A stretch of 64,000 bases of DNA from an uncultured Clostridium sp. (GTDB taxonomy: Bacteria; Bacillota; Clostridia; Lachnospirales; Lachnospiraceae): NCBI GenBank assembly GCA_902496665.1, contig CABVBU010000006.1:3210-67209 (forward strand), written 5' to 3'. Made by a program: the position numbers and the translations under genes. Of this stretch, positions 1-64,000 are shown in pieces; the stretch's first letter is position 1; every line of letters begins with the position of its first letter. The notes beneath the pieces are model-generated. The model ran no database searches, had not been told where the DNA came from, and saw nothing but the letters and a program-made list of their open reading frames with translations.

Positions 1-332
1 ACCTCAGCAATATAGGAGACTAATATCTGGGTCACAACAATGAGCAGCGTCGCTTTAGCCGGTCCCAGACCGTCCATGCTTTTTATCACAGTCCAGGTGA
101 TGAACGCGCCCATGACACCGCCAAGAAGCATATATTTCCGGTCGATGGAGAACATCCCCCAGATCTCCCCACGCCCGGTAAAAAAATAGAGAACCACACA
201 TGTCAGAAACGCCGTCAGCTGCACCCATCCTGCCGCCGCCCAGATGCTGCTCTGCTTCGTCACCTCCGTATTAAAGATCCCCTGCAGACTCATAAGCGCG
301 CCCGAAAGCAGTGCCACCAGAATTCCCCACAT
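1..332 (-). CDS. DMT-superfamily membrane protein (DUF606/YdcZ-like), N-terminal part only; the gene runs off the window
   Basis: Not in the ORF track because it is truncated. My minus-strand translation from the ATG at 330-332 gives MWGILVALLSGALMSLQGIFNTEVTKQSSIWAAAGWVQLTAFLTCVVLYFF..., a hydrophobic multi-TM sequence. An AGGAGG lies about 8 nt upstream. Confidence 0.55.
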   Translation of the reverse strand, partial: MWGILVALLSGALMSLQGIFNTEVTKQSSIWAAAGWVQLTAFLTCVVLYFFTGRGEIWGMFSIDRKYMLLGGVMGAFITWTVIKSMDGLGPAKATLLIVVTQILVSYIAE

Positions 333-335
333 ATA

Positions 336-388
336 AAAAACCTCCTGAAACCATGTTTCCTTTAGGATTCCATGGTCAGGAGGTTTTT
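336..388 (-). terminator. Intrinsic terminator after folD; its 3' arm contains the SD of the downstream DMT gene
   Basis: AACCTCCTGA (339-348) pairs with TCAGGAGGTT (376-385), and CCATG (351-355) pairs with CATGG (371-375). On the minus strand the stem is followed by TTTTTTAT and then the ATG. Confidence 0.6.
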
Positions 389-446
389 ATGCAGTTATAA
401 TCTGTTATATGTCAGGATCCTTTCTGAATCCTGTTGGGCATTATCT

Positions 447-1295
447 TTACTGGCGCTCTATCTTTCTCTCCGCCGCCATCGCCAGATGCTTCGCCAGCAC
501 CGCCGTCGTCACAGCGCCGACGCCGCCCGGGACCGGAGTTGCTGCGGACGCTTTTTCTTCCAGGCCGTCCCAGAGGACATCACCGCAGAGCTTTCCGTTC
601 TCATCCACGTTGATTCCAACATCGACCAGCACAGCGCCTTCCTTTAAGTAGGACGCATCCAACATCTTCGCCTTTCCTGCTGCCGCGACGAGAATATCCG
701 CTTCCTGGCAGACTGCCTTTAAATCCTTTGTCCTTGTGTGGCACACAGTCACCGTCGCGTTCTCCTTCAACATCAGCATGGACAACGGACGTCCAACGAC
801 CATGCTGCGTCCAACGATCACCGCGCGCTTTCCCTCCATAGGAATATCAAATGCCTTTAACACCTCAATGACCGCCTCAGCCGTACACGGCGCAAATCCG
901 TCCTTCTCACCAGCAAACACCTTCGCCGTATTCACCGCGCAGATCCCATCGAGATCTTTCTCCGGCCGGATCATCTGCTCTGCGCGCTTCTCATTGATAT
1001 GCTTCGGAAGCGGACGGAACAGCAGAATCCCGTCGATGGTCTCGTCATCGTTGATCTTCTGGAACTCCGCAAAGAACTCTTCCTCTGTGATATCCGCCGG
1101 ATACACGTAAGACTTTGTCTCCATTCCATATGCCGCAATACGTTTCATAACATTTCTCTCGTAGGAGAGATCATCCGGCCGCTCACCGATGCGGACGACG
1201 GCCGCTGTCGGCACATAGCCGCCTAATTTCTCGTTCATTGCGAGAACCTGTTCCTTGATTTTCGCAGAAACCTCTGCACCTTTTAATATGATCAT
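447..1295 (-). CDS. folD: Bifunctional methylenetetrahydrofolate dehydrogenase/methenyl-THF cyclohydrolase
   Basis: 282-aa ORF with a typical FolD N-terminus (MIILKGAEVSAKIKEQV...) and a Rossmann segment VIVGRSMVVGRPL. It overlaps the fchA stop by 4 nt. Confidence 0.95.
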   Translation of the reverse strand: MIILKGAEVSAKIKEQVLAMNEKLGGYVPTAAVVRIGERPDDLSYERNVMKRIAAYGMETKSYVYPADITEEEFFAEFQKINDDETIDGILLFRPLPKHINEKRAEQMIRPEKDLDGICAVNTAKVFAGEKDGFAPCTAEAVIEVLKAFDIPMEGKRAVIVGRSMVVGRPLSMLMLKENATVTVCHTRTKDLKAVCQEADILVAAAGKAKMLDASYLKEGAVLVDVGINVDENGKLCGDVLWDGLEEKASAATPVPGGVGAVTTAVLAKHLAMAAERKIERQ

Positions 1296-1930
1296 CCTCT
1301 TACCGCCTTTAACACAATCTCATAGATCCGGTCTGCCTGTTCCGTTCCCTTCCTTATAAGAAGCTCCGCCTGGCTGTTCACCGCCTCGGCATACTCCCGG
1401 TCCTTCATCATCTTCGTATTGATATACACGCTCATGACCGCTCCGAGAAGCGCCGACCGGATCCCCTGGATCCCGACACCCGCATCGCTCACCGCAAGGC
1501 GGCTTCCGTGGAGCGCCAGAAACTCGATATCGTCCATCACGCTGACTGCCCGCTCCATGACTTCCATCGGAACCTTCGCCGCAGCCTTCAAGCACTCTTC
1601 CATCCGCTCTTCCTTTTCCGTCTTCTCTTCCTTCGTCTCCGCCTTCATGCGGTAGACCTCCGAGAGTGGCTGAAACGCCTGCTCGTCCGCCTTCTCAAGC
1701 CGGATAAAATCCATTCTCGCCCCGCCAAGTCTCGCAAGGATCTTCTGGACATCTTCCTCATATATCGCAAACTTCTTCTTTCCCGAAGTCAGGTTCCCCA
1801 CCATCTCACCGAGAGCCGTTCCGATGGCGCCGTAAACCGCCGCCGCACTTCCGCCCCCTGGAGTCGGTGCCTTGGATGCCAAGACTTCCAGGTATTCGTT
1901 CCACTGTTCCATGAACACGTTTCCTTCCAT
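1292..1930 (-). CDS. fchA: Cyclodeaminase/cyclohydrolase family protein (FTCD C-terminal-like; methenyl-THF cyclohydrolase)
   Basis: 212-aa ORF with the motif LASKAPTPGGGSAAA typical of this family. It is translationally coupled to folD. An alternative start at Met7 (1912) is possible. Confidence 0.8.
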   Translation of the reverse strand: MEGNVFMEQWNEYLEVLASKAPTPGGGSAAAVYGAIGTALGEMVGNLTSGKKKFAIYEEDVQKILARLGGARMDFIRLEKADEQAFQPLSEVYRMKAETKEEKTEKEERMEECLKAAAKVPMEVMERAVSVMDDIEFLALHGSRLAVSDAGVGIQGIRSALLGAVMSVYINTKMMKDREYAEAVNSQAELLIRKGTEQADRIYEIVLKAVRG

Positions 1931-2167
1931 ATTTACTCTCTGCGCAGCTATCCCCTTCTCCTAACACCTGCATATCCTTTCATACAGCATGACAGGCGGC
2001 TGGCGCAGTCTTGAAACCTATTATCCATGATTTCACAGTGCTTGTCAATCCTGACTCCATATTTCCTACCAGCTCTATATGATTTGCATTCTGACAGCCG
2101 CCCAGATCTCATTTCCCCGCCGGCACATATCCATCTCCCCCCGCCTTTCCCAATTTATACATCATAT

Positions 2168-2234
2168 TTGCATATTATACAATTTTCTTTCATAAAAATG
2201 CATTTTATGCTTGACATTATGCATATTCGGATGT
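2168..2234 (+). promoter_or_regulatory. Three ARG-box-like half-palindromes (TGCATwTTATnCw) overlapping the argG promoter; candidate ArgR/AhrC operators
   Basis: TGCATATTATACA (about 2169), TGCATTTTATGCT (about 2199) and TGCATATTCGGAT (about 2220), lying directly upstream of and across the -35/-10 of argG. Confidence 0.35.
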
Positions 2235-2239
2235 ATATT
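2211..2239 (+). promoter_or_regulatory. Sigma-A type promoter of argG
   Basis: TTGACA (2211-2216), a 17-nt spacer, then TATATT (2234-2239), about 50 nt upstream of the argG ATG. Confidence 0.5.
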
Positions 2240-2289
2240 TATGAAGCGAAAAGAAAACAACGTCTGAAACAGATCGGAGGATAACAATT

Positions 2290-3507
2290 ATGAAAGAGAA
2301 AGTTATTTTAGCATATTCCGGCGGACTCGACACAACAGTTCTGATTCCGTGGTTAAAAGAAAATTATGATTACGATGTAGTCTGCGTCTGCATCGACGTA
2401 GGACAGGGAAATGAGTTAGATGGTCTGGAAGAGAGAGCAAAATACTGCGGAGCTTCCAAATTATATATCGAGCATGTTGTCGATGAATTCTGCGACGAGT
2501 ACATCGCTCCGTGCGTAAAAGCAAACGCTACATATGAGAACAAGTATCTCCTCGGTACCGCAATGGCCCGCCCGCTGATCGCGAAGATCCTCGTTGATAT
2601 CGCAAATAAGGAAGGCGCTGTTGCGATCTGCCACGGTGCTACCGGTAAGGGCAACGATCAGGTACGTTTCGAGCTCGGCATCAAGGCTCTTGCTCCGGAT
2701 ATGAAGATCATCGCTCCGTGGAGAACCTGGAATATCCAGTCCCGTGAGGAAGAATTAGAATACTGTGCAAAGCACAACATCGATCTTCCGTTCAAGAAAA
2801 ACGACAGCTACAGCCGTGACCGCAACATCTGGCACATCAGCCATGAAGGTCTTGAGCTGGAAGACCCGGCACAGGCTCCGAACTACGATCATATGCTCGT
2901 ACTCGGCGTAACACCGGAGAAGGCACCGGACGAAGAGACTGAGATCTCCATCTCCTTCGAAAAAGGATTCCCGGTTGCATTAAACGGCGAGAAGATGAAA
3001 TTCTCCGAGATCCTCACAAAATTAAATGAGCTCGGCGGCAAGAACGGAATCGGCATCACCGATATCGTTGAGAACCGTATGGTCGGCATGAAGTCCCGTG
3101 GTGTTTATGAGACTCCTGGCGGAACAATCCTTCTTGAGGCTCACAAGCAGTTAGAGGAACTGATCTTAGACAAAGAGACATTAAAATATAAGAAGAACAT
3201 CGACAACGAGTACGCTGATGTCGTTTACTCTGCAAAGTGGTTCAGCCCGCTTCGTGAGGCATTACAGGCATTCGTTGAATCCACACAGGAATATGTAACT
3301 GGTGAGTGCAAGATGAAGCTCTACAAGGGCAACATCATCAAGCAAGGCACAACTTCCCCGTACTCCTTATACAACGAGAGCATCGCTTCCTTCACAACAG
3401 GCGATCTCTACGACCACCACGACGCTACCGGCTTCATCAACCTCTATGGTCTCTCCACAAAGGTTCGCGCAATGAAGATGGCAGAGGTCGAGAAGAATCA
3501 GAAATAA
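2290..3507 (+). CDS. argG: Argininosuccinate synthase
   Basis: 405-aa ORF with the N-terminal ATP-binding motif [18 protein letters not shown] lies upstream. Confidence 0.97.
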
Positions 3508-3536
3508 TAACTCTCTTTCATAAAAAACTTAGGCTT

Positions 3537-3574
3537 GATCCCGGCAGGACATGTTCCCGCCGGGATCTTTTCTT
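3537..3574 (+). terminator. Intrinsic terminator after argG
   Basis: GATCCCGGC (3537-3545) pairs with GCCGGGATC (3559-3567), followed by TTTTCTT. Confidence 0.7.
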
Positions 3575-3791
3575 CATATGTACAGATTCTTTACATTTCT
3601 GTCATTTTTCTTTCATTCCCTTCACAAAACCTCTTATATCTGACCGTATTCCTTCATTTTTTTTTGACAATTTGGTCACACTTTTTTGATTTAATATGGA
3701 TCATAAGGAAAGAGAGGGCTCCTTTGAATCATCTGGATCTTTCGTTTTTCCCCTTATATTTTCGATATCAGAAAGGAAGACTTAAATTATT

Positions 3792-4292
3792 ATGAAAAAG
3801 AAATTACTTCTTACCACCTGCATCGCAGGCATCATCGCACTGGCAACCGCATGCTCTTCCCAGAGCACAACTGCTGCAACGACCGCTGCTTCTACAACGG
3901 CTGAGGCAACAACAGAGGCTGCTGTGAAGGAGAATACAACTGCTGCTGAAAAGGAGACAACCGCCGCTGAAAAAGCAGAAAGCAAGGCAGAAAGTACAAC
4001 AGAATCAAAAGACCAGAAAGAAGCTGATTCCAAAGCTTCCGAAAACAGCAGTGAAAAAAGTGACGAAACAAAAGAGTCTACAATGACTGGTACCATCAGC
4101 GACATAAAAGATTTCATGTTCACAGTAAGTGCTGATGGAAAGGATTACGCATTCACCTTCGAAGCCGATAAGAAACCGGAAGGTCTCTCCGAAGTCAAGG
4201 ACGGCGATAAAGTTACTGTAACCTACACCGGAACGGTCAATGAAGTAGACGCTTTCGATGGAACCATTCTTTCCGTGACAAAGGCTAAATAA
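3792..4292 (+). CDS. Lipoprotein of unknown function
   Basis: 166-aa ORF with a signal peptide and lipobox (LATAC), a Thr/Ala/Glu-rich low-complexity linker, and a small C-terminal globular domain. Confidence 0.7.
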   Translation: MKKKLLLTTCIAGIIALATACSSQSTTAATTAASTTAEATTEAAVKENTTAAEKETTAAEKAESKAESTTESKDQKEADSKASENSSEKSDETKESTMTGTISDIKDFMFTVSADGKDYAFTFEADKKPEGLSEVKDGDKVTVTYTGTVNEVDAFDGTILSVTKAK

Positions 4293-4314
4293 TATACGCA
4301 CGGATGTGTAAAAA

Positions 4315-4361
4315 AGGCACCGCTAGGTCCCAAAAAGAACCTTGCGGTGCCTCATTTTTTT
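4315..4361. terminator. Bidirectional intrinsic terminator between the convergent lipoprotein gene and ggt
   Basis: AGGCACCGC (4315-4323) pairs with GCGGTGCCT (4344-4352). It is flanked by an A-run upstream and a T-run (4355-4361) downstream. Confidence 0.75.
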
Positions 4362-4444
4362 ATAAGAACTTAAGTCTACTCCTGGAACAGATTTCTCTGC
4401 CCGGGGTTTTGTTCTATCCTTCTATCTTTTATCACACACACTCT

Positions 4445-6169
4445 TTACAATTCTTCCTGGCTCACGCCCTCCAGCACAATATGTCCGCCCGGAAGAAGCG
4501 CTCCGCCGCAGCCGTCCACACGCTTCGTGCCTGCCGCGTAGAACTCCCCATCCACATTCATGACACTATTGAGCATCGTGCTCATAGCCTGGTCTACCGG
4601 AACCGGGACGATCTTATGCCCCTTCTCTTCCAGAATCTTCCTTGTATCACCGGAAATTCCGTACTCCACTTCCAATCCCTGTGCCCTCGTCAGACAGTTG
4701 ATATACGGCGCATTGACAAGCTGTTCCGGAGTCATATCGAAATCGATGGCATTGACGATGCCCTGAAGTGTGCCGGTGATGATTCTCGGTCCGCCGGCCG
4801 CTCCGATCGCAAGGAACGGCTTTCCGTCCTTAAATACCATACTCGGTGACATACTGGAGAGCGGTGTCTTTCCACCCTGGATTGCATTGGCGCTTCCGTA
4901 GGCAAGTCCCTGGCTCGTCATTGCTCCCACCGCCGCTGAGAAATCGGACATAGCGTTATTCAAAACAAATCCAAGTCCGTCAACAACGATGCCACATCCA
5001 AACCAGTCACGTACGGTCTGTGTCTGTGAGAACGCGTTTCCTTCCTTATCCATGACCGCAAAGTGGGATGTATTTCCCGGATACTGCTTCGCCTCGATAC
5101 CATCGGCCGACGCGAATTCCCCGGCCTTCTCCCCTGCCAGCTCAAAACGCTCATGGGCAAATTTCTTGCTCGTCAGTCGGTCCACATCCACATCCACAAA
5201 ATCCGGATCTCCGAGTGCCACACTACGATCCGCAAATCCAAGCTTCATGGACTCCGCCAGCGCATGAATGCTGGCCGCCGTGTTGTGTCCCATAGAACGG
5301 ATATCATAATTTTCCAGAATATTGAGCATTTCCACTAACGCACAGCCGCCGCTCGGCGGTGCGAACGCTGTGACTTCATATCCGCGGTAAGTGGTCTTCA
5401 CTGGTGTGCGGAATTTCGGCTCATATGTCTCCATGTCAGAGAGTTCAAAGCAGCCGCCGCGCTCGTTGATCAAATCCACGATCTTCTTTGCGACCTCTCC
5501 TTTATAGAAATAGTCCACACCATGCTCGGCAATGTTCTCCAGAAGCTTTGCAATCTCCGGATTCTTCTGGATCTCACCGAATTTATAGAAGCCTCCGTTC
5601 TCCTTCAGATATAACTTTCTGAACGACTCAGAAAGGCGCATCTTCCGCTCAACAGAGTTGTCATACATAGTGAGCGCACCTGTATAGCTTGTTCCGAATC
5701 CGTCTCTCGCGCACCGGATCGCCGGAACCGCAACTTCTTTCAGTGTCATGGTTCCATACTTCTTGAGGACGATGTCCATAGTCTTTAAGAGTCCCGGAAG
5801 TGCCACGGACTGTCCGCCCAAATCCTTCCACTCATCCTGTACTTCTCCATCTTTGATAAAAAGGTCTGCCGTCGCCTTCGCCGGAGCGATTCCACGCCCG
5901 TCAATGCCCTCGGTCTTTCCCGTCTTTGCGTCGTAAAGTAAGGAGAAACAGCCACCGCCAATACCGGAATGGTGCGGTTCCACAACGGACAATGTCAGGG
6001 ATACAGCCACCGCTGCGTCGAAGGCATTTCCACCCTTATTTAAGATCTCGAGCCCAGCTCTTGTTGCATAGACATTGTTGCAACTGACTGCGCCCATACT
6101 TCCGTGAGCCACTGGTTTTCCCCAGTAGGACGGCCACATATAGATCTGTTTTTTCATATTCTGTGCCAT
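4445..6169 (-). CDS. ggt: Gamma-glutamyltransferase family protein with no signal peptide (probably cytoplasmic)
   Basis: Ntn-hydrolase GGT signature around the catalytic Thr (PGNTSHFAVMD). I prefer the ATG at 6167-6169, which has AAGGAAG upstream, over the GTG at 6178 listed in the track. Confidence 0.85.
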   Translation of the reverse strand: MAQNMKKQIYMWPSYWGKPVAHGSMGAVSCNNVYATRAGLEILNKGGNAFDAAVAVSLTLSVVEPHHSGIGGGCFSLLYDAKTGKTEGIDGRGIAPAKATADLFIKDGEVQDEWKDLGGQSVALPGLLKTMDIVLKKYGTMTLKEVAVPAIRCARDGFGTSYTGALTMYDNSVERKMRLSESFRKLYLKENGGFYKFGEIQKNPEIAKLLENIAEHGVDYFYKGEVAKKIVDLINERGGCFELSDMETYEPKFRTPVKTTYRGYEVTAFAPPSGGCALVEMLNILENYDIRSMGHNTAASIHALAESMKLGFADRSVALGDPDFVDVDVDRLTSKKFAHERFELAGEKAGEFASADGIEAKQYPGNTSHFAVMDKEGNAFSQTQTVRDWFGCGIVVDGLGFVLNNAMSDFSAAVGAMTSQGLAYGSANAIQGGKTPLSSMSPSMVFKDGKPFLAIGAAGGPRIITGTLQGIVNAIDFDMTPEQLVNAPYINCLTRAQGLEVEYGISGDTRKILEEKGHKIVPVPVDQAMSTMLNSVMNVDGEFYAAGTKRVDGCGGALLPGGHIVLEGVSQEEL

Positions 6170-6188
6170 ATTTATCACGCTTCCTTTA

Positions 6189-7559
6189 TCATGCCTTTTC
6201 CTTATATGTCATAAGAGAAACTGCGATACCAACACCGTATGTAACGATAACAACTGGATATACTGCCTCAACAATATCGGTAAGTCCAAGGAGCATCCAG
6301 GCAACGCCTGTGATCATACCTGTCAACATACTCCAGAATGCGCCCTGTTTTGTTGTCTTCTTCCACATAAGACCTGCAAGAATAGAGAAGCTTACCGGAG
6401 CCGCTGCCACATGCTGTAAGGTTAAGAACAGGTTCGTTAAGGAACTGCTCGGGATCAGGAAGGCTGGAATCAAAGTAAGGTATGCGAATATGAATGTGAT
6501 GGTCTTGGAGAGTTTCAAGACCTTCGCATCATCGACATCCGGATTGATCTCAGTCTTATAAACGTTTGTAATGATCGTTCCTGTCGCCAGCATCATGGTC
6601 GCCATTGTTGCCGCGATGATCATGGTTGCGAACGCAAAAATGATACCTGCGAATACCGGGCTGCTGAATGTCTTGATCGCATATGCAAATGCGGTAGAGC
6701 CGTCGCCGAGGTCTGCACCGCTCGCTTTAGAAAGCATACCACAAGTTGCGGTAAAGAAACAGATAGGAGCTGCAATTACATAACCAAGAATAGAACCGAC
6801 TCTTGCTGCCTCCGGGCTCTTAGCGGAAAGAAGTGGCTGAAGAACGGCCTGCATAACTGCGGTACTGATGCAGCCGCCGACGATCCACGCGATGATTCGC
6901 TGTGTCGGCATATTGCCCATAGAATCATATTTTTCCGGAAGGGAGCTTAAAAGTCCGCTGAATCCGCCGAATTTCGGAAGTGTTGTGAACACGAAGCAAA
7001 TCAGGAGCACGTAGATACCGATGCAAACAACACGTCCAACAGCGGATGCACCTTTCATACCAGAAAAACTTGTGTAGATAACTGCGATCGTAACACCGAT
7101 GAACATTGCAACCATGAGGTTCAGCCCCGGAAGTACGATCTGGATGATACTAGATACTGTCTTTAACTGGATCGGGATATAGAGGAAACCATATACGATC
7201 CATGCATAAGAATAAAGTCTTGTTGTTCTGACATCGTATTTCGTCTGGAGGTAGACCGGTACAGATTCGCCAGGCATCCTCTCACGGATGATCTTTGCGA
7301 ACACCGCAAGGGCAATGAAATAGAATGAACCTGCGATAGAATACCACGCACCGGAAATGCCAAGGTTATATCCGTTCTGGGCCGCGCCTACGACCGCCAT
7401 GCCGCCGATCTGCCACGCCGCGAAAACGCAGCCGAGGGACAGAGCGCCCATGGTCTTATCGCCGCCGGACCACTGGTTCGCTGACTTAATTTTTGTTCCG
7501 GCATACACGCCTATGCCGATAATCAAACAGAATGTAATGATCCAAACCGCTACTAACAT
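6189..7559 (-). CDS. Sodium:solute symporter (SSF) family transporter
   Basis: 456-aa polytopic ORF with SSF-like composition. An AGGAGG RBS is present. Its stop lies 19 nt upstream of ggt, so the two probably form an operon. Confidence 0.85.
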   Translation of the reverse strand: MLVAVWIITFCLIIGIGVYAGTKIKSANQWSGGDKTMGALSLGCVFAAWQIGGMAVVGAAQNGYNLGISGAWYSIAGSFYFIALAVFAKIIRERMPGESVPVYLQTKYDVRTTRLYSYAWIVYGFLYIPIQLKTVSSIIQIVLPGLNLMVAMFIGVTIAVIYTSFSGMKGASAVGRVVCIGIYVLLICFVFTTLPKFGGFSGLLSSLPEKYDSMGNMPTQRIIAWIVGGCISTAVMQAVLQPLLSAKSPEAARVGSILGYVIAAPICFFTATCGMLSKASGADLGDGSTAFAYAIKTFSSPVFAGIIFAFATMIIAATMATMMLATGTIITNVYKTEINPDVDDAKVLKLSKTITFIFAYLTLIPAFLIPSSSLTNLFLTLQHVAAAPVSFSILAGLMWKKTTKQGAFWSMLTGMITGVAWMLLGLTDIVEAVYPVVIVTYGVGIAVSLMTYKEKA

Positions 7560-7661
7560 ACATATTCCTCCTGTTAAAAACCGATTCCAGATGGCACCTG
7601 GATCATGACTCCGCGTCCGACCCGCTACCAGAAAACCACTCTGGAGATCAGCCAGCTGATT

Positions 7662-7730
7662 TCAGCCTTTGTGCTCCATGTTGTCAACAGTTTCATGATT
7701 ACTTTCTACCGGATATGATCCTATGCCCAT
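7662..7730 (-). CDS. Candidate 22-aa leader micro-ORF (MGIGSYPVESNHETVDNMEHKG)
   Basis: A consensus AAGGAGG lies 7 nt upstream of the ATG. The ORF sits about 45 nt downstream of the predicted promoter and about 100 nt upstream of the symporter gene. No homology evidence. Confidence 0.25.
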   Translation of the reverse strand: MGIGSYPVESNHETVDNMEHKG

Positions 7731-7780
7731 TTTCTGCCTCCTTATCAGAAATATATTACACATTACATATCTATGACCAA

Positions 7781-7809
7781 ATAATACAAATATTTTTTCG
7801 AAATGTCAA
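7781..7809 (-). promoter_or_regulatory. Sigma-A type promoter for the symporter-ggt operon
   Basis: On the minus strand: TTGACA (7804-7809), a 17-nt spacer, then TATTAT (7781-7786). Confidence 0.5.
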
Positions 7810-7816
7810 TAGGCAG

Positions 7817-7829
7817 AACCAAACTGGTT
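7817..7829. promoter_or_regulatory. Inverted repeat AACCA-AAC-TGGTT; candidate GntR-family operator
   Basis: A perfect 5-bp-arm palindrome immediately upstream of the -35, in the spacer shared with the divergent gntR gene. Confidence 0.3.
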
Positions 7830-7978
7830 GATTTCCCTGTGAATTCCTTATATACTTAATAAGGGGCTTATTATTTTCGACAAAATATATAATATGCGAT
7901 TAAAATACAGAACATTCTTTTGTGAGCCCGGATGAACCGTCAGGAGCACATTTTCTGCCATTAGGGGAGGTATCTTTT

Positions 7979-8677
7979 ATGGGTGAAAATCAGTCCGGCC
8001 TTTTAGGCGCCGGAAAAGTACATACAGCAACTTACAAAAACCAGGCATATGACCTGATCAAGGACGCGATCCTCTACAACCGGTTCCGCGTTGACGCGAT
8101 TTACTCCCAGGAGGCGATCTGTAATGAACTTGGGATCAGCCGCACGCCGGTCCGCGAGGCACTGTTGGAACTTCAGAAAGAGGGATATGTGAGTTTCTCC
8201 CGTGGAAAAGGCGTAAAAGTTGTCCCAGTGACGGAACAGGATGCGGGAGATATCCTGGAAGCCAGGATCTTTCTGGAATCCCACAACGCGAAACTTGCAG
8301 CGGAACGCGGAACTCCTGAGGAAAAGCAGGCCATTATGGGCTGTCTGAAGGAATTGGAAGAGAATCTCTCGACTCTGGACAGCCGTCTGCTCTACCGCAT
8401 CGACCATCAGTTCCACCGTCTGGTCGCTGACGCATCCCACAACGGATGGTTTTCCCGCCAGACAAGCCTAATCCTGGACCATTATCTGCGGTTTGAGGTC
8501 AAATCCGTCTACAACAATTCCATCGACGGCACACTTGTATACAAGGAGCATTTTGCCATCGGGGAGGAGATTCTGAACAGCCAGCCCGAGAAAGCCGCTC
8601 AGACCATGCAGCACCATCTGTCCAACTCCTATACCCGCACACTGGGCGGGATATGGAAGAATACACCGGAACGGTAG
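7979..8677 (+). CDS. GntR family transcriptional regulator (FadR/FCD subfamily)
   Basis: Winged-HTH segment ICNELGISRTPVREALLELQKEGYV followed by a helical FCD-like C-terminal domain. I moved the start to the ATG at 7979, which has GGGGAGG upstream; the track ORF begins at a GTG at 7922. Confidence 0.85.
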   Translation: MGENQSGLLGAGKVHTATYKNQAYDLIKDAILYNRFRVDAIYSQEAICNELGISRTPVREALLELQKEGYVSFSRGKGVKVVPVTEQDAGDILEARIFLESHNAKLAAERGTPEEKQAIMGCLKELEENLSTLDSRLLYRIDHQFHRLVADASHNGWFSRQTSLILDHYLRFEVKSVYNNSIDGTLVYKEHFAIGEEILNSQPEKAAQTMQHHLSNSYTRTLGGIWKNTPER

Positions 8678-8696
8678 GCGGTATTCGCACAAAATA

Positions 8697-8733
8697 GGCA
8701 CCGCCAGGTCTTAAGGAAAGGACCGGCGGTGCC
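8697..8733. terminator. GC-rich hairpin between the convergent gntR and a small ORF
   Basis: GGCACCGCC (8697-8705) pairs with GGCGGTGCC (8725-8733), with an inner GGTC/GACC pairing. The T-tract is weak. Confidence 0.5.
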
Positions 8734-8755
8734 GCGGATAAAAGGCTGGAGGTAG

Positions 8756-8926
8756 TCAGCCGTTAGAATATTGACATACCATGATCTGGATCTTATCAAG
8801 CATTCGCTTAAGATCCTCATTTTCTTTCTGAAGTCTGACGCAGCGTTCCCGGTACAGATCCCGCTGCATCTCTACTGAACAATTTTCCTTATTGGTTTCA
8901 GCTGTGAATTTTTCTGTTTTTTTCAT
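8756..8926 (-). CDS. Hypothetical small coiled-coil protein (56 aa from MKKTEKF...)
   Basis: GGGGAG lies 7-8 nt upstream of the ATG at 8926. The sequence is charged and heptad-like (LQKENEDLKRMLDKIQ). No recognisable family. Confidence 0.3.
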   Translation of the reverse strand: MKKTEKFTAETNKENCSVEMQRDLYRERCVRLQKENEDLKRMLDKIQIMVCQYSNG

Positions 8927-9020
8927 AACCGATCTCCCCTGACAGTCATTCACATTTTTAATATCTTATTTATCTCCATCTCCTGCTCTTTTTAATCAGA
9001 ACAGGAAACCCAACACCCTG

Positions 9021-10331
9021 TCACACAGTCTTTCTGGCTCTCACAATAAGATGCCAGATCGGAAGCAGATACAGGAACACCGCCGCCGCGATCGACACGA
9101 GCGGTGCCGACACGGACGCCAACGGAACCGCGCCTGCGATGGACCAGGGAATGAGAGGAGCCGTAACGATTACCGAGTTTTCCATATCGATCGCAAACTT
9201 CTGCTGATCCGGCTCCAGATCCTTGCAGATCTGGTCCACCAGCATCGTCGCCAGTGTCTGGTTGCAGGCCACCATGCCCGCCACCAGGGACGTCATAAGG
9301 ATCGTACCAAATACGGTGATTTTTCTGCTCACCGCGCCCATCTTCGACTTTAAACCATTTAAAAGCCCGGTTCCCTCAAAGATACCCGAATAGGAGGACG
9401 AAATCGTGATGATCAGCGCCACCCTGACCATGGACATGATCCCGCCGCCGTCGATCATGGACGAGATCGATGGATCCGGAGATTTATAGCCGTTGACCAG
9501 AATTCCAACGATCAGGGACAGATTCGTATGCTGCCAGAAAAGGCACACGCCGAGCGCCGTCACGATGCTTGCCAGCATCGCCATCCGCACCTGCACCCGG
9601 AAAAGCGATAATACCATGATCACCACCGCCGGAAGGATTGGGATCAATCCCAGACGGAATACGCCGGAAAAGCTCTCCGCCAACGACAGGTTTCCGGCTT
9701 CCGCCGCCGGAAATACGATTCCGCATGCACCGTAAAAGGCACAGGTTAAAATTAACGGCACGATGGCCATCTTCACCATCAGGCGGATATTGTCAAAAAT
9801 ATTCGTGTGGGTCAGCTCCGAGACCAGCAGTGCGCTGGTGGATACCGGCGAACACCGGTCCCCGAAAAACACGCCGGAGAGGATCGCGCCTCCCGCCAGG
9901 ATCTCATTGCACCCCATCGCCTTCGCCATGGTCATACAGATCACGCCCATGGTTGCCGCCGTTCCAAATGCTGTTCCCGTAAGGACGGACACCAGACAGT
10001 TTAAAAGGAATGCCATCAAAATCATCACCGACGGATTCATAAGTCCCGCACAGTAAGACACGATCGCCGGGATCGTTCCCGCCGCCCGCCAGAGCGCCGT
10101 CAGCATGCCAATGAGTAAAAATGTAATTAAAATATTTTTCGCCGTTCTGATTCCCTTCCAGGACATCGCAAAAATATCTCTGACCGTATAACCACGGCTT
10201 AAGGTGTACGCGAAAAAGATCAGATATCCAAGGGCCAGCGCCGCCAGGATCGGGATCCCCGCAAGAATGCATCCGATCAGCGTCACCGCGAACACGACCA
10301 GAACTGCCGTTTCACTGATGTGTACCTTCAT
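9021..10331 (-). CDS. Na+/H+ antiporter NhaC family transporter
   Basis: Polytopic ORF. I set the start at MKVHISETAVL (AAGAGG RBS); the track ORF extends 26 codons further upstream. Confidence 0.8.
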   Translation of the reverse strand: MKVHISETAVLVVFAVTLIGCILAGIPILAALALGYLIFFAYTLSRGYTVRDIFAMSWKGIRTAKNILITFLLIGMLTALWRAAGTIPAIVSYCAGLMNPSVMILMAFLLNCLVSVLTGTAFGTAATMGVICMTMAKAMGCNEILAGGAILSGVFFGDRCSPVSTSALLVSELTHTNIFDNIRLMVKMAIVPLILTCAFYGACGIVFPAAEAGNLSLAESFSGVFRLGLIPILPAVVIMVLSLFRVQVRMAMLASIVTALGVCLFWQHTNLSLIVGILVNGYKSPDPSISSMIDGGGIMSMVRVALIITISSSYSGIFEGTGLLNGLKSKMGAVSRKITVFGTILMTSLVAGMVACNQTLATMLVDQICKDLEPDQQKFAIDMENSVIVTAPLIPWSIAGAVPLASVSAPLVSIAAAVFLYLLPIWHLIVRARKTV

Positions 10332-10631
10332 AATGTTTACCTCTTCCCTGTTTTCTTTCGTGAACCATTCCCTCAGATACCCATTCCCTGTCCAGATATC
10401 CTGATCCACCTTTATGGTTCCAGTATACGCCTGGATTTCTCACTTGTCTAACTGTATTTTCTGATATATAATACAGTCAAAATACTGTATATGAATTACA
10501 GCTTTCATTCTTTCACACGATTTTCCCAGTTCATTCTGGCTGCCCCATATCCTTTATGGCCAGCACAGCTGATCCGAGACTCTGCAGGACACTTACAATT
10601 AAACTTTCTTTTTTATATTCAGGAGATTTAT

Positions 10632-11708
10632 ATGAACTTTCTTTCCATGGATTATTTTCTCATGACCGCCGAAAAACGCAGCTTCACAAAAGCCGCCGAT
10701 GCTCTCCACATCACCCAGCAGACCCTGAGCACCCACATCGCCAATCTGGAACAGGAGCTGGACTGTAAGCTCTTTGTCCGCCATGTTCCCCTGGAACTCA
10801 CCTATGCCGGCGAGATCTTCCGCCAGTACGCCGCAGACTTCCAGAAAAAATACCGGGCCATGCAGCATGAGTTCGCCGATCTGAATAAAAACGATCAGGG
10901 GATCCTGCGGATCGGCATCTCCTTCACCCGCTGCCATGCCATCATGCCCGCGATCATCACGGAATACCAGCGCCGCTACCCGCATATGGAGATCCAGGTC
11001 ATCGAGAACGCAAACTCTGGTCTGCAGAAAGACCTGATGGAACATAAGATCGATCTCGCCATCGCGAAGTTCCCGGATTTTCTGCCGGGGATCACTCTGA
11101 GCGATTTCTATGAGGAGGAGGTCGTTCTTCTGCTTGCCGATTCTCTGTTTCATGAGGTCATTTCCGATGCTACCCCAGCAGATGCCCTATTTTTACATCT
11201 TCCAAAGACTATCTGCGGCTCTGGCTCTGATTTCACCCATGACACCGCTGGCCCTGTTTCCTTTTCTGTCCAAAATCTTGAAGCTCCGACAGATTCCCAG
11301 CCGGAACCGTTAATGTTAAGAAGCCCGGAAGACTTCTCGATCTTCGAACACTGCCCATTCCTTCTAAACTACGCTACCGACATCGCCGGTCAGCTCGGAA
11401 GACACTTCATCACCATGGGCAATTTCAAACCAATCGTAAAGACCCAGTCCGACAACATGGGAATGCTTCTGGAACTCTGTGCCGCCGGAAAAGGTGCCTG
11501 CATCTCCCCGCTAAACCTTGCCTTAAGTTCCCTCTCCTCCGATCAGCGAAAAAAAATGCGGATCATCCACCTCGGACAATCCGCAAAATATAAGATCCGC
11601 TTCGGCTGTCTCGAACAGCCATACCAGTGGAAAGCGATCCGGAACTTTATGGATGCCGCAAACGCTGCACTTGCACTTCCCCTATCTGAACACGATCGAT
11701 CGGTCTGA
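10632..11708 (+). CDS. LysR family transcriptional regulator carrying an unusual internal insertion of about 60 aa
   Basis: HTH segment FTKAADALHITQQTLSTHIANLEQEL. Start at the ATG at 10632, after AGGAG. At 358 aa it is longer than the roughly 300 aa typical of LTTRs. Confidence 0.85.
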   Translation: MNFLSMDYFLMTAEKRSFTKAADALHITQQTLSTHIANLEQELDCKLFVRHVPLELTYAGEIFRQYAADFQKKYRAMQHEFADLNKNDQGILRIGISFTRCHAIMPAIITEYQRRYPHMEIQVIENANSGLQKDLMEHKIDLAIAKFPDFLPGITLSDFYEEEVVLLLADSLFHEVISDATPADALFLHLPKTICGSGSDFTHDTAGPVSFSVQNLEAPTDSQPEPLMLRSPEDFSIFEHCPFLLNYATDIAGQLGRHFITMGNFKPIVKTQSDNMGMLLELCAAGKGACISPLNLALSSLSSDQRKKMRIIHLGQSAKYKIRFGCLEQPYQWKAIRNFMDAANAALALPLSEHDRSV

Positions 11709-12626
11709 TCACCCTGCCAGATAACACCAGACCGGCAGCGTCAGCATGGACATCAGCGTCGTCATAACCACGCATCTCGTTGCAAACAAGGCGTCACTGT
11801 CATATCTTGCCGCAAAAATCGCCGCCGTAGCTCCGGCAGGCATGCCGGTCATCAAAACGCTGATTCCCAGTGATGTGGCATCAAGTCCCAGTCCAAGTCC
11901 AACGGCCAGAGCTGCTGCCGGAAGAATGATCAAACGGAACACCGAAAACAGCGCCGTGTCCTTATTAAAGATCGTTGTAATCTTTACATCCGCCAGAATC
12001 GTTCCCACGATCAGCATCGTGAGGGCGCTGTTACAATTCCCAAGATACTTCACCGTCGCCGTGATGACGGATGGAAGCTTCACCTGAGTCACCATGCAGA
12101 TAAGACCCAGGTAGATCGCCACCAGGCACGGATGTGTCAGCACGTTCTTCGCGACCTTCTTCTTATCCACCTTCTCATCCGCCACAAAATAAGTTGTTCC
12201 CACAGACCACATGATGATACGCATAGGGATCAGGAAAATTGAAGTATACAAAACTCCGATCTCATTATAGATCGCCTCTGCGATCGGATTTCCGAGGAAT
12301 CCGCTCATCGGAACAATCGTGCAGTACTGGAGGACTTTCCTTCTCTGCGGCGCATACCGGTTAAAGATAAACTTATTTAAAGTCAGGCATACCGCCTGCA
12401 TGATCACCGCCGCCAGTAAAAGCAGCGCACATGACCGGAATATCTCCATATTAAATTCGATCAGACACGACTTAAAAATATTACACGGGATCACCACGTT
12501 GATGCAGAGATCCGTCAGACATTTCTTTCCGTTGGCGTCGATGATCCCCTTTTTCTTTAAGACTGCTCCGACAAGCATCAATGCAAACAAGGTTCCCTGA
12601 AGACTGAATAGATCGAGTAAATTCAT
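11709..12626 (-). CDS. AEC (auxin efflux carrier) family transporter
   Basis: 305-aa ORF with about 10 TM segments and an AGGAGG RBS. Confidence 0.8.
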   Translation of the reverse strand: MNLLDLFSLQGTLFALMLVGAVLKKKGIIDANGKKCLTDLCINVVIPCNIFKSCLIEFNMEIFRSCALLLLAAVIMQAVCLTLNKFIFNRYAPQRRKVLQYCTIVPMSGFLGNPIAEAIYNEIGVLYTSIFLIPMRIIMWSVGTTYFVADEKVDKKKVAKNVLTHPCLVAIYLGLICMVTQVKLPSVITATVKYLGNCNSALTMLIVGTILADVKITTIFNKDTALFSVFRLIILPAAALAVGLGLGLDATSLGISVLMTGMPAGATAAIFAARYDSDALFATRCVVMTTLMSMLTLPVWCYLAG

Positions 12627-12924
12627 AAACCTACCTCCTGCTGTCTCTTCTTAGATGTACATGAATTTCTGCAGTAACTATATCCGAAGCTACCTGCTGC
12701 CTCTTTTTCTTAACTTTATCATAGCACTGCATCACTTCTTTGTATAACTGTTTTATTCGGTATGCCTAACAGTGATTTGTCTGTAATCTATATAACAAAA
12801 CAGAATCCAATATCTCCTTCTCAGAGATATCAGATTCTGCCTTTTATTTCTAATCAGATCTCCCATTTATCTTTTTTGCTTCATCAATAACCGACAAACG
12901 AAGGATAAACCAAGGACACCATAA

Positions 12925-12960
12925 CGCAAAAATCCCCGCCCGGAAACCCGGACGGGGATT
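12925..12960 (-). terminator. Intrinsic terminator after etfA
   Basis: On the minus strand, AATCCCCGTCCGGG and CCCGGGCGGGGATT form the stem, followed by TTTTT. Confidence 0.7.
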
Positions 12961-13028
12961 ATCACCTGTTGTGGCACTACCAGCAGAATCACTCTGCCTA
13001 CTTTATATACATTTACAATTCACGCAAA

Positions 13029-14078
13029 TTAGTTAGCTGCTGCAGCTTTTGCTTCTTTGATCTTCTCTGTCAGCATCGGAACGATCTTGTTTAAGTCGCC
13101 TACGATACCGTAGTCAGCTACATCGAAGATCGGAGCAGACTCATCTTTGTTGATCGCAATGATGATGTCAGACTCTTCCATACCAGCTACGTGCTGGATC
13201 GCACCGGAAATACCGATTGCGAAGTATACGTGCGGACGAACAGTCTTACCAGTCTGTCCAACCTGGAGATCCTTCGGCTTCCAGCCGGAATCTACAACTG
13301 CACGAGAGCAGCTTACGGTACCGCCAATAGCCTCAGCGAGGTCATCAAGAAGCTTGAAGTTCTCTGCGCTTCCAACTCCACGGCCACCGGAAACAAGGAT
13401 CTTTGCATCCATGATATCAGCTACGTCGGATACTGCCTTAACGATCTCAAGAATCTCAACGTACTTGTTGTCCGGAGTGAAGCCCGGGTTAAACTCGATA
13501 ACTTCTGCTTTTCTGCCAGCCTCACGGTCAAGCTTCTGCATAACGCCTGGACGTACTGTAGCCATCTGCGGACGGAATTCCGGGCAAGCGATTGTAGCGA
13601 TTGTGTTGCCGCCGAATGCCGGACGGGTCATAAGGAGCTGGTTATGTTTCTGCTCTTTACCCGGCATAGCAACAAGCGGGAAATCTCCGATATCAAGCTG
13701 TGTACAGTCAGCTGTAAGACCTGTATGGATACGTGCGCAAACACGCGGGCCAAGGTCACGGCCGATTGCTGTAGCACCGATTAAGAAGATGTCCGGTTTG
13801 AACTCGTTGATAACAGAAGTGATCGCATGAGTATACGGCTCAGTTCTGTAATCCTTTAATTCCGGATCATCAACAACGATAACTTTGTCTGCACCGTACT
13901 CGCCGAGCTCGTCTGCAAGACCTTTTACGTTGGAACCAACTAAAACTGCTGTTACAGTTGTTCCTAAATCCTTTGCCAGGTCTTTACCTTTTCCGATCAG
14001 CTCCAGAGCGATGCTGCTGATCTGATTGTCTACCTGCTGCGCAAAGACATATACACCCTTATATTCTGCTAAATTCAT
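13029..14078 (-). CDS. etfA: Electron transfer flavoprotein alpha subunit
   Basis: EtfA-like throughout, with FAD-binding C-terminal motifs (QVGQTGKTVRP, YFAIGISGAIQH). The ATG at 14078 is preferred over the GTG at 14081. Confidence 0.93.
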   Translation of the reverse strand: MNLAEYKGVYVFAQQVDNQISSIALELIGKGKDLAKDLGTTVTAVLVGSNVKGLADELGEYGADKVIVVDDPELKDYRTEPYTHAITSVINEFKPDIFLIGATAIGRDLGPRVCARIHTGLTADCTQLDIGDFPLVAMPGKEQKHNQLLMTRPAFGGNTIATIACPEFRPQMATVRPGVMQKLDREAGRKAEVIEFNPGFTPDNKYVEILEIVKAVSDVADIMDAKILVSGGRGVGSAENFKLLDDLAEAIGGTVSCSRAVVDSGWKPKDLQVGQTGKTVRPHVYFAIGISGAIQHVAGMEESDIIIAINKDESAPIFDVADYGIVGDLNKIVPMLTEKIKEAKAAAAN

Positions 14079-14108
14079 CACTTTTCACCACACTTTTCTT
14101 TTATTAAA

Positions 14109-14894
14109 TTAAAGTACATGTTTCTCAGTAAGTTTCTCAACAATGTAATTTGCAGCTGCGGACGGGTCAAGGTTTGTCTCCTTAACGCCTGCACCCTTTC
14201 TTACCTTGTCAGAAGCCTTAGCGATCTGAGTCGGGGATCCCTTAAGACCAAGGTTGGAATCAAGAACATCCTTCAGATCATTTCTGCCCCAAACGGTGAT
14301 ATCCTTCTTGTATGCATCGAAGATTCCGCCCGGAGTCATGTAACGCGGCTCATTTAATTCAGAAAGTGCTGTAATTAAGCACGGCATTTTAGCCTTTAAC
14401 ATCATGTATCTATCATCAAACTGACGCTTAACGATTACAGAATCACCATCGATCTCGATACCCTCAGCATAGCTGATTACCGGAAGACCAAGATGCTCGG
14501 AGATCTGCGGACCTACCTGAGCTGTATCACCATCGATAGCCTGACGGCCTGTGATGATAAGGTCATAGTCAAGGTTTCTTAAAGCGCCTGCGATTGTCTG
14601 GGAAGTAGCCCATGTATCAGCACCGCCGAGAACACGGTCTGTAACAAGGATACCGTTGTCAGCGCCCATAGCCATAGCCTCACGAAGAACCTCTTCAGCC
14701 TTCGGAAGACCCATTGTAACTACTGTAACTTCTGCACCATACTGATCTTTTAAGCGAAGAGCTGCCTCCAGACCAGCTTTATCATCCGGGTTCATGATTG
14801 TGAGCATAGCTGCTCTGTCAAGTGTTCCATCCGGTTTGAACTTTACGCCGCCCTTAGTATCCGGCACCTGTTTTACACAAACAACGATTTTCAC
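14109..14894 (-). CDS. etfB: Electron transfer flavoprotein beta subunit
   Basis: MKIVVCVKQVPDT N-terminus with a GTG start and AAGGAG RBS. Confidence 0.95.
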   Translation of the reverse strand: MKIVVCVKQVPDTKGGVKFKPDGTLDRAAMLTIMNPDDKAGLEAALRLKDQYGAEVTVVTMGLPKAEEVLREAMAMGADNGILVTDRVLGGADTWATSQTIAGALRNLDYDLIITGRQAIDGDTAQVGPQISEHLGLPVISYAEGIEIDGDSVIVKRQFDDRYMMLKAKMPCLITALSELNEPRYMTPGGIFDAYKKDITVWGRNDLKDVLDSNLGLKGSPTQIAKASDKVRKGAGVKETNLDPSAAANYIVEKLTEKHVL

Positions 14895-14945
14895 TGTATT
14901 TCACTCCTTATTTTCGTTTTTAGTTATGATTTTCCAGCTGTTAAA

Positions 14946-16097
14946 TTACTTTAACAGTGCGCCGGAGATAACCATTCTCTGAACTTCACTTGTTCCTTCG
15001 TAGATCTCGGTGATCTTAGCATCACGCATCATACGCTCTACGTCGTACTCTCTGATGTAACCATAACCACCATGGAGCTGAACAGCCTTTGTTGTTACTT
15101 CCATAGCAACCTCTGCTGCATACAGTTTAGCCATAGCTGCCTCTACAGAATAGGACTTCTGAGTAGCCTTAGCCATTGCTGCACGGTAAACCATCATCTG
15201 AGCAGCTTTTACCTTTGTTGCCATATCAGCAAGCTGGAACTGTGTGTTCTGGAACTGACCGATTGTGCGGCCAAACTGCTTTCTCTCTTTTACGTAAGCG
15301 ATTGTTCTGTCAAGAGCGCCCTCTGCAAGACCAAGAGCCTGAGCAGCGATACCGATACGTCCGCCGTCAAGTGTATGCATAGCGATCTTGAAGCCCTCAC
15401 CCTTCTTACCTAAAAGGTTGTCCTTCGGGATGCGGCAGTCTGTGAAAATAAGTTCATATGTTGCAGATCCACGGATACCCATCTTCTTCTCTTTTGTACC
15501 AAAAGTGAAGCCCGGTGTTCCTTTCTCTACGATAAACGCGGAGATCTCTTTCTGCATTTTGCCACGTTTCTCAACTGTGCCTGTAACAGCGATAACGATG
15601 TATGTATCAGCATACTTACCGTTCGTGATGAAGCACTTGGAACCGTTTAATACCCACTCGTCGCCGTCTAAAACAGCTTTTGTCTGCTGACCCTGAGCAT
15701 CTGTACCAGCGCCCGGCTCAGTTAAACCGAATGCACCTAACTTCTCGCCCTTAGCAAGCGGAACCAGGAATTTCTGCTTCTGCTCTTCTGTACCAAATGT
15801 CTGGATCGGATCCATGCAAAGGGATGTATGAGCGGAAACGATAACGCCTGTAGTACCGCAAACTTTGGAAAGCTCCTCAACGCACATAGCGTAAGTAAGC
15901 GGATCACAGCCCTGTCCACCGTACTCCTTCGGTACCGGAATACCAAGGAAACCGTTTTTAGCCATCTTCTCTACGGTTTCTACCGGGAATCTCTCTTCCT
16001 CGTCAACCTCCTGAGCAAGGGGTTTGACTTCCTTCTCGGCGAAATCATGGAACAGTGTTCTCGCCATCTCATGCTCTTTACCTAATGTAAAATCCAT
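14946..16097 (-). CDS. bcd: Butyryl-CoA dehydrogenase (acyl-CoA dehydrogenase, Bcd)
   Basis: 383-aa ACAD with the C-terminal motif [13 protein letters not shown]. It lies next to etfBA. Confidence 0.95.
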
Positions 16098-16248
16098 GTT
16101 TTTAGTTCCTCCTTGTGAATTGTATCATGTATAACATGGGGAAATGTGGATGCTTCATTTTCCCGATGTACCTAATTAAATATCAGAAGCCTGGCCATCT
16201 GTGCGTCTTCACACAGTCTGTCCGTCATCTGACCATGCCTTTTAATTT

Positions 16249-16266
16249 TTGTGAAAAAATAAACAA
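16249..16266. promoter_or_regulatory. Rex-box-like palindrome upstream of bcd
   Basis: TTGTGAAAAAATAAACAA compared with the Rex consensus TTGTKAANNNNTTMACAA: one half-site is perfect and the other has one mismatch. It lies about 150 nt upstream of the bcd start. Confidence 0.4.
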
Positions 16267-16398
16267 TTTTGAGTAAAAATAAAAATATTTTTCACATCAG
16301 CAGAACTGCACCGGCAGATCTTTGCAGATGCTTTGCGCTATAAAAGGCATGCTGCCTGACGGGATAAGATCACCGTCAGGCAACCCTTTGTTTTTTTA

Positions 16399-17238
16399 TT
16401 ATTTGCTGTAATCGTAGAAGCCCTTGCCAGTCTTTCTTCCAAGAAGGCCGCCGCGAACCATCTTCTTAAGAAGCGGATGCGGACGATACTTCGGATCGCC
16501 TGTCTCTGTCTCAAGAACGTTCATGATCGCAAGAACAACATCAAGACCGATCAGATCACCGAGAGCTAACGGTCCCATCGGATGGTTAGCGCCAAGCTTC
16601 ATAGCTGTATCGATACCTTCTACAGATGCAACGCCATCAGCGTAAATTCCGACTGCTTCGTTGACCATCGGAATAAGGATTCTGTTTACAACGAAACCAG
16701 CAGCCTCTTCTACCTGCACTGGAGTCTTGCCGATCTCTTCAGAGATCTTCTTAACAGCTTCAACATCCTCCGGCTTTGTGTTTAAGCCAGCGATAACCTC
16801 AACCAGCTTCATAACCGGAGCCGGGTTGAAGAAGTGCATGCCGATTACATGTCTCTCAACAGCGCTGCCGATCTCTGTAATGGAAAGAGAGGAGGTGTTT
16901 GTTGCAAAGATACAGCTCGGTTTGCAGATCGCGTCGAGCTCTTTGAATGTCTGCTTCTTGATCTCCATGTTCTCGATCGCAGCCTCTACAACGAGGTCAC
17001 AGTCGCCGCAGATATCCTTCACACCAGTTGTGATCTTAGCAAGGATCTTGTCTGCATCTTCCTGAGTCATTTTGCCTTTTGCGATTCTCTTCTCGAATCC
17101 AGCGGCAATTTTCTTCTTTCCGTTCGCTGCAAATGTTTCATTGATGTCGCAGAGCATTACCTCATAGCCTTCTGTCTGTGCGAATGCCTGTGCAATACCG
17201 GAACCCATGGTTCCTGCGCCGATAATACCAACTTTCAT
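16399..17238 (-). CDS. hbd: 3-hydroxybutyryl-CoA dehydrogenase
   Basis: [20 protein letters not shown]-binding motif; 279 aa. Confidence 0.95.
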
Positions 17239-17284
17239 GATTTTATCTCCTTATATATGCAACAATGTTATGTAATCTTATCGA

Positions 17285-18061
17285 TTAACGATTTTTGAAG
17301 CCGTCCACTTTTCTCTTCTCGAGGAACGCCTTCATTCCTTCCTTCTGATCCTCAGTCTCAAAGCACTCGGAGAAATATTTTTCCTCGATGGAGATTGCGT
17401 GGTCAATGTCGGAAAGGTAACCATCTGTCAGGGACTCCTTGGAATTTCTGACAGCGATCGGTGCGTTGGAGGCGATCTTCTTTGCCAGCTTCATAACCGT
17501 CGGCATAAGCTCTTCCTTCGCACATACACCGTTTACAAGACCGATCCGGTATGCCTCGTCCGCTTTGATATTAACAGCGGCATATACCATTTCCTTTGCT
17601 TTTCCGGTTCCGATCAGTCTTGCGAGACGCTGGGTTCCGCCGAATCCCGGAGTAATGCCAAGACCAACCTCCGGCTGTCCGAACATAGCGTTTTCGGAGC
17701 AGTAACGGATATCACAGCTCATTGCAAGCTCATTTCCACCGCCAAGCGCAAAGCCGTTGACAGCAGCGATCGACGGGATCGGAAGTGTCTCCAACTTACG
17801 GAAAACATCGTTTCCTGCTTTACTGAATTCACGTGCTTCCTGTACAGTCATTGTGCTCATTGCAGCAATGTCCGCACCGGCAACAAAGGATTTCTCACCT
17901 GCACCGGTCAAAACCAGCACTCTTGTTGTACCAAGATCGATGCTGTCAAGAACAGCATCAAGATCCTGGATAACCTCTGTATTTAACGCGTTTAATGCCT
18001 CCGGACGGTTGATGGTGATAACACCAACAAAACCGTCCTGATCATATTTTACAAAACCCAT
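17285..18061 (-). CDS. crt: Short-chain enoyl-CoA hydratase (crotonase)
   Basis: 258-aa crotonase fold with FVAGADI and ALGGGNELAMSCD motifs. Confidence 0.95.
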   Translation of the reverse strand: MGFVKYDQDGFVGVITINRPEALNALNTEVIQDLDAVLDSIDLGTTRVLVLTGAGEKSFVAGADIAAMSTMTVQEAREFSKAGNDVFRKLETLPIPSIAAVNGFALGGGNELAMSCDIRYCSENAMFGQPEVGLGITPGFGGTQRLARLIGTGKAKEMVYAAVNIKADEAYRIGLVNGVCAKEELMPTVMKLAKKIASNAPIAVRNSKESLTDGYLSDIDHAISIEEKYFSECFETEDQKEGMKAFLEKRKVDGFKNR

Positions 18062-18102
18062 ATCATCGTTCTCCTCAGATTTTGTCTATGTTCCAGATTA
18101 GA

Positions 18103-19287
18103 TTAGTCTCTCTCTACGATTGTAGCGCAGCCCATTCCGCCGCCGATGCAAAGAGTTGCAAGACCCTTCTTGGCATCTGCCTTCTCCATCTCATGAAGAA
18201 GTGTAACAAGGATACGGCATCCGGAAGCTCCTACCGGGTGTCCGAGAGCGATTGCGCCGCCGTTCGGGTTTAACTTGTTAAGGTCAAAGCCGAGTTCCTT
18301 ACCTACTGCTACAGACTGTGCAGCGAATGCCTCGTTAGCCTCGATGATATCGAAGTCATTGATCTCCATGCCTGTTCTCTTAAGAACTTTTCTTGTAGCT
18401 GCAACCGGTCCGATACCCATGATCTTCGGATCTACGCCGCCGAGAGCACCGGCAACCCATGTAGCCATCGGCTTAACACCGAGTTCTTTAGCTTTCTCTT
18501 CGCTCATAACAACAACTGCTGCTGCGCCGTCGTTGATTCCTGAAGAGTTACCAGCTGTAACAAGTCCGCCGTCTTTCTTGAATGCCGGTTTTAACTTGCC
18601 GAGTGTCTCAACGGTTGTTCCGTGACGCGGACCTTCATCTGTATCTACGATAACTGTCTCTTTTTTCTTCTTAACTTCTACCGGAACGATCTCGTCCTTG
18701 AATGCGCCGGACTTCTGAGCTGCCTCTGCCTTCTGCTGGCTTACTGCAGCGAACTTGTCCAGTTCTTCTCTTGTAAGGCCCCACTGATCACAGATGTTCT
18801 CAGCTGTGATACCCATGTGGTAGTTGTTGAATGCATCCCAGAGAGCATCGTTAACCATTGTATCAACTAATGTAGCATTGCCCATACGGTATCCGTAACG
18901 GCCTTTCATCATAGCGTACGGAGCCATGGACATGTTCTCCATGCCGCCTGCTACAACGATATCAGCGTCACCGGAAAGGATCATCTCAGCTGCCATGTTA
19001 ACAGCCTCAAGACCGGAACCGCATACTACGTTGATCGTAACAGCCGGAACCTCGATCGGGAGACCAGCTTTTAATGTAGCCTGACGAGCTACGTTCTGTC
19101 CCTGACCAGCCTGGATTACACAACCCATGTAAACCTGATCAACAGCTTCCGGAGCTACACCTGCTCTCTTTAAAGCCTCTTTGATTACGATTGCGCCAAG
19201 TTCCGGAGCCGGGACTGTACTTAATTCGCCACCCATTGTTCCGATTGCGGTACGGCATGCACCTGCCAGTACAATTTTCTTTGCCAT
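18103..19287 (-). CDS. thl: Acetyl-CoA C-acetyltransferase (thiolase)
   Basis: 394-aa ORF with thiolase active-site regions (VNVVCGSGL; [17 protein letters not shown]; [12 protein letters not shown]). Confidence 0.95.
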
Positions 19288-19549
19288 TTTCTTTTCCTCC
19301 TCATTATACCGCTGCCATGCTCTACACCATATATTTTTTCACGAGCAAGGCAGTATATTATGTATAACTAATAATATCACCAAACCGTTTTTGTGTCAAA
19401 TAATTCTCATAAGCTTTTTATATAATTTTTCTAAACAAATTAGAAAGTTTCCTTACCCTTTCGTACAAAAGTTACTTTTTTGCTTCAGCGCGGTATTTTG
19501 GATCTTCGTCATGTTTTACGAACATTTATGAAGCTTTTTCCCGGAATTA

Positions 19550-19578
19550 TTGACCTTACACCCGGAAAATGTTAAAAT
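19550..19578 (+). promoter_or_regulatory. Sigma-A type promoter for the CoA-transferase gene
   Basis: TTGACC (19550-19555), a 17-nt spacer, then TAAAAT (19573-19578). This implies a 5' UTR of about 190 nt. Confidence 0.45.
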
Positions 19579-19768
19579 AATCTCATAGTTTGTCCGTGCG
19601 GCGGTATCTATGGAAATAGTGCTGCAGGCCCGCCTGCATAAGCTCTTTTCGTATGTACCGGCATAGGGCGAATGCCCTGTGCTTCCTGTTTTCATATTAA
19701 TATAAGCAGGAAGACAGCACGATATATTGCTACTATATTTTTATGGTTACAAAGAGAGGGTATTGAAA

Positions 19769-21112
19769 ATGGATTTCAAACAGATGTATCAGGAAAAGCT
19801 GGTTTCCGCAGAGAAGGCAGCTTCCGTAATCAAATCCGGTGACTGGGTGGATTATGGCTGGACAACAGCGACACCGGTTGCTGTCGACAAGGCGATTGCG
19901 AAAAGACTTCCGGACTTAACAGACGTAAACTTCCGCGGCGGTATCTTAATGTGGGTGCCGGAGATCTTCAAGATCGAGAATCCGGCAGAGCATATGACCT
20001 GGAACTCCTGGCATATGGGCGGTATCGAGAGAAAAGCGATCGCGCAGGGCTTCAGCTACTATGCACCGATCCGTTACTCCGAGCTTCCAAGATATTACAG
20101 AGAATCCCAGACCAAGCCGGACGTAGCTGTATTCCAGGTTTCCCCGATGGACGAGCACGGTTTCTTCAACTTCGGACCGAACGCTTCCCATATGGCAGCT
20201 GTATGTGAGACTTCCAAGGTCGTTATCGTGGAAGTGAACGAGAATATGCCGGTATGCTTCGGCGGTACCGAAGAGGGCGTTCATATCTCCCACGTTGACA
20301 TGATCGTTGAAGGTGACAACCCGGCGATCGCTGAGATGGGCGGCGGAGCTGCCGCAACAGATGTTGACCAGGCAGTCGCAAAGCTGATCCTCGAAGAGAT
20401 CCCGGACGGCGCATGCTTACAGCTCGGTATCGGCGGAATGCCGAACGCAGTTGGTGCCCTGATCGCACAGTCCGACTTAAAAGACCTCGGCGTTCACACA
20501 GAGATGTACGTCGACGCTTTCGTTGATATCGCAAAGGCCGGAAAGATCACAGGTGCAAGAAAGAATATTGACAAAGGCCGTCAGGTATACGCTTTCGGCG
20601 CAGGTACAAAGAAATTATACGACTACTTAAATAAGAACCCGGAGTGCATGTCCGCACCGGTAAACTACACAAACGATGTCCGCACGATCGCTGCTCTTGA
20701 CAACTTCATGTCCATCAACAACGCGGTTGACCTCGACCTCTTTGGCCAGGTAAACGCTGAGTCCGCAGGAATCAAGCACATCAGCGGTGCAGGCGGACAG
20801 CTCGACTTCGTTCTCGGTGCATACCTTTCCAAGGGCGGAAAGAGCTTCATCTGCTGCTCTTCCACTTTCAAGAAGAAAGACGGCACCTTAGAGTCCAGAA
20901 TCGTTCCGACACTGGCTCCTGGCTCCATCGTAACCGATACCCGTGCGAACATCCACTGGCTCGTAACTGAATACGGTAAAGTAAACTTAAAGGGTCTCTC
21001 CACATGGCAGAAGACCGAAGCTATCATTTCCGTAGCTCACCCGCAGTTCCGCGACCAGCTGATCGCAGAGGCTGAGAAGATGCATATCTGGAGAGCAAGC
21101 AACAAACGATAA
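19769..21112 (+). CDS. but: Butyryl-CoA:acetate CoA-transferase (4-hydroxybutyrate CoA-transferase/acetyl-CoA hydrolase family)
   Basis: 447 aa from [10 protein letters not shown], with a GAGAGG RBS; the track ORF starts 14 codons earlier. It is divergent from the thl-crt-hbd operon. Confidence 0.9.
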
Positions 21113-21124
21113 TCGAATCATGCG

Positions 21125-21154
21125 ACAGGGGCTGTCATTGACAGCCCCTGTTTT
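21125..21154 (+). terminator. Intrinsic terminator after but
   Basis: ACAGGGGCTGTC (21125-21136) pairs with GACAGCCCCTGT (21140-21151), followed by TTTT. Confidence 0.8.
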
Positions 21155-21166
21155 AACTTTTTTCCA

Positions 21167-22072
21167 TTAAACATTCAAAATTGGATTCATAAGCGTAATT
21201 CCGCTCTCCTTGGCAAGCTTCTGTCTGCAGATCTCAAGAAGAGGTTCCTGGTACGGAGATTTATCCTCCGCCCGGTACAGATAATAGATCGTCCGGTTCG
21301 GCGGTTCCACATCAAGCTCGTGGATGGCGGCCGGAGTGGTCCTTAAGATGCTCTTTGCAACGGAGACCGGAAGGAATGCCCAGTTATCTCCATTCTGGGT
21401 GAAGTACTGTAAAAATCCCATCTCATCCAGAAAAACACTCGGCACCGCCGCGCTTCCGAAGTAATAATTGTGCCAGGAATCAAAGTTTTGATCCCACTGG
21501 GTGCGGATCTCCCGACGGGGATCCAGCTCAGAGATCCTGATATTGTGGGGAAGATTTAGTTCCTTTCCGACTACAAGGCAGAGCTTCTCCTTAAACAGGA
21601 TTTCTGTCTTTACCTGGGACGAGTACATGGGGTCTGTGATAAAAGCGATATCCACGGTCTTATTGTTCACATAGTTGTAGGCATCGCTGGAATGCAGTGT
21701 CGTCACATGAAGACTGCATTCCGGGGTATCCTTCATAAATTCCTGGAATACATTCGGCAGCATGAAGGCGAGAAGACTTCCCACACTGGCTACATAAAAG
21801 CTTTTCTCGTTTCCCAGAAGAACCTCCTCCTTGGTCTCATTCCAGAGCGCCTGCCAGCGATGGGCGATTCCGACGAAAGCACGTCCCTGTCTCGTAAGTT
21901 CCACATGGCGGACACCCTTATTTCGAATAAACAGGGAATATCCAAGTTCCTCCTCCAGCGCCCGGATCCTTCGACCCAGAGCCGGCTGTGTGATATATAA
22001 TTTCTCTGCCGCAGCGGAAAAGCTTCCGCACTGGGCGATCTTTAAAAATGCCTCGATCTCCAGAAATGTCAT
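21167..22072 (-). CDS. LysR family transcriptional regulator
   Basis: 301-aa ORF with the HTH segment FSAAAEKLYITQPALGRRIRALEEELG. Confidence 0.9.
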   Translation of the reverse strand: MTFLEIEAFLKIAQCGSFSAAAEKLYITQPALGRRIRALEEELGYSLFIRNKGVRHVELTRQGRAFVGIAHRWQALWNETKEEVLLGNEKSFYVASVGSLLAFMLPNVFQEFMKDTPECSLHVTTLHSSDAYNYVNNKTVDIAFITDPMYSSQVKTEILFKEKLCLVVGKELNLPHNIRISELDPRREIRTQWDQNFDSWHNYYFGSAAVPSVFLDEMGFLQYFTQNGDNWAFLPVSVAKSILRTTPAAIHELDVEPPNRTIYYLYRAEDKSPYQEPLLEICRQKLAKESGITLMNPILNV

Positions 22073-22386
22073 GAACAGTGTCCCTTCTTCTATATTTTAT
22101 GTAGTTTCAACCTTGTTATAATGTTAATGTTTATTTACATAATATCAAAGCAATAAACATTTTACAATTATATTTTGATATATTATGCTTTAGCCATAGA
22201 CAAAACGTAACCAATATACATCCAGAAAGTTGCGAGCTGCCTGATCCATTCAGACCTCACGGAATCAGACCTGAATTCCATGGAATGCATCACATGCAAT
22301 AACGCAGACGGTGCATTCCATTTAAATGTTAAGTTGTATTAACATTTAATATAATATTTTATCACTTTTAATTTTCCCATAACTAT

Positions 22387-22415
22387 TTTACTTTCCTGCA
22401 AAACCATGCTATAAT
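22387..22415 (+). promoter_or_regulatory. Extended -10 promoter with no downstream ORF (orphan)
   Basis: TTTACT (22387-22392), a 17-nt spacer ending in TGC, then TATAAT (22410-22415), giving the extended form TGCTATAAT. Confidence 0.45.
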
Positions 22416-22490
22416 GTTTGAATGGAAGGAAGAGCCGCACCAACTCTTCCCGAAACTTTCTTCTCATTATATTATAACGCGATATTTAAA

Positions 22491-22546
22491 ACGCACAGCC
22501 GCCTTGGAACGATAATTGGGGTATCGTCCATGGCGGCTGTGTTCGT
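22491..22546. other. Long perfect-stem hairpin in the lysR/gltS spacer
   Basis: CACAGCCGCC pairs with GGCGGCTGTG, with an inner ACGATA/TATCGT stem. On the minus strand it is followed by TTTTAAAT, so it may be a second gltS terminator. Confidence 0.6.
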
Positions 22547-22598
22547 TATAAAAGAAGCAGATCAAGTGCTTCAGACATCTGCGCGCGAGTGCGCATTG

Positions 22599-22652
22599 AA
22601 AAAGGACCCTTCCGCCGGAACATACCCCAGGATTCCGGCGGGGGCCCTTTTT
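22599..22652. terminator. Bidirectional intrinsic terminator at the 3' end of gltS
   Basis: GGACCCTTCCGCCGGAA pairs with TTCCGGCGGGGGCCC, flanked by AAAAA upstream and TTTTT downstream. Confidence 0.75.
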
Positions 22653-22685
22653 CAAGAGTTACAATCTAAGATCCCAGATTGGATC

Positions 22686-23876
22686 TTACAGGAAGTTCAT
22701 AAATGTCGTAATAATAAGCGCATTGAAGAAGTCGATAAACAAGCTTCCTACAAGCGGCACTACGAAGTATGCGGTCGGAGCCGGACCATACTTTCCGGTG
22801 ATTGCCTGCATGTTAGCCATAGCATTCGGTGTAGCACCCATACCAAATCCGCAGAAGCCGGATGTCATAACTGCCGCGTCGTAGTTCTTTCCGAGAAGGT
22901 TGAATACTACGAAGTAAGCGAATACTGCCATGAGAACTGTCTGTGCCGCGAGCATTACGATCATCGGAAGAGCAAGCTCTGCAAGCTGCCATAACTTTAA
23001 TCCCATCATTGCGAGACCAAGGAATAAGGAAAGAGAGAAGCTTCCGATCGTGCTGATCTCTTCCATCGGCATATCTTTGTGGGTTGCGTCAACAACGTTA
23101 CGGATGATAGCGGCAACAACCATTGCTCCGATGTAGCTCGGGAATGTCATTAACTTGTTAAGGAATAAAGAAACGATCGTGCCGGCACCGATTGCGATTG
23201 CAAGGTATAATGCGCTGTCCAGGAATCTTCTGGAATCGATCGCGCCGGTAACTTCGTTCTTATCAACTGTAACCTCATCGCTGCCGGTAGCAGTCTCTGT
23301 GGACTTTAAGTTCAGGGAATGGATACGACGGTAAGCGAGCGGTCCGCCGATCACACAGCCGGCAACAAGACCGAAGGTTGCGGATGCGATCGCAACCGCG
23401 TTAGCGCCTGCGACACCGGCTTCCTCAAGAACCGGTCCAAATGCGCCTGCGGTACCATGTCCGCCGACCATCGGGATGGAACCAACCGCAAGACCAAGTC
23501 TCGGGTCGAGATGGAAAGCACCGGCAAGTACAGCGCCAAGACCATTCTGAAGAGCAACCATGATAATGGAAACTAACAGGAATAAGAGTACCTGAACGCC
23601 GCCCTTCTTTAAGAGACGGAAACATGCAGTGTAACCAACACTACAGAAGAATACAGTCATGAAGAAGGACTGTAATGTGTTGTCGAAGGAGATCTCTAAG
23701 ATTCCTGCGGATCTTAAGATCAGGTGAACAACAGCGTAAACAACGCCGCCGACAACCGGTTCAGGAATACAGTATTTTGTTAAGAATGGGATCTTGCTTA
23801 CAAGGAAACGTCCAAGAAGCAGGACCAGTGCAGCAACTGCAACTGCCTGATACATGTTGAGCTCGATTTGTAACAT
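22686..23876 (-). CDS. gltS: Sodium/glutamate symporter
   Basis: GltS-like polytopic protein. I set the start at MLQIELNMYQ (GGAGG 9 nt upstream); the track ORF extends 21 codons further upstream. Confidence 0.88.
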   Translation of the reverse strand: MLQIELNMYQAVAVAALVLLLGRFLVSKIPFLTKYCIPEPVVGGVVYAVVHLILRSAGILEISFDNTLQSFFMTVFFCSVGYTACFRLLKKGGVQVLLFLLVSIIMVALQNGLGAVLAGAFHLDPRLGLAVGSIPMVGGHGTAGAFGPVLEEAGVAGANAVAIASATFGLVAGCVIGGPLAYRRIHSLNLKSTETATGSDEVTVDKNEVTGAIDSRRFLDSALYLAIAIGAGTIVSLFLNKLMTFPSYIGAMVVAAIIRNVVDATHKDMPMEEISTIGSFSLSLFLGLAMMGLKLWQLAELALPMIVMLAAQTVLMAVFAYFVVFNLLGKNYDAAVMTSGFCGFGMGATPNAMANMQAITGKYGPAPTAYFVVPLVGSLFIDFFNALIITTFMNFL

Positions 23877-23945
23877 AGTTTTTATACCTCCATACCTTTT
23901 ATGACAAGAGTATAAGAATGTCCCTTCAAAAAACTTCATAAAGTT

Positions 23946-23961
23946 ACAAAAAGTTACAAAA
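23946..23961 (-). promoter_or_regulatory. Direct repeat TTTTGT-N4-TTTTGT upstream of gltS; candidate GlnL-type response-regulator site
   Basis: On the minus strand the sequence reads TTTTGTAACTTTTTGT, 70-85 nt upstream of the gltS ATG. A second direct repeat, TTGTTAAG x2, lies just upstream. Confidence 0.45.
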
Positions 23962-24045
23962 ATTACTTAACAAAATTTTAGCAGTTCTTAACAAGTTTTC
24001 TGTATACAGTCAGAGGAAACCTGTGAAATTTTTCTGAAACAGTAA

Positions 24046-24076
24046 GAAAAAGCGCCGGGAAACCAACGTTCCGGCG
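24046..24076 (-). terminator. Intrinsic terminator after the two-component operon
   Basis: On the minus strand, CGCCGGAACG and TTTCCCGGCG form the stem, followed by CTTTTT. Confidence 0.65.
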
Positions 24077-24188
24077 TATAGAAATGAGCGCATCTTAGTA
24101 TGCAGTCATACTAAATACAGCTGTATTCCGCGGCCCCGCAGTCAGAAAACCTGGCCGCCAGACTTCTGTGGATAACACGAAATTTCCG

Positions 24189-25031
24189 CTATCGTTCTAC
24201 TTCCAGCATCAGCCCGTCGATAAACTTCTTGATGCTGACCTTGCCCCCGGAGGTACGCTTTCCTCTCAGGTAATCCATCTCCGCCTTCACATCCTCAAAG
24301 GAGAACAGCGTCCCGGAATAGAGCGTATATGTCTCATTCATGAAGTCCTCGATCCCCATGTGGGCGATATTGGACATGCCTGCCGCGATGGTCCGCCGGA
24401 TCCTCTGTTCCATGTTCTTCGGAGAATCGCTGACCGCCTCGCACATCTGGGCGACACTCAAGCTTGAGACTGGAATGCGGTTTTCATGGAGATATTCACA
24501 GATCTTGATGATATCCGGACATCCCTTCTCACCAGACATTCCGACCCGGTTCAGGACATACTTTAATTTTCTTCCATAATCATCTGCCTTCGGCTTATTG
24601 TCCTTCGGCATATGGTCGATCTCATTCATGAACATCTTGCGGATATTCGCCAGAGTGTATTCATTCATGATCTGGTGTTCCACATTTTTTAAGACAGAGC
24701 GGACCTCGATGAGATTGATGGGCTTGCTGATAAAGAAATCGATCCCCGCGCTGTAGGCCTTGCTGATCAGCTCCTTCGCGGACACCTGGGAGATCATGAT
24801 GCATTTGATCGTGGTGTTCACTGCCCGCAGCTCCTTCACAAATTCCACGCCGTCCTTCACCGGCATAAAAAAGTCAACGAGGACAACGTCCGGCTTTGCC
24901 CGCAGCACATCGGTAATATTCGCCGGCTCTCCACCACAGTCTCCGCAGATCTCCCCGAGCTCCTGCGTCTCGATAATATCTTCCAGAATGTTGATGACAG
25001 ACAGATCGTCCTCTACAATATAGATTCTCAT
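24189..25031 (-). CDS. Response regulator with a YcbB/GlnL-type C-terminal domain
   Basis: CheY-like receiver (MRIYIVEDD ... VLVDFFMPVKDG ... SKP) followed by a non-OmpR, non-NarL output domain resembling B. subtilis GlnL (YcbB). Confidence 0.8.
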   Translation of the reverse strand: MRIYIVEDDLSVINILEDIIETQELGEICGDCGGEPANITDVLRAKPDVVLVDFFMPVKDGVEFVKELRAVNTTIKCIMISQVSAKELISKAYSAGIDFFISKPINLIEVRSVLKNVEHQIMNEYTLANIRKMFMNEIDHMPKDNKPKADDYGRKLKYVLNRVGMSGEKGCPDIIKICEYLHENRIPVSSLSVAQMCEAVSDSPKNMEQRIRRTIAAGMSNIAHMGIEDFMNETYTLYSGTLFSFEDVKAEMDYLRGKRTSGGKVSIKKFIDGLMLEVER

Positions 25032-26326
25032 AATTCTTCCTCCACAAGGGAATCTGCCGGGATCGTGACGGTAAAGGTAGTTCCGTTACCCTGCTGCGAT
25101 TCTACTTCAATGGTTCCCTTAAACTGTTCCTCCACGGTCATTTTTACCCCATAAAGGCCGACACCGCGGAAGATATTTCCGGTCTTATGGTCAAATTTCG
25201 TTGAATATCCCATTTTAAAAATGTTCGGCAGATGGCGCGGTGAGATTCCCGGTCCGTCATCTGTGACGCGGAAAATATATCTGCCGTCCCGGAGATGTTC
25301 CTCGATGCAGATCATTCCTGTCTTCCGGTCAGATTCGATCGCCTCAATGGCGTTGTTGACAAGATTTTTTAAAACTGCCATGAGCTCATAGTGTTCCTCC
25401 GTCATAAAGTTGTCGGAACAGCGGAACTCCAGCTGGATATGGACATTTTTCGCCTCCAGCATGTGATAGGTCGTATCCTCTAAGATCTTTAAGATATCAT
25501 GGAAGCTCATGCGCTTCTCATCGTACTCCTCGGAGATCTCCTCCTCAATTCCCTGGATGATGCGGATATAGTCCTTTTTGATCTCATGGACATCCCTCGC
25601 GATGGCGAGGGACATGTGCTTCATGTCATCCGGCACATCCATCTCATTTAACTTCTCGTAGAGTTTGTAGGCGTTCGCCATGACAGACTCGATCTCCTCG
25701 GAGTTCTTCCGCATAAAGTAGATCTCGTTTTTTAATCCCGTCGTCATAAGAAACAGGCGACGGTAACGGTTTTCGTGCTCCTCATTCTTTAAAAGCGTCC
25801 GGTAATGGCTCTCCGCCATTAAGATCAGTCCCGCGAGAAACGTGCGGAATAGCGCGATCAGGAGAAGATATCCGGCTTTATCCGGCGTCATGGTGTGAAG
25901 AGCGCTCTCGGAAATGCAGAGTTCCACCAGATTTGAGCCGAAGTCGGCGAAAAAAACGGCCGGAAACAGGCGGCTGAATGACACCGTGTGCTTTCCCGGA
26001 ACGACAGCGTTAAAGATGATCCCGTAACAAACATAGAATACTGCGTTCGGAAATACATTTTCTATAGAAGAAACAAGTCCGACTCCACCGTGGGCCGCAA
26101 CGGCAAGGCGAAAGGTAAAGACAATGACCGCCGTCACCGAGCATGTCGCCGTTGTGGAAAGATTCTTTCCCAGCGTCATGAGAAGTACCGGAAGCGCAAT
26201 GACGGAGGTGGAGATCCTGAAATTAATTACAAAAACATTCCAGTAGAGCTGGGATACCAGCGCCACGATCATGCCGATCAGAATCATCCGCTTCAGTTTT
26301 CTGGATCTTTTGCTGCTGTTTGTCAT
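25028..26326 (-). CDS. Sensor histidine kinase (GlnK/YcbA-like; multi-TM sensor, SpoOB-type dimerisation domain, GHKL ATPase)
   Basis: About 6 N-terminal TM segments, an H-box IARDVHEIKKDY, and N/G boxes (LVNNAIEA; DDGPGI; GVGLYG). It overlaps the response-regulator gene by 4 nt. Confidence 0.85.
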   Translation of the reverse strand: MTNSSKRSRKLKRMILIGMIVALVSQLYWNVFVINFRISTSVIALPVLLMTLGKNLSTTATCSVTAVIVFTFRLAVAAHGGVGLVSSIENVFPNAVFYVCYGIIFNAVVPGKHTVSFSRLFPAVFFADFGSNLVELCISESALHTMTPDKAGYLLLIALFRTFLAGLILMAESHYRTLLKNEEHENRYRRLFLMTTGLKNEIYFMRKNSEEIESVMANAYKLYEKLNEMDVPDDMKHMSLAIARDVHEIKKDYIRIIQGIEEEISEEYDEKRMSFHDILKILEDTTYHMLEAKNVHIQLEFRCSDNFMTEEHYELMAVLKNLVNNAIEAIESDRKTGMICIEEHLRDGRYIFRVTDDGPGISPRHLPNIFKMGYSTKFDHKTGNIFRGVGLYGVKMTVEEQFKGTIEVESQQGNGTTFTVTIPADSLVEEEL

Positions 26327-26541
26327 GATAGTTTCCCTTTACTTATAAAAAAAGAACATACCCCGCGCATGTCAGCGCCGAGTGCGTCTGTTTACGGCAA
26401 GCCGCATAATTTTTGCCTGCAAAAACTCATAATATAATGATACGTTATTGTTAAAAAAAAGTCAACGAGGCAAGGGTTAAGAATCTTTCGTCAGGCATCC
26501 AGAAATTGTACGAAAAATAGGATGAAACTTTATTTTTTGTA

Positions 26542-26570
26542 TTGTAAGTTTTCACTCCTTCGATTATAAT
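26542..26570 (+). promoter_or_regulatory. Sigma-A type promoter of the aminotransferase gene
   Basis: TTGTAA (26542-26547), a 17-nt spacer, then TATAAT (26565-26570). Confidence 0.55.
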
Positions 26571-26652
26571 AGAGACACAGGGGACAGATACCGTTAAGGG
26601 GTTAGCGGTATCGTTAAAAAATCGTAAATCTGAATTTGAGGAGGAAACTGAC

Positions 26653-27933
26653 ATGAAACCATACCGCGAAATGTCAAAAGAAGAACTTGCGTCCTTAAAG
26701 GAACAGCTCGAGGCAGTCTACAAAGAGTACCAGGGAAAGAATTTAAACCTGAATATGGCCCGTGGCAAGCCATGCAAAGAGCAGCTTGACCTCTCCCTTC
26801 CGATGATGGACATCTTAAACAGCTCCAGCGACTATATCTCTGCTGACGGTGATGTGAGAAACTACGGAATCCTGACTGGTATTCAGGAAGCAAAAGAGTT
26901 AATGGGCGCTATGATGGGTTCTCCGGCTGAGAACATCGTTATGTACGGCAACGCAAGCCTGACTCTGATGTTCGATACTGTAAGCCGCGCCTGGACACAC
27001 GGCGTATGCGGAAGCACTCCGTGGTGCAAACTTGACAAGGTAAAATTTCTTTGCCCGGTTCCGGGATATGACAGACACTTCGCGATCACACAGTATTTCG
27101 GTATCGAGATGATCAATATCCCGATGACAGAGAGCGGTCCGGATATGGATCTCGTTGAGAAATATGTCAACAACGATGAGACCGTAAAAGGTATCTGGTG
27201 CGTTCCGCTTTACTCCAACCCGTCCGGACAGTCCTACTCCGACGAGACTGTAAAGAGATTCGCGAACTTAAAACCGGCAGCAAAAGATTTCAGGATCATC
27301 TGGGATAACGCTTACTGCGTACACCATTTACACCCGGATCATCCGGATCATATTCTCGATATTCTCTCCGAGTGCGAGAAGGCAGGAAATCCGGATATGG
27401 TATACAAGATCGGTTCCACAGCGAAGATCACATTCCCGGGTTCCGCGATCTCCGCGATCGCTACTTCCAAGGCGAATATCGAAGACATGAAGAAACAGAT
27501 GAACGTACAGTTTATCAGCCATGATAAGATCAACCAGCTCCGTCATGTCCGCTTCTTCAAGAACCTCGATGGCATCAAGGCTCAGATGGCGAAACATGCC
27601 GCAATCCTCTGCCCGAAATTCGAGGCTGTTGACGAGATCTTAAATAAGGAGCTCGGCGGACTTGAGATCGGTAAGTGGACAAAACCGAACGGCGGATATT
27701 TCATATCCTTCGATTCCCTCGACGGATGCGCAAAGGCGATCGTTGCAAAGTGTAAAGACGCTGGCGTTGTTATGACAGGCGCAGGCGCAACCTTCCCATA
27801 TGGCAAGGACCCGCACGATTCCAATATCCGTATCGCTCCGTCCTTCCCGACACTTGAGGACTTAAAGCTTGCGGCTGAGATCTTCTGCGTATGCGTAAAA
27901 CTTGTAAGCATCGATAAGCTGCTTGCTGAATAA
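26653..27933 (+). CDS. PLP-dependent aminotransferase (aspartate-aminotransferase-like, PF12897-type)
   Basis: 426-aa fold-type I aminotransferase-like ORF with a GAGGAGG RBS. Confidence 0.8.
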   Translation: MKPYREMSKEELASLKEQLEAVYKEYQGKNLNLNMARGKPCKEQLDLSLPMMDILNSSSDYISADGDVRNYGILTGIQEAKELMGAMMGSPAENIVMYGNASLTLMFDTVSRAWTHGVCGSTPWCKLDKVKFLCPVPGYDRHFAITQYFGIEMINIPMTESGPDMDLVEKYVNNDETVKGIWCVPLYSNPSGQSYSDETVKRFANLKPAAKDFRIIWDNAYCVHHLHPDHPDHILDILSECEKAGNPDMVYKIGSTAKITFPGSAISAIATSKANIEDMKKQMNVQFISHDKINQLRHVRFFKNLDGIKAQMAKHAAILCPKFEAVDEILNKELGGLEIGKWTKPNGGYFISFDSLDGCAKAIVAKCKDAGVVMTGAGATFPYGKDPHDSNIRIAPSFPTLEDLKLAAEIFCVCVKLVSIDKLLAE

Positions 27934-27964
27934 TCGTGGATCGAATAGAATATTGAAAAAAGAG

Positions 27965-28007
27965 GGACTGGCAGCCGGTAATTCGGCTGTCAGTCCTTTA
28001 CTTTTTT
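27965..28007 (+). terminator. Intrinsic terminator after the aminotransferase gene
   Basis: GGACTGGCAGCCG pairs with CGGCTGTCAGTCC, followed by TTTACTTTTTT. Confidence 0.8.
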
Positions 28008-28057
28008 GCGTTGGTATACTAAAATGAAAAAGACTATCATGAAAGCGGTATACTGTT

Positions 28058-28483
28058 ATGAATAATGAAAAAGAAAAGAAAACAGGACTGGCAAGGGAAG
28101 GCATTTCCTATCTGATCTTCGGTGTCCTGACGACGGTGATCGACTATGCGATCTCGAATCTTCTATATTATATATGGAAGATGGATCCCATTCCGGCCCA
28201 GACCATCGCATGGGTGGCGGCGGTGCTGTTCGCCTTTGTGACGAATAAGTGGTGGGTATTTGAGAGCCATACGTTAAATCCTGCAAGAGTCTGGAAGGAA
28301 TTTGTATCCTTCGTGCTCTGCCGGGTAGCAACGTTTTTATTCAACCTGGCGGCACTGTACGTCATGGTGGATCTTATGAAGATGGAGTTCTTTGTATGCA
28401 AGCTTGTGATCTCTGTAGTGGTCGTTGTGCTGAACTATGTGTTCAGTAAGATCCTGATCTTTACCGGCGATAAGAAAAAATGA
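28058..28483 (+). CDS. GtrA family membrane protein
   Basis: 141-aa ORF with 4 TM segments and a GtrA-like layout. Confidence 0.8.
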   Translation: MNNEKEKKTGLAREGISYLIFGVLTTVIDYAISNLLYYIWKMDPIPAQTIAWVAAVLFAFVTNKWWVFESHTLNPARVWKEFVSFVLCRVATFLFNLAALYVMVDLMKMEFFVCKLVISVVVVVLNYVFSKILIFTGDKKK

Positions 28484-28604
28484 TGACAATCCTACAGTTT
28501 TATATATCTGCTTCACTAAAGCTTGGAAAATTATCTGTTTTGGATGTACGCAGCAGAAAAGGCTGGAAAGAAATTCATTCTAAAAATAGAGGAGTTTTTA
28601 CTGT

Positions 28605-31346
28605 ATGACAGAAATAAAAGAAATCGATGACGCGATTCCGGAGGAAATGTCCGCAGGAATTCCTGAAAAGCGTAAGAAAAAGCGACGAACGACACCGGTG
28701 TTAAAACCGCGGGACGGTCTCATGATCGCCTTCTTCGTCCCTGTGCTGGTCATGATCTGCATTTTCGCCCAGCGTGGGATCTTTCCCTTCGGCGAACGGT
28801 GCTTTTTAAGGACAGACATGTACCACCAGTACGCCCCGTTCTTCTCAGAGTTCCAGTACAAGCTGCGGACCGGTGGAAGTCTCTTATACAGCTGGGACGT
28901 CGGAATGGGCGTAAACTTCGCGGCGCTCTACGCGTACTATCTCGCGAGCCCGTTAAACTGGCTGATCCTGCTGTGCCCGAAGAAATTCATTATCGAGTTT
29001 ATGACCATCATGATCGTCATAAAGATCGGGCTCTCGGGGCTCAGCTTTGCCTGGTATTTAAAGCAGCACTGCAAAAACTGTATCCTCGGCATCGGATTTT
29101 TCGGGATCTTTTACGCGTTGTCCGGATACATGGCGGCATACAGCTGGAACATCATGTGGCTGGACTGTATTTTGCTGTTCCCACTGATCGTCTACGGGCT
29201 GGAGCGGCTTGTAAAAGAGCAGAAGGGCATGCTCTACTGCGTGACGCTGGGACTTTCGATCCTCTCAAACTACTATATCTCCATTATGACCTGCCTGTTC
29301 ATGGTGCTCTACTTTATCGCGCTCCTGATCATGGAAAAGCCGGGTCCCCTCAAAAAATATGGGGAGAACTTTATCCGGTTTGGAATCTATTCCCTGCTCG
29401 CCGGCGGGCTTGCAGCGGCGGTGCTGCTGCCGGAGATCTGCGCGCTTCAGAGTACAGCGTCCGGCGATTTTGATTTTCCGAAGGCCTGGAGTTCCTACTT
29501 CCCGATCTTCGACATGATCGCCCGCCATATCGGAAACGTGGAGACAGAGATCGGCCTGGACCACTGGCCGAATATTTACTGCGGTGTCGCGGTATTTATC
29601 TTCTTCCTGCTGTATCTCGCGTGCCGGAAGATCTCCGTGAAGGAAAAGGCGGTATACTGTGGACTGCTCCTGATCTTTTTCGCGAGCTTTTCCATCAATG
29701 TGCTGAACTTTATCTGGCATGGATTTCACTATCCGAACAGTCTTCCGTGCAGACAGTCCTTCATCTATATCTTCCTGATGCTGTTTATCTGCTTCCGGGC
29801 ATATATGTATCTGGATGAGACACCGAAAAAATACGTCGCCATCGCGTTCTGGGGGAGTGTTTGCTTTGTGCTTCTGGCGGAAAAGCTAGTGACTCAGGAG
29901 CATTTCCACTTTATCGTGTATTATGTGGCGATCCTCTTCTTGGCGGCTTATGCGGGGCTGATCTACCTCTATAAGGACGGACGGCGGGCGGCAGCCGGGT
30001 TCCTGGCACTGGCCCTTGTCTCCATGGAGGCGGCGATCAACACGACGGTGACCAGCGTCACCACAACGAGCCGTGACTCCTATACCGCCGACAACGGGGA
30101 AGTCGAGATTTTAAAGGATTCCCTGCAGCCAGCGTCAGATTTCTACCGCGTCGAGAAAAAGACGAGAAAAACGAAGAACGACGGCGCCTGGATGAACTTC
30201 CCATCGGTATCCCTCTTCTCCTCAACGGCGAACGCGGACCTGTCGAGGTTCTTTAAGAAGCTGGGATGTGAGTCTTCCACGAATGCCTACAGCATTACGG
30301 GAAGCACGCCGCTTGTGGACAGCATTTTTTCTGTCAAATATGCCCTGTACTCTGAGGCGGTGGACAACACAGAACTTACAGTCTATCAGCGGGAGAGCGG
30401 CGGAACCTATCTCTATGAGAACCTCTATACGCTGCCGCTAGGCTTTGTTCTCCCTTCAGATATCGAGGAGAACTGGCAGTACGAGATGGACAATCCGGCA
30501 GAGGTCCAGAATGATCTGTGCCTGGTTTCCGGGGCGGATGAGGTTCTTGTGGACGCGGGAGGAACGGTGAACAAAAACACATTTACGTTCACGCCGGATA
30601 TGACCGGGGAGTATTATGTGTTCGTCATGAACAAGAAGGTGAAGACCGTGAAGGCGGAGCTGCCGTCGGGGTCCAAATCCTTCAACAATGTGGACCGCGG
30701 ATATCTTTTGGAGCTAGGGACCCTGTCTCCGGGCTTTGAGGTAAAACTCACAGCGGATGAGACCGGCGAGCAGTTAAACGCCATCGCCTACCGGTTCTCC
30801 GATGACGCCATGATCCAGGTATATGACCGGCTGAACCAGTACCCGATGCACCTGACGAGCTGGAAGGACACGAAGCTTTCCGGGACCGTAACCACGGACC
30901 TGGCGGGAATGCTCTTCACATCGATCCCCTTTGATAAGGGCTGGACCGTGAAGGTAGACGGGCAGAAGGTGGAGACGAGAAAGGCCTTCGGCGCATTCTT
31001 ATCCATCGATGTGGACGCGGGTGACCATGTGATCGACTTCTCCTACTTTCCGGAGGGCTTGAAACCTGGCGGCCTGATTTCCGGCGGATCCATTGTGATC
31101 CTGATCCTTCTGTGGTTCGTGCGCAGGGAGATGGAGAGGCGGAAAGCCAAAGAACGGATGTTAAAACTCAGAAAAATACAGCGTGAGTTTGATGAAGAAC
31201 CGGCTGATGACCTCGAATTTGAAGAGATTCCAGATCTTGATGAGGATCTGGATGATGTGCAGACTGCAGAAATTTCAAATATTAACAACGAAGACCTACC
31301 CGATACTATAAATAACAGAAAACAGACAACGGAGGAAGAGACATGA
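28605..31346 (+). CDS. YfhO family membrane glycosyltransferase with a highly acidic C-terminal tail
   Basis: 913-aa ORF with a multi-TM N-terminal region, an extracytoplasmic domain, a final TM, and an acidic tail rich in Asp and Glu (EFDEEPADDLEFEEIPDLDEDLDD). Confidence 0.85.
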   Translation: MTEIKEIDDAIPEEMSAGIPEKRKKKRRTTPVLKPRDGLMIAFFVPVLVMICIFAQRGIFPFGERCFLRTDMYHQYAPFFSEFQYKLRTGGSLLYSWDVGMGVNFAALYAYYLASPLNWLILLCPKKFIIEFMTIMIVIKIGLSGLSFAWYLKQHCKNCILGIGFFGIFYALSGYMAAYSWNIMWLDCILLFPLIVYGLERLVKEQKGMLYCVTLGLSILSNYYISIMTCLFMVLYFIALLIMEKPGPLKKYGENFIRFGIYSLLAGGLAAAVLLPEICALQSTASGDFDFPKAWSSYFPIFDMIARHIGNVETEIGLDHWPNIYCGVAVFIFFLLYLACRKISVKEKAVYCGLLLIFFASFSINVLNFIWHGFHYPNSLPCRQSFIYIFLMLFICFRAYMYLDETPKKYVAIAFWGSVCFVLLAEKLVTQEHFHFIVYYVAILFLAAYAGLIYLYKDGRRAAAGFLALALVSMEAAINTTVTSVTTTSRDSYTADNGEVEILKDSLQPASDFYRVEKKTRKTKNDGAWMNFPSVSLFSSTANADLSRFFKKLGCESSTNAYSITGSTPLVDSIFSVKYALYSEAVDNTELTVYQRESGGTYLYENLYTLPLGFVLPSDIEENWQYEMDNPAEVQNDLCLVSGADEVLVDAGGTVNKNTFTFTPDMTGEYYVFVMNKKVKTVKAELPSGSKSFNNVDRGYLLELGTLSPGFEVKLTADETGEQLNAIAYRFSDDAMIQVYDRLNQYPMHLTSWKDTKLSGTVTTDLAGMLFTSIPFDKGWTVKVDGQKVETRKAFGAFLSIDVDAGDHVIDFSYFPEGLKPGGLISGGSIVILILLWFVRREMERRKAKERMLKLRKIQREFDEEPADDLEFEEIPDLDEDLDDVQTAEISNINNEDLPDTINNRKQTTEEET

Positions 31347-32716
31347 AACTTTGGGGCGGAAGATTTACGAAGGAAGAGAACCAGTTAGTACACAACTTTA
31401 ACGAGTCCATCTCCTTCGACCAGAAATTTTACAGACAGGACATCGCAGGCAGCATCGCCCATGTGACCATGCTTGCAAAACAGGGGATCCTCACAGAGGC
31501 GGACCGTGACGCCATCATCGCGGGCTTAAAGAGCATCCGCAATGACATCGACAACGGAACCTTAAAGATCACCACCGAGTCTGAGGACATCCACTCTTTC
31601 GTTGAGGCGAACCTCATCGAGAGGATCGGCGAGGCCGGAAAGAGACTCCATACAGGCCGCAGCAGAAACGACCAGGTCGCTCTCGACATGAAGCTCTACA
31701 CAAGAGATGAGATCGATGAGATGGACGGACTGTTAAAGGGACTTTTAGAGGTCCTCTTAAAGCTCATGGAGGACAATCTCCACACCTACATGCCAGGCTT
31801 TACCCACCTTCAGAAGGCGCAGCCGGTAACGTTGGCACACCATGTGGGCGCTTACTATGAAATGTTCCGCCGCGACAGAGGACGCCTCGCTGATATCAGA
31901 AAGCGTATGAACTACTGCCCGCTTGGATCCGGCGCCCTCGCGGGAACCACATATCCGCTCGACCGCGAATATACAGCAGAGCTCCTCGGCTTCGACGGAC
32001 CAACCTTAAACAGCATGGATTCCGTATCCGACAGAGATTACCTCATCGAGCTCTTAGCGGCTCTCTCCACAATTGCCATGCACTTAAGCCGTTTCTCCGA
32101 GGAGATCATCATCTGGAACAGCAACGAGTACCGCTTCGTCGAGATGGACGATTCCTACAGCACCGGCAGCAGCATCATGCCGCAGAAGAAGAACCCGGAT
32201 ATCGCTGAGCTGATCCGCGGAAAGGCTGGCCGTGTCTACGGTGCCCTGATGTCCATGCTGACGGTCATGAAGGGAATCCCGCTGGCATACGATAAGGATC
32301 TCCAGGAGGACAAGGAACTGACCTTCGATGCCATCGATACCGTAAAGGGCTGCCTCTTACTCTTCACAGGTATGGTATCCACCATGACATTCCGCAAGGA
32401 TGTGATGGAAGCCAGCGCGAAGAACGGCTTCACAAACGCCACAGACGCTGCAGACTACCTTGTTAATCACGGTGTTCCGTTCCGTGACGCCCACGGTATT
32501 ATCGGACAGCTGGTTCTTCTCTGCATCAACGAGAACAAGGCCCTGGATGACCTGACCTTAGACCAGTTCAAGTCCATCAGCCCGGTATTCGAGGAAGACA
32601 TCTACGAGGCGATCTCCATGAAGACATGCGTTGAGAAGCGTGTGACCATCGGCGCTCCGGGCGCGGACGCCATGAAGAAGGTCATCGAGGTTTATAAGAA
32701 AGAATTAGAGGCTTAA
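31343..32716 (+). CDS. argH: Argininosuccinate lyase
   Basis: 457-aa ORF with the fumarate-lyase signature GSSIMPQKKNPD. Its ATG overlaps the yfhO stop (ATGA). Confidence 0.97.
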   Translation: MKLWGGRFTKEENQLVHNFNESISFDQKFYRQDIAGSIAHVTMLAKQGILTEADRDAIIAGLKSIRNDIDNGTLKITTESEDIHSFVEANLIERIGEAGKRLHTGRSRNDQVALDMKLYTRDEIDEMDGLLKGLLEVLLKLMEDNLHTYMPGFTHLQKAQPVTLAHHVGAYYEMFRRDRGRLADIRKRMNYCPLGSGALAGTTYPLDREYTAELLGFDGPTLNSMDSVSDRDYLIELLAALSTIAMHLSRFSEEIIIWNSNEYRFVEMDDSYSTGSSIMPQKKNPDIAELIRGKAGRVYGALMSMLTVMKGIPLAYDKDLQEDKELTFDAIDTVKGCLLLFTGMVSTMTFRKDVMEASAKNGFTNATDAADYLVNHGVPFRDAHGIIGQLVLLCINENKALDDLTLDQFKSISPVFEEDIYEAISMKTCVEKRVTIGAPGADAMKKVIEVYKKELEA

Positions 32717-32810
32717 CGAACGTTTCATTTCTTTGAACATCTGTCAATTGCTCATGAAAAGGATAAAATGGCTTAGTTTTTGAGTCATTCGCGAGTCATT
32801 AAATTAAAAA

Positions 32811-32892
32811 GGTGCCGTGCGGCAGAATATGAACTGCTCCCCGTTCAACTCGACAAGGGCAGGTTCATATCAACCGTGCGGCACCCTTTTTC
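32811..32892. terminator. Long compound hairpin and T-tract between the convergent argH and lysR
   Basis: An outer stem (GGTGCCG/CGGCACC) encloses an inner stem (ATATGAAC..GTTCATAT). It is flanked by AAAAA upstream and CTTTTT downstream. Confidence 0.6.
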
Positions 32893-32946
32893 GTTTTCAC
32901 ATGTTCTTCTTTTTCTGCACTGACCGCCAGTTCTGGCAGTCTTTAT

Positions 32947-33837
32947 TTATCTCCCCGCAAACAGCTCAATTCCTTCGATCGTCTTCAGTTCCTTCCGGAC
33001 ACACTCAAAAAATTTACGGATCTGTCCATCCATCCGGTTCTCCTTCGTGAGTCCATAGATCGTCATGTCATCGGGACCGCCTTCCATGGGACAGATCCAC
33101 ACATCCTGTCTCTTAAACCGCTTCGCCACAAGCAGCGGGATCACCGCCCACTTTTCCCCGTTCAGGAAATACTCCAGGAACTCCATCTTATCCGCGATGA
33201 GGCTCGGATTCGCGTCCGGCGGGAACCAGCGGCTGTGCCAGATATCGTACTCAGGGTTCCAGGGAAGCCGAATCTGCTTTTCCGGATCCAGCATATTCGG
33301 AGTCACCCGGACCGTTCCCCTCCATCCCTCACCGCCGACAAACACGAACGGCTCCCTGAATACCGGGAATGGGACAACTTTTCTGGAATTTAAAAGATCC
33401 GACACCATCGCCGCATCGGCACTCCCATTTTCCACATATCCGTAAATATCAGAGGAACACCCCGTCTTAAATTCAATACTGCAGGCATCCTTTTCCGACA
33501 TCAACTTATTTAGCACATTCGGCATCAGATAATAGGCAATGCTGTTCACCGTGCTGACCCGGAGAAGCGGACTCTTCTTTCTCCTCGGTATCTCCTCCGC
33601 CTCCCCGTAGAGCGCTAAAAGCCGTTCCGCCACCGGCACAAACTCTTTTCCATTCTCCGTCAGTTCTACGCTTCTCTGGCCCCGGCCGCGCTCAAACAGG
33701 CTGTATCCCAATTCGTCCTCAATCGCTTTCATCCTGCGGCTCATCGCCGGCTGTGTGATAAAGAGCCGTTCCGCTGCCGCCGAAATACTGCCGTACTGAA
33801 GGACTGTAAAGAATGCCTCCAACTCTGTCTTTGTCAT
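32947..33837 (-). CDS. LysR family transcriptional regulator
   Basis: HTH segment ISAAAERLFITQPAMSRRMKAIEDELG. Start set at MTKTELEAF (GGAGGA RBS). Confidence 0.88.
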   Translation of the reverse strand: MTKTELEAFFTVLQYGSISAAAERLFITQPAMSRRMKAIEDELGYSLFERGRGQRSVELTENGKEFVPVAERLLALYGEAEEIPRRKKSPLLRVSTVNSIAYYLMPNVLNKLMSEKDACSIEFKTGCSSDIYGYVENGSADAAMVSDLLNSRKVVPFPVFREPFVFVGGEGWRGTVRVTPNMLDPEKQIRLPWNPEYDIWHSRWFPPDANPSLIADKMEFLEYFLNGEKWAVIPLLVAKRFKRQDVWICPMEGGPDDMTIYGLTKENRMDGQIRKFFECVRKELKTIEGIELFAGR

Positions 33838-34112
33838 GATATTTTCCTCCGCTCTTCTTTTGCTCCGAAAGACTATTTCGATCCACCTTAGCGCCATATA
33901 TACCGCTTTTGGTTATATTTTAATCTTATATTATTCATTTTTCAATTGATACTTTCTGTGATACACTTTCATTGCAATAAAAATGTCACTGTCCACGCCG
34001 TGCAGACAGTAACTGATTTTGCCGATGCTTCGCATTCCAAATCGGCAAAATCCACTTCTACCACTGTATTGTACGGAATTTTCAGTTCGGGAAATCCAGG
34101 AGTCCATACACT

Positions 34113-35441
34113 ATGAATCAAAGCACATTACTTTCCGGCAACATCCGGCGGCAAATCCTGACTCTCGCCGTTCCGCTTCTATTCGGAAATATCTTACAGC
34201 AGTTTTACAACACTGCCGATTCCCTGATCGTCGGCAAATTTCTCGGAAGCAATGCTTTCGCCTCCGTGGGAATTTCCGGCAGTCTCATGAACCTGTTTAT
34301 CTTTATCCTTGACGGGTTCTGCGCTGGAATCACTGTGATCCTCGGCCAGCTTTACGGCACAGGCGACCGGAAGAAATACCGCGAGGAGGTCTTCACGGCT
34401 CTCCTTCTCGGCATTGTGATCGCCCTCCTCATCAGCGGCGTGTGTACCGCCTTTCTGGACCCGATCTTAAAGCTGATCAATACCCCGGATGAGCTTATCC
34501 CATATGCGGAATCTTATCTTTTTATCATCCTGGCAGGACTCCCCTTCACCTGCCTCTATAACCTTTTTTCCGGGATCCTGCGTTCCATCGGAAACACAAG
34601 GGCGGCTCTCACTTTCCTCGCAGCTGCCATCACCGCAAACATTGCCCTGGACTTTCTCTTTATCGGCGTCCTGGGCTTCGGCACTGGCGGTGCAGCAGCG
34701 GCAACGATCCTGTCACAGCTCTTTTCCGCGGTCTGCTGTTTCCTCTATCTGCGGGACACCTATCCGGGGCTGCTCTGCCGCAGGGACGACATCGGCGCTC
34801 ACAGGGATCTCATGGCCCGCACGCTGCGCTTCGGCCTGATCTCCGCTCTCCAGGCTTCCAGCCTGTATATCGGAAAGATCCTGGTCCAGGGCAGCGTCAA
34901 CACACTGGGAACGCCTGGGATCGCCGCCTACACGGCCGCGACCCGAATTGAAGGCTTCGCGAACTCCTTCGGCGACAGTGGTGGAAACGCGGTCTCTGTC
35001 ATGGTCTCCCAGAACCTTGGAGCCGGAAACCATGACCGGGTGAAAAAGAGCCTGTTCTGGGGCATGCTACTCAACTGGGCAGTCTGTATCGCAGTCTCCT
35101 TCCTGATGTTCTTCGGCTCCGATCCGGCGCTCCGTGTATTCCTGGGCTCATCGGACGCGGCGGCCCTGGACTACGGAAACAGTTACATCAGGCTCATTTC
35201 CATCTTCTACATCTTCTGTTTTACCGGAAGTGCCTACATGGGATACTTCAAAGGACGCGGACACATGGTCATCGCCTTCTGCGGAACGACGATGCACATT
35301 ATTTTCCGCGCAGTCTGTTCCGCCATCATGATCGGAAAGATGGGGCTCACCGCGGTCGCCCTGTTCTCCGGACTCGGCTGGATGCTCTGCGTGACATTCC
35401 TGACGATCAATTTTGTGCGGATCCAGCTTACTGATACCTGA
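34113..35441 (+). CDS. MATE family efflux transporter
   Basis: 442-aa, 12-TM ORF with the N-terminal PLLFGNILQQFYNTADSLIVG motif typical of MATE proteins. Confidence 0.9.
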   Translation: MNQSTLLSGNIRRQILTLAVPLLFGNILQQFYNTADSLIVGKFLGSNAFASVGISGSLMNLFIFILDGFCAGITVILGQLYGTGDRKKYREEVFTALLLGIVIALLISGVCTAFLDPILKLINTPDELIPYAESYLFIILAGLPFTCLYNLFSGILRSIGNTRAALTFLAAAITANIALDFLFIGVLGFGTGGAAAATILSQLFSAVCCFLYLRDTYPGLLCRRDDIGAHRDLMARTLRFGLISALQASSLYIGKILVQGSVNTLGTPGIAAYTAATRIEGFANSFGDSGGNAVSVMVSQNLGAGNHDRVKKSLFWGMLLNWAVCIAVSFLMFFGSDPALRVFLGSSDAAALDYGNSYIRLISIFYIFCFTGSAYMGYFKGRGHMVIAFCGTTMHIIFRAVCSAIMIGKMGLTAVALFSGLGWMLCVTFLTINFVRIQLTDT

Positions 35442-35479
35442 TTTTCCAATGATCATTGACAATTTCTTTTCTTCTCTCC

Positions 35480-35508
35480 TTGCATTTTCCTCTTTCCAGT
35501 GCTATAAT
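35480..35508 (+). promoter_or_regulatory. Extended -10 promoter of the BCCT transporter gene
   Basis: TTGCAT (35480-35485), a 17-nt spacer ending in TGC, then TATAAT (35503-35508). Confidence 0.55.
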
Positions 35509-35561
35509 GTTCAATATCTTGATAAATTATTAATTTTTGAACATCATAGGAGGTTCCAATC

Positions 35562-37088
35562 ATGCGCTCCAACAATTCCAAAACACCATTAAAAGACCGG
35601 ATCGACTGGGTCACTGTCATCGTGCCGTTTCTCGCGATCCTGGTACTCTGCGTCTGCTTTATCATGATGCCGGACGCGTCAAAGAGCGTTCTCGACACGA
35701 TCCGCTTTATCCTGGGCGACACCTTCGGCCTGTTCTACCTGGCAGTCGGTCTCTTCGTCTTCCTGCTCTCCCTGTTTCTGGCTTTCTCCAGGTTTGGTAA
35801 TATCCGCCTCGGAAAACCGGATGAGAAGCCGAAATACCCGCTGTTCGTGTGGGCTAGCATGATGTTCACCTCCGGCCTCGCCGCTGACATCCTGTTCTAC
35901 TCCTTCTGTGAGTGGATCCTCTACGCCAACGACCCGCATATCGCCGAGATGGGCTCTATGCAGACCTGGTCCAGCACCTACCCGCTCTTCCACTGGGGTC
36001 CGATCCCGTGGGCGTTCTACCTGGTGCTCGCCGTGTGCTTCGGCTTTATGCTTCATGTGCGGGGCTGCCACAAGCAGAAATACTCTGAGGCATGCCGCGC
36101 GCTCCTTGGAAACAAGGTGGACGGCGTTCCTGGAAAGTTCATCGACCTTCTGGCACTCTTCGCACTCCTTGCAGGAACCACAACAACATTTGCCCTGGCA
36201 ACTCCGTTGATGTCCCAGGTGCTGACCACCCTGTTTCATATTCCGTCTTCCAAATGGATGACGATCGCGATCTTAGGTGTCACCTGTATCTTCTACACAT
36301 ACGCTCTGCTGCATGGCATGAAAGGCATTTCCATCCTCGCAAAGTCCTGCATGTACTTATTCTTCGCCCTGTTGGCTTATGTGCTGTTCCTGGGAGGTGA
36401 GACACGGTACATCCTGGAAACCGGCTTTGCGGCTGTGGGAAACCTTGCCCAGAACTTCTTAAGTCTCGCAACCTTCACAGATCCGCAGCGGACTACTTCC
36501 TTCCCTCAGACATGGACGATCTTCTACTGGGCTTACTGGATGGTATGGTGCGTGGCATCCCCGTTCTTCATCGGATCCATCTCCCGCGGCAGAACCGTAC
36601 GCCAGACGATCCTCGGCGGATATGCCTGCTGCGTCAGCGCCACCTGCCTGAGCTTCATTATTTTAGGAAATTACAGCCTCGGACTCCAGGTGAGCGGAAA
36701 ACTTGACGTGATGGCGATCTACGCCGCCGGAAATGATCTCTACACGACGATCATCTCCATCATCCAGACACTGCCGCTTGCGCCACTTGTCCTTGTGCTT
36801 CTGATCGTTGCCATGGTGGCCTTCTACGCCACCAGCTTCGACTCCATCGCCCTTGTGGCCTCCTCCTACACTTACCGCCAGATCACAGGCGATGAGGAGC
36901 CGCACAACGCTGTAAAGGCCTTCTGGGCGATCATGCTGATCCTGCTGCCAATGGCGCTTGTATTTTCCGACAGCTCCATGGCGAACCTGCAGAGCGTGTC
37001 CATCATCGCGGCGTTCCCGGTGGCGTTTGTGATCCTGCTGATCATCGCGAGCTTCCTGAAGGACGCGTCGGATTATCTGAAGTCATAA
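35562..37088 (+). CDS. BCCT family (betaine/carnitine/choline) transporter
   Basis: 508-aa ORF with the BCCT signature WTIFYWAYWMVWCVASPFFIGSISRGRT. Confidence 0.9.
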   Translation: MRSNNSKTPLKDRIDWVTVIVPFLAILVLCVCFIMMPDASKSVLDTIRFILGDTFGLFYLAVGLFVFLLSLFLAFSRFGNIRLGKPDEKPKYPLFVWASMMFTSGLAADILFYSFCEWILYANDPHIAEMGSMQTWSSTYPLFHWGPIPWAFYLVLAVCFGFMLHVRGCHKQKYSEACRALLGNKVDGVPGKFIDLLALFALLAGTTTTFALATPLMSQVLTTLFHIPSSKWMTIAILGVTCIFYTYALLHGMKGISILAKSCMYLFFALLAYVLFLGGETRYILETGFAAVGNLAQNFLSLATFTDPQRTTSFPQTWTIFYWAYWMVWCVASPFFIGSISRGRTVRQTILGGYACCVSATCLSFIILGNYSLGLQVSGKLDVMAIYAAGNDLYTTIISIIQTLPLAPLVLVLLIVAMVAFYATSFDSIALVASSYTYRQITGDEEPHNAVKAFWAIMLILLPMALVFSDSSMANLQSVSIIAAFPVAFVILLIIASFLKDASDYLKS

Positions 37089-37201
37089 GAGTGGGATTCT
37101 ATCCTAAATACTAACTACCTTTTGCCAATACCCGGTTGCTCCTGATATGCGACAGGCTGCATATCAGCTATCTGTTCTGAATATAAAATTAAATGATATA
37201 G

Positions 37202-37248
37202 GTACGGATGTCTGCGTCTTTTTTCTGAACTGCATCCGTACTTTTTTC
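37202..37248 (+). terminator. Intrinsic terminator after the BCCT gene
   Basis: GTACGGATG (37202-37210) pairs with CATCCGTAC (37233-37241), followed by TTTTTT. Confidence 0.8.
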
Positions 37249-37434
37249 TTAAACAATTCGTAATTCCCCTGCCACACTTTTACCGCAACTTGACAGGAAA
37301 ATACCATTGTCATAAACTGGAATTCTGGTATAATAATACCTAGAAACGATTTGCAATTACTAATTCAAGCTTACTGGCAGCTATGAAAATCATCGCATGG
37401 CTGCTGTTACACTTTCCACGAGGAGGAAAATTAA

Positions 37435-38850
37435 ATGAGAAAGAAAAATTTCTGCCTGGCAGTACTTTCCGCATCCGCAGTTCTCGCTCTGGGTGCTTCA
37501 TTCAGTTCTTTTGCTGCCTGGAAGTCTGTAAACAGCGAATGGGTCTATACTGACAATAACGGCAACAACGTGACAAGCGCGTGGAGATCTGACAACGGCG
37601 AGTCCTACTATCTCGGCTCTGACGGATATATGGTCCGCAACACACTTCTTGAGGACAACGGAAACTACTACTACTTAAGAAGCGGCGGACAGATGTTAAA
37701 GAACTCCTGGCGCTTCCTTGAGAATCCGAGCTGGCAGGGCGACGATAAAGTCGGCGAGGGCAGCTGGTACTACTTCGACAACAACGGTCGTGCTTACCGC
37801 ACAAGCGGTGACGGCGTAAAGATCGCTGAGATCAAGGGAAAGAAATTCGCCTTCGATAACTACGGAAGAATGCTTACCGGCTGGATCACATCCGCAGGCG
37901 ATAATATCACCGATGACTCCGACTGGGCTTCCGCTACATACTACGGTGACGCAGAGGGCGACGGCAGCCTCGTTACAAACGCATGGGTATATATCAGCGT
38001 TAAGGATGACGACAACGAGGACGACAACGAGCCGACCTACCACTTCTACTTTGGTTCCAACGGTAAGAAGACTGTCAGCACAGAGAAGACCATCGGCAAT
38101 GTAAAATATACCTTCGATGAGAGAGGCGTTGCCCAGGACGCATGGGTACACAACAGCGATAAGAAAACCTGGAAATATTACGGCGATGAGGAAGAGCCGA
38201 AGCTTCACACAGGATGGTTTGAGGCAGTTCCGGATAAGGCTTTAAACAGCAGTGATCACGAAAGTGGAACCTCTCACTGGTATTATGCCAACTCTAAGGG
38301 TGAGATTACAATTCCGACCGGCGATGATGAAAAGGGTGTAACAAAAACCATCGATGGAAAATCTTATCTCTTCAATGACAGCGGTGAAATGGTTACTGGT
38401 TTAAGAATTCTTACTTATAACGGTACAAAGATCACCAATATCTCTTCAGAAGTTGATTCCGTCGACACCATCAAGAACATGGATTCTAATACCATGAAAT
38501 TAATCTACTTCTCTGACAGCGGCGCTGCAAAGACAGGCACAACAACGATTAACCTTGACGGCTCTACCTACACCTTCAGCTTCAAGTCCAATGGTACTCC
38601 AAGAGGCGTTGGTGAGACTGGTATCTCTAACGGATATATTTATCTGAACGGATTACGTCTGACAGCTGACGAAGACAGCAAGTACGGTACCGTTACTTAT
38701 AAAGACGAGGAATACCTTGTAAACGAAAGCGGTACAATCCAGAAGAACAAAAAGAATGTCAAAGATGCAGATGATACTTACTACTGCACAAGCCCTAAAG
38801 GTGTTGTTCTTCACTCTGGATCCGAAAAGTGTACTTTAAAGTCTCACTAA
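37435..38850 (+). CDS. Secreted protein made of putative cell-wall-binding (choline-binding-type, CW_binding_1) repeats
   Basis: Signal peptide followed by repeated aromatic-rich modules of about 20 aa (GWxxxxGxWYYFxxxGxM-like). No catalytic domain recognised. Confidence 0.8.
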   Translation: MRKKNFCLAVLSASAVLALGASFSSFAAWKSVNSEWVYTDNNGNNVTSAWRSDNGESYYLGSDGYMVRNTLLEDNGNYYYLRSGGQMLKNSWRFLENPSWQGDDKVGEGSWYYFDNNGRAYRTSGDGVKIAEIKGKKFAFDNYGRMLTGWITSAGDNITDDSDWASATYYGDAEGDGSLVTNAWVYISVKDDDNEDDNEPTYHFYFGSNGKKTVSTEKTIGNVKYTFDERGVAQDAWVHNSDKKTWKYYGDEEEPKLHTGWFEAVPDKALNSSDHESGTSHWYYANSKGEITIPTGDDEKGVTKTIDGKSYLFNDSGEMVTGLRILTYNGTKITNISSEVDSVDTIKNMDSNTMKLIYFSDSGAAKTGTTTINLDGSTYTFSFKSNGTPRGVGETGISNGYIYLNGLRLTADEDSKYGTVTYKDEEYLVNESGTIQKNKKNVKDADDTYYCTSPKGVVLHSGSEKCTLKSH

Positions 38851-38919
38851 TCTCTTAATTAAATTTTCATAGTATTTATAGTATGCTTTAAGCAGCCCCA
38901 TAAATTTCTATAGCCTACA

Positions 38920-38958
38920 AAGGACATCTTCGCCAGACCGGTGAAGATGTCCTTTTTT
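38920..38958 (+). terminator. Intrinsic terminator
   Basis: AAGGACATCTTC pairs with GAAGATGTCCTT, followed by TTTTT. Confidence 0.8.
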
Positions 38959-39101
38959 CTCCCCTTCTGACGCATCTCTGCCACATATTCCTCACCGTTT
39001 CACCGCAAAGTCTTCACAGGTTAATCACATTTCATTGATATACTTGTATCATCAAAAGGAAATAATAACCATAAAAAATAAAGCTTACAGGAGGTTTCAC
39101 T

Positions 39102-39722
39102 ATGAAAAAGAAATTTATGACTCTCGCGCTTACCGCAGCAATGGCTGCTTCTATGGGAATGACCGCTTTCGCAGGACAGTGGGTACAGAACACCACAGGC
39201 TGGTGGTGGCAGGAAGATAACGGCTCCTACCCGGTGTCCCAGTGGAAATGGCTTGATGGAAATAAAGACGGCATCTATGAGTGCTACGCATTCGACGCAA
39301 ACGGATATATGTACTCTGACACAACAACTCCGGACGGCTACACCGTAAACAAAGACGGCGCATGGACGATTGGAAACTCCGTACAGTTAAAGTTCCAGAA
39401 AGATATGCAGAACGAGACAGCTGCAGACGATAATTCCACATCCAACAGCAGCGATTCTTCCGATAAGACCGTTTATACGAACGAGGACATGGTCGGAACC
39501 TTCAAGATCAATGATGAGGACCGTGAAGACTACTATGAGCTCATGCAGGGCGCCGGAGATTCCATAGCGGCAATCTACTATGATACCGATGGAGAAAGTC
39601 ATGTATACAGCTTCGCAAAAGTGAGCGATACAAAATACCGCGACTCCTCCCGCAGCCGTAACATGACCATCGTGGACTACGATACGATTATTGTCAACGA
39701 CAGAACATACATCAGAGAATAA
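39102..39722 (+). CDS. Secreted protein with N-terminal cell-wall-binding repeats and an unknown C-terminal domain
   Basis: Signal peptide, then a repeat region GQWVQNTTGWWWQEDNGSYPV..WKWLDGNKDGIYECYAFDANGYM. Confidence 0.75.
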   Translation: MKKKFMTLALTAAMAASMGMTAFAGQWVQNTTGWWWQEDNGSYPVSQWKWLDGNKDGIYECYAFDANGYMYSDTTTPDGYTVNKDGAWTIGNSVQLKFQKDMQNETAADDNSTSNSSDSSDKTVYTNEDMVGTFKINDEDREDYYELMQGAGDSIAAIYYDTDGESHVYSFAKVSDTKYRDSSRSRNMTIVDYDTIIVNDRTYIRE

Positions 39723-39794
39723 TTTCAGATACAGCTATACCTTCATAGCAGGAAACAATTCCTGTAAAAGATAAAATCTCATAATCTACCCCAT

Positions 39795-39829
39795 GCACCC
39801 GGTTCAAATGAGCCGGGTGCGCTTTTTTC
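39795..39829 (+). terminator. Intrinsic terminator
   Basis: GCACCCGG pairs with CCGGGTGC, followed by GCTTTTTT. Confidence 0.8.
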
Positions 39830-39834
39830 TCAAC

Positions 39835-39876
39835 AAAAAAGCGCATCGACAGAAATTTTCTATCTGTCGATACGCT
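39835..39876 (-). terminator. Intrinsic terminator after prfB
   Basis: On the minus strand, AGCGTATCGACAGA pairs with TCTGTCGATGCGCT, followed by TTTTTT. Confidence 0.7.
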
Positions 39877-39921
39877 TTCTTTATAACAACAGTTCCGCCC
39901 AACGGGCATCCCTGTCCTCTC

Positions 39922-41061
39922 TTATTCTACATCCTGTCCGCCCTTCACCTGCGGCCGTCCGAGGCTTTCCCATTTTAAGAAGGCGCTGATGAATCCGTCG
40001 AGTCCGCCGTCAAGCACAGCGTTCACGTTTCCGCTCTCGAAGCCAGTGCGGTGGTCTTTTACCATCGTGTACGGCTGAAGCACGTAGGAGCGGATCTGGC
40101 TGCCCCATCCGATATCCTTCACATCACCGCGGATATCGGAGAGCTTCTCAGCGTTTGCCTGCTGCTTTAACATATACAGCTTTGCCTTTAACATCTGCAT
40201 CGCCTTATCCTTGTTCTGGAACTGGGAACGCTCATTCTGGCACTGTACAACAACGCCAGTCGGGATATGGGTGATACGGACCGCGGAGGATGTCTTGTTG
40301 ATATGCTGTCCACCGGCACCGCTGGAGCGGTAGGTATCGATCCTCAGATCATCCGGGTTGATCTCGATATCAAGGTCTTCCTCGATATCCGGCATTACAT
40401 CGCAGGATACGAAGGATGTCTGTCTCTTTCCGTTTGCGTTGAACGGGGAAATTCTTACAAGGCGGTGTACGCCTCTCTCGGACTTTAAGTAGCCGAAAGC
40501 ATTCTCTCCGTTGATCTGGATCGTAACGGACTTGATTCCGGCTTCCTCGCCGTCTAAGAAGTCGAGCACCTCCACCTGGTATCCTTTTCTCTCTGCCCAA
40601 CGGCAGTACATACGGTATAGCATGCTGCACCAGTCACAGGACTCTGTTCCGCCCGCTCCGGCGTTCAGCCTTAAGATCGCGTTGTTGTTATCGTACTCCC
40701 CTGTGAGAAGTGTGCGGAGACGGAGTGCGTCGAGCTCAGATGTAAACTCGTCGAGCATCTCCTGGATCTCCGGAACGATCTCCGGATCATTTTCCTCGTA
40801 CCCCATCTCGATCATCAGACCGATCTCCTCGTACTGATTCTGGAGCTTGTTGTACTCTGCGACCGTATCTTTCAGGTTTTTCGCTTCCTTCACGAGTCTC
40901 GTAGATTTCTCCGCATCCTCCCAGAAGCTCGGCTCCTCCATGGTCTTGTCCAACTCGTCGATCCTTCTGATCTTCGCTTCCAGATTCAGGGAGTCCCTGA
41001 CCTCCTTCAGTGGAGTTTCATATGTGGATAATGTATATTTAAACTGGTCTAACTCAACCAT
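39922..41061 (-). CDS. prfB: Peptide chain release factor 2, encoded in a single frame with no programmed frameshift
   Basis: SPF tripeptide context (RISPFNANG) and GGQ motif (SSGAGGQHINK). Start set at MVELDQFKY. The region homologous to the E. coli shift site reads through in frame (..GAC TCC CTG AAT CTG GAA..). Confidence 0.93.
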   Translation of the reverse strand: MVELDQFKYTLSTYETPLKEVRDSLNLEAKIRRIDELDKTMEEPSFWEDAEKSTRLVKEAKNLKDTVAEYNKLQNQYEEIGLMIEMGYEENDPEIVPEIQEMLDEFTSELDALRLRTLLTGEYDNNNAILRLNAGAGGTESCDWCSMLYRMYCRWAERKGYQVEVLDFLDGEEAGIKSVTIQINGENAFGYLKSERGVHRLVRISPFNANGKRQTSFVSCDVMPDIEEDLDIEINPDDLRIDTYRSSGAGGQHINKTSSAVRITHIPTGVVVQCQNERSQFQNKDKAMQMLKAKLYMLKQQANAEKLSDIRGDVKDIGWGSQIRSYVLQPYTMVKDHRTGFESGNVNAVLDGGLDGFISAFLKWESLGRPQVKGGQDVE

Positions 41062-41143
41062 AGAATCTGTCCTTTCCAGTAACTGTCCAACAGGTCTGTG
41101 CTGACCATACAGGAATGTCACTTTTCTTATAAATATTCAACAA

Positions 41144-41169
41144 GGTCAGCGCAGGGTTCCGCGCTGACC
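41144..41169 (-). terminator. Hairpin between secA and prfB (attenuator or partial terminator)
   Basis: GGTCAGCGC pairs with GCGCTGACC. The downstream tract on the minus strand is only T-rich. Confidence 0.45.
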
Positions 41170-41199
41170 ATAATATCATGAATCAATTAGCAGTTGATC

Positions 41200-43776
41200 C
41201 TATGCTAACGGCTTTCTTCCGCAGCACTGTTTGTACTTCTTGCCGGATCCGCACGGACACGGATCGTTCGGGTAGATCTTCTGGGTCTGACGTCTCTGCG
41301 GAGCTCTTGCCGCGGAATCGTCACGGTTTGTACCTGTAACCTTGGCAGCCGGCTCTCTCTCGACCTTCTCCTCTACACGGATATGGCAGAGGATACGGAT
41401 CGTATCTTCACGGATCGCCGCTGTCATGTCGTCGAACATCTCATAAGCGTTCATCTTGTACTCAACCAGCGGATCACGGTTGCCGTATGCCTGTAAACCG
41501 ATACCTTCGCGGAGCTGATCCATATCGTCGATATGGGACATCCACTTATTGTCGATCACCTTTAAGAGTACGACACGCTCGATCTCACGAACCTGCTCTG
41601 CATCCGGGAATTCTGCTTCCTTGGACTCGTAGAACTTCGTCGCCATTTCTTTTAACATGTGCTTAAACTCTTCTTTGTTCATCTTGCTGATCTCGTCTGT
41701 CAGCTCGATCGGCTTTAACGGGATGATCGGAAGGAGAAGATCGTTTAATTCCTTGAATCCCCAGTTCTCCGGAGTCTGCTCGTCGCTGACGGACATATCC
41801 ACAGCGCCCTCAACGATATCGTTGAGCATCTTCATGATCAGCTCACGCATGTTCTCACCGTCAAGTACCTGGCGGCGCTCAGCGTATACGACCTCACGCT
41901 GCTCGTTGTTGACCTCGTCGTACTTTAAGAGATTCTCGCGGATGCCGTAGTTGTTTGTCTCAATCTTCTGCTGTGCTTTCTCGATCGCGGAAGATAACAT
42001 CTTGTGTTCGATCTGCTCGTTCTCCGGAACACCGAGGGCATTGAACATGCTCATTAACTTGTCGGAACCGAAGAGGCGCATCAGGTCATCCTCGAGGGAA
42101 ATATAGAAGCGGGACTCACCCGGGTCTCCCTGACGTCCTGCACGTCCGCGGAGCTGGTTATCGATACGTCTGGATTCATGGCGCTCTGTACCGATGATCT
42201 TTAAGCCGCCAAGAGCCTTTGACTCGTCGTCAAGCTTGATATCGGTACCACGGCCTGCCATGTTCGTCGCGATGGTTACCGCGCCGTGAACACCTGCGTC
42301 CGCTACGATCTCGGCCTCCAGCTCATGGTACTTCGCGTTTAATACTTTATGCGGAACTCCGCGCTTCTTAAGCATCTGGCTCAACATCTCAGATGTCTCG
42401 ATGGTGATCGTGCCGACGAGGACCGGCTGACCTTTCTCGTGTGCCTTTACGATCTCCTCAACAACTGCGTGGAATTTCTCTTTCTTTGTCTTGTATACAG
42501 CGTCATTTAAGTCTTTACGGATAACCGGACGGTTTGTCGGGATCACGATAACGTCCATGCCATAGATATTGCGGAACTCTTTCTCCTCAGTCTGGGCTGT
42601 ACCGGTCATGCCGCCTTTTTTCGCATACTTATTAAAGAAGTTCTGGAATGTGATCGTTGCGAGGGTTCTGGACTCTCTCTTAACGTTTACATGCTCCTTC
42701 GCCTCGATGGCCTGATGGAGACCGTCGGAATAACGGCGGCCCGGCATGATACGTCCTGTGAACTCGTCGACGATCAGGACCTCATCATCCTTGACCACAT
42801 AGTCCTTATCGCGGAACATGAGGTTGTGGGCGCGGAGCGCAAGGATAATGTTGTGCTGGATCTCAAGGTTCTCAGCATCGGCGAGGTTGTCGATATGGAA
42901 GAATGCCTCGACCTTCTTAACGCCCTGTTCTGTCAGGTTTACGACCTTCTCTTTCTCATTTACGATAAAATCGCCTGTCTCGGTGATCTCCTCGCCCATG
43001 ATGGCGTTGAGCTTATTGAACTCGCCGGATTCCTCACCGCGGACTAACTGCTTTGCGAGGACATCGCAGACCTCATAGAGCTTTGTGGACTTTCCGCTCT
43101 GTCCGGAAATGATAAGCGGGGTTCTCGCCTCATCGATCAATACGGAGTCGACCTCATCGATGATGCAATAGTCAAGATCACGGAGTACCATCTGCTCTTT
43201 GTAGATCGCCATATTGTCACGAAGGTAATCGAAACCGAGCTCGTTGTTTGTCACGTAAGTAATGTCGCACTGGTAAGCGGCTTTTCTCTCCTCGGAGGTC
43301 ATGGAGTTTAATACTACGCCGACCTTTAAGCCGAGGAACTCATGAACCTGTCCCATCCACTCAGCATCACGTTTTGCCAGGTAGTCGTTGACAGTTACGA
43401 TCTGAACACCTTTTCCAGCCAGGGCATTTAAGTATGCCGGACAGGTAGAAACAAGAGTTTTACCTTCACCTGTCTTCATCTCAGCGATACGTCCCTGGTG
43501 AAGGACGATACCACCGATGAGCTGTACCGGGTAGTGCTCCATCTTCAAAACTCTCTTGGCCGCCTCTCTGACGGTTGCGAATGCCTCCGGCAGAATATCG
43601 TCCAGGGTCTCCCCCTGCGCGAGGCGCTCTTTGAATTTTCTTGTCTGATCTTTTAATTCTTCATCAGACATCGCCTGCATGGTCGGGCGCAGCTTTTCGA
43701 TCTTGTCGACGATCGGGTAGATATACTTTAATTCCCGGTCACTGTGCGTACCAAATACTTTTTCAACAAAATTCAT
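41200..43776 (-). CDS. secA: Preprotein translocase ATPase SecA
   Basis: 858 aa from MNFVEKVFG (AGGAG RBS). Walker A (MKTGEGKT), a DEAD-like motor, and a C-terminal zinc motif [14 protein letters not shown]. Confidence 0.97.
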
Positions 43777-43846
43777 TCTGTTTGTTCTCCTACATAAATA
43801 AATATACACATGCAGCTGTTGTCCCTATTGCGCCCGGCACCTGAAG

Positions 43847-44419
43847 TTATCCACGGATGCGCGGTGCGGCAAACACCGGAGTCTGCTCTTTATCCACAGG
43901 ATACCGGGCTTGTCTCCTATTTAGACTGCTGCATACAAGTTTCTATTTTTAATCATTTTTGATCTCCGATGTTCCGTCTGGCGGATATTTCTGCATAACC
44001 GCATACGTCTGCATCGTACAATCCTTAATATTTTAACACCTTCCGGGGTTTTATTCAATGACTTCCTGTAATTTTAACATTTCGTACATAAATCCTTGCG
44101 GGAATCGTCGTCTGACCATTGATTCTGCTGTTTTGTCTGCAGCTTTTTTCTCTAAATTTTTCGACAATTCCATTTCTTTCTTCTTCGACGCGTTCCCTCA
44201 TCACTCTCTCTGCCTCTCCACTGTCCCCGCCTATTTCCCACTCTTCCTGTCGCTTTTTCCCTTTAAATGTACAACTTGCACAAACCATACATTCGATTTA
44301 ACAGTTATCCACTTTATCCACATTAATCCACCAAAACTATGTGGAAAGTTGTCCACCTCGAAAAATGCCGATTTCACGCCATTTCGCAGTTATACACCAA
44401 GTTATCCACATTATCCACA
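43847..44419. promoter_or_regulatory. DnaA-box cluster: 4 perfect, 2 at 8/9 and at least 4 at 7/9 matches to TTATCCACA
   Basis: Perfect boxes at 43890-43898, 44314-44322, 44402-44410 and 44411-44419. 8/9 boxes at 43847-43855 and 44305-44313. 7/9 boxes at 44324-44332, 44340-44348 (minus strand), 44349-44357 and 44390-44398. Confidence 0.75.
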
Positions 44420-44526
44420 AGTTTTTTCCTCCCCATCGGTGGATTTTACGGTTCCTTAATATTTGTTTTATTTTTGTGAACATCTTATAAAATTTACATT
44501 TCCGACAACTTTTTTGCCTGATCCCA

Positions 44527-44554
44527 TTGACAAACCGGGAAGGCTTCATATAGT
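44527..44554 (+). promoter_or_regulatory. Sigma-A type promoter of hpf
   Basis: TTGACA (44527-44532), a 16-nt spacer, then TATAGT (44549-44554). This implies a leader of about 120 nt. Confidence 0.5.
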
Positions 44555-44675
44555 TTTTGAGCTTTTATACACCTTTTTTTACCTTTTTAAATTTTCTCAT
44601 TTTTCATGTATTTTGGTTGTCTTTTACAGAATTTTGTGTTATACTTAAGTCATCCCAAACAAAGGAGTTGATTTT

Positions 44676-45203
44676 ATGCGTTACACGATCAGCGGAAAAA
44701 ATATCAACATTACACCAGGCTTAAAAGATGCCGTGGAAAGTAAATTAGGAAAACTGGAGCGCTATTTTTCTCCTGATACTGAAGTACAGGTAACATTGAG
44801 CGTAGAGAAAGGACGACAGAAAATAGAGGTTACAATTCCTGTTAAAGGCAGCATTATCCGAGCTGAGCAGGATTCCAACGATATGTATGTATCTGTTGAT
44901 CTCGTTGAAGAAATTATCGAGCGTCAGATCAAGAAATATAAGACAAAGATCGTTGACAAAAAACAGAACGCCTTAGCATTTAACGAAGCCTTCCTTCAGG
45001 AAGAATCCGAGCCGGAAGAGACCGTTAATATCGTAAAGACAAAACGTTTCGCAATGAAACCGATGGATGCCGAGGAGGCCTGCGTACAGATGGAACTCTT
45101 AGGACACAACTTCTTTATGTTCCTCAACGCTGATACAAACGAAGTCAATGTCGTTTATAAGAGAAAAGGAAACTCTTACGGACTCATTGAGCCGGAGTTC
45201 TAA
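44676..45203 (+). CDS. hpf: Ribosome hibernation promoting factor (long HPF)
   Basis: 175-aa ORF with an MRYTISGKNINITPGLKDAVESKLGKLERYF N-terminal domain and a C-terminal dimerisation domain. Confidence 0.93.
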   Translation: MRYTISGKNINITPGLKDAVESKLGKLERYFSPDTEVQVTLSVEKGRQKIEVTIPVKGSIIRAEQDSNDMYVSVDLVEEIIERQIKKYKTKIVDKKQNALAFNEAFLQEESEPEETVNIVKTKRFAMKPMDAEEACVQMELLGHNFFMFLNADTNEVNVVYKRKGNSYGLIEPEF

Positions 45204-45292
45204 AGAATTCTGAAACTTAATAAGAATGAATAGCCGGGCGGCAGCGCTGATGTGGGAAACCGCACAGCGACTGAAATGCCGGCAGCAGAAAT

Positions 45293-45334
45293 ACAGGCGG
45301 TACTTGATTTTAGATTAAGTACCGCCTGTTTATT
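45293..45334. terminator. Terminator hairpin between the convergent hpf and sdaAA
   Basis: ACAGGCGGTACTT pairs with AAGTACCGCCTGT, followed by TTATT. Confidence 0.7.
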
Positions 45335-45375
45335 ATGTTTAGATGCCCTTTATCGGTTATCAACTATTCTTTTCT

Positions 45376-46260
45376 TCATTTTTGGGTCTGCTTCGCACAT
45401 GCCGCGCAAGCCTCACATGCGCTCTTTGCGACCGCCATACCGCCCATGGAAGTCTCCCTGAGTTCTGACGGAATCGACCGCCCCACCGCGTACATGACAC
45501 CGATGGTCTCGTCGATCGGGGTGATACTCTTGATTCCCGCCATAGAAAGTTCCGCGGAGATCAGGGCATTTGACGCCCCCATGGCATTCCGGTTCTGACA
45601 TGGATTTTCCACAAGTCCTCCGATGGGATCACAAACAAGTCCCAGAATATTCACGATCGCGAAGGATGCCGCGTCGAGACACTGTGCCGGTGTTCCGCCG
45701 AAAAGCTCCACAGCCGCTGACGCTGCCATGGCACTGGCCGCTCCCACCTCCGCCTGACATCCACCCTCTGCTCCGGCTGTCGTGGCGTTTCTCGTAATGA
45801 GGTATCCCACTGCCGCCGCGTTAAATAACGCCTGGCAGATCTCCTCATCCGTAAATCCGTAGTTTTCCTGCAGGGAACAGCAGACTCCCGGAATTACACC
45901 AGAAGAACCAGCCGTCGGTGCCGCAACGATAAGTCCCATGGACGCGTTGACCTCAAGAACGCCCACCGCATAGGCGATCGCCTTTGAAACCACATCCCCG
46001 CAGAGATTCTTCTTATTTTCCCTCAGCGTGTGGAGCTTTCTGCTCTCCCCGCCGATCATGCCGCCCATGCTGACGATATTTTCTTTTAACGGCTTCTTCG
46101 CCGACGCCTGCATGATGGACCAGGCTTTCTTCATCTTCGCTTTTGTCTTCTCCGGATCCTGCTCCAGAAACGTGGTTTCCCGCCCGAACATAGCCTCGGA
46201 GATCTTTTTATTTTCCTTTTCGCAGTACTCTAAAAGCTCTGCACCATTCGTAAAATTCAT
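45376..46260 (-). CDS. sdaAA: L-serine dehydratase, iron-sulfur-dependent, alpha subunit
   Basis: 294-aa ORF, SdaAA-like (GLIVAAPTAGSSGV; GGCQAEVG). Confidence 0.93.
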   Translation of the reverse strand: MNFTNGAELLEYCEKENKKISEAMFGRETTFLEQDPEKTKAKMKKAWSIMQASAKKPLKENIVSMGGMIGGESRKLHTLRENKKNLCGDVVSKAIAYAVGVLEVNASMGLIVAAPTAGSSGVIPGVCCSLQENYGFTDEEICQALFNAAAVGYLITRNATTAGAEGGCQAEVGAASAMAASAAVELFGGTPAQCLDAASFAIVNILGLVCDPIGGLVENPCQNRNAMGASNALISAELSMAGIKSITPIDETIGVMYAVGRSIPSELRETSMGGMAVAKSACEACAACAKQTQK

Positions 46261-46274
46261 CGTTTCTCCTCCCC

Positions 46275-46952
46275 TCAGTCCAGATCGATCGCCGGTACCA
46301 GAAGTACATTTTTCACAGCCTCAAAGCCCCGCAGCGCGTTAATCACCTGGCTGGTGACCATGGTATCCACCTCGATGATCGCGTAGGCCATCTTGCCCTT
46401 GCTCTCGCGGTAGAGGCGCAGGGAACCGATATTTAAGTCGTAAGCACTCAAAACAGCTGTCACGAACGCCAGCGTACCCTTTTTGTCGATGTGCTGGACA
46501 ACGATGGTGCTGTAATTTCCGGTAAGGTCAACATCGACGCCGTTTAACCGCGTGATGACTGCATTTCCGCCGCCAATGGACTTTCCGCGCAGGGACATCT
46601 CATTTCCATTTTCGTCCTTTACATAGATGTCCACCGTATTCGGATAGATCTCCTTATCTGTGAAGTTTTCCTCGAAGGTAAAGTCAAGTCCTGCCTCTTT
46701 CGCGTACTCAAAGGAATCGCGGATTCTTTCATCATCCGGGTGATATCCAAGGATTCCGCCGACTAATGCACGGTCTGTTCCGTGTCCATGGTAGGTACGG
46801 GCGAAGGATCCGTAAAGCACAAAGCGCACCGCCGCCGGCTTCTCCACCATTTTTCCGGCAATAAAAGCGATCCTCAGTGCCCCTGCCGTGTGTGAGCTTG
46901 ACGGTCCGATCATGTTCGGTCCCAGAATGTCGAACGTTCCGATCTCATTCAT
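46275..46952 (-). CDS. sdaAB: L-serine dehydratase, iron-sulfur-dependent, beta subunit
   Basis: Start at MNEIGTFDILGPNMIGPSSSHTAG (GAGGAA RBS), with a C-terminal ACT-like domain. Confidence 0.92.
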   Translation of the reverse strand: MNEIGTFDILGPNMIGPSSSHTAGALRIAFIAGKMVEKPAAVRFVLYGSFARTYHGHGTDRALVGGILGYHPDDERIRDSFEYAKEAGLDFTFEENFTDKEIYPNTVDIYVKDENGNEMSLRGKSIGGGNAVITRLNGVDVDLTGNYSTIVVQHIDKKGTLAFVTAVLSAYDLNIGSLRLYRESKGKMAYAIIEVDTMVTSQVINALRGFEAVKNVLLVPAIDLD

Positions 46953-47158
46953 ACGTGTTTCCTCACTTTTACATATTGTATTTTGTTGTTCCGCAGGTCT
47001 GCGCACCTGCCGCGCTGACTATAAAAACATAAGCTGAAAGGCAAAAATTCCTATCTAAAATGAATTTTTACATACAACTTTAAAGGCACTGAGAAGTTAT
47101 ATCTTCTGCCTTCATATTTTGGATTTTACACACTGCACTATTTCTTATTATACACAAT

Positions 47159-47191
47159 AAGGAGCTGTTTTTCCACAGCTCCTTATTTTTT
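47159..47191. terminator. Hairpin with flanking A- and T-runs downstream of the NlpC/P60 gene
   Basis: AAGGAGCTGT pairs with ACAGCTCCTT, followed by ATTTTTT on the plus strand. Confidence 0.55.
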
Positions 47192-47289
47192 CTTTATGAT
47201 CTTTTCTTTTATCTTTTGCCCGGTTATCCTGAAGATCAATGGACATCTGCTGCTGGAACAGATTGCTGCATAATAAATTCCTGCAGCTC

Positions 47290-48612
47290 TTAATCTAAGA
47301 ATGTAACCGCTTTCGCCGGAGTACGGTAGTACGCCGTGGAGATGATAATACCTGTCTTTGATGTGCTGGCGTGGATGATCTTTCCGTCTCCGATGTAGAG
47401 GGCAACGTGGTTGATCGTCTTTCCGCTTGCGTAGAATAACAGATCGCCCGGCTGGATCTGGTCGAGGGAGATTTCCTTGCCGTTTGCCGCCTGGTCTCTT
47501 GAGGTACGTCCGGTCGTCACACCGAAATGCTCAAAGATACGCATCGTAAATCCGGAACAGTCAGCTCCGTTCGTTAAGCTTGTCCCACCGTATACATACG
47601 GATTGCCAAGGAACTGTTTCGCATATGCAACGATCGCGGTGCGGACTGCGGAATTGTAGACTGCGCTTCCCGGACCGTTCTGGGTACTCTGATATGAGCC
47701 GGAGGTTCCTGTGCTGCTACCGGTGGAAGTTCCGCTTCCGCCGGGGCCTGCAGTACTGCCGGTATCCTGATTTCCGGTATTCTGGCTTGTGCCGGTCTGG
47801 ATGCTCTGGCTGCCCTGACTATTCTGTTCTTTCGTCGTTCCGTTATCCGCGTTCGGATTCTGGGCAATCATTCCGATCGTGGAGGACGGGGTGTCCTTAT
47901 TTGCAGACGCAGTCTCCTGTCCTGCTTCTTTCTTTAACGCTTCGACCTTCGCGATAGCGTCCTCCGCCTCTTTCCTGATCCTCGCGTCCTCTTCCGCTTT
48001 CTGGCGCTCTTCCTCGACGCTCACGGCCTGCTTGAACTCCACGCGCTGGGTGACATAATCTTTATGTACATATCCGCTCAGGGATTCATCGACCTGGATC
48101 TCGATAAAGTCTCCCTCTTCCTTCACTTCCAGATACTCGGCATCTTTGGAAAGTGTGGTGAGGATCGCGCTGTCGGTACTCGGCTGCTCACGGAGTCTTA
48201 GGCTGTCGGCGCTTACCGTTACATAAACAGTACCTATGTTCTTTGCAATCTTCTCCGCGTCTGCACCGGTGATGAAATATTCAGATTTTATGTAACCGGT
48301 CACGTTACCGGACTTGATCTGGTACCAGGTTCCACCTTCGCCATCCACCGTAGCTAAGATCGTCGCAGCGCAGTTATTGTAGATCTTGCCGACGATACTG
48401 CTGGAGGTGTTCGCCTCGGAACGGATATTTACATAGTTGCTGACGTGGGAGATTGCCACGTTGTCATAAGCCGACTGTTTATTTCCGACGGTGGTAAGTC
48501 CTGTTCTCTCACTTACCTGCACCGAAAGTGTTTCCGCCGCATAAGCAGCCTGCGGCATCATGAGCGCCACGCTCAGACCGCAGACCGCGATGATTCTTCC
48601 TGCTCTGTTCAT
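47290..48612 (-). CDS. Secreted cell-wall hydrolase: two SH3b domains, a low-complexity linker, and an NlpC/P60 (C40) peptidase domain
   Basis: Signal peptide, SH3-like repeats (VNIRSEANTSS..; LRLREQPSTDS..), and a catalytic Cys context GADCSGF with a His context HVALYIG. Confidence 0.88.
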   Translation of the reverse strand: MNRAGRIIAVCGLSVALMMPQAAYAAETLSVQVSERTGLTTVGNKQSAYDNVAISHVSNYVNIRSEANTSSSIVGKIYNNCAATILATVDGEGGTWYQIKSGNVTGYIKSEYFITGADAEKIAKNIGTVYVTVSADSLRLREQPSTDSAILTTLSKDAEYLEVKEEGDFIEIQVDESLSGYVHKDYVTQRVEFKQAVSVEEERQKAEEDARIRKEAEDAIAKVEALKKEAGQETASANKDTPSSTIGMIAQNPNADNGTTKEQNSQGSQSIQTGTSQNTGNQDTGSTAGPGGSGTSTGSSTGTSGSYQSTQNGPGSAVYNSAVRTAIVAYAKQFLGNPYVYGGTSLTNGADCSGFTMRIFEHFGVTTGRTSRDQAANGKEISLDQIQPGDLLFYASGKTINHVALYIGDGKIIHASTSKTGIIISTAYYRTPAKAVTFLD

Positions 48613-48681
48613 AGATTGTTTTTTCTCCTGTCTATCTGCTGCCGCTGCCGTATCATACGGAATTTTCAGTTCAGAGAATTC

Positions 48682-49662
48682 CTACTCTATACCGTACAGG
48701 TACTGTTCTACAGACGCAACGCAATTTGCCCCGTCTGCCACTGCCGTAACGATCTGGCGGAGCGCCTTTGTACGGACGTCTCCTGCCGCGAAGATTCCCG
48801 GAACATTCGTCTTTCCGTCCTCCCCGGCCGCAATATATCCTGCCGGATCCATATCTACGGATCCCTTAAATTCTTCGCTGTTCGGGGTGATTCCCACCGC
48901 GACGAACACACCGTCCACAACTAGGTCTCTCTTTTCCCCAGTCTTTTTATTGAGAAGCTTCAGTGTCTCCACCTTCTCCGCTCCGCAGATCTCCTCCGGC
49001 ACAGTATCCCAGAGAATTTCCACGTTCGGAAGCTCCATAAGCCGCTTCTGCAGGCTCTTTGCACCGCGGAATTCGTCTCTCCTGTGGATCACATAGACCC
49101 TCTCGCAGAGTCTTGCAAGAAAGATCGCATCCTCAAGGGCAACATCACCGCCGCCGATCACCGCCGTTATTTTTTTCCGGAAGAACGCGCCGTCGCAGGT
49201 CGCGCAGTAGGAAACACCTTTTCCGGTAAATTCTGCCTCGCCTGGGATCCCAAGCTTTCTGTGGTGCGCGCCAGAAGCGATGATGACTGCTTTCGCGAGC
49301 CTCATCTCCTTTTTGCCCACTACCTGACGGATCACAGGCGGGTGTCCCGCTCCCGCTTCTGCCGCCTCTAAGACTTCGTTCTCTTCCGCAAGGTCCGCGT
49401 CCTCAATTTTTAAAACCGTGTCCTTCGCAAACTCCACGCCCAGCTTATCGGCATGTTCCCGGAATTTCATTCCCAGGTCAAAGCCGCCGATCCCTGGAAG
49501 ACCGGCATAATTATCTACCTCATATGTCGTAAGCACCTGTCCGCCGCTCATCATCTCTTTTTCGATCACGAGGGTCTTTAATTCCGCGCGTTTCGCGTAG
49601 ATCGCAGCCCCGAGTCCCGCCGGACCGGAACCGATAATGATCAAGTCATAGATCTGTTCCAT
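48682..49662 (-). CDS. trxB: Thioredoxin-disulfide reductase
   Basis: GSGPAG FAD motif, redox-active CATC, and GGGDVA NADPH motif; 326 aa. Confidence 0.92.
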   Translation of the reverse strand: MEQIYDLIIIGSGPAGLGAAIYAKRAELKTLVIEKEMMSGGQVLTTYEVDNYAGLPGIGGFDLGMKFREHADKLGVEFAKDTVLKIEDADLAEENEVLEAAEAGAGHPPVIRQVVGKKEMRLAKAVIIASGAHHRKLGIPGEAEFTGKGVSYCATCDGAFFRKKITAVIGGGDVALEDAIFLARLCERVYVIHRRDEFRGAKSLQKRLMELPNVEILWDTVPEEICGAEKVETLKLLNKKTGEKRDLVVDGVFVAVGITPNSEEFKGSVDMDPAGYIAAGEDGKTNVPGIFAAGDVRTKALRQIVTAVADGANCVASVEQYLYGIE

Positions 49663-50052
49663 GATGCCTCCAATCTCAGTGTTTACACCAGTTACCCATC
49701 GTCTGCTGCCCGCACCACGCGGTCATCAGCACACAATGCGGCTTTTATAGTATAGCACCATACATATCTATTATACAATCAGTTTTCTCGGAATTTAAGT
49801 GGCATTCCTGTGGCAAAATTTACCTGAAATTTTTCTAAGGTTACCCCGATCTATAGCTCTGCCCCATTCCACTTTTGAATCATTTCATTCCACCTTTCAA
49901 TTTTATTTTTCCCGCCGCCGATGCTATGATAAAACCAGATCAAAGATTCCTAACCACAAAAAGATTCCGTTATCCGGCAGTTCCGGATGAAGCAAAGATA
50001 AACAGCAGCCACGCCGCTGCAAAACCGCTAAATTCATTATGGAGGTTCCAAC

Positions 50053-52014
50053 ATGGGAAAATCATTAACAAGAAAAATTATTGAGTCTCACTATGTATCC
50101 GGCAGCATGACTCCGGGTGAGGAAGTTTTCATCAAAGTTGACCAGACTTTAACACACGACATCAACGCCGTTATGACATACCTGGCATTCGAGGCCATCG
50201 GCCTTGACCGGATCCGCACAGAGTGCAGCGTCAGCTACTTAGACCACAACCTGCTCTATGTCGACAATAAGACACCGGATGACCACATCTACTTACAGTC
50301 CGCTGCAAAGCGTTTTGGTGTCCATGTTTCCAGACCGGGCAACGGTATCTGCCATGCGGTACATGTGGCAAGATTCGGTATCCCGGGGAAGATCAGCATG
50401 GGCGGTGACAGCCATACCCCGCACGGAGGCGCCATCGGCATGCTCTGTATCGGTGTCGGCGGAATGGACGTTGCGACAGCCATGACCGGTGTTCCGATGC
50501 GTCTCACCATGCCGCGGGTTGTAAAAGTAAACCTCACAGGTTCCTTAAAACCTGGATGCAACCCGAAGGAAGTTATCTTAAAGATGCTTCAGCTCGTAAC
50601 CATCAAGGGCGGCCTCGGAAATGTGTATGAGTATGTTGGACCTGGCACTGCTGCCCTGGAGGTTCCGGCGAGAGCCACCATCGCAAACATGGGCGCTGAG
50701 ATGGGCGCGACCACATCCATCTTCCCGGCTGACGCGCAGGTCAAGAAATTCATGACTGCACAGGGCCGCGGTGACCAGTATGTGGAGATGCTGCCGGACG
50801 AGGATGCTGAGTACGACGAGTACATCGACATCAACTTAAGTGAGCTTGAGCCGCTGATCTCATGTCCGCATCAGCCGGACAACGTCATCCCATTGAAGGA
50901 TGCAGAGAAGAAGCGCGTTCAGCAGGTATTCATCGGAAGCTGCACAAACGCAAGCTACGCGGATATCGCGAAAGCCGCTCTTGTATTTAACGGCCATCAT
51001 GTCAACGAGGACGTAAGCTGTACATGTGCCATCGCCTCCAAACAGACCTACCGTGAGCTGCTGCGTGACGGTTATATCGATATGCTGCTTGCTGCAGGCG
51101 TCCGCATTCTTGAGATCGCATGCGGTCCGTGCTGTGCCATCGGCCAGACACCGGCGACAGACGGCGTCGCTGTCCGCACCTCCAACCGTAACTTCAAGGG
51201 ACGTGCCGGAAACCCGACCGCAAAGATCTACCTTGTGAGCCCGGAGAGTGCTGCTGCGACCGCTATCGTGGGCACATTCGCGACCGCGGAAGATATCATG
51301 GGAGAGAATGTGAAGATCCTCGGCGATATCAAGGAGCCGGAGCAGTACATCGTTGACGATTCCATGATCATCCCGCCGCTCTCCGAGGAGGAAGCGAAGA
51401 AGGTTGAGATCGTCCGCGGACCGAACATCAAGTTCCTCCCGGTTCCGGAAGCTCCGACCCAGTACCTCTGCGCTCCGATCAGCTTAAAGGGACGCGACAA
51501 TATCTCCACCGATGACATCACCCCGGCCAGCGCTGAATTTTCCAGCATGCGCTCCAATATCCCGCTGATGTCCCAGTACTGCTACCACCGCTATGATCCG
51601 GAGTTCGCAGCCCGCGCGAAAGCCATGGGCAAGAGCATCATCATCGGCGGCGAGAACTATGGACAGGGTTCTTCCCGTGAGCATGCGGCGATCAACCCGA
51701 TGTACCTGGGCGTAAAGGCTGTTATCGCGAAGAGCATCGCGCGTATCCACAAGGGCAACCTTGTAAACCACGGCGTGATCCCGATGTTATTCGAGGATCC
51801 AGCTGACTATGACCGTCTTGACCAGAATGATGAACTGGAATTCGCGAACCTCCTCGACCAGATCCCGACAAGATCCATTCTCATCAAGGACAAGACAAAA
51901 GACTTTACTTTCCGCGCCCGCTTAGACCTCACAGACAACGAGATCGCCGTTGTATTAAGCGGCGGACAGTTATCTTTCTTAAAGAAACAGCTGGCAGCGG
52001 AAGAAGCAAAATAG
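50053..52014 (+). CDS. Aconitate hydratase (short, roughly 650-aa aconitase-family type)
   Basis: Aconitase-family motifs (GDSHT; Cys ligand regions IGSCTNAS and CGPC) and a swivel domain with GSSREHAA. Confidence 0.88.
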   Translation: MGKSLTRKIIESHYVSGSMTPGEEVFIKVDQTLTHDINAVMTYLAFEAIGLDRIRTECSVSYLDHNLLYVDNKTPDDHIYLQSAAKRFGVHVSRPGNGICHAVHVARFGIPGKISMGGDSHTPHGGAIGMLCIGVGGMDVATAMTGVPMRLTMPRVVKVNLTGSLKPGCNPKEVILKMLQLVTIKGGLGNVYEYVGPGTAALEVPARATIANMGAEMGATTSIFPADAQVKKFMTAQGRGDQYVEMLPDEDAEYDEYIDINLSELEPLISCPHQPDNVIPLKDAEKKRVQQVFIGSCTNASYADIAKAALVFNGHHVNEDVSCTCAIASKQTYRELLRDGYIDMLLAAGVRILEIACGPCCAIGQTPATDGVAVRTSNRNFKGRAGNPTAKIYLVSPESAAATAIVGTFATAEDIMGENVKILGDIKEPEQYIVDDSMIIPPLSEEEAKKVEIVRGPNIKFLPVPEAPTQYLCAPISLKGRDNISTDDITPASAEFSSMRSNIPLMSQYCYHRYDPEFAARAKAMGKSIIIGGENYGQGSSREHAAINPMYLGVKAVIAKSIARIHKGNLVNHGVIPMLFEDPADYDRLDQNDELEFANLLDQIPTRSILIKDKTKDFTFRARLDLTDNEIAVVLSGGQLSFLKKQLAAEEAK

Positions 52015-52264
52015 AATGCAATAGTTTTGCCCCGATCCCCTCTCTATATAAATACGGGCTTAACTGTTACAGATAAATACCTTCAATACCCCAAACCCTT
52101 AAGTGAATTTATCAGGATGCGGAAAACGCAGTCATACTCCCTCGTATGGCTGCGTTTTCTCATTTTTATCCTGAATTTCTCTCAAAAAGTCTGAGACAAG
52201 TTTCGATTTTTGTCGTAAAATAGGAAAAGGAACATGTTACAAAAAACAGAGGATGTGATTTTCC

Positions 52265-53146
52265 ATGAAAGACTCCGATTGGAGAATTCTTTATGAACTG
52301 CATAAGACATCAAACCTGACGAAAACGGCGAATCTGCTTTTTATGACGCAGCCGACGCTGACAAAGCGGCTGAAGCAGATGGAGACCGAATGGGGATGCA
52401 GCATCGTGGATCGGACACCGAAGGGACTTACATTTACGGCTGAGGGAAATTTTCTCGCGGCGCAGGCAGAAAAGTATCTGGAGCTGTTCCATTCCACGAA
52501 GGAAGAACTTAAAAAACTCCAGGAGGCAGCACTTACAGAGATCGTCATCGGCGCATCCTACACCTACAGCAAATATTCCCTGGCGGATGTGCTCGTCCCG
52601 TATCAGGTGACCCACCCGAATGTGAAGTTCCGGATCGTCAACGATTCCAGCGATGCCCTGTACCGGCAGATCCTTGACGGGTCTGTGGATGTTGGATTTC
52701 TGCGCGGGGACTATGAGGGTCCGGTAAACCGGACACTGCTTGGAGAAACTCAGGGATTTCTCGTGACGAAAGGTGCAGTGGCGCTTTCCTCGCTCTCCGG
52801 CATGCACCGTCTCGAATATAAGACAAACGAGAAAACGACAGCGATCCTGACTAACTGGTGGGAATCCCACTTTGAGACACCATATCCGTCCGGCATGATG
52901 GTCGGGCATATCGACGGGGCGTGGAAGCTGATCGACGAGGGCATGGGATATGCCTTAAGTTTCCTCTCGGAGAATTTTGAGAACCGGTATCAGCTGACTC
53001 TCACACCGCTAACTTGGACGGATGGAACACCTGTGATCAGAAAGACATGGTTTTTGTACCCAAAGGAGAAGAGGCTGCCTGCGAAGCTGCTTGATTTTAT
53101 CCAATATACAGAAAACTTAGCTCAGAAAACTCCTGAGTCTAAATAA
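52265..53146 (+). CDS. LysR family transcriptional regulator (first of a tandem pair)
   Basis: HTH segment LTKTANLLFMTQPTLTKRLKQMETEWG. Confidence 0.88.
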   Translation: MKDSDWRILYELHKTSNLTKTANLLFMTQPTLTKRLKQMETEWGCSIVDRTPKGLTFTAEGNFLAAQAEKYLELFHSTKEELKKLQEAALTEIVIGASYTYSKYSLADVLVPYQVTHPNVKFRIVNDSSDALYRQILDGSVDVGFLRGDYEGPVNRTLLGETQGFLVTKGAVALSSLSGMHRLEYKTNEKTTAILTNWWESHFETPYPSGMMVGHIDGAWKLIDEGMGYALSFLSENFENRYQLTLTPLTWTDGTPVIRKTWFLYPKEKRLPAKLLDFIQYTENLAQKTPESK

Positions 53147-53249
53147 TTTTTTATGCAATACTCGTCAGTTCTTATTTTGTCTGCTCTAATGCAGAGATAA
53201 ATGCTGATTTACTGGTTTTCACCTGTGTACTTTACAAAAAGGATTTCTT

Positions 53250-54116
53250 ATGAAAAATATCGACTGGAAAATTTTAAAAGTATTATATGAAAAGCGCAGC
53301 ATCACAAAGGCCGCCGACGCCCTCTTCATGACTCAGTCTGCCCTTACAAAGCGTCTGCGGTCTATCGAAAGCGAGTGGGGACACCAGCTCGTGGAGCGGA
53401 CAAGCCGGGGTGTGATCTTTACGGATGATGGAAAATATCTGGTCCAGAAAGCGAATATCATGCTGGATTTTCTTCAGGAGATCGAGGACCATTTCGCAGA
53501 CCGACATACAAAGACAGAGATGCTGAAGCTCGGCGTTCCGAACTCTTTCGCAAAGCGTCACCTTCCAAAATTACTTGCCGCCTATCAGAAAAGCGGAGCA
53601 AATCTCTATATTAAAACAATTTCAAATTCCAGCGATGTGATCTTAAAGGATCTGATCGACGACACCATCGACATCGGGCTCGTCTGCGGCGATTTCCCGT
53701 ATCTTGGTGATCAGGTCTGCCTGTTTCAGGAAGAACTTTACATCGTCGCACCAAAGGGAGCAACCATCGATTCCATTGAGCACATGCCCCTGATCGAGAC
53801 CTTCTATAACCCCATGGTCCGCATGATCATCAACCAGTGGTGGAAAAGCCAGTTTGGAAGCAGTCCCCACGAGAAACAGCAGGTTCCATACTTTGATATT
53901 GCCATTGAGATGGCGGAGAATGGGCTTGGGATCTGCTTTGTGTTTGGAGATGACTGGAAGATCGATGAAGAAAAGCTGCAGCTGATCCCCGCCTATGACC
54001 GGGACGGAAATCCGGTCTCCAGAAAGGTTTCCATGCTGATCTCTGAGCGATGTTATAAGAGTGAGGGAGTTTCGGATTTTATAAGATTTGTGGAAGATTA
54101 TTATGGAGTGAACTAA
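53250..54116 (+). CDS. LysR family transcriptional regulator (second of a tandem pair, paralogous to the first)
   Basis: HTH segment ITKAADALFMTQSALTKRLRSIESEWG. Confidence 0.88.
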   Translation: MKNIDWKILKVLYEKRSITKAADALFMTQSALTKRLRSIESEWGHQLVERTSRGVIFTDDGKYLVQKANIMLDFLQEIEDHFADRHTKTEMLKLGVPNSFAKRHLPKLLAAYQKSGANLYIKTISNSSDVILKDLIDDTIDIGLVCGDFPYLGDQVCLFQEELYIVAPKGATIDSIEHMPLIETFYNPMVRMIINQWWKSQFGSSPHEKQQVPYFDIAIEMAENGLGICFVFGDDWKIDEEKLQLIPAYDRDGNPVSRKVSMLISERCYKSEGVSDFIRFVEDYYGVN

Positions 54117-54190
54117 AATACTGTAATAAAAAGCCATGATCACATCATTTTCGGTGCGATCATGGCTTTTCTGTTATTTACTTCTTCTAT

Positions 54191-54853
54191 TTATTTCTGC
54201 TGTCTTGCCTCATTTAAGCTCATTCCGCCGCGGACATGGGTCTCGATACGGTCTTCTTTCGCCTTGATCTTCTCTGCTTCCTCAAGAACTTCCTTTAAGT
54301 GGGCACTCGGAACAACAGCAACGCCGGTGCGGTCCATTAAGACAAGGTCCTCCGGACAGATCTGGACGCCGCCGATGAACACCGGGACATCCACATCAAC
54401 GGTTTCCATGAAGCGGGCGCTCTTTACCGGACTTGTGCCGCCGAGATAAACCGGGAATTTGAGGTCTGCGATCTCGTCGATATCCCTGAGACTTCCGTTT
54501 GTAAGTTCACCCATAACGCCGCGCATCTGTGCTCTTGTGGCTAACATGGCGCCGCCTGTGGCAATGTCGGTGAGGCCGGTCGCCTCGATGACAAGAAGAT
54601 CACCGTACTCTGTCTGACTGTCGATGATGGATGCCTGTTTTGTCAGGGACTTTCCGTCAAAAGCTGTCTTTCTGCGCATCTGGCGGAGCGTCTTTGCGAA
54701 ACCTGCGGTCCGCGGCTGGCAGACATCTAACGGGCGGAGTCCAAGGACGATTCCTGAGCGGAGTCCGAGGTTGTCCATGGCGTCGGAGATGTTTGATGTC
54801 GGGAATTTTTTGTAATTTTCGATCCAGTAGGTTCTTTCTTCTTTGTTGAACAT
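54191..54853 (-). CDS. RraA-fold family protein (HMG/CHA aldolase or oxaloacetate decarboxylase-like)
   Basis: 220-aa RraA-like ORF (NISDAMDNLG ... GGAMLATRAQMRGVMG ... DRTGVAVVP). An extended -10 TGCTATAAT lies upstream on the minus strand. Confidence 0.8.
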   Translation of the reverse strand: MFNKEERTYWIENYKKFPTSNISDAMDNLGLRSGIVLGLRPLDVCQPRTAGFAKTLRQMRRKTAFDGKSLTKQASIIDSQTEYGDLLVIEATGLTDIATGGAMLATRAQMRGVMGELTNGSLRDIDEIADLKFPVYLGGTSPVKSARFMETVDVDVPVFIGGVQICPEDLVLMDRTGVAVVPSAHLKEVLEEAEKIKAKEDRIETHVRGGMSLNEARQQK

Positions 54854-55108
54854 GATATCAGTTTTCGCAGCTGCTTCACATAAATACAGCTGTGATTCCC
54901 CTTTCTAAAAAATAATCCTCGTAAATTTATGAATTGATTATAGCATTAAAACTGCGGAGCCTTACATGATAAATGATTATAAATATTGATTCCGCAAAGT
55001 TATCTGTATCACCTTAAGGAAAATGCCCGATGAAGATTCACCAGGCATTCCAGGATGTAGTCGGACCTTTCAGAATGTACAGATCTGAAAAGCCACAATT
55101 ATCTAAAC

Positions 55109-56362
55109 TTAAGCAATAATCTTGTAAATTCCAATAAAAGCGAATACTGCCAACACCGCAAGCGCGATGAAGGATACCGCGAACAGCTCGACGAACAGTC
55201 TGTTCTGCGGGAATTTTTCATCTGCGTCCTCCTGCTGTGCAACACCGGCCATGATAAGGGCACCGGTGGTGGAGATCGGTGTGAAACCGGAAACTGTTCC
55301 GCCGATAACGATGACGGAGACAAGCTCTAACGCAGTCACGTTGCCGATGCTTGCCGCAAGCCCGCTTGCTGTCGGAATCAGGGTCGGGAATACGACGCCG
55401 AGACCTGAGCTGAAGAAGGACATGAGTCCTGCTGCGATAGCCATGATCGTTGCGGCTGTCTTGGGACCCATAACGGATTCCAGGCCGTCGACCATGATGT
55501 CGATACCACCGGAGAGGGAGATGACATTCATTAAGATGCCGACACCGAGAACCATGATGATCACGTTCCACGGGATCATCTTGAACGCAGTCTTTTCATC
55601 GCCGCATCCGAGTACGATCAGAACGGAACCGACGGTAAATCCTGTGAGGCCGACATTCCATGAAAAGAACAGGGCACCGATGGCGAGAGCTGCAAGCCCC
55701 GCAAGGGAGAGCCACTGATTTTTGCTGAATTTCGGAAGAACATCCTCATGGTTGGTGTGCGGAGCGACCTTCCATCCTTTGTAATAAATGTAGACGAGAA
55801 CAGCCACGACAAGAGCAGTCACAGTGAGGCACATCATGATCGGAACGGTATTTCCGGTAAGTCCCTGTGCTTCCATAAGCTCACGGACAACGGCACTCTC
55901 CGGAGTCAGCGGGCTCATACGTCCGGACATAACGCCGAGATCACCGATGATCGCCGTCATGATCGGGTTCACACCTGCGGATATCGCGACCGGGATCGCG
56001 ATGACCGGAACGATCGCGAGAGACGGGATGGCTCCCGGTCCCACCGCACAGATCAGGAATCCGAGCAGGTACATGACGAACGGGATCAGCGCCTTGTGCG
56101 GTCCGACGAGAGCTACCATCTTCTTTGCCAGAAGTTCCAGAGTTCCGTTTTCATTGATGATAGCAAAGAGATATGTGATGCCGATCATCTGCATGCAGAG
56201 GGAGGAACTGAATCCCTTGATAATATCATTTGCCTTGATCCCATAGACGAGTCCGAGGATCATGGAGAAGCCGATACATAAAATTCCGACGTTCGCTTTG
56301 CGGACGAAGCCGATAACGATGGCAGCTAAAAGGGCGATAAGTGAAATAAGACCAAGATTCAT
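55109..56362 (-). CDS. Ion-transporter-superfamily permease (CitMHS/DASS/MatC-like); probable organic-anion carrier
   Basis: 417-aa polytopic ORF with an internal two-fold-repeat feel and an AGGAGG RBS. It begins 9 nt after the lactonase stop. Confidence 0.65.
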   Translation of the reverse strand: MNLGLISLIALLAAIVIGFVRKANVGILCIGFSMILGLVYGIKANDIIKGFSSSLCMQMIGITYLFAIINENGTLELLAKKMVALVGPHKALIPFVMYLLGFLICAVGPGAIPSLAIVPVIAIPVAISAGVNPIMTAIIGDLGVMSGRMSPLTPESAVVRELMEAQGLTGNTVPIMMCLTVTALVVAVLVYIYYKGWKVAPHTNHEDVLPKFSKNQWLSLAGLAALAIGALFFSWNVGLTGFTVGSVLIVLGCGDEKTAFKMIPWNVIIMVLGVGILMNVISLSGGIDIMVDGLESVMGPKTAATIMAIAAGLMSFFSSGLGVVFPTLIPTASGLAASIGNVTALELVSVIVIGGTVSGFTPISTTGALIMAGVAQQEDADEKFPQNRLFVELFAVSFIALAVLAVFAFIGIYKIIA

Positions 56363-56371
56363 ATGTACCTC

Positions 56372-57421
56372 CTAGCGGAATGTGATGCAGACCGGGCTCT
56401 CCGCTGCGATCACGCGACCGGTGTATTCCATGCGGCCCTGTTCAGAGTCAAGTTTCATCTCTATGATCGTGTCACTGTCCTCGTTTGCCATGTAAAAACG
56501 GCTGTAATCCGGATTGAATGTGATGAAACGCGGTGTGAGACCCATTGCCGGGTAGTAGCCGAGTTCCTTCATGTAACCGGTCTCCTGGTTGATTCGGTAG
56601 AGGACGATGGACTCGTGGATGCGGTTGGAACCAATGAGGATCTCGCCGTTCTTATCAAGGAGAGACGCACTTGCCTGTCCCTCGCCGGTGTATGTTTCCG
56701 GAAGTGTCGGCAGATTCTGGCGCGGAAGAAGCTTTCCGTTCACGTCATCGAAGCCGAAATATGTCATCTTGTTGCCTTTTTCGTTGATCAGGTACGCGTA
56801 ATGGTTATTCGGATGGATCGCGATATGGCGCGGCTCATCGTACTCTCTGGAACGGAAGCAGTCTGTCTCGGTGAGTGTGCCGTTTTCGGCGTCAAAGCGG
56901 TATACAAGGACCTGTCCGTAACCCTGAATTCTTCCCTGTGTCACAACGAAGAGGAATGTCTTTGTATGATCCCAGATGCACTGGTGCGCGAAGGAGACGG
57001 TTCCCTCTTTTCTGCCTGGGAGATGTGTCTCGGAGACGATATCACCGAGACTGCCGTCTGCGTTTCTCTTAATTACATAGACAGCGCCGCCCTGAAGAAC
57101 AGCAACGACTAAATATTTGTTTGTCTTGTCAGCTGTAATATATACCGGGTTCTTTCCACCGATATCGATCATATTTAACGGAGATAAGGTTCCGTCCTCA
57201 AGGATCTTGTAGCTGGAGACCTTTGTCTTGTCTCCGTGAACGGAATAAAGGAATTTTCCCTCGTTGTCCATTGTCTGGTAGGACGGGTTCTCTTCCTCAG
57301 TCTTTAAACACTGGATCAGATCCCAGTCGCCGGTCTTTTCATCGATCTTAAAAACCTTTAAGCCTTTTCCCCTTGCATTTCTCTCTTTTGTTGTTCTGCA
57401 GCCTACATAAGCGTAGCTCAT
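56372..57421 (-). CDS. 7-bladed beta-propeller lactonase family protein (PF10282-like)
   Basis: 349 aa from MSYAYVGCRTT (GAGGAGG RBS), with the motif PRHIAIHPNNHYAYLINE typical of the family. The track ORF extends 27 codons upstream from a TTG. Confidence 0.8.
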   Translation of the reverse strand: MSYAYVGCRTTKERNARGKGLKVFKIDEKTGDWDLIQCLKTEEENPSYQTMDNEGKFLYSVHGDKTKVSSYKILEDGTLSPLNMIDIGGKNPVYITADKTNKYLVVAVLQGGAVYVIKRNADGSLGDIVSETHLPGRKEGTVSFAHQCIWDHTKTFLFVVTQGRIQGYGQVLVYRFDAENGTLTETDCFRSREYDEPRHIAIHPNNHYAYLINEKGNKMTYFGFDDVNGKLLPRQNLPTLPETYTGEGQASASLLDKNGEILIGSNRIHESIVLYRINQETGYMKELGYYPAMGLTPRFITFNPDYSRFYMANEDSDTIIEMKLDSEQGRMEYTGRVIAAESPVCITFR

Positions 57422-57646
57422 TTCCTTTTCCTCCTCAAATGAATATAAGATCATATAAAAGATTCCCACTTGATCACTTCGCTTCGAAGCGATAAAAGCC
57501 AACTGCTCCGCGCCTTCGGCACTCCCGCAGTTGCCGCCGATATTCGTAATACGGGCTATCGCCCTCCTTACTCATACCGGCTTGGTAGTCAGATGTCTTC
57601 CCATCCTTGCGTGCAAGCACGCAGTCTGGTCAGCCGTCTGACTACA
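57422..57646 (-). promoter_or_regulatory. GC-rich multi-hairpin 5' leader; candidate riboswitch or attenuator of unknown class
   Basis: On the minus strand: GUAGUCAGA...UCUGACUAC encloses GCGUGC-UU-GCACGC; GCCGGUAU...AUAUCGGC encloses GGGC-GAUA-GCCC; CAACUGC...GCAGUUG encloses GUGCC-GAA-GGCGC; and AUCGCUUCG-AAG-CGAAGUGAU forms a further hairpin. Confidence 0.4.
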
Positions 57647-57674
57647 CTTTTATGATAAATTATTAACATGTCAA
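57647..57674 (-). promoter_or_regulatory. Candidate promoter of the lactonase operon
   Basis: On the minus strand, TTGACA (57669-57674), about 16 nt of spacer, then TAAAAG (57647-57652). The -10 is weak. Confidence 0.35.
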
Positions 57675-57700
57675 ATGGAAATTCAGGAAAAGAATAGGCT

Positions 57701-57731
57701 CGGTATTCCATTATGGAATACCGTGTTTTTT
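57701..57731. promoter_or_regulatory. Perfect 10-bp-arm inverted repeat CGGTATTCCA-TTA-TGGAATACCG followed by a T-run; either an operator (contains T-N11-A) or a plus-strand terminator
   Basis: Arms at 57701-57710 and 57714-57723, then TGTTTTTT. It is centred about 65 nt upstream of the predicted minus-strand transcription start. Confidence 0.5.
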
Positions 57732-57891
57732 CAAGTTTCTGGTTCTTTCTGATACCCTATTGTAATTCCTTCTGTATTCCCTTAAAATATGCATATCTGC
57801 TATTTCATAAATGTCCAGATCTGTTATGCGGCAATTATGTTAAACAGCAATCCAATCAGCAAAAATCTTATAACTATACAGGAGTTTTACC

Positions 57892-58620
57892 ATGAAAAAA
57901 ACAGTTCTCGTCACTGGCTCGTCCCGCGGGATCGGGCGGGCGGTGGCTTTAAAATTTGCTTCCTGCGGATACCATGTCGTGATCAACTGTGCCAGAAGCA
58001 CAGATCGGTTGGAAGAAGTGAAAAAAGAAGTTGAGGCGCTGGGCGCAGAGTGCCTGGCGGTACAGGCGGATGTCGGATGTTCGAATGACTGCCAGCGGCT
58101 TTTTAAGGAAATCGAATCCCGCTTCGGCCATGTGGATGTCCTCGTAAACAACGCCGGGATCTCCATCATCGGCCTCTTACAGGACTTAAGCTTTGAGGAT
58201 TGGAACCGGATCCTCTCCGCGAACCTGTCCTCCGTCTTCCACTGCGCGAAGCTCGCGATCCCAGGCATGATCCACTGTCACAGCGGAAAGATCATCAATA
58301 TCTCCTCCGTCTGGGGCGTCTGCGGTGCCTCCTGCGAGGCAGCCTACTCCGCCACAAAAGGCGGCGTCAACGGTCTCACCATGGCCCTCGCCAAGGAACT
58401 CGCCCCCTCCGGCATTCAGGTGAACGCCATCGCCTGCGGAGCCATTGATACGGAGATGAATGGATTTTTATCTGAGGAGGAGCATGAGATGCTCTTGGAC
58501 GAGATTCCCGCCGGCCGCATGGGAAAGCCGGAGGAAGTCGCAGACCTCGTCATGAAACTCGTAGAAGCACCGGACTACTTGACCGGTCAGATCATAAAAA
58601 TGGATGGTGGCTGGATCTGA
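57892..58620 (+). CDS. SDR family oxidoreductase (FabG-like)
   Basis: TGSSRGIG cofactor motif and the catalytic YSATKGG; 242 aa. Confidence 0.88.
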   Translation: MKKTVLVTGSSRGIGRAVALKFASCGYHVVINCARSTDRLEEVKKEVEALGAECLAVQADVGCSNDCQRLFKEIESRFGHVDVLVNNAGISIIGLLQDLSFEDWNRILSANLSSVFHCAKLAIPGMIHCHSGKIINISSVWGVCGASCEAAYSATKGGVNGLTMALAKELAPSGIQVNAIACGAIDTEMNGFLSEEEHEMLLDEIPAGRMGKPEEVADLVMKLVEAPDYLTGQIIKMDGGWI

Positions 58621-58643
58621 TCCGGCCACCATTTCTTTCTGCT

Positions 58644-59468
58644 TTAAAAGCGCAGACAATCCTGCAGATAACGCGCATGCGCCTGAAGCGCAGCAATAAT
58701 CTCCTGTCTTCTCTTCTTTATCATCGGACTCATTCCCGTCAGGCTCACACTTCCAAACAATTCATTATGATATCGATTAAAGATCGGCACTGCCAGCGCT
58801 GATACTCCGGTAAAAAGAGCGTCGTATTCTTCAGAATATCCATTTTTACGGATCCGGTATAACTCCACGTCAAAATTCTTCTGCCTATCCTCGAAAGACT
58901 TCTGAAACGGTGTCATCGGCATTCTTTCCAGATATTCCGCTCTTTCTTTTTCCGATAAATATGCCAACAGAATCTTTCCGCTTGCAGAATCATACAGAGA
59001 TATCTGTGGTGACACACGCTGGACAATAAAAGGGCAGTTTGTCGGTTCAGTTGTGTCAATCACTCTCAATTGCTTTTCGTCCATTGCAAACATGGTTCCG
59101 TTTAACTGGAACTGATTACTTAACGCCAGCAGTCTGTCATGGCCCCGGTCAATGCACATGCTCTGGCGCGTCCCGGCAGCGAGACAGGCTTTGTTAAACA
59201 GCGCCGCCCCCAGCATGTACTGCCCATTTCCATTCTGGCTGATATAGCCATTCTGGTAAAGCGTACTCAGGATCCCATGGACTGTACCTTTGTTCAAATT
59301 GAGCTGATTGCTGATCTGCCCCAGCGTCAGGGCAGAATTTGTCATCGTAAAGCAGTTCAGTATGTTGATCGCACGCTGAACCGACTGGATCTGACGTTCC
59401 GTAGCCTTTGTATTTTTTTCCGTAACATTTTTCGATTCATCCAATGGCAAAATACATCCCCCTGTCAA
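58644..59468 (-). CDS. IclR family transcriptional regulator
   Basis: N-terminal wHTH (SVQRAINILNCF...LTLGQISNQLNLNKGTVHGIL) and an IclR effector domain. The start is uncertain: TTG at 59468, or TTG at about 59450. Confidence 0.82.
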   Translation of the reverse strand: MTGGCILPLDESKNVTEKNTKATERQIQSVQRAINILNCFTMTNSALTLGQISNQLNLNKGTVHGILSTLYQNGYISQNGNGQYMLGAALFNKACLAAGTRQSMCIDRGHDRLLALSNQFQLNGTMFAMDEKQLRVIDTTEPTNCPFIVQRVSPQISLYDSASGKILLAYLSEKERAEYLERMPMTPFQKSFEDRQKNFDVELYRIRKNGYSEEYDALFTGVSALAVPIFNRYHNELFGSVSLTGMSPMIKKRRQEIIAALQAHARYLQDCLRF

Positions 59469-59617
59469 ATAGAGTTTGATATTGTCAAAAGCACGTTGGT
59501 AATTATTGTCATTTTAACATTCCTATGCTATATTGTCAACACAGTTACAAAAGTTCAATTTTTTCGGCCGAATAAATAGAACATTCATATCGCTCAACTA
59601 AAAAAGGAGGAAAACGC

Positions 59618-60859
59618 ATGGTGAATTCCAATAATGTCACTCGTAAATTTACTATGAAAGAAAAACTTGCTTCCCTTGGTCCCGGCTTCGTGATCGTGGG
59701 ATCATTCATCGGTCCCGGAACCGTAACAAGCTGTACGCTGGCAGGTGCAACTTACGGTTTCACACTTTTCTGGTGTGTTGTCTTTTCCGTTATCGCAGTT
59801 ATCGTCATGCAGGGCATGGCAGCAAGGATCGGTATCATCACTCAGGAAGGTCTTGCAGAAAACATGAAGCATGACTTTGCTGACCGTCCGCTTCTTCGAA
59901 ACATTTTATGTGGTCTTGTCATCATTGCGATCACCATCGGCGGACTCGCATATATGGGCGGCGACCTTACCGGAACGGCAATGGGAGCCAGTGCACTGAC
60001 CGGTGTTCCGACAAGAATCATGGCTCCGGTCTTAGGAGTTATCGTTCTGATCGTTCTCCTCTTTGTCGGTGATGCCGTGAAATATCTGGAAAAGCTTTTA
60101 AGTGTATGTGTCACTTTAATGGCAATCGTCTTTCTTATGACAATGCTCATTGTTCGTCCTGATTTCGGCGAACTGCTCCGCGGCTGCATCCCGACAGTCC
60201 CGAAGGGCGGACTGATGACATGTCTTTCCCTCATTGGAACGACCGTTGTTCCGTACAACATGTTCCTGCATGCTGCAAGCGCCCAAAGAACATGGCATAC
60301 AAAGGAAGAACTTCCGCTCTGTATGTTTGGCACAACCGTACCGATGATCATCGGCGGTGTTATCACAGGTTCCATTATGATCACATCAGCAGTGGTTATG
60401 CGCGGCATGAGCGTTAACAACGCAATGGATATGGCTGTACAGCTTGAAGGTACACTCGGACGTTTCGCTCAGCCTTTCATGGCATTAGGACTTCTCTCCG
60501 CAGGTATTTCCAGCGCTCTCTGCTCTCCGATCAGTGTCTCTTACGTATTAGCCGGACTTTTTGACTGGAAGACAGATGGCTCCGATAAACGTTTCTTAGG
60601 AACAAGCGCAATCATTCTGATCGTCGGAATTATTATTTCCGCAATTGGCACCAACCCGTTAGCACTGATCATGACTGCTCAGGCTGTAAATGGAATCGCA
60701 CTCCCGGTCGTTGTAGGTGTTACTCTTTACCTTGCAAGCCGTCAGAGAATTATGGGTGAATATAAGAACTCCATGCTCCAAAACATTATCGGCCTGATGA
60801 TCTTTGCGATCTCACTGATCCTTGGTATTTCAAGTTTTATCGGTGTTTTTGCCGGTTAA
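59618..60859 (+). CDS. Nramp-family-fold transporter lacking the canonical metal-binding residues
   Basis: 413-aa ORF that can be aligned by eye with MntH. Its TM1 motif is FIGPGTVTS where MntH has YIDPGNFAT, and its TM6 motif is GTTVVPYNMFLHA where MntH has GATIMPHVIYLHS. AAGGAGG RBS. Confidence 0.85.
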   Translation: MVNSNNVTRKFTMKEKLASLGPGFVIVGSFIGPGTVTSCTLAGATYGFTLFWCVVFSVIAVIVMQGMAARIGIITQEGLAENMKHDFADRPLLRNILCGLVIIAITIGGLAYMGGDLTGTAMGASALTGVPTRIMAPVLGVIVLIVLLFVGDAVKYLEKLLSVCVTLMAIVFLMTMLIVRPDFGELLRGCIPTVPKGGLMTCLSLIGTTVVPYNMFLHAASAQRTWHTKEELPLCMFGTTVPMIIGGVITGSIMITSAVVMRGMSVNNAMDMAVQLEGTLGRFAQPFMALGLLSAGISSALCSPISVSYVLAGLFDWKTDGSDKRFLGTSAIILIVGIIISAIGTNPLALIMTAQAVNGIALPVVVGVTLYLASRQRIMGEYKNSMLQNIIGLMIFAISLILGISSFIGVFAG

Positions 60860-60898
60860 AGCATTAACACATACATACACATGAGAAGAGGTGAACAT

Positions 60899-61837
60899 AT
60901 GCTGGAGGAAGTTGCGAGAGATGCCTGGGAGTATGGACGAAAATTCCTGCTGCAGGGAAAGGTCGCAGATTACATACCTGAGCTTGGGAAAGCAAATCCA
61001 GTACATTTTGGACTATGTATTAAAACAGAAGATGGCCGTCATATCGAATTTGGTGATTCCGAATGCCGCTTTACTATACAGAGTATCTGTAAAATCGTTT
61101 CCCTCGCAGCAGCACTGCAATATATCGGTGAAGAAAAGGTCTTTAAGAATGTGATGATGGAACCATCCGGGGATGCGTTCAATTCAATCTTAAAGCTTGA
61201 CACAGCGAGCAACCGCCCGTTCAATCCGATGATCAACGCTGGAGCCATTGAAGTTGTAAGCCTTCTGGCCGGGCGCTTCTCTTTCGAACAGATGCTGGAA
61301 TTTATCCGCACCTTATGTAATGACAATGAGATCATTCTGGATGAGTCCGTTTATCGCTCTGAAAAGGCAACCGGTGACAGAAACCGGGCGATCGGATATC
61401 TGTTAAAGAGCAAGGGTGTGTTAAAGGGGGATGTTCTCCAGACGCTGGATCTCTACTTTAAGCTCTGTTCCTTGAGTGTAAATGCAAGATCATTATCAGA
61501 ATTAGGCCTTCTTCTTGCAAACGGAGGTATTTCCACAACTACCGGAAAACGCCTTCTCGACAAAAAAGTCGTCCGAACATTAAAAACCCTTATGCTGACC
61601 TGCGGCATGTACGACCGTTCCGGGGAATTTGCCGTCCGCGTGGGGATCCCCTCAAAAAGCGGTGTCGGAGGCGGGATCCTCTCCTGTGTGGGAGGCCGCA
61701 TGGGAATTGGAATCTACGGACCGGCACTCGACGAAAAAGGCAACAGCATCGGTGGCGGATATACACTGGAATATCTTTCTGAACATTTGAACCTTCACAT
61801 CCTCGATTCCGCCGATACAAAAGAGACACAAAATTAA
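60899..61837 (+). CDS. glsA: Glutaminase A
   Basis: Serine-dependent glutaminase motifs (QSICKI S-x-x-K; PSKSGVGGG). Start at MLEEVARD (AGAGG RBS). Confidence 0.92.
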   Translation: MLEEVARDAWEYGRKFLLQGKVADYIPELGKANPVHFGLCIKTEDGRHIEFGDSECRFTIQSICKIVSLAAALQYIGEEKVFKNVMMEPSGDAFNSILKLDTASNRPFNPMINAGAIEVVSLLAGRFSFEQMLEFIRTLCNDNEIILDESVYRSEKATGDRNRAIGYLLKSKGVLKGDVLQTLDLYFKLCSLSVNARSLSELGLLLANGGISTTTGKRLLDKKVVRTLKTLMLTCGMYDRSGEFAVRVGIPSKSGVGGGILSCVGGRMGIGIYGPALDEKGNSIGGGYTLEYLSEHLNLHILDSADTKETQN

Positions 61838-61950
61838 GTCTTTCAATACGACATATGACAGTTTTCATATAACTGCTGACTGCTTCACAACTACAAGAAA
61901 AAAATCGCCCTCGACAATAGGGCAACCGAACAAAGAAAGGAAATGACATT

Positions 61951-62943
61951 ATGAAAAACAGCAAACCAACCATTTATGATCCGGCGTTTTTACCAAACAA
62001 CATTTACAGCGGAGTTCCGTCCTGGCTGAATCTGCCGGTTCTCGAAAATGAAAGTGAACTTTCCTCCATGGATGCCGTTGTCACTGGTGTACCGTGGGAA
62101 GGAGGATGCACGATCGGCGGATACTCTTCCTGTACAGAAGGACCGAAAGCAATCCGTTCTGTATCGATCCGCTATACCGGCTATCTTCCGGACTTTGACC
62201 TTGATGCATTCGATTACTTAAAAGTCGGTGATTTCGGCGATGTCGCATGCAGAAACGGTGATTATCCGCTCACCTTTGCAGCGATCAGAGAAAGAATCGG
62301 CCAGATTGAAGAGGCAGGCGCTCTCCCGATCACATTCGGCGGCGATCATGGAATTGCATATCCGATCATCAGTGAGATTGCAAAACGTCATCCAAAGAGA
62401 GTCGGCGTTCTCCATATTGATGCCCATCTTGACAATTACTCCATCTTTGGTGATGATGAATATTCCCGTTGCTCTCCGTTCTATCAGCTTTACAATGATC
62501 CGAATATGGATTCCACAAAAATCGTACACATCGGTATCCGCGGACCGCGTAACCATAAAGAGGAATTTGCAAACGCGAAAAAATACGGTGCGACTGTGAT
62601 TCTCGCAAGAGAGATCAAAGAAAACGGCTGGAAAGAATCCATCCGAAAAGCAATTGAGATCGCCTCAAAAGATACCGATCTGATGTACATCACCGTTTGT
62701 TCAGACTGCCTTGACGCAGCGAGCATGCCGCAGGGGCCGCAGGATATGTGTGGCTTAACATCTTATGAATTATGCATGATGCTTCACGAAGCTGGACTCG
62801 CAGGTGCAAAGGGCATGGATTTCGTGGAGATCTATCCAGATACTCTGAGCTACCAGACCGCTGCACACGATGCATGCTGGGCAACCCTCTATTATCTGAA
62901 TGGACTTGCAGAGAGAAAGAAAAACGAGAGCGAACAGAAATAG
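61951..62943 (+). CDS. Ureohydrolase family protein (agmatinase/guanidino-acid hydrolase/formimidoylglutamase-like)
   Basis: Mn-ligand motifs GGDHGI, DAHLD and SDCLD are present; 330 aa. Confidence 0.88.
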   Translation: MKNSKPTIYDPAFLPNNIYSGVPSWLNLPVLENESELSSMDAVVTGVPWEGGCTIGGYSSCTEGPKAIRSVSIRYTGYLPDFDLDAFDYLKVGDFGDVACRNGDYPLTFAAIRERIGQIEEAGALPITFGGDHGIAYPIISEIAKRHPKRVGVLHIDAHLDNYSIFGDDEYSRCSPFYQLYNDPNMDSTKIVHIGIRGPRNHKEEFANAKKYGATVILAREIKENGWKESIRKAIEIASKDTDLMYITVCSDCLDAASMPQGPQDMCGLTSYELCMMLHEAGLAGAKGMDFVEIYPDTLSYQTAAHDACWATLYYLNGLAERKKNESEQK

Positions 62944-62955
62944 CTTCTGAAAGAC

Positions 62956-62996
62956 GCAGCAGTTCAGCCAATCCGTGGTCGGACTGCTGCTTTTTT
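62956..62996 (+). terminator. Intrinsic terminator after the ureohydrolase gene
   Basis: GCAGCAGT (62956-62963) pairs with ACTGCTGC (62983-62990), followed by TTTTTT. Confidence 0.8.
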
Positions 62997-63073
62997 ATAA
63001 AAAGAAACAAAAAATCAATTTTCTTACCGGTCTGTAGCAGCCGGGACTTTGTACACATGAAGGAGGAAACCAT

Positions 63074-63544
63074 ATGAAGACAATTTACGATGTACCGATC
63101 ATTTTGAGAAGAGAAATTGAAGCGCTTATGGTCAAGCCATTTATCGATGCGTTTGAAAAGGAACTCGGACATGAAAAAACATATGAGATCGTAAAAAAAG
63201 TCATCTACGACATCGCCTTTAAAGAAGGTCAGGAATATGCGGAGCTCTTCGGAAGAAATGACCTGCAGGCGATCCGTATGCAGATGGAACCCTGGTCATC
63301 GAACGGTGCCTTAAACCTTGCATGGAGTGGAGACGGAGAAAAACATCTTTGTGAAGATGTTCTGGAATGTCAGTATGTTGCCATGTATGAACGTATCGGT
63401 ATGAAGGATCTCGGAGCTGTCTTATCCTGCGGACGCGATGAACCGTTTTATAAAGGCATGAATTCCAAGATCAAAATGACAAGAACAAGAACTCTGATGC
63501 AGGACGGTAAATGCTGTGATTTTGTATTTGATCTGGAGGAATAG
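63074..63544 (+). CDS. L-2-amino-thiazoline-4-carboxylate (ATC) hydrolase-like family protein (PF14196-like), function unknown
   Basis: 156-aa ORF with an AAGGAGG RBS and a C-terminal Cys-rich motif (GKCCDFVF), as I recall for this family. Confidence 0.55.
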   Translation: MKTIYDVPIILRREIEALMVKPFIDAFEKELGHEKTYEIVKKVIYDIAFKEGQEYAELFGRNDLQAIRMQMEPWSSNGALNLAWSGDGEKHLCEDVLECQYVAMYERIGMKDLGAVLSCGRDEPFYKGMNSKIKMTRTRTLMQDGKCCDFVFDLEE

Positions 63545-63734
63545 CTGTGGACGTTCTGAAATTCGTAAAAGCGAAATGACATCATATACCCCCATTCCTT
63601 GCCGGGGAAATTTTCAGAATTCCATGACAGTTAAAAAGTGGGACTACTTCACCGACGCTTTGCTCGCCGGACAGCAATCCCACTTTTTATTTATTGATTT
63701 CTCTGTATATGATTTTTATTATTTTTGCGAAATA

Positions 63735-64000
63735 TCAGGCGTTCTTTTCCTTCTCTTCTCTCTCCTCACGTTCCCGCTCTGCCTGGGACTTTCTCAGATA
63801 GTCCGGCTTATGCTCCATGGCGGTCTCTGTCTTTCCTTCCGCGAAGTAGACAGCGCCCAGAGCGGCCACAGAAGCGGCTCTCTGGCGGTTTACATGGGCC
63901 GGGGCAAGATCGTAAGGCACAGTCATTTTCTCCGCGATCTGCTTCTCGTAGACCGGCACACCGTCACCTAAGAAGATCACGCGCTCTCCCATTCCATTTA
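63735..64000 (-). CDS. tsaB: tRNA threonylcarbamoyladenosine biosynthesis protein TsaB, C-terminal part; the gene continues beyond the window
   Basis: The C-terminal region (..GDGVPVY...PAHVNRQRAASVAALG...PDYLRKSQAERE) is typical of TsaB/YeaZ. The frame is open to the window edge. Confidence 0.75.
   Translation of the reverse strand, partial: NGMGERVIFLGDGVPVYEKQIAEKMTVPYDLAPAHVNRQRAASVAALGAVYFAEGKTETAMEHKPDYLRKSQAEREREEREEKEKNA

Follow-up and report, generated by a model that had tools for sequence, protein, structure and literature searches.

The stretch of DNA analysed here (the window) comprises 64,000 nucleotides of a contig from an uncultured Clostridium sp. of the Lachnospiraceae. It contains a gene for an Nramp-related transporter, with a divergent regulator gene on one side and three further genes on the other, laid out as follows.

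58644..59468, minus strand: divergent IclR-family transcriptional regulator gene (Pfam HTH_IclR and IclR_C)
59480..59539, no strand: intergenic control region, candidate operator, with three direct copies of TATTGTCA at 59480, 59504 and 59531 (repeat search, family D1)
59618..60859, plus strand: gene for an Nramp-related transporter of 413 aa with the LeuT fold and 11 predicted TM helices; canonical metal ligands absent
59705..59731, plus strand: TM1 unwound motif F30-I-G32-P-G-T35-V-T-S38, replacing x-x-D-P-G-N-x-x-x (alignments; AlphaFold2 helix break at 31-32)
59954..59965, plus strand: TM3 M113-G-G-D116, subclade signature (specificity-position analysis and motif tables)
60236..60274, plus strand: TM6 unwound motif G207-T-T-V-V211-P-Y213-N-M-F-L-H-A219, replacing G-A-x-x-M-P-H (alignments; AlphaFold2 break at 210-211)
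60899..61837, plus strand: glsA, glutaminase A (Pfam Glutaminase 376.7 bits; TIGR03814 375.3 bits against a cut-off of 255.4)
61951..62943, plus strand: arginase-family ureohydrolase gene (Pfam Arginase 193.3 bits; under all NCBIfam equivalog cut-offs)
63074..63544, plus strand: ATC_hydrolase-family protein gene (PF14196), the last gene of the operon (Pfam 102.4 bits)

The 413-aa ORF and the divergent IclR gene lie as an earlier note on this DNA had described them, and so does glsA, 39 nt past the transporter stop at an RBS-preceded ATG (60899; the longest glsA ORF starts at 60881). There is no terminator-like site between the transporter gene and glsA. In conspecific contigs the PF14196 gene is followed by the convergent tsaD/tsaE. 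The control region holds back-to-back sigma-70-like promoters, one on the plus strand (59506-59534, TTGTCA-17-TATATT) and one on the minus strand (59539-59511, TTGACA-17-TAAAAT), and these are overlapped by the three copies of TATTGTCA. This repeat region may serve as the operator, and the IclR protein likely regulates the operon in response to the substrate. A divergent IclR gene is found in 11 of the 12 lineages of the ureohydrolase-linked subclade described below, the exception being Bhargavaea with a YheO-type regulator. Regulators of the IclR and YheO/PAS types typically bind small organic ligands. A KipR-like identity of the window's IclR protein was rejected, its 22% identity to the B. 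subtilis-type KipR being generic. Riboswitches for Mn, Mg, Ni/Co, guanidine or glutamine were found neither in the window nor in eight related loci.

The transporter matches Pfam Nramp (PF01566) with 264.9 bits (E 1.4e-78) and scores below the cut-offs of NCBIfam NF001923 MntH (165.6 bits against 430) and TIGR01197 nramp (107.8 against 272.5). The sole NCBIfam Nramp model that it passes is the partial-length NF037982 (65.6 against 50), which explains its database name. In pairwise HMMER alignments, its TM1 (s-f-i-G32-P-G-T35-v-t-s) stands opposite g-f-i-D-P-G-N-w-a-s of BfraNramp (10ky), y-m-D-P-G-N-f-a-t of DraNramp (8e5s) and g-n-D-A-G-G-i-s-t of EleNRMT (7qia). Its TM6 (l-i-g-t-t-v-V211-P-Y213-n-m-f-l-h-a) stands opposite v-l-g-a-v-v-M-P-H-n-l-f-l-h-s, i-i-g-a-t-v-M-P-H-v-i-y-l-h-s and m-i-g-t-t-i-A-P-W-m-m-f-f of the same three proteins. 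G32 and T35 thus occupy the positions of the DPGN Asp and Asn, and V211 and Y213 those of the MPH Met and His, in the solved Nramp and NRMT structures, and the register holds in a multiple alignment that includes a canonical Nramp. The alignments to solved structures therefore establish that the changes from Asp to Gly, Asn to Thr, Met to Val and His to Tyr, which the earlier note had read by eye, are real and unshifted; by profile alignment, too, the ligand positions hold their places and the canonical side chains are absent. All four canonical residues of the metal site are replaced, while an acidic residue is retained at the TM3 Glu position (D116) and the TM10 Gln is retained as Q355. The canonical TM3 Glu contacts Mn2+ in BfraNramp (PMC12873925).

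The proposed Nramp/LeuT-like fold is corroborated by an AlphaFold2 model (pLDDT 94.5, pTM 0.92), in which the helix breaks (TM1 at residues 31-32, TM6 at 210-211) coincide exactly with the two motifs. Superposed on DraNramp, EleNRMT and BfraNramp, the model reaches TM-scores of 0.83-0.85, and in Foldseek searches the range over Nramp structures is 0.79-0.85. The 11-TM LeuT fold is common to the model and the canonical Nramp/MntH proteins (DraNramp, BfraNramp, ScaDMT and DMT1; TM-scores 0.79-0.84). In APC/LeuT-fold amino-acid transporters, a G-x-G unwound TM1 is the carboxylate-binding device, which gives a lead towards an organic cargo here.

Where the earlier note saw a singular, repurposed homologue, comparison places the protein in a large and conserved Nramp-related family of at least 8,000 clusters (90% identity), annotated as 'Nramp family divalent metal transporter' or 'manganese transport protein' even though every canonical ligand is missing from them. 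The family motifs, F-I-G-P-G-T-V-T-T in TM1 and I-G-T-T-V-V-P-Y-N-L-F-L-H in TM6, are conserved in 127 full-length cluster representatives at 50% identity. The window's protein has both, together with the family-invariant G43, G119, G207, G291, S299, Q355 and P363 (99-sequence alignment A1 and 127-representative alignment). The ligand substitutions are kept in 122-125 of the 128 aligned sequences (the window's protein and the 127 representatives); because they are so conserved, they are, judged by alignment, a selected state and not decay or chance. Loss of the metal motifs at group level is already known (PMC12873925, PMC9606685). A 2026 preprint notes 'Nramp-related' groups without metal motifs, most of which it calls uncharacterised, and the family is probably one of its 'entirely uncharacterized' groups (PMC12873925). 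The whole family is monophyletic against outgroups in only 7 of 100 NJ bootstraps, an unstable grouping. Plasmid tblastn searches also returned rhizobial and Brucella 'divalent metal cation transporter' matches, which are NRMT-like (D-D-D-P-S-G) and have uninformative neighbours.

Gene neighbourhoods point to an organic substrate for the bulk of the family. Immediately downstream of the transporter gene in 71 of 79 main-family loci (from Bacteroidota, Bacillota, Proteobacteria, Latescibacterota and Balneolaceae) lies pxpABC, which encodes 5-oxoprolinase (LamB_YcsF, CT_C_D, CT_A_B). Haloarchaeal members, seen by tblastn of plasmids with the transporter, are encoded upstream of HyuAB lactamase-type genes. 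Over the trimmed alignment they share 63% identity with a bacterial pxp-linked member, and their motif residues in TM1, TM3 and TM8 agree with it, with Gly replacing Pro in TM6. The pxpABC- or HyuAB-linked majority has 37-42% full-length identity to the window's protein and has the TM1 and TM6 motifs and Q355 in common with it. The two differ at TM3, with E113/N116 in the pxp-linked majority against M113/D116 in the window's protein (canonical Nramps have D/E there), and at 44 further fixed positions. The neighbours of the majority are 5-oxoprolinase or lactamase genes, whereas that of the window's transporter is a ureohydrolase gene. Adjacency to pxpABC or HyuAB, taken alone, suggests that the family transports 5-oxoproline or another lactam. 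Since PxpABC and the ATP-dependent lactamase/oxoprolinase HyuAB are non-homologous and both adjoin family members, the common factor is likely a lactam substrate and not the metal centre of one enzyme, assuming that HyuAB acts on a lactam.

Because 71 of the 79 relatives are pxpABC-linked, the family was at first assumed to be that of YcsG/PxpT. This identification was rejected; YcsG is only 23-24% identical and its motifs differ. YcsG (PxpG or 'MntG') of B. subtilis, PxpT of C. glutamicum and KipT of C. difficile have the Pfam Nramp fold, as the window's protein does, and the published members are 46-50% identical to one another (PMC13274462). The YcsG sequence used for comparison comes from a B. 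subtilis-type kip/pxp operon on a metagenome contig, found via a published ycsG primer; the N- and C-terminal peptides derived from such primers had no match among the 270-389 proteins retrieved. By BLASTP, YcsG and the window's protein are 23% identical (62 bits), and over the trimmed alignment 20.3%, which is no closer than canonical Nramps; Foldseek gives the YcsG model 9a52 a TM-score of 0.78 at 21% identity. Both proteins have Gly at the TM1 Asp position (s-a-i-G-P-G-f in YcsG, s-f-i-G-P-G-t here) and Tyr at the TM6 His position, while TM6 itself reads G-G-T-V-G-G-Y in YcsG against G-T-T-V-V-P-Y-N. Both are encoded beside amide-hydrolysing enzymes, in B. subtilis with the IclR-type KipR, but the partner of YcsG is PxpABC and that of the window's transporter is the ureohydrolase. 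Ray, Berry & Gaudet (2026, PMC12873925) assign YcsG to 'G-motif 3', one of the Nramp-related groups. Its function is disputed between 5-oxoproline (PMC13274462) and Mn2+ (PMC10448178). Genetic evidence ties the group to the uptake of 5-oxoproline: a C. glutamicum pxpT deletion strain did not grow on 5-oxoproline and was complemented. B. pertussis has a TRAP system instead, whose binding proteins were crystallised with 5-oxoproline (PMC13274462). Over-expression of YcsG, in turn, raised cellular Mn in B. subtilis (PMC10448178).

The NRMT/NrmT Mg2+ transporters are also Nramp-related proteins without DPGN and MPH. The TM6 of EleNRMT starts with I-G-T-T-I-A-P-W, much as here, and its structure superposes on the model at 0.85, but it keeps the TM1 Asp (n-D-A-G-G) where the window's protein has Gly (i-G-P-G-T). 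The NrmT clade was defined by M-box (magnesium) riboswitch regulation and is associated with the M-box or mgtE (PMC4072509). Unlike NrmT, the transporter has no Rfam M-box match upstream in the window or in the eight related loci.

Within its family, the window's transporter belongs to a small subclade. The subclade is recognised by [GA]-S before F-I-G-P-G-T in TM1 and by a hydrophobic residue at 113 with Asp at 116 in TM3; the window's protein (G28-S29, M113, D116), the P0012-P0121 members and Bhargavaea (A-S, I113, D116) all have these features. NJ bootstraps recover the core subclade as monophyletic in 99 of 100 replicates; the wider one, with Bhargavaea and P0125, is unstable (49-61 of 100). 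There are 46 subclade-specific fixed differences, clustered in TM1, TM3, TM6, TM8 and TM10, the pocket helices of the LeuT fold. Relative to the pxp-linked group they include A28A29 to GS, E66 to G, E113 to M, N116 to D, T302 to C and A306-A308 to [GS]VS, and the residues replaced are 80-100% conserved in that group, most of them above 90%. The comparison shows a predicted pocket that has been remodelled relative to the pxp-linked group. The gains in the subclade include C53, C164, C235, C302, M113 and M215; Bhargavaea has I113, L215 and A302 instead, and P0121 has I302 and L215.

What accompanies the subclade transporter throughout is the ureohydrolase. An arginase-family ureohydrolase gene adjoins the transporter gene in all 12 subclade lineages examined, and in none of them does pxpABC or HyuAB. 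The partners form one orthogroup (59-86% identity among five aligned, 40% for Bhargavaea). In the window's enzyme (V-C250-S-D-C-L-D), Cys250 replaces the first Asp of the D-x-D metal motif, and C-[SA]-D-x-L-D is kept in 8 of 8 partners aligned. Among solved structures it comes closest to 'agmatinase 2' (9fek and 7esr), guanidinopropionase (3nip), guanidinobutyrase (3nio) and metformin hydrolase; the 7esr/7oi1 protein we take to be the Ni-dependent guanidine hydrolase GdmH. Identity to these solved homologues is about 30-36%, which indicates a substrate class and does not justify naming a compound. A tblastn search of plasmids with the ureohydrolase gave no match above 36% identity. The PF14196 gene is a frequent partner and not a universal one (L089-L091, L095, L096 and L110), and the lineages do not have orthologous copies of it: the proteins of L089, L095 and L096 match that of the window at only 19-21% identity. 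Many relatives encode an ATC-hydrolase-like protein and an M20 amidohydrolase in the cluster. Literature searches on Nramp proteins with ureohydrolase or guanidino compounds, and on PF14196/ATC hydrolase, turned up no description of such a module.

The glutaminase gene has a different history. It is present in the window and in loci L004-L006 and L111, and its place between transporter and ureohydrolase is confined to the window's species and one relative with 87% identity. A remnant of 62-70 aa is left in L001-L003, conspecific strains in which about 785 bp of glsA are deleted while the transporter is 100% identical. The gene is absent from L089-L096, L108-L110 and L009. By lineage, nine further ones examined at 53-77% identity and Bhargavaea (42%) are without it, and it is missing in 10 of the 12 lineages. 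The glsA gene is a late, lineage-specific insertion that is dispensable in some strains. Since glsA is patchy and the ureohydrolase invariant, the transporter gene, which the earlier note called the first gene of a glutaminase operon, is better seen as heading a ureohydrolase operon that acquired glsA.

The explanation that we favour, with some reserve and from comparative sequence evidence, is that this member of the Nramp-related family imports the guanidino- or amidino-type substrate of the ureohydrolase and does not transport Mn2+ or Fe2+. It would act as a secondary-active LeuT-fold importer in which the metal site has given way to a Gly-Pro-Gly-Thr / Thr-Thr-Val-Val-Pro-Tyr-Asn pocket, a geometry suggested by alignment. 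Its cargo would be a small nitrogenous organic molecule, namely an acid of the guanidino or amidino type that may be cyclic and related to 5-oxoproline. The presumably co-transcribed ureohydrolase would hydrolyse the imported compound, and the IclR regulator would sense that compound or a product. The direction of transport, the coupling ion and the chemical class of the substrate are ones that we infer. The earlier expectation that Mn/Fe transport is improbable agrees with the comparative genomics, which favours a small organic nitrogen compound over Mn/Fe. As to the substrates that the earlier note had in mind, the guanidino alternative fits the invariant partner, whereas the glutaminase link behind the glutamine idea fails. 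Some observations speak against import of a guanidino- or amidino-type compound: the subclade keeps the acidic D116 and the TM10 Gln, and cellular Mn rose when YcsG, also a Gly-motif protein, was over-expressed.

These same observations would suit a supply of cofactor, in which the transporter imports a divalent metal (Mn2+, Ni2+ or other) for the binuclear ureohydrolase through a re-invented site made of D116, Q355, Thr/Tyr/Asn oxygens and the extra Met and Cys residues of the subclade. We consider this unlikely, though it has a good deal to recommend it. Because the partner enzymes are metalloenzymes, the arrangement of transporter beside enzyme also fits cofactor supply; arginase-family enzymes are binuclear, and a ureohydrolase with a conserved Cys at a metal-ligand Asp position would, on this reading, depend on an unusual metal brought in by an importer of its own. 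Metformin hydrolase, one of its closest relatives of solved structure, is Ni-dependent (PMC11271267, PMC10927577), and EleNRMT is an Nramp relative with altered motifs that still carries metals (PMC8806188). Against this, the residues at the four canonical side-chain positions coordinate metal weakly or not at all, and TM1 has Gly for the Asp that even NRMT and NRAT retain. Of the gains that were checked, M113, M215 and C302 are not kept across the subclade, D116 apart, and main-family members with the same TM1, TM3 and TM8 residues pair with the non-homologous PxpABC and HyuAB. A metal-sensing regulator or metal riboswitch was found in no locus. CGXII medium contains ample Mn. It was in this medium that the pxpT deletion phenotype arose, although the study does not exclude a metal role (PMC13274462).

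It is improbable that the protein imports 5-oxoproline (pyroglutamate) like the bulk of the family, with the ureohydrolase adjacency reflecting a shared glutamate-producing or nitrogen-scavenging regulon. The FIGPGT and TTVVPYN motifs are common to the pxpABC-linked majority, glutamate is the product of both glsA and 5-oxoprolinase, and a LamB_YcsF gene lies about 6 kb from the transporter on one subclade contig (L096). Yet neither pxpABC nor HyuAB adjoins the transporter in the subclade, the conserved pocket-helix residues of the pxp-linked group are replaced, and the subclade signature occurs in only 3-4 of the 127 representative clusters, which suggests a distinct specificity.

In B. subtilis a transporter gene, glnT, adjoins glsA, and GlnT is of a different transporter family. 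A glutamine importer feeding the adjacent glutaminase by analogy with that pair, the main idea of the earlier note, is very improbable: glsA does lie close downstream on the same strand, in a gene order also seen in the 87% relative, but this adjacency is limited to one small lineage, the gene is lost even beside an identical transporter, the conserved partner is the ureohydrolase, and the family overall tracks lactam hydrolases and not glutaminases.

The import of a guanidino- or amidino-type compound can be joined to the picture of the family as a whole, in a proposal that we offer only tentatively. The FIGPGT/TTVVPYN branch would consist of ion-coupled importers of small nitrogen-containing acids (amide, amidine or guanidine, many of them cyclic, with 5-oxoproline the cargo of most members), and the subclade transporter, the Cys-variant ureohydrolase and the IclR regulator would form a pathway, so far undescribed, that takes up and hydrolyses a guanidino or cyclic-amidino compound. 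If so, the family would document how a scaffold for carrying metal ions was turned to organic substrates, and LeuT-fold carriers of metals and of organic solutes would interconvert via a handful of changes in TM1, TM3 and TM6. The dispute over whether YcsG serves 5-oxoproline or Mn would be affected as well, and the family offers a tractable system for the disputed role of Gly-motif Nramp relatives (PMC13274462 versus PMC10448178). Were the cargo organic nitrogen, metal-homeostasis inferences based on annotation would be wrong for many Bacteroidota, Bacillota, Proteobacteria and haloarchaea. The module of IclR regulator, transporter and Cys-variant ureohydrolase points to an unrecognised degradation route for a guanidino-type metabolite, with urea and either an amine or an amino acid as the presumed products. 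Carriers of the proposed pathway would be gut and oral anaerobes, for example Acidaminococcus, Phascolarctobacterium, Treponema vincentii and Fournierella.

The transporter gene lies with the following genes in the window.

59618-60859, + strand, query transporter of 413 aa, matching Pfam Nramp (PF01566) end to end with 264.9 bits and E 1.4e-78
60899-61837, glsA (glutaminase), TIGR03814 375 bits, above cut-off
61951-62943, arginase-family ureohydrolase, with Cys250 at 62698-62700
63074-63544, PF14196 (ATC_hydrolase) gene at the operon end

With 165.6 bits for MntH (cut-off 430) and 107.8 bits for the nramp subfamily (cut-off 272.5), the query misses both NCBIfam thresholds by a wide margin. 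Among these Nramp models it passes only the partial-length NF037982, hence the name 'Nramp family divalent metal transporter' given to its relatives. HMMER pairwise alignments with solved structures place G32-P-G-T35 on D-P-G-N of BfraNramp (10ky) and DraNramp (8e5s), and V211-P-Y213 on their M-P-H. In EleNRMT (7qia) the same query motifs fall on D-A-G-G and A-P-W. The register is unchanged in a multiple alignment with canonical Nramp. An AlphaFold2 model built from a 99-sequence alignment (pLDDT 94.5, pTM 0.92) has 11 TM helices, and its breaks in TM1 (31-32) and TM6 (210-211) lie at the two motifs. The TM1 and TM6 ligand replacements read by eye in the earlier note are therefore real, correct at the residue level and no alignment artefact. 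Two canonical features survive, namely D116 at the TM3 Glu position and Q355 at the TM10 Gln. Foldseek matches the model to DraNramp, EleNRMT and BfraNramp with TM-scores of 0.83-0.85, followed by amino-acid transporters of the APC superfamily (0.6-0.67).

Among 1.84 billion cluster representatives (50% identity), 5,509 clusters matched the query with E ≤ 1e-3, and 359 of them reached E ≤ 1e-30. The 127 full-length representatives among the best 150 matches have the consensus A-A-F-I-G-P-G-T-V-T-T in TM1 and L-I-G-T-T-V-V-P-Y-N-L-F-L-H in TM6. With the query included (128 sequences), Gly32 and Gly34 are each conserved in 125, Thr35 and Tyr213 in 122 and Pro212 in 121, so the ligand-less state is under purifying selection. 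By its sequence, the query is a member of a ligand-less family and no singular case. In addition to true SLC11 carriers, PF01566 is known to hold an 'outgroup' and NRMT proteins (PMC9606685). Paraphyletic 'Nramp-related' groups that lack DPGN/MPH are described in a preprint of January 2026, which names an 'NRMT-like' group and a 'G-motif 3' group, the latter with Bacillus subtilis YcsG ('MntG'), and calls the remaining groups 'entirely uncharacterized' (PMC12873925). Ligand loss itself is therefore not new.

The neighbourhoods of the wider family were scanned with the family TM6 pattern, one genome per species, and open reading frames were called, neighbours clustered and recurrent clusters annotated. 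This gave 80 loci at 37-42% identity to the query, a sample dominated by Flavobacteriaceae. In 71 of 79 loci the genes next downstream of the transporter, in the same orientation, are LamB_YcsF, CT_C_D and CT_A_B, which are PxpA, PxpB and PxpC of the prokaryotic 5-oxoprolinase. These loci are from Bacteroidota, Clostridia, Halanaerobiales, Kangiellaceae, Marinicella, Sphingomonadaceae, Latescibacterota and Balneolaceae; the linkage also occurs in one Bacillaceae member. Homologues on haloarchaeal megaplasmids (34-40% identity to the query) share the TM1, TM3 and TM8 motif residues of bacterial pxp-linked members, with Gly for Pro in TM6, and are 63% identical to one such member over the trimmed alignment. 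The haloarchaeal gene runs into the start of hydantoinase/oxoprolinase A and B genes; in NCBIfam these match caprolactamase best but stay below its cut-off. Transporters with the same motif residues are thus paired with two enzyme systems that are not homologous to each other and that both plausibly hydrolyse lactams.

The pxp/kip operons encode the Nramp-family proteins YcsG in B. subtilis, PxpT in Corynebacterium glutamicum and KipT in Clostridioides difficile. Deletion of pxpT abolishes growth on 5-oxoproline, which is restored by complementation (PMC13274462). KipOTIA supports growth on 5-oxoproline (bioRxiv 10.1101/2024.05.01.592088), and another group reported that over-expression of ycsG raises cellular Mn and renamed the gene mntG (PMC10448178). 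Membership of the query's family in this group is contradicted by the Foldseek match to the deposited YcsG model 9a52 (21% identity, TM-score 0.78). The published ycsG reverse primer led to a metagenome contig (L107, Ga0153917_1000137) with a full B. subtilis-type operon of pxpA, ycsG, ycsI, kipI, kipA and kipR at 4717-10061. The YcsG of this operon shares 23% identity with the query and 24% with a pxp-linked protein of the query's family, and carries A-I-G-P-G-F and G-G-T-V-G-G-Y, whereas the query has G-P-G-T and V-P-Y; this too contradicts membership. There are thus two distant Gly-motif groups, each coupled to 5-oxoprolinase genes; experimental data come from the YcsG group alone and are conflicting. 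YcsI of the L107 operon matches Pfam D-Glu_cyclase. Another non-canonical Nramp-related type, with A-A-D-D-D-P-S-G and G-T-T-I-S-P-Y, is found on plasmids of Rhizobium (L100, 4923-6236, among copper-resistance and heavy-metal genes) and Brucella (L101, 4974-6386); these proteins are named 'divalent metal cation transporter' and are taken to be NRMT-like.

The query belongs to a subclade with a different partner. Its contexts covered 12 lineages, among them the window's species, an 87% relative, Fournierella (77%), two gut lineages (74% and 77%), a JGI genome (72%), Treponema vincentii (69%), Acidaminococcus (68%), Phascolarctobacterium (68%) and a 53% relative. In each of these the transporter stands with a divergent IclR gene and an arginase-family gene encoding 327-330 aa. 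In Bhargavaea (Bacillales, 42% identity) the order is arginase-family gene, YheO-type regulator, transporter. Roughly half of the subclade lineages carry PF14196 genes with the module, and the same holds for M20 amidohydrolases of two kinds, one of the carbamoylase/allantoate-amidohydrolase type and one TIGR01891/DoeB2-like. Neighbour-joining trees, used throughout, recover a monophyletic core subclade in 99 of 100 bootstraps, and monophyly drops to 49-61 of 100 once Bhargavaea and a member of the wider subclade (P0125) are added. The subclade differs from the pxp-linked majority by 46 fixed differences, concentrated in TM1, TM2, TM3, TM6b, TM8 and TM10. These include A28A29 to GS (TM1), E66 to G (TM2), N109 to G, E113 to M and N116 to D (TM3), and I-T-A..A-A-A to [VL]-C-[TS]..[GS]-V-S (TM8). 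Of the 127 representative clusters, no more than 3-4 combine a hydrophobic residue 113 with Asp116.

The label 'glutaminase operon' in the earlier note is not borne out. The window's species and the 87% relative are the only lineages with glsA between transporter and ureohydrolase. In three conspecific contigs (L001-L003) about 785 bp of it are deleted, leaving a remnant of 62-70 aa at 11282-11470, while the transporter is 100% identical and the flanking transporter and ureohydrolase genes are intact. glsA is therefore a recent, dispensable addition to a ureohydrolase operon. The window's ureohydrolase is 59-86% identical to five aligned partners and 40% to that of Bhargavaea. All eight compared, Bhargavaea included, have C-[SA]-D-x-L-D where the arginase family has D-x-D-x-x-D; Cys250 replaces the first Asp of the D-x-D metal motif (V-C-S-D-C-L-D on F-D-V-D-C-L-D of 9fek), which suggests that the metal centre is altered or binds another metal. 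In three other subclade lineages (L089 10310-10780, L095 8420-8890, L096 2511-3008) the PF14196 genes in the corresponding place encode mutually similar proteins with shared conserved Cys residues, only 19-21% identical to the window's. The slot is kept between lineages by genes that are not orthologous. In the literature searched, we found no description of systematic pxpABC/HyuAB linkage in the query's group, of the ureohydrolase-linked subclade and its TM3 switch, or of the co-evolving Cys-variant ureohydrolase.

The best-supported reading of these sequence comparisons is that the query would be an ion-coupled importer of a small organic nitrogen compound, which the ureohydrolase would hydrolyse. 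An organic substrate is favoured because the family tracks lactam hydrolases of two unrelated kinds, because the apparent remodelling of the pocket coincides with the change of partner, and because genetic data exist for the analogous YcsG/PxpT group. The regulators are moreover of organic-ligand type, and no metal riboswitches were found in the window and eight related loci. G-x-G in an unwound TM1 is the carboxylate-binding motif of APC transporters, and the resemblance of the query's TM1 to it also argues for this reading. Among solved structures the ureohydrolase comes closest to 'agmatinase 2' (9fek, 7esr), guanidinopropionase, guanidinobutyrase and metformin hydrolase, so a substrate of guanidino type, as proposed in the earlier note, or of amidino type is likely. 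From the frequent module neighbours (ATC-hydrolase-like, carbamoylase-like, DoeB-like and EutA-like), one may speculate that the compound is a carboxylate with a cyclic amidine or guanidine group, structurally akin to 5-oxoproline. The main rival to organic import is that the transporter supplies the ureohydrolase with its metal cofactor; the persistence of D116 and Q355, the unusual Cys in place of a metal ligand and the rise in Mn on YcsG over-expression speak for it. Of the readings considered, transport of glutamine, the other substrate proposed earlier, has the least support.

In the IclR/transporter intergenic region, three exact direct copies of TATTGTCA (59480-59538, spacing 24 and 27 nt) overlap the -35 regions of back-to-back promoter-like sites, and the array is a candidate operator. 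Two RNAs in the window score above the Rfam gathering score: caiA at 16095-16172 (-) with 96.1 bits, and Clostridiales-1 at 57493-57652 (-) with 114.6 bits, directly upstream of a lactonase-family gene (56372-57502, -). An SDR gene (57892-58620, +), which matches the NCBIfam equivalog for elongation factor P 5-aminopentanone reductase YmfI (257.5 bits, cut-off 238), lies between the IclR gene and a strain-variable region (window ~55109-57502; 1-7900 in L001-L003). This region holds aconitase, two LysR genes, an RraA-like gene, a CitMHS/MatC carrier and the lactonase in the window and the conspecific contigs L004-L006, and a phage-type integrase, SLFN/AlbA-HATPase genes, an NlpC/P60 protein and a pyridine-nucleotide oxidoreductase in L001-L003.
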